The position numbers and the translations under genes are program-made. This document shows positions 1 through 64,000 of a stretch of DNA of 64,000 nucleotides, in pieces (positions within the stretch are counted from its first letter, which is position 1; the number at the start of each line of letters is the position of its first letter). The notes under the pieces are model-generated. The model was not told the origin of the DNA. It saw only the letters and a program-made list of their open reading frames with translations, and did no database searches. Source of the stretch: Anthoceros angustus. Its lineage: Eukaryota; Plantae; Anthocerotophyta. The DNA lies in the NCBI GenBank assembly GCA_010909165.1, contig VJWM01000063.1, positions 62,001 to 126,000 of the forward strand, written 5' to 3'.

Positions 1-69
1 ATGCCGGTGCGGTGCCTCCTTTTCGTACAACCCATCCAATTTCTGTTGATGGACCATTTTGTCCATGTA

Positions 70-1430
70 CCAACTCCGGTTGATGTGGAGCCCAGGATAT
101 GTGGATCCGGAGCAGACTGATATACATTCCCCACAAGTCACAGTGCATGAATCGTTGCTCTATCCCTCATTGTTGCGACTTCCTAATAACGGTGACACAC
201 AAACACGCCATGTAAGTATCGGAAACGGCTGGAAGGTGATGTGGATTCCAAGGATGATTGGGCATCACTCAACCAGCCCTCTACCTCATGGTTGAGTGAT
301 GGTGTTAGGGATGTAATGACTCTAATGAGTCTTGCCTCATGCATGCTCTACTTTTTTTCCGGCATTCGTTGAAGTGGTTATGGACTTGGTAGAGCTGGCT
401 CCTCTGAGTCCTTCGCTCGTGGGGCTACCTGGCACCAGTGGTCTGTCAACGGAGCAGAGGAAAAATTGTTGTTCAACTAGTTGCAAGTCCTTGTATAATC
501 TTCATTGATGAGCATGCCCCAGGGCTGGATGCCCGGGCAGTAGCTATTGTTATGCGTACTGTGCGGAATACTGTTGACACAGGACGAACGGTTGTTTGCA
601 CAATCCTACAACCCAGTATCGACATCTTTGAAGCATTTGATGAGTTATAGTCACTTCAAGCTTTACAGTGATGCAGATGCGCTTCTGAAAATTCTGAGTC
701 TGGCATATATTGTTCATGCGCAAACTGCAGCTTCTCTTGATGGAATGTGGCGGGAAAGTCTTACATGCTGGGCCTCTGGGACAGCACTCGCAACAACTTA
801 TTAACTATTTTTGAGGTGGATCCCGCATTCGTTTTTGTACAGTCTCTTCCTTTTCAGCCGTTCCCAGCAAATTGGAGTTGGTAACAACTGCAACCATTTT
901 CCTCAGCATCAAAGGAGTCCCACCGGTCAAGGATGGGTACAACCCAGCCACATGGATGCTTGAGGTCACCACCTCCGCAGCAGAGAAGCGACTTGGCCAA
1001 GACTTCGTTGACACCTGCAGGAATTCAGAGCTGTTCCGGTAGGCTCTCTGCAGGCAATCTCTCTTCTGTCCCACACTCGGGGATGAAATTGTTTGCTTTG
1101 GTGTACCATCGCACGAGCCACGCATCGAGCAGCTCTGCCTACCGGCTCCAGGGACGGAAGATCTCAAGTTTCCAACCCAATATTCCCGCACTTTTGCAAC
1201 ACAGCTTGTTTACCTGCGTATGGAAGCGACACTGGACGTATTGGCGTAGCCCGCAGTATAACTGTGTGCAACTGTGTGCAACTGTATGCGGGTCATTTAT
1301 TTCAGTGAATTTCTAGGCTTTATAGAGATTTTAGAGTGTACATCATCCAAATCCTGCATATCCAAGTCCTCCATTCAGTAACTCTCTACCAATTGTGGAG
1401 ACAAGGGCATGTGCTTTATAGCATGTGGTC
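70..1430 (+). pseudogene. ABCG: Full-size ABCG/PDR transporter pseudogene fragment (NBD2 and start of TMD2)
   Basis: Recognisable PDR segments in several frames: [23 protein letters not shown], VMDLVEL...[94 protein letters not shown]. There are frameshifts, and the conserved DEPTSG and IHQP motifs have become DEHAPG and ILQP. Confidence 0.85.
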
Positions 1431-1477
1431 CCGCAGGGCGTTGAAGCTGGAATGGCAACACCCATTCCAGCTTAATG

Positions 1478-1992
1478 GACACACATTTATAAGAACGTGC
1501 TTATTAAGCATCCTGCGCTTGGATCGGTACTTAGATGGGGCGCCTAAAGGGAATGGATGCCCTTGGTGCTAGAAGCTTAGGCATACCATGGTACAAGTTG
1601 TTAAGTACCAAGTCCCATGACGGAAATCCGTCTTTAGTGGACTTAAATAAAATTCTTCTTCATCTTCTTCATGCAAGTATTGATCCATCCAAAGGTCTAT
1701 CCAAAGGACCTTTAACTACAGTGTTTTATGACCTCATATCGGATATCATTATGAAAGAGATTACTAAATGGTGAAAGGGAAGACTGCACCATATGATTGA
1801 TGCTTTGATGTTTGGATTAATATCTTGGAGTTAAGATAAAAAGCAATCCAAATAGACACACAACCTATAAGAACACAATTGTTAAGCATTTTGTGCTTAC
1901 ATCGGTACTTAAATGGGGTGCTTAAAGGTAGTGGATGCCCTTCCTACAAGTAGCTTAGGCTCACCATGATACAAAGTTGTTAAGCACTAAGT
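1478..1992. repeat. Two diverged ~130-bp direct repeats about 375 bp apart
   Basis: 1478-1610 (tataagaac...atcggtacttagatgggg...ggatgccctt...agcttaggc...gttgttaag) resembles 1855-1992. Confidence 0.5.
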
Positions 1993-2298
1993 TCTACGCT
2001 TGGAAAAATTCCGTCCAAGTGAATTATAATAGACTTCTCTTCTTCTTGACAATGTAATGTTTTTGACCCTCCATTCTCAATATCTTGCTTTGTGCTCAAT
2101 CAGCATGTCAGCTCTATTCGTTGCTAGTGATTTTATATCTACATCGTCATCCATATATCCCGCATTTATTTGATCATAAACTCATTTCACACCCATATCA
2201 AACCCTCCACTACTCTAATACCCCTCGTCCTTAACTTTCTGGCTGTAGCATAAGAGCTGCGGCATTTCCCAACTGCCTTTTTCCCGTTTGAAATGATA

Positions 2299-2450
2299 GA
2301 CATCCAGATCGTGGGTCCTTGCTCACAAGGTTTGGGAGTCTTTTAGCACTTCTCTCACTGACACCTAGTACTGTTTGGTGTTCTGGCATTTCAGTGAATA
2401 TCCCAACGGGGGATCACCTTGCCACTGCTCGACGCGGGTGTTGATGTGCT
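2299..2450 (+). promoter_or_regulatory. Non-coding block conserved upstream of PPR copies A and D
   Basis: gacatccagatcgtg...gctcacaaggtttgggag...acctagtac...gctcgacgcgggtgtt is echoed at about 14360-14590, at a similar position ahead of the MATxWQPD start. Confidence 0.4.
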
Positions 2451-2522
2451 AAATACCGCCTGCAATGCGCTCGCTAAAGGTGGTGTAGTATGCCAATTAC
2501 TTGGATATGCTACTACTCTCAG

Positions 2523-5417
2523 ATGGCCACTGTATGGCAACCGGATTCGTTCTGGACCCAACAAATTGGTGGGTGTACAGGGATTCTGCGAGGAGCTCCG
2601 GCTGATCTCACCTTAGGAGGCCAAGGTCGGGAAAACAACCATGTCTTCAGGTGCAGCATCGTTAGGAACCCAGCAATTCGTGGAGAATGGCCTGGGAATG
2701 GAGTTTCCAGCTATGGTGGTCCTCAGGAGCAGGGGCAGCAGCAGCAGCAGGAGCAGTTGTGGCGACAGTTTTTTCTGGACCCTGCAATGTGGTGGGATTA
2801 CAGGCGAGGTAAGACGAGCTCCCGTTCGCCTGACTTCCGACGTAAGGGGTCCGGCGAGGTCCTGTGGTTAAACAGCATGTTCAAGCCAGGGTGGGTGGAT
2901 GAGCAGCTTGTTTCTATGGATTTGCAAATGGGTCTTGGTGCCTCTCCTTCCACGTTGAGCTCTCCGGATAAACCTGAGCCTGGCAGGCGTGCAGGAACGG
3001 CGATGGGCGTCGCAACAGCTGTAACCGTGAGCACACTATGTGAGCAGGGGAAGCTTAGTGAGGCCGTCGGAGCCCTGGAATCTCTGGCGCAGATGGACTG
3101 TCCTATTTCTCGGTCTGTCTTTTACACTGTGCTGAAACTGTGTGCAGATAAGAAGGATCTGGTTTTGGGACGACGAGTTCATGATCTCACTGTCAAACTT
3201 GGGTATGAGTCAAGTACATATTTGGGGAATCATATCTTGCGGATGTATGTCCGTGGAGGTAGGCTGCAGGAGGCCATGGATGTGTTCACCAGGGTGGGAA
3301 AACCGGATGCTTTCATGTGGTTTTCCATCATATCCGCCCATGCTAAACATGGGAAACCTAATGAGGCTATAAAACTGTACTCTGAGATGCGTAGGGCAGG
3401 TGTGAAGGCCGATCCTCACGTCTACGTTGCAGCCCTTCAAGCTTGTGCATTGGCTGCGGACTTGGAATGCGGCCGGCAAGTGCACTGTGATGTGTTGCAC
3501 AGTGATATCGTTCCTAACTTGTTTGTTGGCAACTGCCTCGTGGACATGTATGCAAAATGTGGGGAACTGGAAGATGCACGCAGGGTTTTTGACAGCTTGG
3601 CCACAAAAGATGTGGTGACATGGAATGCCCTGATAGCTGGGTATGCAAATCATGGGCTTGGCCAAGAGGCGCTGGCTCTGTACGGAGAAATGGAGCAGGA
3701 GGGCCTGATTGCGGGAAACCATGTTACTTTTGCTTGCCTTCTGAAGGCCTGTGCAAGCTGTGGCGCCATACAGAAGGGCAGGCAGCTGCACACACAGATT
3801 GTGGAAACAGGACAGCTAGACAACGTACGGGTGGGCAACTGCCTGGTGGATATGTATGCAAAATGTGGCGAACTGGAAGATGCACGCAGGGTTTTTGACA
3901 GCTTGGCCACAAAAACTGTTGTGACATGGACAGCCCTAATAGCTGGGTATGCAAATCATGGACCAGAGGCGCTTGTCTGTATGGACAAATGGAGCAGGAG
4001 GGCCTGATTGCTGACCATGTTACTTTTGCTTGCCTTCTGAAGGCCTGTGCAAGCTGGTGCCCACAGAAGGGCAGCTGCACTCTGATTGTGGAAGAGGACT
4101 GCTGGACCGGTGGGCAACTGCCTGGTGGATATGTATGCAAAATGTGGCGAACTGGAAGATGCACGCAGGGTTTTTGACAGCTTGGCCACAAAAACTGTTG
4201 TGACATGGACAGCCCTAATAGCTGGGTATGCAAATCATGACCTTGGCCAAGAGGCGCTTATTCTGTATGGGAAAATGGAACAGGAGGGCCTACTTGTGGC
4301 TGACCATGTTACCTTTGCTTGCCTTCTGAAGGCTTGTGCAAGTGCTGGTGCCTTACAGAAGGGCAGACAGCTACACTCACAGATTGTGGACAGAGGCCAG
4401 TTAGATAACGTACTTGTGGGCAACGGTCTGGTGGACATGTATGCCAAATGTGGCAAACTGGAAGATGCACGTGGGGTTTTTGACAGCTTGGTCACAAAGG
4501 ATGTGGTGACATGGAATGCCCTGATAGCTGGGTGTGGAAGTTGTGATGAGGGTCACAAAGCACTAGCTTGGTTTGAGGAGATGTTGGTCACCGGTATTCA
4601 GCCAAATAGTGCCACTTTCACTTGCCTTTTAGGAGCTTGCAGTCATGCAGGACTGGTCGATGAGGGTCGCCAGCTCTTTGATTCCATGGTTGAACAGCAT
4701 GATGTCAAACCTGCTATTGAGCATTACAATTGCATGGTTGACCTCCTTGGCCGTGCAGGCCATTTGGATGAGGCGGAGGACATGCTATTATCATGTGACA
4801 GCCAAAGCAATACTCTGGGCTTGACGTCTTTGCTGAATGCCTGCAAAATTCACGGGGACATAGGGAGGGCCACCCGGTGTTTCCAAAGTCTCGTTAGACT
4901 GGAGCCTCAGTGTGCATCCGCATATATCCTCATGGCCAATGCGTATGCAGATGCTGGTAGGTGGAGCGATGTAGACAGGATTGAAAAACAGAGAATGGTA
5001 GCAGGAGCTAACAAGAAACCTGCAGTGGCGGGTATTGAGGTGAACAATCAGGTACATACATTTCTGGTGGGAGAAAAGAGGGACGATATTGCACTGAAGG
5101 TAGAGACCACGAATGCACGTCTGAAGCAGGAAGGGGGCCACGTACCACAGACAAAGTTGGTATTGAAGCCACTGTCTGAGAAGGAAAAGGAAGATGCGCT
5201 TTGTGGGCATGCTGAGAAGCTAGCTCTGGCGTTTGGTCTCTTGAACACTCCAAGTGGGACACCTCTGGTGGTAACAAAGAATCTACGCATGTGCAGTGAC
5301 TGCCATAGTTCCACCGAGATCATGTCAAGGGTCGAGAAGAGAGACATTGTTGTAAGGGATGGATACCGTGTGCATCGATTTGCAGCTGGGTCTTGCAGTT
5401 GTGAGGGTCGACCGTGA
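2523..5417 (+). CDS. PPR copy A: PDF motif + PLS-PPR + E1/E2 + DYW:KP (GRP-ending) putative U-to-C RNA editing factor; interrupted as assembled
   Basis: ATG at 2523 (MATVWQPD, shared by paralogs). PLS motifs (VVTWNALI / HVTFACLL / VGNCLVDMYAKCG). KKPAVAGIEV at about 5013, HAEKLA at 5208, CSDCH, CSCEGRP stop 5417. ORFs 2490-4007 and 4086-5417 are in the same frame, separated by a degenerate 279-bp extra triplet (3961-4239). Confidence 0.9.
2757..2909 (+). other. OSB-type PDF motif in copy A
   Basis: LWRQFFLDPAMWWDYRRGKTSSRSPDFRRKGSGEVLWLNSMFKPGWVDEQL matches the recalled OSB PDF pattern W..FF..P..WWDNR..K.....PDF..K..GE.LW......P.WV..QL. Confidence 0.85.
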
Positions 5418-5870
5418 GAAAAATGTAGAACTTAAATCTAAATTTATAATATTTTTGTCTCCAACACACTAATGTCATGATCCATGTTAATGGGCATGAT
5501 GCTTATAGAATGATCCATCTGTACGGGCAGGATGCTTATACAATCTATTACCGTTAAAATGATGCACATAGAATGCATCATCGCTCAAGTACACACATTA
5601 CAATCCTGCCAGGATTAATGCCATGCGAGTCTCTGCTTCCTAAAGGGCCGGTACTGATCTTGGGCCTTTAGCAAGCATCCTCTGCGGTATGTCTTGCTGT
5701 TTGCAAAGAGGCAGGCTTTTGATTTCAGATTTGGTGTCTTTGCCATCGGTCAACCGATAGACCGACTCCATGCTGGCCAAGGTGGTATGGTCATGCACAG
5801 TAACTAGGCATCCTACCCCGGTCTGCGCACTTTGTTGTGGTTCCCACCGTCCGAGAGAAGTGCCTGTAAG

Positions 5871-8794
5871 ATGGCCACAATATGGCAACCGGATCCATTG
5901 TGGACCCAACAAATATCTGAGTGTACAGGGATTCTACGAAGAGCTCCCGCTCACCTTAGCTCAGGGAGTCAGTCGCTGGCAAACAACCAAGCCTGCAGGT
6001 GCAGCAGTGCGAGGAACCCAGGTGTTTCGAGAGAATGGATGACTGTGAAAGGATTTCCCAGCGATGGTGGTCGGCAGGACCAGGATCAGGCCCAGGCCCA
6101 GGCCCAGGGCCAGGAGCAGGAGCAGGAGCTGTTGTGGCAACAATTCTTTCTGGACCCTGCCATGTGGTGGGATAACAGGCGAGGTAAGAAGAGCTCTCAT
6201 TGGCCTGACTTCCGGCGTAAGGGGTCCGGGGAGGTCCTCTGGTTAAACAGCATGTTCAAGCCAAGTTGGGTGGATGAGCAGCTCGTTTCTTTGGATATGC
6301 AGATGCGTCATGGTGTCTCTCCTTCCAAGTCGAGCTCTCCGGATGGGTCTGAGCCTGGCAGGCGTTCAGGATCGGAAATGGGAGTCGTAACGGCTGCAAC
6401 GGTGAGCACTTTATGTCAGCAGGGGAAGCTCACTGAGGCCGTTGGAGCCCTGGAATTTCTGGCGCAGAACGACTGTCCTGTCTCTCACTCTCTTTTTTAT
6501 ACTGTGCTAAAACTGTGTGTAGCTAAGGGGGATCTGGTGGTGGGGCGACGAGTTCATGATCTCACTGTCAAGCTTGGGTATGAGTCAAGTACATTTTTGG
6601 GGAATCATATCTTGCGGATGTATGCAGGTGCAGGTAGGCTGCAGGAGGCCATGGATGTGTTCACCAGGGTGGGAAAACCGGATGCTTTCATGTGGTTTTC
6701 CATCATATCCGCCCATGCTAAACATGGGAAACCTAATGAGGCTATACAACTGTACCATGAGATGCGTATCTGCGGTGTACAGCCGGATGCTCACGTCTTT
6801 GTAGCAGCACTGCAGGCTTGTGCATTTGCTGCGGACTTGGACACTGGCAGAAAAGTCCACTTTGATGTGTTGCGCAGTGGGATTCCTACAAACTTGTTTG
6901 TGGGCAGTTGCCTGGTTGACATGTATGCAAAGTGTGGCGAACTGGAAGATGCACGACGGCTTTTTGACAGCTTGACAACCAAAAATGTGGTGACATGGAA
7001 TGCTCAGATTGCTGGGTATGCACAGCAAGGGCTCAGCCAAGAGGCCCTTGTTCTGCATGAACGAATGGAGCAGGAAGGCGTGATTGTGAGTAATCATGTT
7101 ACTTTTGCTTGCCTTCTGAAGGCTTGTGCAAGCGCTGGTGCCTTACAGAAGGGCAGGCAGCTGCACTCACAGATTGTGGAAAGAGGACATCAAAGCAACA
7201 TACTGGTGGGCAACTGCCTGGTGGACATGTATGCAAAATGTGGAGAACTAGAAGCTGCACACAGGGTTTTTGACAGCTTGCCCTCAAAGGATGTGGTGAC
7301 ATGGAATGCCCTGATAGCTGGATATGCCAACCATGGGCTGGGTCAGGATGCGCTTGTTCTGTACGCACAAATGGAGCAGGAGGGCCTGATTGTGGCTGAC
7401 CATGTTACTTTTGCTTGCCTTCTGAAGGCCTGTGCAAGCACTGGTGCCTTACAGAAGGGCAGGCAGCTGCACTCACAGATTGTGGAAAGAGGGCAACTGG
7501 GTGATATAGTGGTGGCCAACTGCCTGGTGGACATGCAAAATGTGGTGAACTGGAAGATGCACGCCAGGTTTTGACAGCACACAAAGGATGTGGTGACATG
7601 GAATGCCCTGATTGCTGGGTATGCACAGCAAGGGCTGGGCCAAGAGGCTTGTTCTGTATGAATCAATGGAGCAGGAGGGGCTGATTGTGGGTAACCATGT
7701 TACTTTTGCTTGCCTTCTGAAGGCCTGCAAGCACTGGTGCCTTACAGAAGGGCAGGCAGCTGCACTCACAGATTGTGAAAGAGGACTGCTGGATAACATG
7801 TTGGCAACTGCCTGGTGGACATGTATGCAAAATGTGGTGAACTGGAAGATGCACGCCAGGTTTTGACAGCACACAAAGGATGGTGACATGGAATGCCCTG
7901 ATATCTGGCTGTGGTACTTGCGATGAAGGACACAAAGCACTAGCTTGTTTTGAGGAGATGTTAATTGCTGGTGTCCAGCCTGATGATGCCACTTTTACGT
8001 GCCTTTTAGTAGCATGCAGTCATGCAGGACTGGTGAATGAGGGTCGCAGGCACTTTCATTCCATGGCGGAACAGCATGGCGTCAAACCTACTGTTGAGCA
8101 TTACAATTGCATGATAGATCTTCTTGGGCGTGCAGGACTTTTAGATGAGGCAGAAAACATGCTACTATCATGTGAGAGCCGAAGTAATGTTGTGGGGTTG
8201 ACATCTTTGCTGAATGCCTGCAAGAGTCACGGGGATATAGAGAGGGCAGCTCGGTGTTTTGAAAGTCTGGTTAGACTGGAGCCTCAGTGTGCATCCGCTT
8301 ATGTGCTCATGGCCAATACCTATGCGGATGCAGGTAGGTGGACCGATGTAGACAGGATTGAAACACAGAGATTGGTAGCAGGAGCTAACAAGAAACCTGC
8401 AGTGGCGGGCATTGAGGTGAAGAATCAGATACATACATTTGTGGTGGGAGAGAAGAGAGATGATATCGTGCTGAAGGTAGAGAGCACAAATGCACGTCTG
8501 AAGCAGGAAGGGGGCCACGTACCACACACACAGTTGGTGTTGAAGCCACTGTCTGAGAAGGAAAAGGAAGATGCGCTTTGCGGGCATGCTGAGAAGCTAG
8601 CTCTTGCGTTTGGTCTTTTGAACACTCCCAGTGGCACACCTTTGGTGGTAACAAAGAATCTACGCATGTGCAGTGACTGCCATAGTTCCACGGAAATCAT
8701 GTCAAGGGTTGAAAAGAGAGACATTGTTGTAAGGGATGGATACCGTGTGCATCGATTCGCAGCCGGTGCTTGTAGTTGTAAGGGTCGACCGTGA
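5871..8794 (+). CDS. PPR copy B: PDF + PLS-PPR + E1/E2 + DYW:KP(GRP); interrupted as assembled
   Basis: MATIWQPD at 5871, PDF motif 6132-6284, PLS motifs, KKPAVAGIEV...HAEKLA...CSDCH...CSCKGRP stop 8794. Several small deletions in 7535-7880 break the frame. Confidence 0.9.
6132..6284 (+). other. OSB-type PDF motif in copy B
   Basis: LWQQFFLDPAMWWDNRRGKKSSHWPDFRRKGSGEVLWLNSMFKPSWVDEQL. Confidence 0.85.
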
Positions 8795-9099
8795 GACATG
8801 ACGTCCATGTTCACCTGACCCTGTGCTTGTAACCATCTCTTTCTTTGACGTCCATGACATGCGTACCTCCGTCCTTGCCCACCACAGCCGTCATATGATA
8901 CGGTTTGATACGCTCATATGTGAATACAGATGAAAACCGTATGTATGCGCATACGGTTTCTGTCCATGTGTGACATCTGTCATCCGCATTCTTCTTGCAT
9001 TCAAGTCTTCCGGATTCGGGCACGTCGGAGCCAGCACGCCTGGACGTCCTGCCATACTGTGGAAAATTCGACTCTTCTGCCGACAGCGGTCCCTGAACG

Positions 9100-12000
9100 A
9101 TGGCCACAGCATGGCAACCGGACCCGTTGTCGACCCAACAAATTGGTATGTGTTCAGGGATTCTACCAGGAGCTCCGGCTCATCTCATCTTAGGCAGTCA
9201 TTCCCTGGCAAACAGAGCGTCCAGGTGCGGGAGTGTAAGGAGCCCGGCACTTTCAGTTCCGAGAAAATTTGTGGGTGGGGACGGGTTTCCCAGCGATGGT
9301 CGTTGCCAGGAGCTGGAGCACTTGTGGCAACAATTTTTTCTGGACCCTTCCATGTGGTGGGACAACAGACGAGATAAGAAGAGCTCCCGTTCGCCTGACT
9401 TCCGGCGTAAGGGGTCCGGCGAGGTCCTGTGGTTAAACAGCATGCTCAAGCCAGCTTGGGTTGATGAGCAGCTTGTCTCCTTGGATATGCAGATGGGTCG
9501 TGGTGCCTCTCCTCCCGAGACGAACTCTCCGGATACGTCTGAACCTGGCAGGCGTGCAGGATCAGAAATGGCTGTCGTTACTGCTGTAACCGTGAGCGCG
9601 TTATGTCAGCAGGGGAAGCTCTCTGAGGCCGTTGAAGCGCTGGAATCTCTAGCGCAGACAGGCCCTGCTATATCTCTGTTTTGCACTGTGCTGAAACTGT
9701 GTACAGCTAAAAAGGATTTGGTTGTGGGGCGACGAGTTCATGATCTTAGTGTCAAACTTGGGTACGAGTCGGACGCATACTTGGGGAACCATATCTTGCG
9801 CATGTATGCGGGTGGAGGTCGGCTAGAGGAGGCCATGGATGTGTTCACCAGGGTAGGCAAACCAGATGCCTTCATGTGGTTCCATAATCTCTGCACATGC
9901 TAAACATGGGAAACCTAATGAGGCCATACAACTGTACCATGAGATGCGTAGGTCAGGAGTGAAGGCGGATGCTCACGTCTTGTAGCTGCCCTTCAAGCTT
10001 GTGCATTTGCCGCCGACTTGGAATCTGGCAGAAAAGTGCACTGTGATGTGTTGCACAGTGGCATTCCTACTAACTTGTTTGTTGGCAACTGCCTGGTGGA
10101 CATGTATGCAAAATGTGGCAACTGAAGATGCACGCCAGGTTTTGACAGCATGGCACAAAGGATGTGGTGACATGGAATGCCCTGATATCTGGGTATGCAA
10201 AATGTGGTGAACTGAAGATGCACGCCAGGTTTTGACAGCATGGCACAAAGGATGTGGTGACATGGAATGCCCTGATGCTGGGTATGCACAGCAAGGGCTC
10301 GGACATGAGGCTTGTCTGTATGACAAATGGAGGAGGAGGGCCTGATTTGGCTGACCATGTTACTTTTGCTTGCCTTCTGAAGGCCTGTGCAGCACTGGTG
10401 CCTTACAGAAGGGCAGGCAGCTGCACTCACAGATTGTCAAAAGAGGACTGCTGGATATAGTGTTGGGCAACTGCCTGGTGGACATGTATGCAAAATGTGG
10501 TGAACTGGAAGATGCACGCCAGGTTTTGACAGCTTGGCCACAAAGGATGTGGTGACATGGAATGCCCTGATTGCTGGGTATGCACAGCAAGGACTCGAAG
10601 AGGCGCTTGTGTATGGACAAATGGAGCAGGAGGGCCTGATTTGGCTAACCATGTTACTTTTGCTTGCCTTCTGAAGGCCTGTGCAAGCACTGGTGCCTTA
10701 CAGAAGGGCAGGCAGCTGCACTCACTGATTGTGGAAAGAGGACTGCTGGATAACGTAGTGGTGGGCAACTGCCTGGTGGACATGTATGCAAAATGTGGTG
10801 AACTGAAGATGCACGCCAGGTTTTGACAGCTTGCACAAAGGATGTGGTGACATGGAATGCCCTGATAACTGGGTATGCACAGCAAGGGCTTGGAGAGGCG
10901 CTTGTGTATGGACAAATGGAGGAGGAGGGCCTGATTTGGCTGACCATGTTACTTTTGCTTGCCTTCTGAAGGCCTGTGCAAGCACTGGTGCCTTACAGAA
11001 GGGCAGGCAGCTGCACTCACTGATTGTTGAAAGAGGACTGCTGGATAACGTTTGGTGGCAACTGCCTGGTGGACATGTATGCAAAATGTGGTGAACTGGA
11101 AGATGCACGCCAGGTTTTTGACAGCTTGGCACAAAGGATGTGGTGACATGGAATGCCCTGATTGCTGGGTATGCACAGCAAGGCTGGCCAAGAGGCGCTT
11201 GTTCTGTATGGACAAATGGAGGAGGAGGCCATTTGGCTGACCATGTTACTTTTGCTTGCCTTCTGAAGGCCTGTGCAAGCACTGGTGCCTTACAGAAGGG
11301 CAGGCAGCTGCACTCACAGATTGTTGAAAGAGGACTGCTGGATAACGTGGTGGGCAACTGCCTGGTGGACATGTATGCAAAATGTGGTGAACTGGAAGAT
11401 GCACGCCAGGTTTTTGACAGCATTGGCCACAAAGGATGTGGTGACATGGAATGCCTGATTGCTGGGTATGCACAGCAAGGACTCGGCCAAGAGGCGCTTG
11501 TTCTGTATGGACAAATGGAGGAGGAGGCCATTTGGCTGACCATGTTACTTTTGCTTGCCTTCTGAAGGCCTGTGCAAGCACTGGTGCCTTACAGAAGGGC
11601 AGGCAGCTGCACTCACAGATTGTGAAGAGGACTGCTGGATAACATGGTGGTGGGCACTGCCTGGTGGACATGTATGCAAAATGTGGTGAACTGGAAGATG
11701 CACGCCAGGTTTTGACAGCATGGCAAAGGATGTGGTGACATGGAATGCCCTGATTGCTGGGTATGCACAGCAAGGACTCGGCCAAGAGGCACTTGTTCTG
11801 TATGGACAAATGGAGCAGGCCTCATTTTGGCAGACCATGTTACTTTTGCTTGCCTTCTGAAGGCCTGTGCAGGCACTGGTGCCTTGCAGAAGGGCAGGCA
11901 GCTGCATTTGCAGATTGTCAAAAGAGAACTGCTGGATAATGTAGTGTTGGGCAACTGCCTGGTGGACATGTATGCAAAATGTGGTGAACTGGAAGATGCA

Positions 12001-13858
12001 CGCCAGGTTTTTGACAGCTTGGCCACAAAGGATGTGGTGACATGGAATGCCCTGATAGCTGGGTATGCACAGCAAGGACTCGGCCAAGAGGCGCTTCTTC
12101 TGTATGGACAAATGGAGCAGGAGGGCCTGATTTTGGCTGACCATGTTACTTTTGCTTGCCTTCTGAAGGCCTGTGCAAGCACTGGTGCCTTACAGATGGG
12201 CAGGCAGCTGCACTCACAGATTGTGAAGGACTGCTGGATAATGTAGTGTTGGGCAACTGCCTGGTGGACATGTATGCAAAATGTGGTGAACTGGAAGATG
12301 CACGCAGGTTTTGACAGCTTGGCCAAAGGATGTGCTGACATGGAATACTCTGATATCTGGGTATGCACAGCATGGACGCGGCCAAGAGGCACTTGTTCTT
12401 TACGGACAAATGGAGCAAGAAGTACTCATTTTAGCTGACCATGTTACTTTTGCTTGCCTCCTAAAGGCCTGTGCAGGCACTGGTGCCTTACAGAAGGGCA
12501 GGCAGCTGCACTCACAGATTGTCGAAAGGAGACTGCTAGATAATGTAGTGTTGGGCAACTGCCTGGTGGACATGTATGCAAAATGTGGTGAACTGGAAGA
12601 TGCACGCTAGGTTTTTGACAGCTTGGTGACAAAGGATGTGGTGACGTGGAATGCCCTGATAGCTGGGTATGCACAGAAAGGACTTGGCCAAGAGGCACTT
12701 GTTCTGTATGGACAAATGGAGCAGGAGGGCCTGATTTTGGCTAGCCATGTTACTTTTGCTTGCCTTCTGAAGGCCTGTGCAAGCACTGGTGCCTTACAGA
12801 AGGGCAGCCAGCTGCACTCACAGATTGTTGAAAGAGGACTGCTGGATAATGTAGTGTTGGGCAATTCCCTCGTGGACATGTATGCAAAATGTGGCAAACT
12901 GGAAGCTGCACGCCGGGTTTTTGACAGCTTGGCCACAAAGGATGTGGTGACATGGAATGCCCTGATAGCTGGGTATGGTGCTAACGATGATGGTCACCAA
13001 GCCCTAGTTTGTTTTGAGGAGATGTTAGTTGCCGGTATTCAGCCTGATGATGCTACTTTTACTTGCCTTCTAGCAGCATGCAGTCATGAGGGATTGGTCC
13101 ACAAGGGTCGCAATCTGTTTGATTCCATGGCTGAACAGCATGGCATCAAACCTACCGTTGAGCATTACAATTGCATGATTGATCTTCTTGGGCGTGCAGG
13201 CCACTTAGATGAGGCAAAGAAGATGCTATTATCATGTGAGAGCCAAAATAACGTTGTGGGCCTGACGACTTTGTTGAATGCCTGCAAAAGTCACGGGGAT
13301 ATAGAGAGGGCGTCGTGGTGTTTTGAAAGCATTGTAAGGCTGGAGCCCCAGGAGGCGCCAGCATATGTGCTCATGGCGAATGCCTACGCAGATGCAGGTA
13401 GGTGGGCCGATGTGGACAGGATTGAAACACAGAGAAGGGCAGCAGGAGCTAACAAGAAACCTGCAATGGCGAGCATTGAGGTGAATAAGCAGATACATCG
13501 ATTTCTGGTGGGTGAAAGGAGAGAGGATATTGCGGTTAAGGTAGAGAGCACAAATGCACGCATGACGCAGGAAGGAGGCCACGTACCCCAAACGAAATTG
13601 GTGTTGAAGCCGCTAGGTGAGAAGGAAAAGGAAGATGCGCTATGTGGGCATGCTGAGAAGCTAGCTTTGGCGTTCGGTCTCTTGAACACGCCGAGTGGCA
13701 CACCTCTGGTGGTAACCAAGAATCTGCGTATGTGCCTTGACTGCCACAGTTCCACAGAGGTCATGTCAAGGCTTGAACGGAGAGACATTGTTGTAAGGGA
13801 TGGGTACCGTGTGCATCGATTCGCAGCTGGTTCTTGCAGTTGTAAGGGTCGACCGTGA
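9100..13858 (+). CDS. PPR copy C: PDF + greatly expanded PLS array + E1/E2 + DYW:KP(GRP); heavily frameshifted as assembled (possible pseudogene or assembly error)
   Basis: MATAWQPD at 9100, PDF motif 9322-9474, many indels from about 9880 to 12300, in-frame TAG at 12608. Clean C-terminal ORF 12623-13858 with KKPAMASIEV, HAEKLA, CLDCH, CSCKGRP. Confidence 0.85.
9322..9474 (+). other. OSB-type PDF motif in copy C
   Basis: LWQQFFLDPSMWWDNRRDKKSSRSPDFRRKGSGEVLWLNSMLKPAWVDEQL. Confidence 0.85.
10080..12960 (+). repeat. Tandem array of about 10 near-identical ~300-bp P-L-S triplets
   Basis: The anchor gacatgtatgcaaaatgtgg recurs near 10100, 10480, 10780, 11070, 11370, 11670, 11965, 12270, 12570 and 12875, plus a short internal re-duplication at about 10190-10270. 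Confidence 0.9.
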
Positions 13859-14686
13859 GAATAATGTAGTCCTCAAGTGTGGTCCTGTCCTACATGATTT
13901 TGTGTTGCGAGCAGGCTTGTGATGAGGGCAAGTGCGTGGGCAACGGGCATCACCATCGTGTGGGAAATGGGGCAGCATAACCTAATATTGCTCTCAATGG
14001 TTTTTGAGAGTTCTGATCAAAAGAAGGTAGTACATCCTAGTGCACTGTACAAAGTGAGCAAACTAACATACTTCTGCTTGTATGTTTCTGAGGGTCTAGA
14101 GCATGCAAACGCTTGGAGAGCCTGCCCAATCAGGTATTGCTGTCAGGGTCTCAACCAAACAACGAGATTGACTCAGCCTTTTAGAACCAAGCATTTGTCA
14201 AGCTCTGCCAGAATGCCACCACATCCGTATCACATGTGCATATAAATGGACGTCCATGCTCACTCCTAGAGTACTGTATTCTGCCATTTTCATCCACTTA
14301 TCATGTGTATGCTATGTGAGAGCACCTCCTTGCCCTGTGTTACGAGCTTCGAAAAAGTTGACATCCACATCGTGAGTCTGCAGGCAGCTCACAAGATTTG
14401 GGAGACTTTCAGCGCATGTCTTATCAGCTCATAGAGACCTAGTACAAGATTATGGCATTGTGTCATTTCACTCAACATGCCCTCAAGGCAAACATCAAAT
14501 CAGGTGCGTGGACTCCGTCCATGTAGGCCCGGGATACCATATTCTCCTCTGCCAGCTTCGCCTTGCTGTTGCTCGACCCGCGTGTTTCATTTCTTTACGA
14601 TGGCGCTGCACTGCGCTTTGTTAGAGTGATTTAGTCATGCACATCACGTAAGCATGCTGCTACTGTCCGAGAGCGCTGCCTGCACG

Positions 14687-17433
14687 ATGGCCACTCTATG
14701 GCAACCGGATTCGTCCTGGACCACAAAACTTGGTGGGTGTACAGGGATTCTACAAGGAGCTCCTGAAGAACACACAGTAGGAATTCAAGGTCTGGCAATC
14801 AACAATGTCTCCAGGTGCAGCAGTGTAAGGAATCCACCACTTCGGAGAGAATCGATGGCTGGGAAAGGATTTCCCAGCAACGGCGGTCGCCAGGAGCAGG
14901 AGGAGGATCAGGAGCTGTTGTGGCGACAATTCTTTCTGGACCCTGCCATGTGGTGGGATAACAGGCGAGGTAAGAAGGGTTCCCGTTCGCCTGACTTCTG
15001 GCGTAAGGGCTCCGGTGAGGTCCTCTGGTTAAACAGCATGTTCAAGCCAGCTTGGGTGGATGAGCAGCTCGTTTCCTTGGATATGCAGATGGGTCATGGC
15101 GCCTCGCCTTCCAAGTCGAGCTCTCCGGATAAGCCTGAGCCTGGCAGGCGTGCAGGAACGGGAATGGGCGTCGTAACGGCTGCAAATGTGAGGACCTTGT
15201 GTCAGCAGGGGAAGCTTAGTGAGGCCGTTGAAGCGCTGCAATCTTTGGCGCAGACAGACTCTGGTATTTCTCGGTCTCTGCTGTATACTGTGCTCAAACT
15301 GTGTGCTGCTAAGAAGGATCTGGTGGTGGGGCGACGAGTTCATGATCTCACTGTCAAACTTGGGTACGAGTCAAATACATATTTGGGGAACCATATCTTG
15401 CGCATGTATGCGGGTGGAGGTAGGCTACAAGAGGCCATGGATGTGTTCACCAGCGTGAGGAAACCAGATGCTTTTATGTGGTTTTCCATAATCTCCGCAC
15501 ATGCTAAACATGGGAGACCGAATGAGGCTATACAATTGTACCATGAGATGCGGAGCTCAGGTCTGAAGGCGGATGCCCACGTCTTTGTAGCAGCACTTCA
15601 AGCTTGTGCATTGGCTGCGGACTTGGAATCTGGCAGGAAAGTGCACTGTGATGTGCTTGACAGTGCCATTGTTCCGAACTTGTTTGTTGGAAACTGCCTG
15701 GTGGACATGTATGCAAAATGTGGGGAACTTAAAGATGCACGCAGGGTTTTTGACAGCTTGGCCATAAAGGATGTGGTGACATGGACGTCCCTGATAGCTG
15801 GGTATGCAAATCATGGGCTCGCCCAAGACGCCCTTGCTCTGTATGAAAAAATGGAGCAGGAAGGCCTGATTGTGGCTGACCATGTTACTTTTGTTTGCCT
15901 TCTGAAGGCCTGCACAAGCGCTGGTGCGTTACAGAAGGGCAGGCAGCTGCACAAACAGATGGTGCAAAGAGCGCAGCTAGATAACATTCTTGTGGGGAAC
16001 TGCCTGGTGGACATGTATGCCAAGTGTGGTGAACTGGAAGATGCACGTAGGGTTTTTGACAGCTTGGCCTCAAAGGATGTGGTGACATGGAATGCCCTGA
16101 TTGCTGGGTATGCACAGCAAGGGCTTGGCCAAGAGGCGCTTGTACTGTATGGACAAATGGAGCAGCAGGGCCTTATTGTGGCTGATCATGTGACTTTTGC
16201 TTGCCTTCTGAAGGTGTGTGCAAGCGCTGGTGCCTTACAGAAGGGAAGGCAGCTGCACTCACAGATTGTGGAAAGGGGAAAGCTAGATAGCATACTTGTG
16301 GGCACTTGCTTGGTGGACATGTATGCAAAGTGTGGCAAACTGGAAGAAGCACGCTGTGTCTTTGACAGCTTGGCTGCAAAGGATGTGGTGACTTGGACAG
16401 CCCTGATAGCTGGGTGTGGTTCTTGTGATGAAGGTCACAAAGCACTAGCCTGTTTTGAGGAGATGTTAGTCGCAGGTATTCAGCCCAATGATACCACATT
16501 CACTTGCGTTTTAGGAGCATGCAGTCATGAGGGACTGGTGGATGAGGGTCGCAGACACTTTGATTCCATGTTGGAAAAGCATGGCGTCAAGCCTACTGTT
16601 GAACATCACAATTGCATGATTGATCTTCTGGGGCGTGCAGGCCATTTAGATGAGGCAGAGAAGATACTCCTATCGAGTGAGAGCCAAAGCAATGCTGTGG
16701 GGCTGACGTCTTTGCTGAATGCCTGCAAAAGCCATGGGGATATAGAGAGAGCAAAGCGGTGTTTTGAAAGTCTGGTTAGACTGGAGCCTCAATGTGCATC
16801 CGCTTATGTGCTCATGGCCAATGCCTATGCAGATGCAGGTAGGTGGACTGATGTGGACAGGATTGAATCACAGAGAATGGTAGCAGGAGCTAACAAGAAA
16901 CCTGCAGTGGCAGGCATTGAGGAGCAAGTGCATCCGCTTATGTGCTCATGGCCAATGCCTATGCAGATGCAGGTAGGTGGACTGATGTGGACAGGATTGA
17001 ATCACAGAGAATGGTAGCAGGAGCTAACAAGAAACCTGCAGTGGCAGGCATTGAGGTAAAGGAGCAAGTGCATACATTTGTGGTGGGAGACAGCAGAGAT
17101 GATGTTGCTCTGATGGTAGAGAGCACGAATGCACGTCTGAAGCAGGAAGGAGGCCACGTACCACAAACAAAGTTGGTGTTGAAGCCACTGTCTGAGAAGG
17201 AAAAGGAAGATATGCTTTGCGGGCATGCTGAGAAGCTAGCTCTGGCGTTTGGTCTATTGAACACACCGAGCGGCACACCTTTGGTGGTAACGAAGAATCT
17301 ACGCATGTGCAGTGACTGCCACAGTTCCACAGAGATCATGTCAAGGGTTGAGAATAGAGACATTGTTGTAAGGGATGGGTACCGTGTGCATCGATTTGCA
17401 GCTGGTTGTTGCAGTTGTAAGGGCCGACCGTGA
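14687..17433 (+). CDS. PPR copy D: PDF + PLS-PPR + E1/E2 + DYW:KP(GRP); clean except for a 134-bp duplication or candidate intron (870 aa if spliced)
   Basis: MATLWQPD at 14687 (upstream in-frame ATG at 14654), PDF motif 14918-15070, uninterrupted PLS array. ORF 16942-17433 carries KKPAVAGIEV, HAEKLA, CSDCH, CSCKGRP. Confidence 0.92.
14918..15070 (+). other. OSB-type PDF motif in copy D
   Basis: LWRQFFLDPAMWWDNRRGKKGSRSPDFWRKGSGEVLWLNSMFKPAWVDEQL. Confidence 0.85.
16794..17056 (+). repeat. 134-bp-period tandem duplication of the E2/KP-coding segment; candidate GT-AG intron 16839-16972
   Basis: gtgcatccgcttatgtgctc...gcaggcattgagg occurs at 16794 and again at 16928. Donor CAG|GTAGGT at 16839, acceptor TGCAG|G at 16972. 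Confidence 0.9.
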
Positions 17434-18099
17434 GAATGAAGAAGAATGAAAAACTCCTGAGGTGGAACATTGAAAGTAGCCGACAGGACGAAGAAAATAC
17501 CAGAGCTGGCCTTCACTTTTGTTACAGTCGTTTTGCGAGGACAACTCCAGTAGCAAAGCTGGACTGGGTAGATGACACAACATTCTGTTGGCACACTGCA
17601 CATTCTTTAGCTGCGCGGGGTAGGTGCCCCTTTCCTGTTTGGTGTTCTCCTGCAGACCTTGGAGTCCAAGCTTCGCAGGTCAACCTTCCTTCCAGCAGAA
17701 TTTACAACAGCAGCAGTCTGATGAGAGTATTGACAGGATTTTTGCTTTCTGTGCTCCCTGAATGATTTGCTTGCCAGGTAAAGCGTTGGCACATGCACAC
17801 TGCCGACATAAACTCGTTACGGAATCCAGTCTTTCCCATCAAGTCATCTTTCACCTTCTTGGCTGCAGCCTCTTTGTGAACCTGGCTTTATTTTAGCCCG
17901 TTCAAACCGTGGACGTTTTCTCTCAACGCGTTCCAGGAGCGTTCTGACAGGAGACCTCCTCGGGCCTGTGAGCACTGTGGTCGAACTTGCTCTAAATCAG
18001 GCCGATTTGAATGGATCCATCCTGCGTCTGGCATCACAGAAGGGATCAATGAGGATGGGGAGGCAGGCCTGGCAGACTCTCTGTCCGGAATGCTGAATG

Positions 18100-18470
18100 C
18101 TGCGCATCAACGCTTGTATGCAGCGCCTTGAGACACTCCGTATGCTCTGAAGCACGGCCTGGAAGAGTTGCGCCACAACTCCACCATCTATGAAGTTCGG
18201 TTCTAAGTGTAGTGCTGTGATGAGGATGTGTGGATGCGCCCTGTCCCGTTTCTTCAGCAATTCACAGCATTGCGTATCCTGGGTTTGGAGGATGTCCGTG
18301 CCCCTCTTTCAAGAAAGCGTTGCTGAGATCCTTGGAGGACAACGCATATATCAATGAGCTCTCCATTATTAATAGCTGGGACCACCTGGACAATGACATG
18401 TTTGCAGACTTGATGCACTCTCTTCAATTCAACATGACACTGTGGAAGATCACCATGTCCAGCACTGGCT
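18100..18470 (+). pseudogene. Degenerate RI-like leucine-rich-repeat fragment
   Basis: LEELRHNSTIYEV and LLRSLEDNAYINELSI...LMHSLQFNMTLWKIT resemble the L..N.TL..L spacing; stops and frameshifts present. Confidence 0.3.
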
Positions 18471-19327
18471 TCCCTCGTGTGTAGCCTGTGTATGTGTAGC
18501 CTTGAGCGCGAGATCCCCTTTCATTAAAGATAAAAAAGGTGGGAACGGGAAGGAAAGGGCACAATCATCGACCGAGCCTTGGCTCGTAATGCTGTACACA
18601 AGAGACTTAGTTGCCTCTGCTCCTGGACGGGAAGAAACCTGTGATGCCCAAGGCCGGGCTGCTCTTTCTGTGCACAGGGAAGACCACTTTTCGCACCATG
18701 ATGATTCGCGCATGAAAATGATGAACAGACGCATTACCCTTCTTCCACCTCGGCCAAGTTGGACTGAAGGAAATACTGTCCTCTGCATGCACATGGGACA
18801 TTATTTCCATGTGTTTCGGCACCGAAAGCATTGCGTTGCGTTCCTCTGGTTGGATGATTCCTAGATCTTATGCATACAGGATGTATGTTCCATCTTCCCG
18901 ACTAGCCAAGGCTGGGATAGGATGTCCCTCATTGAAATCGCGTCTGAGGCCCCTGCCTTCATGTCACAATTACAGTAGGCGGAAGATCGCTCACAGCACC
19001 TAGTGCCAAAGTCCCATAGGACCAGGCTTTGAACACCTACATCCTTCAGATATTTGCTGAATCGATGGACATGGATTGTCTGTTTCTTAAGCCCAATTGG
19101 CTGGATAATTTTGCCTTCCTGGACATAGATTTCGCATCGTGCTCCAGCTGCCTTGAGCTTACAATCACCTGATGGGTGAAGCACATTTCCAGTTGTGGAG
19201 ACAGTTTTCTGACACCAATGTTGAGAGCAAACAGGCATCCCAGGCAGAGCTCCTGCTCAACTGAGCAGTTTTCTGGGCACAGCAATGGTGAGAGCAAACA
19301 GGCATTTCAGGGAGAGCTCCCTCTCAA

Positions 19328-22054
19328 ATGAGTTCAAAGAATGCAGGTTTGGCAAACAACGAAGCCGCGAGCTGCACCACCTTTGCAAGCAAGCCAGTCT
19401 GTGCAGCCAGATGGGTGGCTGGAGACGGGCTCTTCTGGCAACAGTTCGTTCTGGACTCCAGGGTTTGGTGGAATCGTAGGCAGGGGGGCCCTGAACAATC
19501 TCTGCAAGCCGGTTGGATGGATGGATGCGCAGCTGATGGGCTTGCTGCACCTCCGTCCAAGTGGAGCGTGGGGCATGATCTTGGCCAAGGCAGACATGCA
19601 GGATACGAGAGATGGGTGTCGGCTGAAACCGTTAGCAAACTGTGCCGGCAGGGGCAGCTCGTTGAGGCCGTGGGCGCTCTGGGAGTTCTGGTGCACAGAG
19701 ACTCTCCAATCTCGGAATCTGTATTTTACACGGTGCTCAAAGTGTGTGTGGCTAAGAAGGATCTGCGTCTAGGCCGCCGTGTTCACGGTCTGAGCGTGAA
19801 GAAAGGGTATGAGTCGGGAACGTTCTTGTGCAATCACATTCTGCGAATGTATGCTTCTCATGGCAGGTTAGAAGAAGCTATGGATGTGTTCGCAAGGGTT
19901 GTGAAACCAGATGCCTTTACTTGGTCTGCTATGATCTCTGCTCATGTCAAGCATGGACAAGACAGGCAGGCTGTGGAGCTGTATCACAGGATGCGCAGGT
20001 CAAGTGTGAAGCCGGATGGACATGTGTTTGTAGCAGCTCTTCAGGCTTGTGCGAGGGCAGCAGACTTGAAGTCGGGGCAGGAGGTGCATGCTGATGTGTT
20101 GGCTGCTGGCGTTGAGCGTGATCTGTTTGTTGGAAGTTGCTTGGTGGACATGTATGCGAAGTGTGGCAGCTTGGAAGCTGCTCAAAGAGTGTTTGATAGT
20201 CTAGGGCGGAAAAGCGTGGTAACGTGGAGTTCCATGATAGCCGGATATTCCCAGCAGGGGATGGGGCAGAAAGCCCTTCGTCTGTACAGGGATATGCAAG
20301 AGGAAGGTACTGTTGCACCTGATGCTGTCACATTTGTGTGCCTCCTGCAGGCATGTGCAAGTCTGGGCCCCCCTGCCTTGGATGATGGAAAGCAGCTTCA
20401 TGCTCAAATTAGGGAACAAGGGCTTGAAAAGGATGTGTTTGTAGGCAGCAGTTTGGTAAACATGTATGCAAAGTGTGGCGATCTAAGGGATGCTCGGAGT
20501 GTGTTTGATGGCCTGGTTCACAAGAACGTGGTGACATGGAATGCTATAATAGCGGGATATGCCCAGCAGGGCATGGGGCAGGAAGCCCTTGCTCTTTTCA
20601 GGGCTATGCAGGAAGACAGCATGGCTGCACCTGATGCTGTGACGTTTGTGTCCGTCCTGCAGGCATGTGCAAGTGTTGGCACGAAAGCTTTGGAGAAGGG
20701 AAAGCAGCTTCATGTGCAGATTAGAGACCGAGGGCTTCAAGGTGATGGGTTCGTAGCCAACAGCCTGGTAAACATGTACGCAAAGTGCGGCAGCTTGGAG
20801 GATGCTCAGGGCGTGTTTGATGGACTCGGACAGAAGAATGTCGTCACGTGGAATGCTATGATTGCAGGATATTCCCAGCAGGGTATGGGCCGGGAAGCTC
20901 TTCTCCTTTACAACGCCATGCAAGAAGAAGGCATCGTTGCACCTGGTTCTGTGACATTTGTGTGCCTCCTGCAGGCATGTGCAAGTCTGGGCACCCCAGC
21001 TTTGGAGAAGGGAATGCAGCTTCATGCGCAAATTAGAGAACAAGGACTGCAAGCTGATGTATTTGTCGCCAGCAGTTTGGTGAACATGTATTCAAAGTGT
21101 GGCAGCCTGGAGCATGCTAGGGGCGTGTTTGACAGACTTGTGGAAAAGAATGTCGTGACGTGGAGTGCCATGATAGCAGGATATTCCCACCAAGGCATGG
21201 GCCAGGAAGCCCTTCATCTTTACAGGTCCATGCAAGACCAGGGCATTGTCGAGCTCGATTCTGTAACATCTGTGTGCCTCCTTCAGGCATGTGCAAGCGT
21301 GGCAGCTTTGCATGTGGGAAGACAGCTTCATGCGCAGATTGAAGATCAAGGACTTCACGCTGATGCCAGTGTCGGCAATAGTTTGATAAACATGTATGCA
21401 AAGTCGGGAAGCATGGTTGATGCACAGCAGGTCTTTGATGAGTTGCCAAAAAGAGATGTTTTCACCTGGAGTGCACTGATTGCCGGATACACCCGACAAG
21501 GCGACAGTAAGGAGGTCTTTGACCTGGTTCACAGAATGAGAGAGGATGGCTTGCAGCCAGACGGCATCACATTCCTCAGTGTACTAACAGTTTGTAGTCA
21601 CACGGGTCTAGTGGACAAGGGGCGAGAATACTTTGAGGCTATGAGCAAGCAGTATGGTATCACTCCCACCACAGACCACTACACCTGCATGGTGGATCTT
21701 CTGGGCCGTGCAGGGCAACTGGATGAGGCACTAGCTTTAGCAAGGACAATGCCTCTACAACCTGATGCTGCCGTTTGGCACACCCTAATGGGCTCTTGTC
21801 AGAAGTGGAACAACGTGCAGGTTGGACGCCAAGCCTTCGACGAAGCAGTGAAGTTAGACAAGAAAGACGCCGCTGCTTATGTGTTGATGTCGAACATTTA
21901 CACCAGTACCCAAATGTGGGAGCAGGCACACGAGTTGCAGGCGCGAAGAAAAAGAATCGAGGCGTGGAAGCAGCCAGGCCAAAGCTGGTGGACAGACATG
22001 GACGGACTGGTGCACAGCTTCTCTGTTCTGGATAAGAACACATCTCAGGAGTAA
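19328..22054 (+). CDS. PPR copy E: intact 908-aa PLS-PPR protein, E1/E2/E+ with WW-type PG box, no DYW domain, N-terminal truncated PDF motif
   Basis: Continuous ORF with four ~105-aa PLS triplets, P2-L2-S2, E1/E2 and ending WKQPGQSWWTDMDGLVHSFSVLDKNTSQE*. The N-terminus has FWQQFVLDSRVWWNRRQG. Confidence 0.92.
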   Translation: MSSKNAGLANNEAASCTTFASKPVCAARWVAGDGLFWQQFVLDSRVWWNRRQGGPEQSLQAGWMDGCAADGLAAPPSKWSVGHDLGQGRHAGYERWVSAETVSKLCRQGQLVEAVGALGVLVHRDSPISESVFYTVLKVCVAKKDLRLGRRVHGLSVKKGYESGTFLCNHILRMYASHGRLEEAMDVFARVVKPDAFTWSAMISAHVKHGQDRQAVELYHRMRRSSVKPDGHVFVAALQACARAADLKSGQEVHADVLAAGVERDLFVGSCLVDMYAKCGSLEAAQRVFDSLGRKSVVTWSSMIAGYSQQGMGQKALRLYRDMQEEGTVAPDAVTFVCLLQACASLGPPALDDGKQLHAQIREQGLEKDVFVGSSLVNMYAKCGDLRDARSVFDGLVHKNVVTWNAIIAGYAQQGMGQEALALFRAMQEDSMAAPDAVTFVSVLQACASVGTKALEKGKQLHVQIRDRGLQGDGFVANSLVNMYAKCGSLEDAQGVFDGLGQKNVVTWNAMIAGYSQQGMGREALLLYNAMQEEGIVAPGSVTFVCLLQACASLGTPALEKGMQLHAQIREQGLQADVFVASSLVNMYSKCGSLEHARGVFDRLVEKNVVTWSAMIAGYSHQGMGQEALHLYRSMQDQGIVELDSVTSVCLLQACASVAALHVGRQLHAQIEDQGLHADASVGNSLINMYAKSGSMVDAQQVFDELPKRDVFTWSALIAGYTRQGDSKEVFDLVHRMREDGLQPDGITFLSVLTVCSHTGLVDKGREYFEAMSKQYGITPTTDHYTCMVDLLGRAGQLDEALALARTMPLQPDAAVWHTLMGSCQKWNNVQVGRQAFDEAVKLDKKDAAAYVLMSNIYTSTQMWEQAHELQARRKRIEAWKQPGQSWWTDMDGLVHSFSVLDKNTSQE

Positions 22055-22251
22055 CATAAGGGCTGAAACATTCTTCTAGGTGTGTATATTCCTGGTCGAG
22101 TTTGTAATTTCCTATTGCAGTCAAACTCATGGGGCTAGAGATTTCACCAGCTTCGGAACAAGCTTATGGCAACTCCATCTTCTGCTGTCGTTGCCCAGGC
22201 AACGCCCGCGGTGTGCCAATGACACACTGTTGCACGGGGGAAGTGCAGATG

Positions 22252-22342
22252 GAGGCTAGGCAGAGGGTGGTGATATCACTGGCAGCAGACAGTAGAGAGG
22301 GTAGAGTGGAGAACCCACCCTCTCTGCCTAGCCTCTATATAA
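22252..22342. other. 19-bp inverted repeat (hairpin) abutting a TATATAA
   Basis: gaggctaggcagagggtgg (22252-22270) and ccaccctctctgcctagcctc (22315-22335), followed by tatataa (22336-22342). Confidence 0.6.
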
Positions 22343-22849
22343 TCCTGAAATGCTGCCATAGCCACAAGCTAGCAGGCCGGTGGCAGCAGTCACAAAACCC
22401 AGCGTTCATCGTTCAGGTCGGTAAGCGTTACATTTATGTCCACCAGGCAAGTGCCTACAAGCATGGTTTTTGTGTCCCCATTTCGCAGTCAGTGAGTGCA
22501 GTGCAGCTGCTCGGCCTCCTTCTGTGAGGCACAAGCACTTGCACACGTCATCTAGAGGCAAGGAAAGTTTCGCTGCCAGCCACCGCTCCGTGCCAGGCTG
22601 CGCAGCCTGCAGCAGCCTGTGAGCTTGGTCGGAGAGCCGGAGATGAAGAGGAGAGACAGATTGCGAGCCATCATGTCCACATTGGATGCCGATGGTGAGC
22701 TGGATGAGCTCGTGCATGCGCAGGAAGCGACTGGGGAAGCACTGGTCGCTGCAGCAGATGAGACCGGCGAGGAGGAGCATATGTAGACCGAGGCCACGGC
22801 TTTGCAGATCTTTTACACGACAGGGAGCACTGATTTGTGGACGTCGCGT

Positions 22850-23200
22850 ATGCGCTTGTGTTTTGAAGAAATGTGTTGTGAAAAAGGGATCTTTGTTGTG
22901 CAAAGGTCGCCGTGTGCATACTTTAACGGTGCGAACGAGGTATGAGTTGAATACGTTCTTGTGCAAACACACGCTATGGATGTGTGCTTCTCATGGCAGG
23001 ATTAGATGAAGCGATTGAGGGGGTCTTCGGGGATGCAGAACCGGATGCCTTCATGTGGTCCTCCAGGATTTCGGCCCATGTTAAACGGGGGCAGGACAAG
23101 CAGGCCGTAGAGCTATACCATGGGATGCGCTGGCCAAGGGTGAACCTTGTGGAAACGTGTTTGCGGGCAGCCCTTCAGACTTGGGCGTGGGGGCAGACTT
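22850..23200 (+). pseudogene. Truncated, frameshifted paralog of the N-terminal PPR motifs of copy E
   Basis: LKKCVVKK...GRRVHTLTV...YELNTFLCKH...ASHGR and EPDAFMWSSRISAHVKRGQDKQAVELYHGMR align with the corresponding copy E motifs. Confidence 0.75.
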
Positions 23201-24145
23201 GGAGGAAATTGGGAGTGCGCGTGCGTGCCTGCTCCAATATCCCTGCTACCTTATATTAGTGCTATTCTTATCAAATCAGAGAATCAAGGGGAGTTGATTG
23301 ATGTTGCTAAGAGAGATTTGCTTACTTGCTTTGGTTTATTACAAGTAGAATCTCTAGAATTAGTACTCCGATATATTCCTAATTTAACTGCTGGTCCAAT
23401 TGCGACTAGTAAGACTAATTCTATACAACCTCTCTTAAAATTTATCAAATCCGACTTTGAACTCAGACACAATGCCATTAGTGAAAAATTATCATTTTTG
23501 GCCAGTGGCTTCAATCATTTAGCACAATGTATTGAAGTATTAGATTCTAAAATTTCTAATAATTCTTTGCAGAAATCATCACTTTTACCTGCAGATTCTG
23601 TTCTTGATAAAATTCTTGAAGCAATGTCTCGCGTGATCTCCTCCGAGACAACACGCACACGACGTAGTCATGGATTTTAAATTCACCTGCCATGGTTGAT
23701 TGGGATGACGCTAGAGATCAACTTGACGAGTAGGTTAACAAAACGAAAGACCATTCTTCAACATTGGTCTATAATTATGCAGACAGTTCCTCCTCAGCCT
23801 TCTCATGAATCAACACTTATTGACGTGTGGATGATGAGCAACCTGCACAAAGATACAATTTTAGAACCAGACCAACCATTCCTGATCGTGCTGGTTGGAA
23901 GGAACCCCTATTAGGATACCTAGCTACTTCCGAAGCTGTATATCAGACGACTATCGACCCGGAAGAACATAATCAACTCATCCTTGGTTATTCATTACTC
24001 ATTTCTTTAAATAATTATTGTTTCGACATAATGGCATGTAAATATATTCATCTCCAACAACGATTTGAGGTGATAATTTCCAATCCCATATGTGAATGGT
24101 GCCACCTTATCACCTAATTTACATTTGGCTAACAATTTTTCTATT

Positions 24146-24688
24146 CTATTTGCTAATGGAGTCAAAAAAGTCTTCTTTGCCGTTTGCTAATGGAATCAAT
24201 TGTAATAATTTTCCAAATGGTTTTCGACAGCTATCCCCGTCTAATCCTGCCACTATAATTTTCTTTTCTTTATTAGTTGATTCTTCACAAAATTTTATCA
24301 AATCATAGATGAATTGAGCTTCATCTATATCAATGGTGTCTAACCTATCAAACTGATCTTCACCAATTATCAACTTTAAACTCTTCAACTCCAATATAGT
24401 TAGACAATCTTATCGTTCTCTTGTATATGCTACAACTGTATTAATTGCATATCTTTTGTCTTTGTCAGACTTAACAAAGATTGCTAATCTACCTGCTTCT
24501 TGTTCTAATGGTATGCTTCTTAATAAGCAACTTATCTTGCCACTAAACATAGGTTCCATAATAATGAATTTTTCTCTATTTTTATCATTATCACTCATTG
24601 TCACTCTATTTTTATCATTGTCACTCATTGTCACTCTATTTTTATCATTGTCACTCATTGTCACTCTATTTTTATCATTGTCACTCAT
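24146..24688 (-). pseudogene. TK1: Intronless plant-type thymidine kinase (TK1 family) pseudogene, AT-rich, C-terminally truncated
   Basis: P-loop IIMEPMFSGK, KSDKDKRYA, IDEAQF, IIVAGLDGD..RKPFG.LLQLIPLA. ORFs 24410-24730 and 24146-24394 are one frame split by a single TAA (24412-24410). No zinc-lasso CxxC region follows. Confidence 0.85.
24574..24688. repeat. 30-bp minisatellite, about 3.8 copies (MSDNDKNRVT on the minus strand)
   Basis: ctctatttttatcattgtcactcattgtca repeated directly. Confidence 0.95.
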
Positions 24689-27049
24689 GGCCAACTTCCT
24701 TGTGGCCATATGCAGCAACATGAATGCCATGAAGATCTAAGTAAAGTAGTACGCCAAACTCATTACAGAGCTATATTGGAAGGCTGGAACCACGACAATC
24801 AAAGTAAGCGCAATCCTCAGTTCTCCCCATTTTGCCCAGAGACCAACATTCTCTCTTTCAGCACGGGCTTCTTGCTGCAGGTACTTGTGGAGAGTGCAAA
24901 CAGGGTTCTTGTCATGTTCCTTATTGCAAACCATGCGGAAGCTTGCGTCCTTGCAAAGGATCGCACATCTTGTGAAGGGGTTAATATCCCAACCCCTTCC
25001 GTGAAATGAAACCCCTTAGCACAATTCACACCGAATACGCGTTTGGCTCTTTTTAAAAGCAGACATGTTCCAACGAGTAGGAATTGAGAAAAACTCTTTC
25101 GCACGACATGAAAGCGGTGCGGAGGCGGGCGCCTTTTCATTGATTCTTTGGAACATGGGAAGCGGGACATCAATTGCCTCAATGCAAGCGGGTCCATAAG
25201 TGATTGCGAACTAAGCGGCTGCAATGCACAGATCACTAAGCCTACTCCCTACGGCTAACTTGGGACTCGTCCGGGGTTGAGCAAACTCGAATCCATCACA
25301 ATAGCGATTTGAATCGCTCCACTTCCTCTTCATCGTAGTTCTCCCCAAGGCCCTAGTGTCTTCGTTTAGTCTTGTCTGAAGTGGTATGGGGTCGTGGAAG
25401 GCTGCCAAACGCTATCCAAGGATTGCTGTCCCCTGTCAAAAGTGCTCCAGCTTTTGGTCTTGACCGTCTTGCGTTTAAGGAAACAACTCGAGCTTGGAGT
25501 CCTTCTGATACACACCTCCTTTGCCCAGTGCAAGTCTCTGCGGTGGGCGTCAAATGTCGATTCTTCTTGACATCGGTAACCTCATGCCCGATCCTTTGTG
25601 CAATATATCCGCACACCTCAAGTCGCTTCTATAGCAATACAATTCATCCATAGTAGAGCCGCCGATAACGTTGTCCCACTCCCGAGCATACATCCAAAAC
25701 CCAATCCTCTCTCGAGAAGGTTCGGATAAGTTCATCATAAGGCCCGAGGCCTCGGTATGGGCAAACCACGACAGCCGTGGGACATGTACACTGTTTCTTC
25801 ACAAGTATCGTGAGCGATCACGACCTCCCATTGTTGAAAGTGCCGTGCATGGCATTGGGCATCATTGGAACTCTATCCTGTGAACCCATCTTTCATTCCC
25901 CAACCCATCGTGACATATTCCACGGTTTGAACCCACCCTGTCATTGTTCATGTTGGTCTTGTCCCATACAAATGAGACCAAGCCCTTTCTTGCACCACCT
26001 TCGCATGGACTCCGGCGGTGTGAGCCTCCTCCACACCATGCATGACAATCATTCTCAACTCATCGGAAGTTGTTTTCTCAGCTCGCAAAGCAGTGTCCAT
26101 CATCGCTTGTCAACACGTTTGTCCAAGGGCCCAACCCCTTGGAGCGTCCATCACCATAAGTGTGTCTTGGCGTCCTCTCGAAATCACGCATGTCGCCAAA
26201 TCTCGGCTTTCCACTTGATGCACTTGTTTATCCGAGGAGGGCACACCGAACACCTCGCCTCCTCAAGGTCCTTGTCCGCTAAAGCACGCTGCTCGTCCTC
26301 CAGCCCTTTCCAATTGTTCACCTCAAAATAAAATCTGAAGGCATCCGGAAGTTTGGACAAGACCTCAATGTCCTTCGATTCTTGCGAACCACAAGTTTGT
26401 TAGTCCAAAGTGGGAAAGAACCGAATGGGCGGCCGGCGGCGCCTCCATGACCTTGCGTGAGCATGGACAAGAAACTCACCTTTCCGGGCGATTTGAAACC
26501 ATGACGGTCAGTCATGGAATGCAGCGGATATTCCTCTCGGACCTCCTCAAATGAAGAGCACCCGGTGCTTGACCATCGCCACTTGTATGACATGAAACTT
26601 CTTCCAAGCGTGATCTCCTCATCCATGCCCTTCAAATCAATCGGGCGATTAACACCTTTTACATCGCGGTGACGAATTTCTTGTGCACTCTCAGTAGTAT
26701 GCCTTGGAACGATTTCCATGGCTTTGCCAACATGTCCTTGACTTCACGTACACAATGTCCATTTGCTTCTGCTCCTCAGTCAACTTGCGCTTCCCTTTCC
26801 CTTTCTTGCTTGTTCCTGCTGGTAAATGCTTCTTCTGTTCCGGTAGTTCTCCAGCCTCCCACTTCGAAAAAATAGAGTCTACATTGGCCCACACCTTTCC
26901 CTCCTGCTTGGCAATGCATAAAATGTGTGTGCGGTTATCCACTTTGTTCTGCTTATACACATCGTCTTGGCTTCATCATCCTCAATCGCCCAAGCACCTT
27001 ATGCATTGTACTTCCATGCCATTGTCATCTTCTCCTTCGTTTGCTATCA

Positions 27050-27470
27050 AAGCTCATCTCTTAAGTATCGGACGCTCAATGAAGTTCATCTTCTTCCGCT
27101 TTGTCCATAGTGTTGTGATCGGTGGCAAGGACTCGCATTTACGGTATAGTAAGCCCGCAATAGACATGCGCTTCAACGTATTGGAACCTCTTCTTCCCGG
27201 TGATATATATCATAGATGTTTCATGGTCGCATAAGTGTGGTTCCCACCAAGAACCCCATAACATATTTTTTCGCCATCTCTTCCATCCAACTTGAGGTCA
27301 TTGCACTCACTTGGATCAATCATACATAATAGTGGCGTACACCCTCCTCTATCCTCCCTTGAAATAACTCGCCGGATAATTGGCCCATGCCTCGTCAACC
27401 CCTGCATCTGCATCCGGTGTAATATCACGGGTCGTAAGTTCTCCAATTTCACCACTTGTCTCCATGACAA
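27050..27470 (-). pseudogene. ParB/sulfiredoxin-like domain fragment inside the transposon
   Basis: PLLCMIDP...YGVLGGNHTYATMKHL, followed downstream by DHN...KMNFIE. A GGNH..A motif is typical of ParB-like N-terminal domains. Confidence 0.4.
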
Positions 27471-30400
27471 CCTTCTTTCCGTTTTGAATCCCTTAGGCGA
27501 GTGAGGGGTGCATCGGCCTCAGCGTCGCATAAGGCGTTCTTCGTCTGTCAAAATATGCATGGGAATGCCACCAAACACTTCCTCTTGTCTGCCGCCCTTT
27601 TGATTTCTTTTCTTCCTCCCTCTCCGTGCTTCCACTGCCGGGTTTCTTCGCACCCTTGGAATCCAACACATGACACCCCTTGAGGCGCGTGGTCGTCTCT
27701 CTCCTATGGCGAGAGGCGGCCGGGCCCCCGCCTTCTTCCTCCGTCCATACCGTGTGTCCCCCGCACCCACTTCCTCATCTGCCTCCAACGTCGGCCTCTT
27801 CCACCGCGGTCCAGTGGAAGGGCTCTGTGGATGGAGGTATGCGGCGCCGGCCGGCGGCGCCTCCTATCTCCTTCACAGGCTGGATAAACCGGTTGGGATC
27901 CGGAGTGGCCAAGTCCGAGCCCTGCACTCTTCGCCTGGCGGCGCCGGCGCCCACAGCTACCTCCTCGGCATTCACTACATCTGTGTGCACACTCATAGAT
28001 GGCCCATGCCAAGCCTGGGTAAAATTGCCGCATCCCTATGTTCGTCTGTCCCCAGAGACTTCATCATCGGAATGTCCCCACGTCAGAATCGGGCCCTCTT
28101 CCTCATCGGATGGGCCAAGTTCGCTCTCTGGAAGTCTGTTTCGGGCTGCCTCTTCAACCATTCTTTGATGTCTGCACCCTTCTCATCGGCTCTCTCCTAT
28201 GATCAATGACTCTGGTTATCTTCCACAGATTGCCCTTATAAGGGCCATTCCTACCAAAGGTGGTGGAAAACAAACAAACAAGTTGAATGTTAGTCATCAA
28301 AGTCGGAGGGTTTCGCATAATGTCGTTGTTGAAACTTACGTAGCTGGCGCATGCATTGAACTCTTCCACTATTCGGAGGTGCACATTTTTGGCGTTGAAT
28401 CCTTGGAGGTGAGAACATAAGACCTGTAAAACTCGGGGTCTGGATGACGGCATCGAACTCGTATGGCAGTGGTGCACAATAGCGTGAACTCGGCTCCCCT
28501 CGTTCATGTCCATGTTTGCCCAGTTACCACCCGGCCTTGCTCTCGATTGCCCCCGATACCCCATTATCGAGTTTGAGCAAGGGGTCCATGTCTTGCTTCA
28601 ACCTCGGTGCGGATCCTGGACTAGCATCCAATCCTTCACAATGACAATAGGGTCTCTGGCCACCTGCGGATGTGCACTCTCTTCATAGCGAATGGCGGCG
28701 GAATTGGTCGACCGGATGCTTTGAAGCCTTGCCTCCCTCCTTCCCACTCCTTGCCCGCCCACTGCGTTACGCTTGTTTTCCCAAGACATGCTCCCATTTG
28801 CTTGCCCAGAGGCTATATGGCCCCCACCCTCCGAATGTCGGCGTGCCTCCCAAACTTCCTTCCAGCCACAGCCTTCCTCTCGTGCGGAACCTCGTCTTTG
28901 CGATTTACGGATGTCTTCGTCTTAAGCTTTTGCCTTCTTCGCCATTCTGCGGGGTGGAGGATCGAATCCTCACCAGTCCTTCTTGCTCCGCCTTCCGCTC
29001 GCCATCTTTAAGAATGAACCCTGCAGACTGTCAGCACATCACGAATTTGGAAGGCAGCAAACAATTGTTTCACATGGAAGTAGAACGAACCTCCCTCGCA
29101 GACCCCGCCGATTGATGCACCTGAGGAATGCCCGGCTCCTGTCTCCCCAACCCTGAGCGTCTGCCCGTGATAGCTGAAATCCCAAGCGCGCGCGGCTGCG
29201 AAGGGAGGATTCGTGGAATTGTGGACGGACACCTCCTCCAAATCGGGCAACACCGCGGTCGACGCTCCTCGTTACTTCTCCTCAAGTGGAAGTCTTGGCA
29301 CGCTCCACCGTGACGGCAAGTGGCAAGAAAACAAATAGTAATTAGGGTTTCCTCCCCAACGGTATTTATAGCCCAAAAACATGCTGTATTAACTTATGCC
29401 AAGATATATCCATATACCCCATATATAAACCACGATATGAACCATAACCCTATTGACTTGGGTGACGGCCGCACACTCAATGTGGACAATAAAAGCGGAG
29501 GCGCGATATGCCGTTAGATATAGTATCGGGAACTCCATCATGTTGTCGTTATTACAGAGGAACATAATATCCTACCCTACCCGACGCCTATCCATAAAGA
29601 CAATGGCCATCTTCACCATTTTCCTCGTCCGGAGGTCTCTTCCGGAAGACACACGGTGGTTTCAAACGACGCGAGTGTGGTTTCAATCGGCTCTTCTACA
29701 AGTTGTCGCATACCATGTTGCGCTCACCCACACCACTAGCGAAGAGGTTTGAGTTCGGCCCTTTTGGAAGGATTACTTGGTTTTCACCCCTATCTTGTTT
29801 TGATTCGAGTTCGATTAGTGCATCCGGTTGCGGGATGAACAATGGGAAGAAGGTTTCTCTTCACAATGTCGCGTGTTTCCGTAAAGATGGAAGCGAGTAG
29901 ACTGTTGAGCAGCCACCACGTCCCACGAACACAGGCATCACCGTCGAGTGCGTTTTGCCATTCCGAAAGGCGTGTTGATAATGAAGGTAGAGGATGATTT
30001 TTCCATATGGGCTGGGCGCTAGTCTTTGTATCAACCGGTTGTGGGATTTTGATGCATTCTTCCGATATTGTTGTTCGGTCTGGCGCGAAGGCGCGCCGAT
30101 TCCGTCGCCAACCGTCCGCGGTGTTCCTCCAACACCTAGGAATTTGCATCGGTATCTTTGCGTTGGAGGAAGCCCATCCAACCGACGTTCAAGCTTCCCG
30201 AATGGCGTTGGCGTTCTCCCGGATACATCGACGGTTTACGCCGTGGTTTGTTTTCCTGCGGATTGATGCGTCCGCTCACCGGTTGAGGAAGGTCCCATTT
30301 GACAATGAAGATTCGGCGTGTTTGATCACGATGCATGTCGTTCCTTCCATCCCAAGCCTTTGAGTGAGTCTCAAGGCTCCAACAAGGCGGTTGTTATATC

Positions 30401-30899
30401 ACGCCAAGAAGAGAAGCTGGAGTGTCGTTCGGCGAAGGGGATACAATGACTGCATTTCAAGAAGCCTTGTTGCATAAAATGTGTTTGCTGCGGTTGGGGA
30501 AAGCGCGATTTCAAGAACAACGTGCGCTTTCTTAGCATGGGGAGGCGAGCAGGAGACATATCTGCGGTCTCTTGTTCACCCATCGGATCCCGAGGTGATA
30601 GGGCGAAAGTGGTGACACATGTCATGGGGCGACTATGCGCCGCTTGAAGGCTTTTAGAAGAGTACATTGTCTTGGCCACAGGAGGTATGAGGAGCTAAAG
30701 AGCGAGTCATTCGGAATCACCTTGGGATGGATTTGAACCAAACCGAAGGTCGGCGTGCGATGGATGCCCTTTCGTGGATGGACAACGCTTTCACGTTTAT
30801 GGTAGCGGTACAAACTTGGATGTTTTAATCGCCCGACACGTATACAAAGTTGGAAATATGGACCTTGTACAAGCGTCTGAAAACTCTAACACTGCCACG

Positions 30900-33060
30900 T
30901 CAAGTACCCATGGTTCTTGAAATTGTGGAGAAGCAACTTCCCAGTAAAATCCCAAGTCCAAGTTTTCAACATGCTCGCTTTGTGCAGTCGAAGAGCACTA
31001 TCAGAACACAATGCACAAGGAAGATCAAGGTAATTTGCACCAATGTGTCCTCCATGAGGTTGTTCACCGCTATGGATTTGCTTCACTACCCCGATGGAGC
31101 GGATGTGCTCTTCCAATACCATTCTCATATGAGATGCATGTACGTGCATGTTCTACTGTTTGTGTTTGGTTTCCAAAAGCAGATGGCCTTCAACAGTGCC
31201 GGCTGCGGCCCGTATTTAGTGGTTTCCACGACCACGAAGCCGCTTGCTCACTCCCTCCCCAGGCAAAGATTTGAGGCGGCCGGCGGCGCCTTCATCCAAA
31301 TGACCCGGGGGCGTGGCGGGGCGGTCGGCGCCCCTCCGCGGGCCGTCGAGGAAGAGATTGTGGGCGCGGTCGGCCTGACCCCCCCCACTTTTATCGCCAT
31401 GTATCCCCATTTGGATGGCGTCGTGCAAATAAGCATTCTGCATGTGAAGAAGTTTCCTTGTTAAGGTCGGCGATGTACTCATTTGGAGGGCCTAACGGAT
31501 GCCGTTTTGAGGATTTTGATATATTTCGACTAGGACATTTGTTTGTGGCACGAGAAATTTCAGTCGCTTTGGAAGCACACGCGTGCGCCTCCACCGAGCG
31601 GAGAAAATGTCCAAACACAGAGCAAGAGCTATGTGGAGCCACATAAGTATATGCTACTATCCATAGATGGAATGGACCAAAAAGAGATTCCTCATCTTCT
31701 CCGGTGGAAAAACCTCGTGAGGAGTGTAAATATTCACCACGTGGTTGGGTGTATGATTCACAACTACTAAGCGAGCCTATTTGCATTATGCGAATTTACT
31801 GAACGACTAAACTGACGATCACCATCATTCGGGACGTTATACATAATTACGAGGGGTCGCCAAGAGTTTTGTATCTCGGACAACACATGGGGAGAACAAG
31901 AACCAGTACTTTTGCATATCCGAACATGCTTGTTGATATGGGTACTTTTGAAAAAGTGAAAGTGGGATTCCTTTTGGTCGGGCATACGCATGATCAAATC
32001 GACCAGATGTTTTCTTGCTTCTCCAAAAGCTTGAGACATAAAGAGGCTCACACCCTGCCCGCATTGTCAGAGATCTTGATGCATGCGTACACTCCGTCAC
32101 CAGAGGTAAAGATATTGACTGAAGTGGCAGACTTTCGGTCATATGTGTGGCCTATTAGACAAGGCCAGAGAGGCCTCACTTATGGAGCGGCTGTAAAGAG
32201 ATTGAACAACTTATCGTTCCAGCACCAGTTTAAAATAACCCGTGAAGAGAAAGCGGACCGCGGGTTCGTGAGCTCGAGCAAGCGATTCCACCTCGCCACA
32301 ATGGGAAACGGAAGGGGGTTTGGAGTTTCTGAAATTTGTCCCTTCCGACACTATAACAGCTGCGCCCCTCACTGCACTGCGGTCAAGGGATAAAAAAGGA
32401 ACACAGGTGACATTATCACCAACTGCAGCCGTTGCCCATCTTAAGGATGGTCTTTCGGAACTTAGGCCTTATGTGACATCACAGGAGTTTTTATGGTGGG
32501 AAGCTTTCTGGTTGGACCAAGAGGAGATTGTTGTTATTGTGCAAAACAACATTGGCCTTGTGCTACAGAATCCTTGGAAATGGTACTCAAGATCGGAAGT
32601 GGATGCAAAACCTCTCCATGTTCCGGATGTGGCGGTCTTTGGAGGAGGCATTGCTAAGGGACCTCCACAACGAGATATGTATTTGGGAGCATACCAAACA
32701 CGGGAGGCAACAACGAAATGGAGCAGTGGAATGGTGATATCGCGGAAATAAAGGCGGGATGTTTGTTGCAGTTCCCGGACACGAACGCATAATGACCCTT
32801 TTGGATTGGCAAGGTAAGCTATTGTTCAATTTCATCGCCTCACTTCCTTGTTCATTGGTGCAGGCGGGACACGGCGTCTGAAGGAAGGTACGTAGAAGAA
32901 TACTTAATCGGAGGGATGCCACGAGCTGCGAGCAATGCAGGAAAAGGGGCGAAATCCATCCATCAAAAATATCCAAAAGGTTTTTGTTCACGAAACTGTC
33001 ATCCTCTATTATGGGTTCACATTGACTACGCGGAGACACTTGCGGCTGTAGATAAGAAGG
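30900..33060 (+). pseudogene. Frameshifted DDE/D-type transposase (superfamily not assignable by eye)
   Basis: Ordered motifs SKFSTCSLC (30960), LLSIDGMDQKEIPHL (31650), PRVLYL-DNTWGE-NKNQY (31860), KVGFLLVGHTHDQIDQMFS (31960), PFWIGKV (32800). Confidence 0.65.
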
Positions 33061-35335
33061 CAATCAAAGAGAAGTTCATTGCGTTGAGGCTTCATTCAAC
33101 CAGAGTGAAAGTCCCACCGAGGATAGTGAAGATGATGGTCATGATGCCGGACCCAGTGAAGATGATGGAGTGGCGTGGAGAGAGTAGAAAGCCCTCGAAT
33201 GTTGTGTCATCTTGCATGGGATCTTGGGAGGCTGTCGTGTGTTGCTCCACATATGTCTCAAAAGAGTGTAGGCCCATGATAGAATATTGGTTGTGCCGTT
33301 TCTGTATACCTCTGTAGACTTCACATGCTATAGAATTTTCGATGTGCAAGCCATTTCCTGTACAAGCGGAGGACATGGAGGAAGTATGGTAGTAGTTAAT
33401 GGCTTGGCATTCATATTGGCAACACATGTAGCCACGGCATGTTTGTGTGTGCGATGTGGAACCGATCGTACGTTTTCCGTATGCCGATTGTAGTCTTTGG
33501 GTTTTAACAATGTGATTATATTCTTGGGCTCAATTTATGGTGGTGCTGAAGCCACCCACTCACCCCACATATAGTCTTTGTGTACACACAACGAGAGCAA
33601 AGGCCTGCTACTACCCGCCTTTCCCAATAGGTCGAGCACGCGAATAGGGCGCCCGGCCGGCGCCTACTCCTCAAACATCCTTGGTCCACAGCCGCCAGTG
33701 GTTCGCGGCTCATCCACTCGATCACCGTCCTTTTTATGAATGTTAAGGGTTTTTGTGCGAGGAAGACCAGCAGTGGCAGGCAGCAATGGTCCTTCACATG
33801 GGTCTTAAATGCACCCAAAATAGGGTCACCTCTTGCACCATAACCCTTCGCTGGCAAGAAATGAACCTCATGTCAATGGTTCACAAGAATGTTCACCCTT
33901 CTTTTCTGCCCTATATTCATTCATACCTCTATAACCACGAGTTGCGGACCCATGTCAAACCCCCTTCAGGGGATATTTCCCGTGAAACCCCCTTCGTGAA
34001 TATTCACCCCCTTCACAAGATATCGTGTTAGTCATTCTTGTTCAGCAGGCTGCTCACAAATGTGCCCCCTTTGCAAGAAGCCTTGTGAGAAGAAATGTGT
34101 GCACAACGCATGTGCACTAAAGTGCGGAGAAAAATTGCATCGCTGCATGGATTAGTGCACCTGGAATTACAAACATCACTCATCAGAATTTGTTCTAGAT
34201 CGCCGCAGCCTCAAGATCAAACAACAATGCAATGCATCATTGCGGCGGCATAGTGTATCATGAGACATGCCTACATTAATAAAAATATCTATAAATCTAA
34301 CACTTAGGAATTCTATCTTATAGAAACACCTGTTTAAAGTATACTATTGTCAAAGAAGTGACATTATATCCTTCAACGGGCGCTCTCAACGGCGATCCTC
34401 CACAAGGCGGCGACAGTAGGTGACGCATCTTCCTCTACCTCCGTGGTTTGCAGGCCGTTTATTCTTCCTGCATATGACATTGTCGGTGCAGTAGGTGACT
34501 TTAGGTAGGGATCTTAGTTGCTCCTCTCCACCTCTACCCCTGGTCCCCTTTGGTTGACCCCTTCTGGATGGGCTTTTCCCATCGGTTTTTCACCTCAATA
34601 AAAACTTTCATTATGTCATTGACAATGATGCCTGTATTGTTATGTCTTCCAAGATATTCTTGCATATTTTTACACTTCTCCATCTTAGGTCTCGATGAGC
34701 TTAGCTCAATTATGAGCTCATAATCGATATATGAGATTTGATAAAATAAATTCATGCAATTATGAGCTCATTGGTTTTCTCAAATGATGAATTACGATAA
34801 TGATAAGTGTATAATACTTTTATTTATATGTATAAAAAAATATCCGTGAAAAATTAAGTTTATTATTTTATTTTACAATATTTTGTTTACCAATGGGTCA
34901 TCATGTATCCATATAACATATATGCAATTCAAAAGAAAACTATTTATGTATATTGTTTCTATGGTAGTTAAGTACATAAGTAAGATGAATGTGGATATGC
35001 AGATATTTTGAAATGTACCGGAAGATTTTTGGAAGACGAAGAGTTTGGTATGATTTAAAGAGAAGATAAGAAATCTTGCCTGCGTCTCAATCTCCGAAGC
35101 AATCAATGCTTCGCGCGTGTGAAGGCTGGCGTGGCATGCCATGCCTCGCCCATCACGATTCTCTCTCATCGTGGTATACTTCTCTCGCAACACCATATGC
35201 AGGATGTCCATACGAGGATGTCGCTGGCTCAAAGATGGCACAACCTCGCACCCACCACAACGAGGTTGTGATGTAAACCAACCATGCTTGATTTTTGGGC
35301 GTAGCGAGTGAACTCGAGCGGTGTCTCAAACTAAA

Positions 35336-35441
35336 GGCAGGCGGAGGCGGGGGAGGCGGAGGGCGAGGCGGGGGAGGGAGGGCGGGCCACGCGGGGGCGG
35401 GCGGGCGGGCGGGCGGGCGGGGGCGGGCGGGCGGGTGGGGG
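35336..35441 (+). repeat. G-rich (GGGC)n tract, potential G-quadruplex
   Basis: ggggcgggcgggcgggcgggcgggcggggcgggcgggcgggtggggg directly inside the left inverted repeat. Confidence 0.85.
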
Positions 35442-36138
35442 TCGGTCTAGGAGTCACGCTTTGCAGCAACTACCTCCGGATGTCAGCGCTCATCGATGGC
35501 TCTTCCGCTCATCGATGGTTCTTCGTGCCGCTGTGTGAGCAAAGCAAGAGCTTATGATTGAACTTCGACATTACGAAAGTGGCTTCATGAGCGATGCACG
35601 TAAGATGCTGGGCTTTGAGGAAGCCACCAAGAGTTGAAGTTAACCTTGTTCAATCACCGATCTCGGTTTAGGAAAAGCGAGGAGCCTGGAACAAGCGAGC
35701 GAGATTCATTCCTTTGCACCTGGTCACCTCATCGATCCTTCAAACTTGCAAGAGCGGTGAGGATGCCGAAGCTCATTTGAGAAGATGGGACATGCCTCGC
35801 ATCCCGTCTTGTCACGTGCTCATAATTCCATTTGTCTATGTCGTTGGAAGGTTGGTCGCTGAGATAGAGCACCGAATATGTTTGAAATATTTTAAAGCTG
35901 CACTCTAGAGTTCTATGGGAGTTGTCACCGCGGTATCTAGTGTATGCTTTATCGTTGAGGAGGACAACTAGCAAAGGCGGGGACATCGTGGATGGGACGT
36001 ATTTTGAATCGAAGAGTTCAGTAGGAAATTGCCATACAAGAGCCTTCTAGCTTCTCTGGTAGCCTTCATTATTGTACTAATTTGTAAACATCCTAGTAAA
36101 GAAGTCCGAGGCTATACAAAAGCAGTCTAAACAAATTC

Positions 36139-36277
36139 CTCGATTGCAAAATTTCTTAGCCTCGATTGCAAAATTCCTCCTCGATTGCAAAATTAGCCCG
36201 ATTGCAAAATTTCGACCCTTGCAAAATTTTCCCTCGATTGCAAAATTTCTTAGCCTCGATTGCAAAATTCTTAGCCT
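36139..36277. repeat. Degenerate ~20-22-bp tandem repeat (core cgattgcaaaatt, about 7 copies)
   Basis: cctcgattgcaaaatttcttag and variants in tandem. Confidence 0.9.
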
Positions 36278-38692
36278 AAAGGTGTCACAAAGTAATCACT
36301 TTTTCTTCTTGGTCTTGAGCGTTCTTCAATGCCCTTGAAACGCACTAAGTTGGTCCTCATTGGAACAAACTCCTCTAATCTGGTTCGCTTGAGGCCTCGT
36401 CCACTGGTGCAACTTCCCTAATACGATGTTGTGCTTGTTCCATTATTATTGACCTCAACAAAATAGCAGCTTGGCTTCCACAATGCTTGGAATACCCATA
36501 CAGATTGCATCCAAGTCTCGACGTCGTTTCAGCTTCAACTCCTCCAAGCTACCTGGGTTGATGGGAAGATGTGCGACAACAGCATTGCCGTATTGTGCCG
36601 TTGTATCCTGAACATGATTATCATGTGATATCTCATTCTCCAGAACAAGATTTAGGTCGTAATGTTCTTCCTTCTTCTTGTGCCCGAACATAAGATCCAT
36701 TGGTACACCAAAGGCGCAATAAGCGGGAAGTATGTTCAAATATACCACATACATTGCACCTTCACAACATGTTTGCAAATGAATCCTTTCGCCCCATCCC
36801 ACAAGTACAAAATGCCCATGGAGAATGTGCAGCCTCAATGACGTAAACCTTGTCACTATCCTCGAGAGGACATGCAATATACAAGAGACCCACTGACGGA
36901 ATATGACAGCTAAATGCAGGATGGTGCTCATCGGACAAAACATGCTCATATACCTTCTCGAGTTTTAAATTGACGTAACCCCGGTCTTGGTGAAATCAAG
37001 GTACCCGATGCCGTGCTACCTCGTTCAAGTTGATGAAGAAGCCAATCCATACGCCTTCCACAGCGCAGCCTTGGTAAAAGATACTCTTTCCTTCAAGAAT
37101 CGATGAAAGGCCTCCGGTGCGTGGTATCTTGTCCATGGGAAACATCCTGCAGTTCTTCAACCACATGTCCGGCATAAATGCGAAACATTATTACACACGA
37201 CACCATGTAAACATCCATTCAAGCAACCCTTACGCACAGAAACTAGTGCACTTTGGGCAAAGAATAATACCTATAGAGTCACCCCATCGCTTCTTGAAAT
37301 ACTCAACAAAAGGTGGTTGACTTCCATGCCACTCCTTGTAGAAGAACTCTAACAATACCTTACCCCATGCGTGCCATCTTGTGTATTATGGCCTCGACAT
37401 ACATGATCTCCATAAGAGCTGCCCAAATCTTCTTCCTTGCAATAATGCACTTTACCTTCTTTAAAAGGTTTCATGCCTTCCTTACATGCCATAGACACAA
37501 CACAACATGTATGTTGGCCCCATACCGCTTAAGGCACCTATCTCGCTAAACAATCATCAACTAGGAAGCAACTAGGGACCCATGTTGCACATGTTGTAAG
37601 AGCGACATGTCAGTGGCGTCAACCATGATACCAAAGAAAGTATAGTAGCCTCCACGTGTTAGTGCCCAAGCAACGAATACCATTAAGGTGTTGATCAAAA
37701 CCATCACCGTAAATAAGTGGTACCTATACTTGTTCATACCAAATGTGGCGTCCATGGCTAAAACACTATTGTTACCATGCTTGATGAACATCCGCATGAA
37801 AGGAGTTTGCAACCCTAAAACAAAAGGTTCACCAGTTCGATCTATGGAAGATAAGGTCAAGATTCACTTTGAGCCACATCTCGGTGGACTTTACATCATC
37901 GTGGTCTAGTTTCCACTCACCCGCTTCCACTTGTCGTTTCATGTTCAACACATCCTTGCTGCATGTAGTCATCTCGACGTCACCACCACGCTCATGTCCT
38001 ATGTAGTGACTCATCTTCTCGACACAACGCAACATGCCGACGCATAATCTCCGACAAAACCTTGCAATAAAGACAATGTTTAACCCAATCCTTTTTCTCT
38101 TCGAGATCCAAGGAGCTCTAGACAATTTAGGGTGTCCCACATACTTGGACCATGACAGATATCACCCTCGATCGTGCTCTTCATGAAGAAGGATTTGAGC
38201 AACTTCAGGAATAAGCGCAAGCTTCACAACAAAATTGGCCATACATCCGGTCTTCATGCGCACATTCTTGGGTGTGGTAGCGGCTGAAATCCTCCGGTCC
38301 ATATGAACACCAATACCTACATAGAAACACACTGAAAATACCAAGATTTGGCTTCAACTTAAGGCAAAGAAAGCACATGGACAGAGGCCACCAAGCCAGA
38401 AACCCAAATGGTCGTGGAAATTAGTGTAGAGAACTTGGAAGTTGCGAAAGTACCTATATGTGATTGCATTATCAGATGCACAATTGGTGGTGGTAGTGAA
38501 TTTTGAGTCTTTGAATCCTTCCGATAGAAACTTGCAGCACATTTGAAGCCTTCACCGAAATGAAATCTTCTACTCTATTCCATGGAATGTAGGCAATCTT
38601 CAAATCCTTCAAAACACCGCCAAGTTAGATTATCGGTGCAATGAAATTGCAAATTGCACCTTCAGACTCCATGGACGCACGCTTGGCAGAAT

Positions 38693-38790
38693 GCTTGGTT
38701 TAGGTTAATGTGTTTGTCTTTGGGTGCTTGGTTTAGGTTAATCTGTTTGTCTTTGGGTGCTTGGTTTAGGTTAATCTGTTTGTCTTTGGG
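38693..38790. repeat. 33-bp tandem repeat, 3 copies, abutting the right MULE inverted repeat
   Basis: gcttggtttaggttaat(g/c)tgtttgtctttggg(t) x3. Confidence 0.95.
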
Positions 38791-39959
38791 ATGGTTTGTT
38801 TAAGACACCCGCGCTCAGTTCATACTCTCGCGCACGGTTCTAAAATCAAGCATGGTTGGTTTACATCACAACCTCGTTGTGGTGGGTGCGTATACTGGGT
38901 TGTGCCGTGCTGGGCAAAATACGGCAGTGACATCCTGTATGGACACATGGTGTTGCGAGAGAAGTATACCACGATGAGAGAATCGATGATGATGGCATGG
39001 CATGCCACGCCACGCCTTCCCTGAAGCATTGATTGCTTCGGAGATTGAGATGCAGGCAGAAGTCTTGAAAGACTTCTTCTCTATGTTAGGAACTACACCT
39101 CGCTTTCCTACAAATTTCTCTTTCCAGATGTTTGTCCCCTATTAAGCAGTGTCACACACATGTGAAAGAAATTATGGTCACTTTCTATGTATACAAAACT
39201 TTTACGAGCTCAAGATTGGGAAAGCATGGTACGTTGGGAATGAATTGAAGATCGAGAAGGAGTAATATGTTCGGGATGAAGTGAAGATTAGCAAGGTATG
39301 GTACGTTTAGGACATGTTGAAGATAGGAGGAAGAAGTCCCATTACGAGCTCATTATTTTGGAGCTTTGAGCGGAGGTGCTACACACATATGAATGAGTAA
39401 ATAGGACTTTGGCTACTAGATCATTCACACCTTGTATGCAAGTATAGGGAGAGATTGAAGAAAGATTTTAGTATAGATAAATATATTCTTATTTTTTGCA
39501 ACAATACTATAGCCACACCATTTGATGTGATCATTTGGGGGGCAACTGGGCATACTGGAAAATATGGAAGAGGTGGCAAGAAACAAGAAAAGGAAGGCAA
39601 AGGTGGCTGAAGACATCCATATGGGTTAGTCTAGGATATGTCCTTTTATATGAAAAGGTGTATTAAAAATATTTATTAGTTATTTATTATTTAATAAATA
39701 TAAATATATATGTAAAAATATTTATTTGATCCTTTGCACTATGGTTTAGGATCTGCATGGGCACTTAGCGAGGATGCTGGGGAATACTATGAAGACCATT
39801 TACAGATTGAGGAGGAAATGGAATATGTAGTTAAGAAATGGGCTTAAGGAAATAAGGTTAACTTAACCTGCCCATTAAGCTGCCGGTTTTCTAGGTTAAA
39901 TTAAATTGGACTTAGTATCCAAAATACCTAGACTTTTCATATGTTTACTAAATAATTGC

Positions 39960-41480
39960 CTACCAAGGGACCTAGTTAATAAATCAGCTATTTGTATTTT
40001 CCTATATTTTCCCGAGTTTGGATATAATTCATATCTATAGTTTTATTTTCCAACATTTCTCTAATGTAGTTGTATTCAACTGCTATACGTTTGGTTATGG
40101 AATGGAAAACAAGATTTCTACCTAGTGCTATGGCTCCCTGTCTGTCACAGAATAGTGGTGTAGGTTTGTCTTGTGAGTGATTAAGCTCACTTAAGGCTAA
40201 ATTATACCATACAATATCCTTGGCAACTGAGGTTAGTATTCTATACTGTGACTCGGTGCTTGGCAGGGCAATGGTAGGTTGTTTCTTACTTGACCATGAA
40301 ATAGGGGCTTTGCATAGCAGAAGTATGTAGCCAGATACAAATCTCCGGGTGTCGGGATCGCCAGCATAATCGGCATCATCGTATGCCATCAATGTTAATT
40401 TATTTATGTTGGGCGAGTGTTGATAAACTAATCCTGTATTCATTGTACCCTTGAGGTACCTAAATATGCATTTAATAGATATCCAATATTCACGTCCAAG
40501 ATTCTGTAGGAATTGTGAACAAGCGTTGACTTCAAAGGATATGTCAGGTCGAGTAAAGTTTGCTAAAAATATATTAGTGTGCCAACAACATGTCGATATG
40601 GAATTGCTAACATTTCCAACTTTTCCTCATCTGTTTTCGGACTCATTTGTGATGTGGGTCGTATCCCACTAGCAAAGGCAGTGGGGGAAGGTTTAGCATC
40701 TTCCAATCCAAATTTAATTAAGCTTTCCTTAATATAGTCTGAAAAACACTTAAATTTTTATTGCTTTTATCTCTCATAATATTAACGCCAAGTGCGTATG
40801 TCAATTCTCCTAGGTCAGTCATTTCAAAATGACTTCTTAACCAAGCCTTAATCTCGGCTAGGAGAGAAGTTAAAGAGGAAGCCATAAATATGTCGTCGAC
40901 GTAGACTAAGAGGTAAATTATATCATTTCCTGAGATTAAGATATATATGCAAGAATTTGCCTTGCTTTGTTTAAAATCTCGTTTAATAATCTTAACATGT
41001 ATTACTGTGTTAAATTCCTTGCTTGATTACTTAAGGCCATAAATGCATTTGATGAGTTTACATACCCAATCTTCTTTGCCTTTCACCTCATAATCCTCAG
41101 GTTCTTTCATGTATATTTCCTTTTGCAGACGCCCATATAAATATGCAGTCTTAACATCCAGCATGTGGAGTTCAAGGTCATATTGGGCAGATAAGACAAA
41201 TATCATCCGGAGGGTCGTAAATTTGACTACAAGGACATAAGAGGCCAAAGGTACGTAATCTAGGCTAGGAATTTATGTAAAGCCTCTGGCTACTAGACGT
41301 GCCTTATATCTTTCAATGTAATCATCTCCTTTACTCTTAATTTTGAATACCCATTTGCTTGTTACTATCTTCCTACCCTGTGGAGTTTGACCAATTTCTA
41401 TGTAGAGTTCTTAACCAAAGAGTCATATTCAGAATCTATTGCTGCCTTCCATAAGTCCTTTTCAGGAGAGGAAAAGGTTT
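39960..41480 (-). mobile_element. Ty1/copia RT-RNaseH fragment, degenerate
   Basis: WKAAIDSEYDSL, SKWVFKIK, LDVKTAYLYG.LQKEIYMKEPE, LIKCIYGLK, DADYAGDPDTRR.VSGY, SWSSKKQPTIAL..TESQY; stops and frameshifts present. Confidence 0.92.
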
Positions 41481-42399
41481 ATTTTTAAATGGTATAGAGT
41501 ATAGACTAGTTTAATAGTTGATGCGCAACACTAATTAAGTGAGACAGCTCTCACTTTGGAAGGTTATGGTATGTCATATTTGGGAATGGAATCGATATCA
41601 TTTTTATTATGGCCGATTATTGCAACAAGTCCTTGAACAGCAAGCAAGCGAATTGCTCAATTGCAGGAGAAGAAAAACCAGGGAAAGAAGAGGGCTACGG
41701 ACGAAAAAGGGGAAGAAAGTGGAGGAATGGGCCTCACCCTCTAAGAACTAGGTCCCACTTCAACAAAAAGAGGAGAGGTTAGGAATCAAACGGGCTGCAC
41801 ATGCACGTCTTCCAACATCTGCCTAGTGAAACATTAGAGTTGAAATACTAATTTGGACACTGTCTGGAGATGATGACCCGGATTTGCTAGCGAACAAACT
41901 CGTCAACCCTTGCTCTGGCGTGAAGGGAGACATTGATACTGACTTGATGTCTTCACAACGTTGTGGAAGAGGTTTTACCTTGCGCCACACAAACATATAG
42001 GAGGTTCACAAGAATACAAACAGTTTAGCAACAGAAGAGAACATCTGCAGCGACGATCAAGTGACTTGGCTACGTAGGCGATCAAAAGACCTGTAGAACG
42101 CCTACAGCAGCGCTCAAGTGGTTAGCGATGTGGGTGTTTAAATTTCTGGTAAAGATACTCGCAAATGCGCTTATGAATCTGGCGTTCAGGCTGTTGGTGG
42201 TGATTCACACCACCTGGGACTGATGATCCGGCGCCCATATGGTGATTATTGCCTGTGCAAACGATTGCATTCGTAAGGTTGCTTGCAAGCAGCTGCTGTT
42301 GATGTAAAGAAGTTGGAAAAGGTAGTCGATAAAGATGGTTTTGAGCTGTGGTGCTAACTGATTGAAGCCTCCACAGGATACAGGGCAAATTTTGCGAAG

Positions 42400-43500
42400 C
42401 TCAGAGATTATGTGGGCAGGGGAGGTTGGGAGAGGCTGTGGATGCTCTGCTTGTGATGGGTCAGACGGGCTGCCTGCCATCGGTGCAGACTTATTTTGAG
42501 CTGTTGCAGGCGTGCCGAAAACAGAAGGCCTTGCATTAGGCCAAGAGAGTGCATGCTCACATTGTAGAGAATGGACTTGAGAGAACACATTTCTGAGTGA
42601 AATTGCGGTGAATGTGTTTGTCAAGTGTGGGGATCTGCCAGATGCACTCCTGCTATTTGACAAACTCTCCCCGACGGCCTTATCTTGGGCCGCACTCATT
42701 TCAGGATATGCAAACGCTGGACAAGGTCAGAAGGCGCTCGTGACCTACAAAGAGATTTAAAAGCAAGGCGTTGAACCGAACAAGTATACGTTTGGTGTTG
42801 TTCTCCAAGCTTGTGGCATTCCTGTGGACCTGACAGTGGGGAAGCAGGTTCGTGCTGAGCTCGTCAGACGCAATTGGGAGTCTGATTCCTTCCTGGGTAA
42901 GTGTCTGGTGGATATGACGTATGCAAAGTGTGGCATCATGGTGTTTTTGAGACGCTCTCAAAGCGTGATGTGGTGGTGTCATGGAATGATATGATTAGGG
43001 GCTATGTGAAGGATGGGAAGGGTGAGATAGCGATTAAACTCTACTTCCAAATGCAAGAGGAAGGCATGTACCCAGACAAATGGACAATCGTGAACGTGCT
43101 AAAAGCATGTATCAGTATATCAGCCAATGAAGAGGAGATGCTGATTGATGGGCAGCCTCTCAAAATGGGCTCTTTACGAAAGGGGAAGGCTTCTCATGCT
43201 GAAGTGGCCGAAAGAAATCTAGAAACTGATGTCTCTGTGACCAACTGTCTGGTTAACATGTATGCCAAATGTGCCAGCCTTCAAGATGCACGACAAGTAT
43301 TTGACGGATTTTCGCATGGGAACGTGGTGTTGTGGAAGACAATGATTGCAGGTTACTCTCACATCAGACTGGTGCATGTGAGCATAAAGTTGCAAAGCCT
43401 TTTCACCCTTTTCTTGCTGAAGACCAGATGAGCGTACATTTGTAAGCGTCTTGAAAGCATCAATCCGACAGCACATGCTTTGCATCCTTATCTTCCAGTA
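42400..43500 (+). pseudogene. Degenerate PLS-class PPR pseudogene
   Basis: GRLGEAVDALL, ELLQACRKQKAL..AKRVHAHIV, VVVSWNDMIRGY, VTNCLVNMYAKCASLQDARQVFD with multiple stops and frameshifts. Confidence 0.85.
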
Positions 43501-44041
43501 GGAATTTTAGACCAGAAAGCTTGGGTGCTCTGTGTGAGGCAACAGCTCAGCGCAAGCGGGAGGGGGCCTCACGTCAGGCAAACAGTGAGAACAGCGGTAT
43601 GGAAGATGAGTACTGGGTACCACAGCAACCCACGGGGTCACATTCTCATGCAACTTCTCTCACCGATGTTGATGACAATACTGGAAGCAGAGACTTCAAA
43701 TGGAACTGGATTGCAAAGTCTGAGACTGAGGAATCCGCCGAGAGAGGGAAGCGAGAAATGCTGACATGGAACTGGCTCAGTATCTGGACAGCGAAGGGAA
43801 GGTATATCCGCACAATTTCCTGACCACCACCTCCATTAGCATTCTGCAGCACAGATGGGCAACGCCAGTATTTTTCCAAGGATCATGTCAAGCGATGGCA
43901 GATACGCTACGCCGCGCGATGCATTCATTCCGGGTGGTTCGGTTGTTCTGTTTAGTAACAGTGCTATCTGGTGGCGAAGGATGATGCTTCCTTAGATAGA
44001 GTCGCGGCTTGGTGGCTACATACCGAATTGGGAAGAGCTTG

Positions 44042-44409
44042 TGTTAGGTGTGAACTCAGTAAGTACTCTTTTTGGATTTTTTTAATTTGGTATTTTGAAA
44101 ATAAATCAAAACAACCGTGGGGGTACTCTTCCAGGATGTGCAGCATTTAGTAGTGTGAAATGATTTGTGGTCCGCACGTAACACTACTTTTCTAGGAGCT
44201 TTAACCATGAACCTTCCTCCCCTATGCCTATATAAAGGCGTTAAAAAGACTATCTATGCTTGTGTCGTATTCTTGAGGACTCGTAGGGCTAGCTCGCGTG
44301 TGGATTTCTTGGCCTAGTTTGCGTACATCTTGCTCGTTTGTGTTCTCACGTGAGAGGTTGTGTTAGAGTTCCGAGAGGTCTAGTGGGAAGGGCACTAGAC
44401 TCTAAAACA
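44042..44409 (+). mobile_element. Solo-LTR-like segment (TGTT...AACA) with TATATAAA, 53 bp upstream of the eRF1 ATG
   Basis: Begins tgttag at 44042, ends ctctaaaaca at 44409, TATATAAA at 44229-44236. No target-site duplication was found. Confidence 0.35.
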
Positions 44410-44461
44410 GTGTAAGTGACTGGAGGACGTGGGCTGCAGAGGCGAGAGGCGAGACCCAGTC

Positions 44462-45685
44462 ATGGCAGATGGTGATGACACCCATGAAAATAATATTGAG
44501 ATATGGAAGATTAAGAAGCTTATCAAGGCTTTGGAATCTGCACGTGGAAATGGTACCAGCATGATTTCTCTTATCATGCCGCCTGGGGATCAAATATCTC
44601 GAGTGATGAAGATGCTTGGTGATGAGCTTGGGACAGCGTCCAACATCAAGAGCAGGGTGAATCGGCAATCCGTGCTAGCTGCCATCGAATCACAAGCGAA
44701 GGGTTACATAGTGCCTCACTGGTTTTGTATGTCATTATTCGTCAATGATGAGGGAAAGGAAAAGAAGGTGACATTTCATTTTGAACCCTTCAAGACAATT
44801 AATACCTCCTTGTATTTGTGTGACAACAAATTTCATACGGAAGCTTTGAACGAGTTGCTAGAGTCGGATGATAAATTTGGCTTTATTATCATGAATGGAA
44901 ATGGTACTCTGTTTGGGACTCTTAGTGGAAATACTCGACGGGTGTTGCACAAATTTACCGTTGATTTGCCAAAGAAACACGGAAGAGGAGGACAGTCAGC
45001 CTTGCGATTTGCTCGCCTTCGAATGGAGAAACGTCACAACTATGTAAGAAAAGTTGCCGAATTAGCTACACAATTTTTTGTGAATCCCATCACCTCTCAG
45101 CTCAATGTCAATGGGCTTGTTCTTGCGGGGTCTGCGGATTTGAAGACAGAATTGAGCCAGTCAAATTTATTTGACCCAAGGCTTGAAGCCAAAGTGTTGA
45201 ATGTAGTGGATATTTGTTACGGGGGAGAAAATGGTTTCAATCAAGCCATAGAGCTCTCCTCAGAGATTTTATCAAATCTGAAATTCATCCAAGAACAAAG
45301 GTTGATTGGGAAATATTTCGAGGAGATAAGTCAAGATACTGGGAAATATGTATACGGTGTTGATGACACATTGGAAGCTTTAAAGACGGGAGCTGTTGAG
45401 ACTCTGATAGTATGGGAGAATTTGGAAGTTGATGGTTTTCACAATATATTGAAGATAAACAAGGAGCAAAAGCAAACTCAGGCAGAGCAAGAGGAACCTT
45501 CTCTGTTGGAATGGTTAGCTAACGAGTATAGGAGGTTTGGTTGTAGTCGACTTGAGTTTGTGACGAATAGATCTCCGGAGGGTTCCCAATTTTGTAAAGG
45601 CTTCGGAGGCATTGGAGGCATTCTTCGATATCGATTTGATATGAGAATGCTTGATCAATTATCTGACGAGGACGAATCCTACTAG
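44462..45685 (+). CDS. eRF1: Eukaryotic release factor 1 paralog, intronless, divergent (407 aa from ATG 44462)
   Basis: [74 protein letters not shown]; ORF open end to end. Confidence 0.93.
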
Positions 45686-46501
45686 ACACGTTACACCATA
45701 TAGTGTCATAAGGAGGTCATTGACAAGTAATGTTGAATTGATTAACCCTAAATTGCCTCATCTCAATATGAGACGGGATGGAGATTTTATTGTAAAAAGA
45801 AGATGGGGAAAACCCATCTACCCCGTGACAAGGGGGAACAATCCTTTTGGGAACAAACCATGGTGGACCAAACCCCGTTATTGCCGATCTTGTAACTACC
45901 TATCACGCCAAGAACGTCATAGTCAGGGATAGGAAAATGCCTACCTACCACCGATGTCGAAGATATCGCCTCGCCTCCCCTGGGCTTGTTGTCATCTTAT
46001 ATATATCTCGTTGCACTACTAACGAGGAGGTGGGGGCGGGGCGGGAGGGGAGGGTTTTACAAATCTCCTTTTGTAAATATCCAAATCTTTACAACGTTTA
46101 AAAATCCCCATTGTAAATTGGTTTAAGTTTTGTTGATGTGGCAAGTTTTAAGACTCGGTTTACAACGGGGGTTTCTAGTTGGATGATGTGGCACTCTTTT
46201 GGTACTCATTTACATTAACGGATTGATGACGTGGCTCCCTTGCTGTAGATTACGTTATAAAAGCCTTTTCTCAGAAGCTGATGTTCTACCATATTCAATT
46301 CTTGATTTTTCTGATCCATTACTTCTTCTTTTCTTAAAAACATTAACATCTTGTATGTTGTTTGGTTCAATTTCATATACAAATCCGTTTAATTAGAATG
46401 CATGATAAGAATCATCATACGTGACTTTATCTTTTCCTTTTTCTACTATTCTTATATCTTTCATGCCCTCATCACGTATATTTAGAGCTTTTAATTTTTT
46501 T

Positions 46502-46831
46502 TTATCTATCTTTTAAGAGAGGAAAATTTTGGTTCAATGTTTTCTTAAAAGATTCTGGTTTCTTACTAGTACTGACTCCCTTGATTGCGTTATTATTATG
46601 GTTTGTCATATGTCCATTTCTTTTCTGAATTTGGTTGATTGATTTGGTCTCTACCTTCTTAACATTAAATATAGAGGGTCTAAGGATAGGGTTCTTTGCC
46701 CAACATACTTTTTCTACATGTCCTTGTCTATTACAAGATCTACAACTCACTCCTTTATTCATTTTGCATTCATGCATTACATATGTGTTGCTTCCACATC
46801 GTAGACATATCCTATCTTTATCATTTACCAA
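46502..46831 (-). mobile_element. Retrotransposon gag fragment with two CCHC-type zinc knuckles
   Basis: CLRCGSNTYVMHEC (degenerate) and CRSCNRQGHVEKVC. Confidence 0.65.
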
Positions 46832-47104
46832 CCACCTTCACTACTGCGATGCGATTCCGTCTCGGCCTACTCCATTTCTTGGCTTCTTGCTCCTCACTTG
46901 TGAGTGCGGCTGCCTTCGACGCTCTGGTGGCACCTTGCCGTTCTGCACAGTGTCATGCGTGTGATACTAATCTACGCACTTGGGTTTAGTGTTTGATTAG
47001 CATTAATTAATCTAATTACTTATCTTTTAAGTAAGTAATTAGTGTTAATTAATCTAATGCTTATGTTAATTAAGCATTGATTAGTGTTAATTAAACATGG
47101 TTAG

Positions 47105-47248
47105 CAATAGCTAAGTGGATAAGCTCAAGTAATATGCTCATATTCCTTGCATATTATAGTGTATTCTTAGGATACAATAGCTAAGTGGATAAGCTCAAGT
47201 AATATGCTTTGGCATATTCCTTGCATATTATAGTGTATTCTTAGGATA
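47105..47248. repeat. 70-bp tandem duplication, 2 copies
   Basis: caatagctaagtggataagctcaagtaatatgct...gtattcttaggata twice; the second copy has a 4-bp insertion. Confidence 0.9.
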
Positions 47249-47500
47249 TTTACGCATATCTTGATGCCAATAGGATATCTTAGGAATATGCGATGAGTCT
47301 AGTATATATAGACCCTTCCATTGAGGACAAGCTCGGATCATAGCTTGTCCTCTAGAATCTGCAAGGCGTTGTGAGGAGGCCAAAGCTATGACTCAGCGAT
47401 GTGTGAGGAATTTGCGTGTTGTTACCGTGGGAGAGTGTGTTTGTGCCGACGTGAGCTACTCCTCCTGTTGTTACAAGCTGATCTCGTGCAGCTGTGATGC

Positions 47501-47624
47501 TGGGCGATGCTAGGCGATGCTAGGCGATGCTAGGCGATGCTAGGCGATGCTAGGCGATGCTAGGCGATGCTAGGCGATGCTAGGCGATGCTAGGCGATGC
47601 TAGGCGATGCTAGGCGATGCTAGG
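47501..47624. repeat. 10-bp tandem repeat (TAGGCGATGC), about 12 copies
   Basis: 11 perfect copies plus one imperfect copy. Confidence 0.97.
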
Positions 47625-47704
47625 CCGTGCTGAGGCTACGCGGGCAAGTTCTTTAAGCAAGTAGGCAAGGGACTCTCGAAGTGTGCCCAAGGCTTGAGGC
47701 CTGA

Positions 47705-47920
47705 GGACCAAGCCCAAGGAGAGGAGGAAGCTCAAGCCCAAGGCCAAGGAGGAGGCGAAGAAGCCCAAGTCCAAGGCCAAGGAGGCGAAGAAGCCCAAGT
47801 CCAAGGCCAAGGAGGAGGAGAAGAAGCCCAAGTCAAGGCCAAGGAGGCGAAGAAGCCCAAGTCCAAGGCCAAGGAGGAGGAGGAGAAGGCGAAGAAGCCC
47901 AAGGCCAAGGAGGAGGAATG
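47705..47920. repeat. Degenerate ~30-bp purine-rich repeat (gaagaagcccaagtccaaggccaaggagg)
   Basis: About 6 imperfect copies, reading as KPKSKAKE-type low complexity. Confidence 0.85.
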
Positions 47921-50223
47921 AGGCCTCCACAGGGGCTGGCCTTTTAAGGCCAACCAACCAAGGGAGAAACAAGAGTATTTTACTCTTGGGCCCCATTCAA
48001 GGGATAAGGGAGAAGCGGATAGACATGGGTCATCAGTCCATGTGATTTCACTTTCTGTCCAAAAGTCCTAGTTAGCCACTCATCAGTCCACCCCACGGGT
48101 GCTTAACTCTAGTTCCTATGCCTTTGCTATCCAACTCACCCAGCTCATTTCTTTTGGGTGCTGCAGAGTATTTGTATGATTTTAACATGCATAGATACTT
48201 AGAGGTTTCACTAATCACGATCTAAGATAGCGGTGTGTTAACCTTGATTAAGGGTTTGATCTAGCCACTAACCGCCTGGAGTGCATGCCCGACACACTGA
48301 TCCGGACGGAGCTACCAGTCCATCAGAGCGAATTCAAGTCCCGACCAAGAGGGAGAAGCGAACACCTCGATTTTGGTACCAATAAGGATGGAGGAACCCA
48401 ACACAATCAACAATCTTTGAAGGATCTGAGTGGCAACACACAAGACACGTTAGTGCCGGACAACTCAAGCGACAATGAGGAGGACTTGTCTTGGAGTCGC
48501 CAAGATGGGAGGAGACAAGGATCGAATGGAGTTGTTCACAGAAGCGGCACCTTGCCACCGGAGGACTTCATCGAGAAGTACTGCGTGAGATGGAATTGAA
48601 GACCGGATACACGAAATACCATCCAAATGCCAAGTACTTGGGGATGAAGCATCATGCTATCGCGAGCACAAGGCGAGTTGAGCACACATGGAGGACCAGG
48701 AGTAGCGCTCAAGCCGGAACCAATGACAGTGCACCGAGTGGGCACGATCCCATCAAGAGATGTTTGACATCTTCCTACCGAGTTTCGCAAGCACGGATGA
48801 GAAGATCTCCGAGACACACTTCAAGATGAAGTCAGAGACCAAGATGGCTTATCAAGAATCGACCATGGTACGTGACACCAAGATCATGAGTGACCGACCA
48901 TCAGAGAAGTACTTGCATTGCCATATGCATCATGCATGAAGGTGCAACAAGCAAAGCAAAAGGGCAACACACCCTCAAGGAAGTGTACGAGATGGTCGAC
49001 AAGATAGGGCCCGCCGACACTTTCTCTCGTGGTTGCAAAGTGATTAAGTAAGTGGAGTGGACGACATGACCGACGCGGAGGTCGAGTGGAGGAGCTCGGC
49101 GAGACAAGCCAGCCCACCCCAAGTGACGAGCCCTCGCGAGGTGCCGAGGGACGACCATTCCCTCATGAGTGCGAGCATCTGGAGGAGTCAAGGGTGAGGA
49201 GCCATGTGTGGAGGTACGGCACAATGAAGCGGCATGTTGGGAGAAGCATCCGAATTGCGCACGGGTTATCGAAAGCAACCCCGCCAATGCATCTCGCCAA
49301 CCTCATCCACAAAATCGAAGAGCAAAGGCGCCGTGGAGGAGGCAAAGTGGACAAAAGAAACGGAAGCATCAAAGAAGACGATGGACCACGTGGCACGCCT
49401 TGCAAAGCTGGAGAAGTTGCGGAAGGCGAAGATCAAGGAGAGCAGTTCATCATCGAGGACGAAGAAGATGAGCACAAGCTTGATACATGGCGATCGTGAC
49501 CGATCCAAGGGCAGGAAGAAACCTCCGCAGCCTACGAGAGAAGATAGCTCAGAGGAAGAAGAGGATGTCTTGACACCGCAGGCGGAAGACACGGAAGGAA
49601 GCTTCGGATCCTCTTCCGAACCTATGCCAAGATGCCAAAGTCGCTTGAGCCATTGCCAACAGGAGCAACTGGGAGCAACATCAAAGTCCAGTGGGCGATG
49701 GAGAAACCCATGATTGTCGACGGAGACGATGGCACAAAAGCTCGAGATGCCATACAAGACATGGGGTTGAGCGTGAAGGAAGTCAGGGTTTGACTCATGG
49801 ATGTTGACAACCCTTGAAGACGGGCAAGTGTCGATAATGTGCCACAACAGTGGCAATGATGTCATTGCCGACTGAGCCAAGCATCTCGGAGAAGCGGAAT
49901 GTCGCACGAGTGGGAGTGGCTTTGGTCAACAATCGAGAGGCACATTGAAATCAATGGATTCGCACCAAGGAGGGTGTTGATTGACACCGAGCACGCCCGG
50001 TGATCGTTGGAAGAAGAGTGAAGGAAGCGTTGGGTCTCCACCAAGAAAGGTTGAAGGAAACCAAGTGGAAGATCCGCATCTGGGACCACGAGCATGTGTT
50101 GGGGTGACAAGGTACATGTCAAGGTTTCTATTCAAACCAAGAACAAGCAGACTTCACCTTTGTCGAGGTACATCCGCTTGGTCACCGATGCGCATACTTT
50201 GATGTCTTCTTGGGAGCGGGCGA

Positions 50224-53200
50224 TGTGGCGCGACTACCGATGGACACCGCTGCCAAATCCCGTTGTCGTTGTAGTATGGAGTCCGTTCCCAAGAGAATGA
50301 TAGCTCCGCTTGCCGCTTCACCGATTCTCACCTTTCTTCGGGTCCACTTCACCTTAACACACTCAATCTTCGCTTACACCTACTATTTATAACGTTTCAC
50401 CAACAGCCCGTGGCTAAACGTTTAAGGACCTGCTTTGGCCCGCCTGCTCGTCACTGCTTTTCATCTGCCTTCCCATCGCCTCTACACTTATCAACCTTGG
50501 AAAAGAACGCAAGTGGCTACGTCAGACCTCCCACGTTGCTCCGCCGGCCTCCGTCCGGCTCGCACACCCTCCCAAGTACCTCCGCTCACACGCCCGTCCG
50601 GCCGACGTTGGACCGCCCGACGAACAAGGGTCCTCGCCCTTCCCCGCACACCACCACACGTTAAGTCCGCTACAGACCTTGACTGCCTCCCGAGTCGCTG
50701 TGCTCGCTGACTCAGACTCGTTAGCAAGAAGACGCCAAGGGTCTGCAAGAACGCATCAACACCAAGAGAAGATATTTACTAGAGCGGCCTCACTCTTATA
50801 CTACCAAGGTCGGCCTTTATTACACCCCTATTCGAGCTGATGGCCACTCAAGATGCCCCTAATCGGCCGCCACCATCCTATTTCCTCCCCTATCTCCTTC
50901 GCTGGGCTGAAGATTCGGTTCACGGATGGGTGGTCCAATCTCCGCCCCGACAGCTTGTGGCGCCCCAATCGGATGATCCGTGAGGCGGGCCTCTCTCCCG
51001 GAATCTCCGTTACACCGGCGGCCTCGACAACCGTCAAGCACGACGCCATCCTCCCCCTCCTCGTCCTCACGGCCACGGCCATTCGCTTCCCTAGCGAAGG
51101 GGCTCCTCCCATCGCCGCAGCCGACCTCGAGGTCTGCCTCGACTCCGAACTCAGAGTCCGCTTATTTCCGAGTCCCCGGCCAGGTCCGACTGTTGGGTCC
51201 GGACCTCGTGGTCCGGACTTTCTCGGGTCCGACTGTGGTCCGGCTTCACATGGTCCGGACTCGTGGTCCACGCCGCCTGCCTTTCCTCACGGACCTCCGC
51301 GGGCCTCCTCAAGTCCTTCATTGCCTCGATCGCCCAAGTGACCCTGGGCCTTCTTCTTCCATGGAGCGGGCAGCCCGCGAGGTGATGGCCTCCTGAGTCG
51401 CTCGTCCCGCCTCTCCTCCACATGGCCTCGAGCACTGCACCCTGCCGCCAGGTCTTCACTGAGTGTTGTTCGCCCGGCTCGCTCCGCCGCCAGCCACAAC
51501 GCCGGCACTTTGAAGCCACCAAAGCGGCCTCCGACACCTCCGCAGCCTTTGCCGCCGCTCAACGCCCCTCCTCCCTTTGTCGGAGCTCACCCAATCGACC
51601 GCCATGGAGCCCAGCCTCCCTTCCGCTCTCCGAATCGGATAAGGAGCCCCTCTCTAGCGCCTCCTCCCTCCGCTTACCCACAAGGTCCGCCACCTCCTCT
51701 CCAATGACCGTATATCCATCCGACCGCTTCTTCCAGCACTCGCAACGCCCAACCTCGATAGTCGCCGATTTTCCTCCGCCTTCGACGGAGCCGAGGCACT
51801 TATTTCGTGCTCAAGTCGTGGATTCTCCTGCTGAGAATCACCGCCCGACGATCTTGAGTTGTAGCTCCAGCTGTCCTTGCCGCCTCCATCTCCGCCTCCT
51901 CTACTTCTCGCACTGCACTGAGATCTCCTATCTCCGAGTGCCGCCTCCATCTCCTTCCCCGAGTTACCTCGCCGCCCATCACGCCGCTGCCTCTGCTAGC
52001 TGGCCGCCCGCCCGCTCCCTCCGCTGCTTCCTCCGGACCTCCGCCCCACGCTTGCAGAGAGGTCCTCCCGGGCTTGGGCCTCCTGCTTGCTTCACTGTCA
52101 CAGAGTCAAGAACCTTGGCCGTCCTCTGAACCGCCGGGCCTCGGCCTCCGCCCCGCTTCCTTCCTCGATCCGAGGGACTCGCTTTTCCTTGCCCCCGGGC
52201 CGCCTTCACTTGCTCTTGGAGTTCCACCATCCTCCTCCGGTGGCTCTCCACTCGGCCTTCTGCACTACGAGGCCCCAAAGCATTCCGGCCCATGACGTAG
52301 CTGACCCGCTGTTTCTTCCACGGCCGCCGGTGAGGCCCCCACAAAGTCCTTGGTGGGCGCGGCATCTCTCGGTCCGCCAAGGACCGCCATACCAGCCCGA
52401 GTAAGTCCGGACTGGGTTCTCCTGACCTAATCAGACCTCAGTCCCGGTGGTGAGGTCCGAGTCTCACCTCTTGGCCCTCCGGGCTCTAACTCCTTTGTGC
52501 CTCTTTCTCCGGGCTTGAGGAGGTGAGAGTCCGAGCCCTTTCCCTTCCTGGAGGACGGCCCTGGCCGCTGACCTCCGCCTCCTTGGGCCACGTCCCTTCG
52601 CCTCCACTCTCACTTTTTACCTGCAAGTGGTAAGGTACCGCACCTTCCGAGGTGCCGCCAGGCGGCACCGCCTTCCGCCTTCGCCCCGCGAGTTCGCCGG
52701 CACTGTGGTTGTTGGTCTCCGCCGGGTGCCGGAGCCGCCAACGCCTCCCAGACCCTCCCAGGCCGGCCGCCCGAGGGGGCACCAAAAGGAGGGAAGGGGA
52801 ATCTCCCAAACTTCCCTGGTGGTGAGGGGTTCGCCTGACGATGGAGTCCTGCCTCCCTCCTCCCGAGTCCGCTCTCGGACCCCACCCCGCCTTCTCCCTC
52901 CACCTCCAGGCCTCCACCTCCGTGGCCTGCCCTCCTCCCTCCTTCAGAGCTCAAATGTCCCCATACATGGATCGCTCACCGGCGAGGGCTTCGCCCTTAG
53001 CCATGCGCCCCGATCGATCCTTCCGCGAAGATAATCCTTCTCGCTCTTCCTGAGCGTGGAGGAATACCAGTTATCACCAAGGTGATCCACCTTGGTGAGT
53101 GTTCCAATGGACGATTATCGCCACCGCCTCTTACTCTGCCAGAGCGACATCAACCATCCGCTGGTTGTTGTCCCTGCAGGGCCGCCTAGCCGCTTCCACC

Positions 53201-54054
53201 TTCCCTTTAAGGGGCCTGCACCACGCCCCTTCCTTCCTCCGGGCAGGCGCCTCGGGACCTCCAAGGTCCATCGGTCCTCCCGAGGTTCTTGATCGACCTC
53301 CTTCGCCGCCAAGATCTTCCCGGCAAACTCCCATGGTGACCTAAGGTCCGCACACCGGAACATGCGTGCCACTCACCCCCTCCGCCTCCTCAGGGACCAA
53401 GTCGTAGCGCCGTCACAATGTTGCGCCCACGCACTCCACTCCTCCGACGCTTTGGGTGCCATTGCTCCTCCTTGCTCCGAATTTGAGGCTGCACCGGGCC
53501 CTCCTCGCTGCTCCTTCCGAGGTCAAGCTGCTTGGGGCGCCCAAAAGAGATGGCCAGAGAGCCGGATTTGAGGAGCGCAAGGGAGCGCGAGGATCGGGCG
53601 CGAGGTAGAATGACCTCCCTCCTCCTGAAGTAATCACCGGAAGGCGCCTGTCGTCGCAATCGCTGTGGGTCCGTGGCTTACTTAACCCTACGCTGCTGCC
53701 CGCCTGCCTTACGCCGCTGGGCGTGAATACCGCTATAACGGCTCGCAAGGTTACGGCCCGCCTCATGGCCCTCCACTGTGGCCGCCCACGTGCGCCTGTC
53801 CGCCCCTCCGACTCGTTGCTTTCCGCGACCTATCCTGCTGACCCGAGGTCCGACTTATCCTGACGGGTTCCGACTCTCACTTGCTAGTAGTCCGAGCTTG
53901 CCATAGTGGTACGGGTCCGTTGTTCACGGAGTCCGAGTATACTCCCGAGCCCGTCCAAGCGCCACCAATTTATTCCTCCTTTTCCGCCTTTATTTATCCT
54001 TCAATCCTAAAAAACAAAACCCTACTTATTTCTAACTCCCAAGGGAAGTGTACA
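50224..54054 (-). repeat. 3' LTR (~3.83 kb)
   Basis: Terminal TG at 50224 (tgtggcgcgact, shared with the PBS junction at 59514) and ACA at 54052-54054. Adjacent purine tract gagaaagagta on the minus strand (PPT-like, 54055-54065). The inner boundary is less certain than the outer. Confidence 0.65.
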
Positions 54055-54299
54055 TACTCTTTCTCATCTGCGCCTCCGCCAACACTAAGCATGATACTTC
54101 TTCACCCGCCACCCGCTCACCCGAGTGGGCACAGCCTCATCCACCGCCGAGTTGACGGACCCATTTGTCATACTGCAGCACCACTTGGTAAGGACCCATC
54201 CATCTCGTGAAGTTTGCGGAAAAGTGCATATGCATCATAAAGGAGGCCAAATTCCTTTACATACTCCCGATTCCGCCTGCATGCCAAATCTTTCTGGTT

Positions 54300-57200
54300 T
54301 TGCATCCAGTTGAGCTTCTTCCTCCGTGTGTTGGACAAACCCCAAGAGTCGCTCGCTGGCTTTCCTCTCCGCTGCCTTCCATCATTAATCCGGGCACTTC
54401 AAACCCACGCATTACGGAGTGTCCAGGTTAGGTCAAGAAGTCCGTGGTTACCTTCTCTGGCCCCAACGCCAGGCGATGGCGCTTGGTATCCCAAATGGGG
54501 CATAGTTAACCGTGAGTTTATTGGATCCCGCAGATGAGCCCATTTGTCTTCTCACCCCATTGGCCTTGGATTGTAGGGGTGTCACATGATTGATGCCAAA
54601 ATAGTCCGCCATGGCGGCCACCACATCATTAAGGAAATGGGTTCCCTATCACTTACCGCAGCGGACACCCATCTGATGATGTTCTCATAACAGGAATTTG
54701 GCCACGGTTTGGAGTCCGCTCTCGCCACCGCCTCTACCCACTGCGAGTCCGCTGCCACCAGATGTATCTGTGTGTGTGTGTCATAGGTCCAACAAAGTCA
54801 TGCCCCACTTTTCGAAAGGTGCCAGTGCCAATATCGGTACTAGCGGCCACCGTGTTGTTGGCTTTCCCGATCCACGACAAGCATCACACTTCTTCACAAA
54901 CCGGTGGGTGTCCCCATACATTGTTGGCCACCAAGATCCTGCCTAAAATCTTTTGGTGGTGACTGTCTTTGCGTAGTGTCCTCCCCAATCCTTCGTGCAT
55001 CGACGACCGCCTCCTCTCGCCGGGTTGTAAGTACCTTCGCTCTACTCCGTCCGCCCTAATTTGACACACACCGTATTCTCAAGGGTCGAGCATAGTGCAC
55101 GAATGCCTCCTCCGCCCACGAGTGATTTTCGGGAAGCTCCATTCCCAGGTACTCCATTTCAGAGGGTCGGACGCCTCCCTTCTCCCTCCGCTAAGGCCGT
55201 AGCTTGGGGTTCGGCCGGCTCCTATTGTACTTTTATCGGCAACCAATGTCTCATCCGGAACGCATCTTCCGATCTCTCACAACACTGTTTTCAATCGTGA
55301 CGAAATCGCATTTTGGTGCCTCCCTTGTCTTGTTTCCACTTCAAACGTGAACTCGCAGCAACAATATCCACCTTGCTATCCGTCCGGACAGTCCGCCTTA
55401 TTCACCGATGCAAATAAAGTGGTCTATAGAACACAAACTCACCGGTAGTGTAGTGTCGGAATTTCTTGATATACCATACCCAAGGCTTCGCCTGTAGTTG
55501 TGTATTTTCCCGTGGTGAGCTGTCAGTAGTATACGGATAATCCTTCGCTTGTCGTCCTTCCGCTCAAGACTACTCCGATAGCAAAAGCTACACACGCTAC
55601 ACACATGAAATTTCTTGCTCCGTCCTCTTAGAACTGCGCTTACCAAGGTGTTCTCAGAATCCTCAAGGCCTCCTCTCCCCGAGACCAGTCCAATCCTCCT
55701 TCCGCAGAGTTCCAACTTAGCCGCCTTCGCAAAGTCCTTAATAAACCGCGGTAGTATCCCACCATTCCTGTGAAACCTCTCGCCTTTAGGTCTCCGGGCG
55801 GCGGAGAGATGGATGACCCGACCTTGTCCCGTCCACCTCGATTCCATGTACACGATCTGACAAGATTCCTCTCATTCCAAAGTAGCATTTCTCGTGTAGG
55901 CTCAATTGAGTCTCCGGGCCCAAGCACTTTCTTAGATGTCCAAGGTGTTTGTCCCCATGCACACAAAAATCATCCAGAATATCTCCATGAAGTCCCTCGA
56001 AGTCACAAGACGTTGGTCACCATATGAACGACCTCGGCGCCCGGCCATCCCAAAGGCACTTCTCTTGTAGGCAAACGCACTAATTCAGAGTGAAGGTCGC
56101 CTTGTCCCAAATCACCCCTTAGGTGCAATTGGTTGTATCCGAGTAGCCATCCAGAAGGAGTAAGTAGTCCGTCCACCACCTTGTCCAAAATGTCGCTCAC
56201 GAATGGCATCGGAAGTGGTCCTTCTCCGTGCGTTGAGCTTCCTCCAATCTTGGCATACCCGAATTTGTCTGGCTGTTTTGGGACCACCACACCACGACCC
56301 ACTCATTGCTGATGGGAAAATGATGTCTCCTGTACTTATCAAGGACCTCCTTCACCTTGATCGAATACTTGGGGTTGAGCTTGTATTGTCGGATTCGACC
56401 GCACCGCCTCCGGCTTCAAATCGATCTTATGCTCTCCCACTTCTTCTAATGCCCTTCATGTCCGTGACCTTGAGCGAACACCTCATAAAACTCCCCAAAG
56501 AATGCTTTAGTCCTTCCTTCAGTCCGAGGCATGCCTTTTTAAACTTCGTGAATTTGCTGGCCGGACCTCCACTTCTTCCACGCCGTCCGGGTTCACTGCC
56601 TCCTGCTCGCTCACGTCCAAACCCCTCGTCCTCCACTCGGGATCGCCCTCTCGCATCCCCATTCTCCTCAAGAGTTCCGAGGTGAATGGTTACTTCCCGG
56701 TCCCCACCTCTTCATCTTTTCCGGGACCTCTTCTTCACCGCCGCCTCCTCCTTTACTGCTCCAAAGCAATCGACACCTCCTCCCACCTCCGCCCAAAGGC
56801 ATCCTCAGAATCCATCTCCTCCTCGACCATGTGATTTTGGGGAAAGGGTACGCCCTGTCTTCCCTTTCATCATCCGTGAGTCCTCCTCACGAGGTATACC
56901 TGGTGCTCAGCTTCCCACAATGTATCCTTACTCCAAGTGAGAGCCACCTCCTCTCTCGACCTTAGGATCCCAATCCACGGGTTTGAAGTGGATTTCCTTC
57001 TGTAAGTGTAACTTTGTCGAGGCCCGAGCCATGGACGTCCCAAAGCACCTCATACCCTAGGGTCCGCGGGTCACGATGACACAAGTCCAATAGGGCCCCG
57101 CTATGGTGGCTAAGACTCGGACAACTCCCCGGATCGTGACATATCCGCCATTCTCGGGTTTTGGTGGATGGCTCAAGCGTGAACCCAACCGCCTTGCGGT

Positions 57201-58000
57201 GGCTTCCGTGATGAGGTTGACTCCGACCCATCCAGGTACGTTCTTGATCACACACCCCGCAATTTCTACGAACCATGGCGCCTGGGTCCGTATGAGACAC
57301 TACCTCACCTCCACATTCTTGTCCTTCGACTCAAGGGTTTCGCCGTGGTTGTGTCTCCCCGATGGCCCTCGGACTTCGCCGACTTTGTCTTTTAACAAGC
57401 CTTGTTACAAATGTTGTTGATCCATCATCGGCCACCTTGAAAGGTGTGGTGGCTCCTTCCCCATCGCGTGCCGAGTCCTCAGCCCGCCATCCCCTGGTGG
57501 TCGGACACCCCGGTCGCCGGATCTCTTCCAAGCATCTCCGCCACTTCGCCACATCCGGTGGAAACCGAGGTGTTGCTGGGTGGTCCGTTTCTCCAACGCT
57601 TCCGGAGGCTTCCCGGCCTCCCGGCAGGTCTGATTTAACTCTCCTTCCTTAGCGGAGTTGCCTCCTTTGCAGTGTCCGGCCTCCGTATCCGCTTGATTTC
57701 ATTTTCTTCCTCTTAAACCTCCTTTCGCTTCCGGGTAGACACTTCCAAGACTCCCATCCGCCTTTCCTCCTCGCTGCACTTTGCTTCCAAGTCCCTTGCG
57801 CCTTCCCACTCCGCCACTGCATCCTCAATTTGTAGCACGCCTTTTAGGAAGGGAGGCGCTGGCCTCCTCCGGAGTGGCGAGCGCACGTTCTTGCGAGGTT
57901 GGACACAAGGTACCGCCCGCCATGTGCCCACCGCTAATCCCCACACAACCGCTCAAAATCTCCATTACCGCGTGGGATATGGGACACGCTGGAGTAGTGC
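54300..58000 (-). pseudogene. Degenerate gag-pol (zinc-knuckle remnant, aspartyl protease, RT, RNaseH, integrase)
   Basis: GVNLITEATARRLG (PR, about 57200), VVVPK...VCQDWRKLNA, KDHFPMPFVSDILDKV, YSF.DGY (RT, 56100-56300), and integrase-like segments at 54300-55000; many frameshifts. Confidence 0.85.
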
Positions 58001-59497
58001 CCGGATTCCCACAGCCCAGAGACCATGCAAGGATTCCGGTGGTCCTCCCCATGGGGTGCGAGGGCGGTGTATGGATGGACCTCCGGCTGGATACATCATT
58101 TGGGATATCGCGCCCGGGGCTTGCACTGGTAAGCATCCTCCCATTCCTCGCCCTCCCCATAATCGCCACTCACGGGTCCTGAGGGGCACGCCTTGAGTGC
58201 CCATGGCCGTGGTGGCACAAGACACCACCGATGGGTTCGAACTGGTGGCCGCCCGCCGCTTTTTGTCCTTCACTTGGTTGATCGTCAACTCCTCCACCCT
58301 CTTCATCACTTTCTTCCTCACCTACTTCTTTCAAGGGGGTCGTGGAACCTCTGACCGCGGTGTATCATAACCTCCTTCTTACCCTCCGCTTCTAGCCGGG
58401 CTTTTCTTCTTATTCTTGACGAGGTTCTTCTTCTTCCATGGCATCCTGATTCTTCTCGAGTCCTCCTCCTCCTCCGATGCCACCTCCCTCATCATCCTCC
58501 TCCAAGACTCTTCCAGTCCGCCCCGCTTTCTTCTTCTTCTTTCCTCCAGAGCGCCTCGCCCAGCATCGATTCTGTAATTCTCCGCCCGACCGCCTTGCTC
58601 ACATCTTTCTCGCCAACAGCAGACGTGTTTAGCCATGGCTTTGGTAAGCCCGCCAACCACCGCATCGCTTGCATGGTGGTGTGGGTGATGTCGATCTCGT
58701 GTAGAACCGCTCGATGTATCCCAACTTCTCCTTCTTCCTCGAGTCCTCTTCCTCCTCCTCATGCCACCTCGGTCTCATCATCCTCCTCTTGAGGACTCTT
58801 CATCTTGAGTCTTCTTCTTCTTCTTCTTTCCTCCTAGGCGCCCTCGTCGGTTGGATCGATTCTTCGTAATTCTCCGCCGGACCGCCTTGCTCACATCTTT
58901 CTGCTAGCGGCACGTGTTTAGCCATTGGCTTAGGTAAGCCAGCTGCGAACCAGCGTGCTTTGCATGGTGGTGGTGTGGGTGGTGTCGATCTCGGCGCGTG
59001 AACCGTTCGATGTCACGATCCCAACTTCTTGCCTCGCTTGGGTTCGAGTTTGGACAAGGCGTAGCCTGGTCAATTCCACGGAATCGTTCAAGAAGGCATT
59101 TTCAAAGCTTCAAACGGGGGGGCATCGTGGCCGACTTTCTCGAACCGAGCCGCCTGCCCTGAGAACCCTTGAAAGCCGGATGAGTCATCCGATCCCTCCC
59201 ATTGAAGCGGACACGAAGTCCTCCACAAAGGTCTCCGTCTCTCTCCTTCTTCCTCCAAAGATGGAGTACGCTTGTTTGGTCGACGTTGTTGCCATCACCC
59301 GCAAAGTTTGAGGAACCGCCTTTACTTCACCGGTGCTACTTCTTCCTCACGATCCGACAAGTCCACCGTGACTTAGACGGGTGTCCGCCTCGAGCTCTCT
59401 CACGCGGCTCACACGGAGCGCCTCCGACGGCCACAACGTCCGCCTTAGCACCGCCACCACTCCTCACGCATCCACGCTTACGAACGATTTCATTCTC

Positions 59498-59513
59498 GCA
59501 ACGGCGCCAAAAA
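59498..59513 (-). promoter_or_regulatory. Primer binding site complementary to the tRNA-Asp 3' end (Athila type)
   Basis: Minus strand ...CCACA|TTTT TGGCGCCGTTGC; the recalled Athila PBS is TGGCGCCGTTGCCGGGGA. Variants occur at about 59840-59857, 60790-60807 and 62124-62141. Confidence 0.8.
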
Positions 59514-60088
59514 TGTGGCGCGACTTTCCGATGGATGCCGGCCGCACAATCCTGTCGTTGTGGTATGGAGTCCGCTCAAGAGAATGCGCTTGCTTGGTCG
59601 ACGTTGTTGCCATCGTCGCGCCGGCAAAGTTTGAGGAACCGCTCCCCCCGCTGGCGTGGTGCTACTTCTTCCTCACGATCGACAAGTCCACCGCGCACTT
59701 ACGTGCGGTGTCCTGCCTCGAGCTCGTCGTCTTTCACGTGCTGCGCTCGGGCGCTCTGGCGATCTGGCGTCCGGCTCTCTTAGCAATTCGTCGTAACCTC
59801 TCCGTCCTCGCATCCACGCTTGCTCTGGCGATTTCATTCCCGGCAGCGCGCCAAAAATGTGGACTTTCGATGGATGTAGCGCACAATGTCGTTGTGGTAT
59901 GTCCGTTCCCAAAGAATGATTTCCGTTTCGCGGTGATTCTCACCTTCGTCCACTTCACCTTAACACACTCAATCTCGCTTACACCCATTATTTATAACGC
60001 TCACCGAACAGCCCGGTGGCCAAACGCTTAAGGACCTGCTTATCCGCTTCGTCTCCTTTCTTCATCTTGAGTCTTCTTCTTCTTCTTC

Positions 60089-62514
60089 TTTCCTCCTAGG
60101 CGCCCTCGTCGGTTGGATCGATTCTTCGTAATTCTCCGCCGGACCGCCTTGCTCACATCTTTCTGCTAGCGGCACGTGTTTAGCCATTGGCTTAGGTAAG
60201 CCAGCTGCGAACCAGCGTGCTTTGCATGGTGGTGGTGTGGGTGGTGTCGATCTCGGCGCGTGAACCGTTCGATGTCACGATCCCAACTTCTTGCCTCGCT
60301 TGGGTTCGAGTTTGGACAAGGCGTAGCCTGGTCAATTCCACGGAATCGTTCAAGAAGGCATCCTTCAACGAAGGTTGCGGGGGCATTGCAGGGTGGCGAT
60401 ACTTCCTTCGGTGCGCCGCGTTCGCGAAGGACCCCTTGGAGCATTTGGATGAGTGCATCGATCCCTCCCATTGAAGTTGTCGCTCGCGAAATCCTCCACG
60501 AAGGTTTCCTCTCTCCTTCTTACCTCCAAGAGAATGCGCTTGCTTGGTCGACGTTGTTGCCATCGTCGCGCCGGCAAAGTTTGAGGAACCGCTCCCCCCG
60601 CTGGCGTGGTGCTACTTCTTCCTCACGATCGACAAGTCCACCGCGCACTTACGTGCGGTGTCCTGCCTCGAGCTCGTCGTCTTTCACGTGCTGCGCTCGG
60701 GCGCTCTGGCGATCTGGCGTCCGGCTCTCTTAGCAATTCGTCGTAACCTCTCCGTCCTCGCATCCACGCTTGCTCTGGCGATTTCATTCCCGGCAGCGCG
60801 CCAAAAATGTGGACTTTCGATGGATGTAGCGCACAATGTCGTTGTGGTATGTCCGTTCCCAAAGAATGATTTCCGTTTCGCGGTGATTCTCACCTTTCTT
60901 GGTCCACTTCACCTTAACACACTCAATCTTCGTTTACGGCTATTTATAACGTTCACGCGGGCCGTGTATGGCGTTTAAGGACCCGTTGCGTCCGTTCGTC
61001 CTCGTTTCTTGATCCGTTCCTCTCATCGCTCTCTCTACACTTATCAACCTTGGAAAAAAGTAGCTACGTCGGGACCTCCTCGTTGCTCATGGGGCCTCTC
61101 CGTCCGGCTCTGCACACCCTCGGTACCTCGGCTGCGTTCGTCTCGGCGTTGGACCGCGCTCTCGACGAACAAGGGTCCTCACCTTCCTCGCACACACCAC
61201 CACACGCTAAGTCCGTCACGGACCTTGATCAATCTCCCGAGTCGCCGCGGCTCGCCATGACTCGTGACTGCAAGAAGACGCCACAAAGGGTCCGCAAGAA
61301 CGCATCAACACCAAGAGAAAGATGCTTTACTAGAGCGCCTCTCTTATACGCCCAAGGCGCCTTTATTACACTCTATTCGAGCCGATGGCCACAAGATACC
61401 CTAATCGCCGCCTACCATCCTATTTCCTCCTAGGCGCCCTCGTCGGTTGGATCGATTCTTCGTAATTCTCCGCCGGACCGCCTTGCTCACATCTTTCTGC
61501 TAGCGGCACGTGTTTAGCCATTGGCTTAGGTAAGCCAGCTGCGAACCAGCGTGCTTTGCATGGTGGTGGTGTGGGTGGTGTCGATCTCGGCGCGTGAACC
61601 GTTCGATGTCACGATCCCAACTTCTTGCCTCGCTTGGGTTCGAGTTTGGACAAGGCGTAGCCTGGTCAATTCCACGGAATCGTTCAAGAAGGCATCCTTC
61701 AACGAAGGTTGCGGGGGCATTGCAGGGTGGCGATACTTCCTTCGGTGCGCCGCGTTCGCGAAGGACCCCTTGGAGCATTTGGATGAGTGCATCGATCCCT
61801 CCCATTGAAGTTGTCGCTCGCGAAATCCTCCACGAAGGTTTCCTCTCTCCTTCTTACCTCCAAGAGAATGCGCTTGCTTGGTCGACGTTGTTGCCATCGT
61901 CGCGCCGGCAAAGTTTGAGGAACCGCTCCCCCCGCTGGCGTGGTGCTACTTCTTCCTCACGATCGACAAGTCCACCGCGCACTTACGTGCGGTGTCCTGC
62001 CTCGAGCTCGTCGTCTTTCACGTGCTGCGCTCGGGCGCTCTGGCGATCTGGCGTCCGGCTCTCTTAGCAATTCGTCGTAACCTCTCCGTCCTCGCATCCA
62101 CGCTTGCTCTGGCGATTTCATTCCCGGCAGCGCGCCAAAAATGTGGACTTTCGATGGATGTAGCGCACAATGTCGTTGTGGTATGTCCGTTCCCAAAGAA
62201 TGATTTCCGTTTCGCGGTGATTCTCACCTTTCTTGGTCCACTTCACCTTAACACACTCAATCTTCGTTTACGGCTATTTATAACGTTCACGCGGGCCGTG
62301 TATGGCGTTTAAGGACCCGTTGCGTCCGTTCGTCCTCGTTTCTTGATCCGTTCCTCTCATCGCTCTCTCTACACTTATCAACCTTGGAAAAAAGTAGCTA
62401 CGTCGGGACCTCCTCGTTGCTCATGGGGCCTCTCCGTCCGGCTCTGCACACCCTCGGTACCTCGGCTGCGTTCGTCTCGGCGTTGGACCGCGCTCTCGAC
62501 GAACAAGGGTCCTC
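60089..62514. repeat. Near-identical ~1.09-kb direct repeat, period 1334 bp (60089-61180 and 61423-62514)
   Basis: ORF translations at a +1334 offset are identical (e.g. 60166/61500, 60260/61594, 60544/61878). Partial third copies occur at 58798-59099 and 59578-59945. Confidence 0.95.
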
Positions 62515-64000
62515 GATCGTCCTTCCACACACCACCACCCGTTAAGTCGTCACGGGACCTTGATCTCTCCGGGTCGTCGTGCACCTTTCGGTGACTCGGG
62601 ACTCGCGTTAACAAGAAGGCGCAGTGCAGAGCGGCATCAACACCAAGAGAAGATACTTTACTAGGCCTCGGCCCTCTTATACTACGCCCAAGGTCGGCGT
62701 CTTTATTACACCCCTATTACGGTGATATGTACTAATCGGCCTACCATCCTATTTCCTCCCCTATCTCCTTCGGCGGTGGCTGGAAGGTCGGGTTCCCGGG
62801 ATGGGTGGTCCAATCCCGCCCGACAGCTTGGGCCCCAATCGGATGATCCGTGAGGCGGGCCCTCCTAAATCTCCCTACGGCGGCGGTCGACAACCGCCAC
62901 ATTACGACGCCATCCTCGCCTCCCTCGGTCCCCGGGGCCACCGCCATCTGCTTCCCTAGCGTAAGTCGAAGGGGCTCCTCATCGCCAGCCGACCTCGAGG
63001 TCTCGCCTCGACTCGAACTCGTGGAGTCCGGCTTATTTCCCGAGTCCGCCACTAGGTCCGACCTCTCGGGGTCCGGACCTCGTGGTCCGTCTTCCGAGGT
63101 CCGGACTCGTGGTCCGGCCTCCTTCGGAGTCCTGTGGTCCGACTCACGCCCCCGGCTCTTCCCTCACGGACTCCTCCGTGGCTCTCCCTCAAGTCCTTCC
63201 GCTGCTCCCGATCGCCTCGACTCGCTGGGCCCCTTCCATGGTGAGGTGGTGCTTACTCCGCCACATTCGCCGCCTCCTCGCTCCGCCTCCTCCGCCTCCT
63301 CTCTCCGCTCCTCAAACAACGCCAAGGTCCTCGTGGCCGCACTATCCCGGCCTTCTTCCTCGCCTTCTGACCGTCCGAAGTCCGCCCTCCCGCCGAGGGT
63401 GACGTGGTGCCCGCTTGAGAGCTCTGGTAGGCAGTCCGAATCGACTTGAATCGCCTCTTCCACATGGCCTCGAGCACCCGATACTCTCCGCCAAAGGTGC
63501 TCGGCACTGGAGTGTTGTTCGCCACCTCGCCTCGCCGCTGTGCTTGCCAACCGCCGGGCAGACTGGCCACCAAAGCGGCCTCACACTCCCTCGCAGCCTT
63601 TGCCGCCAACGCGCCTCCTCTTTGTCCAGCTCACCCAATCGACCGCCATAGCCCAGCCCTTCCGCCTTTCTAATCGGATAAGGAGCAGCTGCCTCCTCTA
63701 GCCTCCTCCTCCTCCTTACCTGCACTCAAGGTCCGCCACCTCTCTCCAATCGACCGTATATCCATCCGACTCTTCTCCAGCTCCTTCGCACTGCAACGCC
63801 CAACTCCTCGATAGTCGCCGATTTTCCTCCGCCTTCGACGGAGCCGGAGGCACTCTATTTCGTGCTCAAGTCGTGGATTCTCCCGCTGAGAATCACCGCC
63901 GCCCGACGATCTTGAGTTGTAGCCCAGCTGTGTCCTGCCGCCCTCCATCCGCCGCCTCTCCTCACTGACTTGAGATCTCCATCTCCCGAGTGCCGGCCTC
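62142..64000 (-). repeat. 5' LTR (partial, continues beyond the window)
   Basis: Colinear, diverged homology to 50224-51950; TG at 62142 adjacent to a PBS variant. Confidence 0.75.

Follow-up and report, generated by a model that had tools for sequence, protein, structure and literature searches.

What is the PDF motif of the plant organellar OSB proteins doing in a run of genes for RNA-editing factors, and are the genes that carry it still able to work? The locus lies in a window of 64,000 nucleotides of Anthoceros angustus DNA (contig VJWM01000063.1). Judged from the sequence, putative organellar RNA-editing factor genes of the hornwort type stand here in tandem, encoding a PLS-class PPR array, E motifs and a DYW:KP domain of the GRP subgroup. 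The genes and their C-terminal domains are as follows.

2523..5417, forward strand: gene 1, presequence, PDF, PLS array, E and DYW:KP (GRP) (ORFs and Pfam)
5136..5417, forward strand: DYW:KP domain of gene 1, with the end CSCEGRP (Pfam DYW_deaminase, E 2.2e-33)
5871..8794, forward strand: gene 2, layout as gene 1 (ORFs and Pfam)
9100..13858, forward strand: gene 3, PDF and DYW ends as in the other genes, the DYW ending CSCKGRP
14687..17433, forward strand: gene 4, the best-preserved copy (ORFs and Pfam)
16942-17433, forward strand: DYW:KP ORF of gene 4, ending CSCKGRP
19328..22054, forward strand: fifth PLS-E PPR gene, with a PDF remnant only and an ORF that lacks a DYW domain

The preliminary description had proposed four tandem genes ending in a KP box, HAE, CxxC and GRP, and both Pfam and the C-terminal sequences agree with it. 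The Pfam PPR, E_motif and DYW_deaminase models match all four genes (DYW_deaminase E 2e-32 to 3e-35), and the pattern KKPA[VM]A[GS]IE...HAEKLA...C[SL]DCH...C.GRP is common to them. Each gene has the order that characterizes PLS-class PPR-DYW proteins, that is, PPR, then an E motif, then a deaminase with HxE and CxxC. Each also has the features that define the GRP subgroup of DYW:KP, a KP box replacing the PG box and a terminal GRP replacing DYW (PMC9478123).

In a six-frame translation of the window, the regular expression W..FFLDP.MWW / PDF.RK occurs only at 2760/2829, 6135/6204, 9325/9394 and 14921/14990, always on the forward strand. Counted from the start residue L, this confirms the motif starts first reported (2757, 6132, 9322 and 14918).

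2757..2909, forward strand: PDF copy 1 (51 aa; OSB-derived profile match 2748-2924, 65.7 bits)
6132..6284, forward strand: PDF copy 2 (OSB-derived profile, 63.1 bits)
9322..9474, forward strand: PDF copy 3 (OSB-derived profile, 70.4 bits)
14918..15070, forward strand: PDF copy 4 (OSB-derived profile, 61.5 bits; AF2 model pLDDT 90.5)

The 57-aa stretches around the motif show 88-89% identity to copy 4, and 44 of their columns do not vary among the four copies. In an alignment of 133 PDFs, 14 columns reach at least 90% conservation; each of the four copies retains them all, and P-D-F is present in each; the conserved residues of this alignment are mostly aromatic and basic. Of the motif, the fifth PPR gene has just the initial third (LFWQQFVLDSRVWWNRRQ, 19433-19486), the PDF core being deleted.

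Identification of this motif with the PDF of OSB proteins, as originally suggested, is supported by profile comparison in both directions and by comparison of predicted structures. A forward profile built from the four window motifs matched 645 representatives at a threshold of E<=1e-3. Classification was applied to 153 proteins (the best 150 of the profile matches and three cluster members), and 66 of these are OSB proteins, with an SSB-like domain and C-terminal motif copies. The reciprocal profile, comprising 121 PDFs all taken from SSB-domain proteins, finds four sites only in the window, at 61.5-70.4 bits and covering positions 2-59 of 61. When the AF2 model of the motif was compared with Swiss-Prot AFDB using Foldseek, both sides being predictions, OSB1-4 were the only significant matches (identity 35-43%, rmsd 0.9-1.4 A). 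The best match is OSB1 (184-245), with a TM of 0.88; TM by query ranges from 0.73 to 0.88 across OSB1-4. The OSB profile matches and the Foldseek matches to OSB1-4 together rule out chance or low complexity as the source of the motif.

Word-indexed homolog searches limited to the motif gave no match, and an exhaustive profile search was required. Neither a Foldseek comparison with the PDB nor VIA-align wide revealed a solved relative, the best Z being 3.3. Pfam contains no model of the motif, so that domain-based surveys would miss PDF fusions. Elsewhere, PDF arrays can reach 13 copies, and the architectures that include PDFs vary. The fusion to PPR shows that the PDF is a mobile module, not one confined to OSB proteins.

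In the predicted model, residues 1-64 have a pLDDT of 31-45, the PDF (68-137) 89-96 and the linker (138-159) about 45, while the PPR helices from residue 165 on exceed 90. Each product begins with a disordered presequence (about 65-88 aa), after which come a single PDF that folds independently, a disordered linker (about 22-30 aa) and the PPR superhelix, followed by E and DYW:KP; this agrees with the earlier placement of the motif between presequence and PLS array. Values of omega follow the same boundaries: 0.75 (presequence), 0.17 (PDF), 0.65 (linker), 0.24 (first PPRs) and 0.19 (DYW region), with dS among the copies of about 0.23-0.44. The PDF is under purifying selection, and since the divergence of the copies the constraint on it has equalled that on the DYW domain. 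Selection had already been suspected from the conservation of the motif between variable flanks, and the dN/dS values bear this out. It is unlikely that the motif is part of a cleaved transit peptide, given its confidently predicted fold, its omega of 0.17 and its position downstream of a disordered, fast-evolving presequence.

The preliminary description went further and spoke of four editing enzymes. The architecture of an editing factor is indeed present in all four genes, but all four frames are interrupted, none running from start to GRP without a break, and the genes are not demonstrably functional. In gene 1, two ORFs in the same frame (2490-4007 and 4086-5417) have between them a single damaged PLS unit, which contains three in-frame stops. 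In gene 2, the frame is lost across the last two PLS units (7296-7883), and the 3' ORF (7880-8794) is in a different frame. Gene 3 has, in place of the PLS array, about nine units of 294-302 bp in which frameshifts are numerous, so this copy is degenerate. A single ORF of gene 4 covers the start, PDF, PLS array and E motif, and a 134-bp tandem duplication is the sole interruption.

3921..4200, forward strand: damaged PLS unit of gene 1 (279 bp versus an expected 306; nine private short deletions, 27 bp net)
16794..17056, forward strand: perfect tandem duplication in gene 4, frame-shifting (134 bp + 129 bp)

The chances appear evenly balanced that all four copies are dead pseudogenes at an unexpressed locus, whose conservation predates a recent inactivation. 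In favour of this are the frame-shifting duplication in gene 4 and, in genes 1-3, the frameshifts and stops that lie within the PLS arrays. In addition, the units of genes 2 and 3 have the same indels in common, which argues for inherited sequence rather than random assembly error. Raw RNA reads of a related species did not map to these loci. However, neither stops nor frameshifts occur in the N-terminal and E-DYW parts of any of the four copies, where omega is 0.17-0.24. The damage in gene 1 is confined to one unit and consists of short deletions with few private substitutions, the divergence of this unit from the reference unit being about that of intact units; this would also be expected of an unpolished long-read patch, and the damaged unit may be either real decay or such a patch in the assembly. 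The duplication in gene 4 could likewise be an assembly artefact, or it could be spliced out: an AG|GT (gcag|gtaggt, 16837-16846) recurs 134 nt downstream at the equivalent position, which would allow its removal as a 134-nt GT-AG intron (16840-16973). Contigs of the one matching sample (X1/X29) show full identity to the window over 14400-14941 and 17407-17600 but break within the repeats, and none of them spans the duplication. Among DNA runs, none had more than 0.2 of the words from the unique N-terminal stretch. Copies 2 and 3 are probably pseudogenes that no longer exercise the function of the editing family; for copies 1 and 4 this function is uncertain.

Whatever the state of these copies, the fusion is found in other plants. 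Between one and three N-terminal PDFs are present in 37 of the 120 best PPR homologs, and uninterrupted PDF-PLS-E-DYW:GRP ORFs exist elsewhere (P0192, P0080). Named proteins combining PDF and PPR come from Adiantum, Ceratopteris, Pteridium, Selaginella, Diphasiastrum, Sphagnum and Calypogeia, and among the sampled homologs PDF-PPRs were seen solely in seedless plants. A link between the fusion and DYW:KP domains, or U-to-C editing, had been proposed in the preliminary description; the survey by class does not sustain it. In lycophytes, ferns, Sphagnum and a liverwort, many canonical ...DYW proteins and E-type PPRs also carry PDFs, and at least one full-length GRP protein is without a PDF. Together, these rule out a KP-specific fusion. 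A full-text search confined to the open literature found no prior description of PDF-PPR proteins, in line with the initial impression, and the PDF-PPR-DYW architecture is apparently undescribed.

In the PDF tree, linkage to PPR takes 2-3 changes, compared with about 27 when labels are shuffled, and a tree holding the PPR-linked PDFs in one clade has the higher likelihood (p-AU 0.695). The PPR-linked PDFs of hornwort-like samples, a liverwort, a moss, lycophytes and ferns are therefore compatible with one ancient fusion. The PPR-linked PDFs retain the conserved core of OSB PDFs. A fuller history may be imagined, in which the PDF is an ancestral, general accessory of land-plant editors, gained once and early from an OSB-like protein, coupling them to single-stranded nucleic acid in the nucleoid for co-transcriptional editing, and disappearing from seed plants as MORF-type helpers replaced it. 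As a whole, this history is distinctly unlikely.

PPR tracts bind RNA with their N-terminus toward the 5' end, so any grip exerted by the PDF would most likely fall just upstream of the footprint. The tethered PDF may provide a sequence-independent hold on single-stranded nucleic acid at this position; the effect would be higher affinity, a longer residence time or a site that stays single-stranded. The PDF would take no part in catalysis. The designer GRP editors KP2 and KP3, which lack a PDF, achieve 22-26% U-to-C editing in E. coli (PMC9478123), which indicates that the PDF is not needed for catalysis; within the subgroup, U-to-C activity is shown only for these designer proteins. Together with the natural GRP protein without a PDF, they suggest that any contribution of the PDF is accessory. 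Homology and architecture, taken alone, are close to certain. The specific grip mechanism is plausible but falls somewhat short of an even chance, and the explanation as a whole, combining the identity of the array, the PDF architecture and the single-strand grip, is slightly favoured.

Three roles for the motif had been inferred at the outset, namely a tether to the nucleoid or R-loops, extra RNA affinity, and editing of ssDNA. As a tether, the PDF would hold organellar ssDNA in transcription bubbles, R-loops or replication intermediates and concentrate the editor at nascent transcripts, making editing co-transcriptional. The only biochemistry of the PDF is ssDNA binding, for which the motif of AtOSB1 alone suffices (PMC6963530), and OSB1 and OSB2 prefer ssDNA over dsDNA and RNA (PMC4166229). 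On this preference, a DNA tether fits at least as well as a grip on RNA. The core shared with OSB PDFs and the long disordered linker of the predicted model, which suits tethering, point the same way. However, the PPR-linked PDFs may be a separate clade with an altered preference, and PDF-less editing factors work in the same lineages; we consider the tether rather unlikely.

Less likely still is that the PDF mediates contacts between proteins, by oligomerization or by docking to OSB or other PDF proteins, in a role analogous to the MORF contacts of seed plants. The restriction of sampled PDF-PPRs to seedless plants, which to our knowledge are without MORF proteins, would suit such a role, as would the large PDF arrays and their varied architectures. 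AtOSB2 is moreover a tetramer, but the isolated PDF of AtOSB1 binds ssDNA (PMC6963530). The predominance of aromatic and basic residues at the conserved positions is also that expected for contact with nucleic acid. That the PDF redirects the deaminase/aminase to ssDNA, so that organellar DNA is edited, is extremely unlikely; the one point in its favour is the ssDNA preference of OSB PDFs (PMC4166229), whereas target choice is fixed by the RNA-reading PPR tract. PDFs are found equally on canonical C-to-U editors and on E-type proteins that have no deaminase. In addition, we are aware of no evidence that DNA in these organelles is edited, which counts against this role.

PPR-DYW factors attract intensive study as the basis of organelle RNA editing and as programmable C-to-U and U-to-C tools, and the accessible literature portrays them as a PPR tract with E/DYW domains. 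If the single-strand grip is real, an N-terminal single-strand-binding module would be a component of the natural editing machinery across seedless land plants that has so far been missed. It could explain affinity, or the finding of nascent RNA, in plants without MORF helpers. The PDF is also a candidate for a simple add-on to designer editors.

The proteins of the window share with OSB proteins the same module of about 50 aa (OSB-derived consensus ELWKDLFANPSEWWDNRKSKKNPKSPDFKHKETGEALWLNSSAPEWV; window LLWRQFFLDPAMWWDNRRGKKSSRSPDFRRKGSGEVLWLNSMFKPAWV). In OSB proteins, an SSB-like OB-fold is followed by 1-3 C-terminal PDFs (PMC6963530, PMC4166229). The window proteins, in contrast, have one PDF N-terminal of the PPR array and no SSB domain, the Pfam SSB model giving no match in the window ORFs; judged on sequence, they are not OSB proteins. 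With the hornwort PPR-DYW:KP proteins of the GRP subgroup, and with KP2 and KP3, they have in common the PLS array, the E motifs, KKPAVAGIE, HAE...CxxC and the terminal GRP; the description of that subgroup does not mention an N-terminal PDF, and its designer proteins are without one (PMC9478123). The kingdom-wide survey of PMC13386178, in which OSB and PDF have 0 occurrences, catalogues RRM-PPR, MORF-PPR and RanBP2 Znf-PPR proteins, and these resemble the window proteins in that PPR is likewise joined to an additional module that binds nucleic acid or protein.

Five tandem PLS-class PPR genes lie on the + strand within 2.5-22 kb:

Gene 1, 2523-5417, +, PDF, PLS, E motif, DYW_deaminase
Gene 2, 5871-8794, +, PDF, PLS, E motif, DYW_deaminase
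Gene 3, 9100-13858, +, PDF, PLS, E motif, DYW_deaminase
Gene 4, 14687-17433, +, PDF, PLS, E motif, DYW_deaminase
Gene 5, 19328-22054, +, PLS-class PPR, PDF core deleted

Genes 1-4 share the N-terminus MAT.WQPD and a 51-aa motif, LW.QFFLDP.MWWD.RR.K...PDF.RKGSGEVLWLNSM.KP.WVDEQL. A six-frame search of the window places it at 2757, 6132, 9322 and 14918, as in the preliminary description, and nowhere else; the first three copies each share 88-89% identity with copy 4. In gene 5, LFWQQFVLDSRVWWNRRQ alone is left. The E motif of genes 1-4 is followed by a Pfam DYW_deaminase domain (E 2e-32 to 3e-35) reading ...NKKPA[VM]A[GS]IE...CGHAEKLA...C[SL]DCH...C.GRP, so that the KP box, HAE, CxxC and GRP ending reported earlier is present in all four. 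DYW:KP proteins are defined by a KP box where the PG box would be, and a terminal GRP marks one of the two hornwort subgroups (PMC9478123). The best named homologs, from Diphasiastrum, are only about 45% identical; the closest unnamed homologs, P0192 (58% identity) and P0080, also have a GRP C-terminus. Relics of the same family, PPR fragments in several frames, occur at 22686-23187 and 42396-43356. Elsewhere in the window, an uninterrupted 418-aa ORF (44429-45685, +) contains eRF1 domains 1 (partial), 2 and 3 (E 4e-17 to 4.5e-41); as this eRF1/Pelota-like gene is intronless in a plant genome, it may be a retrocopy.

Three independent tests agree in strongly supporting homology of the motif, as judged from sequence profiles and a predicted fold, to the PDF motif of OSB proteins. 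A profile of the four window copies, searched against 1.84 billion representatives, retrieved 645 proteins at E<=1e-3. The best 150 of these and three cluster members were classified, and 66 of the 153 show the OSB architecture, in which one to several copies of the motif lie C-terminal to an SSB-like domain (for example P0038, and P0012 with Pfam SSB at 137-234 and three motifs). A reciprocal profile, built from 121 motifs exclusively from SSB-bearing proteins of the forward search, recovers each of the four sites in the window with scores of 61.5-70.4 bits, aligned over positions 2-59 of 61; in the rest of the window it finds the gene 5 remnant and, at 2546-2593, a match that scores below zero and is negligible. 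Among 133 PDFs, 14 columns are conserved at >=90%, and the four window copies retain every one of them. The AlphaFold2 model of the gene 4 motif is a helix, two short strands and a helix (mean pLDDT 90.5). In a Foldseek search of Swiss-Prot AFDB it matches Arabidopsis OSB1 [184-245] (TM by query 0.88, rmsd 1.4 A, 43% identity), OSB2 [307-358], OSB3 [375-426] and OSB4 [293-342], and the next match has E=6. If Swiss-Prot includes the reviewed PPR proteins of Arabidopsis, as it presumably does, the predicted fold would be absent from all of them. A structural search of the PDB returned no relative, and the AFDB clusters matched are OSB-like proteins. PDF-like folds also occur in clusters under A0A7S2HFR7 and A0A3M1NXI7, which, to guess from accession style alone, may be a protist and a metagenome entry.

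The structure model covers residues 1-330 of gene 4; omega was estimated by the Nei-Gojobori method and pooled over the four copies, whose pairwise comparisons are not independent:

Presequence, residues 1-64, disordered, pLDDT 31-45, omega 0.75
PDF domain, residues 68-137, pLDDT 89-96, omega 0.17
Linker, residues 138-159, disordered, pLDDT about 45, omega 0.65
PPR helices, residue 165 onward, pLDDT above 90, omega 0.24 for the first PPRs
E2-DYW region, omega 0.19

The PDF is under purifying selection while the linker varies, which bears out the selection proposed earlier. With omega at 0.17 in the PDF and 0.19 in E2-DYW, the PDF has therefore been under about the same constraint as the catalytic domain during most of the period after duplication. 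Since dS is similar in all regions (0.23-0.44), gene conversion does not account for the low dN. Membership of a fast-evolving transit peptide is unlikely for a folded domain with an omega of 0.17 against 0.75 in the presequence. The PDF is a folded, selected OSB-type domain, joined to the PPR tract, at its N-terminal end, by a flexible linker.

The four genes had been described as editing enzymes; the domain architecture stands in all of them, but none has an uninterrupted ORF. Gene 1 has one damaged 306-bp PLS unit (3921-4200) with nine private short deletions; 27 bp net are lost and frame is regained, with three stops in between. Divergence of this unit from the gene 4 reference unit is about equal to that of intact units, with few private substitutions, and the damage is possibly real decay or an unpolished long-read patch. 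The array of gene 3 has expanded to about nine frameshifted 294-302-bp PLS units (10167-12977), and the last units of gene 2 (7296-7883) share identical indels with them. Frameshifted units recur with identical indels within and between the two genes (e.g. ins1@273 + del2@277), which argues that these units are inherited sequence. The pattern suggests that neighbouring dead arrays have undergone unequal crossing-over or conversion, and genes 2 and 3 look like pseudogenes.

In gene 4 a single ORF spans the PDF, PLS array and E motif, and the sole interruption is a perfect 134-bp tandem duplication (16794-17056). The duplicated unit contains gcag/gtaggt, with AG/GT at equivalent positions of both copies; the frame would therefore be restored if a putative 134-nt GT-AG intron were removed, and the duplication could be spliced out. 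Contigs of one matching sample (X1/X29) are exact in the unique flanks and broken inside the repeats; no read or contig spans the duplication, and RNA reads of a related species, not the source species, do not map to the window loci. Intact PDF-PLS-E-DYW:GRP ORFs occur in other samples (P0192, P0080). Summed contig word depth of the PDF/PPR/DYW parts (14721-17502), which is not copy number, is 10^2-10^3 times that of unique flanks, and is raised in runs of several related organisms. This suggests that the family is massively multicopy in these genomes, with many near-identical members.

Named PDF+PPR proteins are found in ferns (Adiantum, Ceratopteris, Pteridium), lycophytes (Selaginella, Diphasiastrum), the moss Sphagnum and the liverwort Calypogeia. 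N-terminal PDFs, one to three per protein, are present in 37 of the top 120 PPR homologs of gene 4; many of the 37 are Diphasiastrum proteins with a canonical ...CSCGDYW end, and many more are of E type and lack a deaminase. The PDF is absent from 8/8 conifer or Ginkgo matches, a small sample. Since canonical DYW and E-type proteins carry the PDF and P0170, a full-length GRP protein, does not, the fusion is not linked to U-to-C editors, and a restriction to DYW:KP fails among these homologs. On a tree of 133 PDFs, PPR linkage requires 2-3 label changes, against about 27 with shuffled labels, and a tree with PPR-linked PDFs in one clade has a likelihood above that of the free search (p-AU 0.695). 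One ancient fusion would therefore be the simplest reading, in the sense of 'not rejected' on an alignment of only 65 columns. Other PDF architectures include up to nine repeats with no Pfam domain in the dinoflagellate Effrenium voratum (P0005 and cluster mates); reviews confine PDF motifs to green plants (PMC4166229). Angiosperm gene models have 13 repeats alone (P0001, Kingdonia) or PDFs with a kinesin motor (P0057, Coptis), and PDFs lie within a 1063-aa 'ICR2' gene model (P0039, Striga); each may be either a genuine fusion or the product of merged models.

Full-text searches of the open literature for the PDF-PPR fusion gave only OSB reviews or unrelated papers, and a kingdom-wide survey from 2026 of domain fusions in editing factors (PMC13386178) has zero mentions of OSB or PDF. 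The architecture is real and selected, probably ancient, and, as first supposed, apparently undescribed.

PPR tracts lie on RNA with the protein N-to-C direction along 5'-to-3', and we infer that the PDF would be an accessory grip on single strands, independent of their sequence and located 5' of the PPR footprint. Our preference, held tentatively, is that it grips the RNA itself. A grip on nucleoid ssDNA, for co-transcriptional editing, is a less probable alternative; a role in protein interaction seems improbable, and DNA editing very improbable indeed. In the known systems, the PDF of AtOSB1 is sufficient for ssDNA binding (PMC6963530), OSB1/2 prefer ssDNA over dsDNA and RNA (PMC4166229), and designer GRP editors are active without a PDF (PMC9478123).
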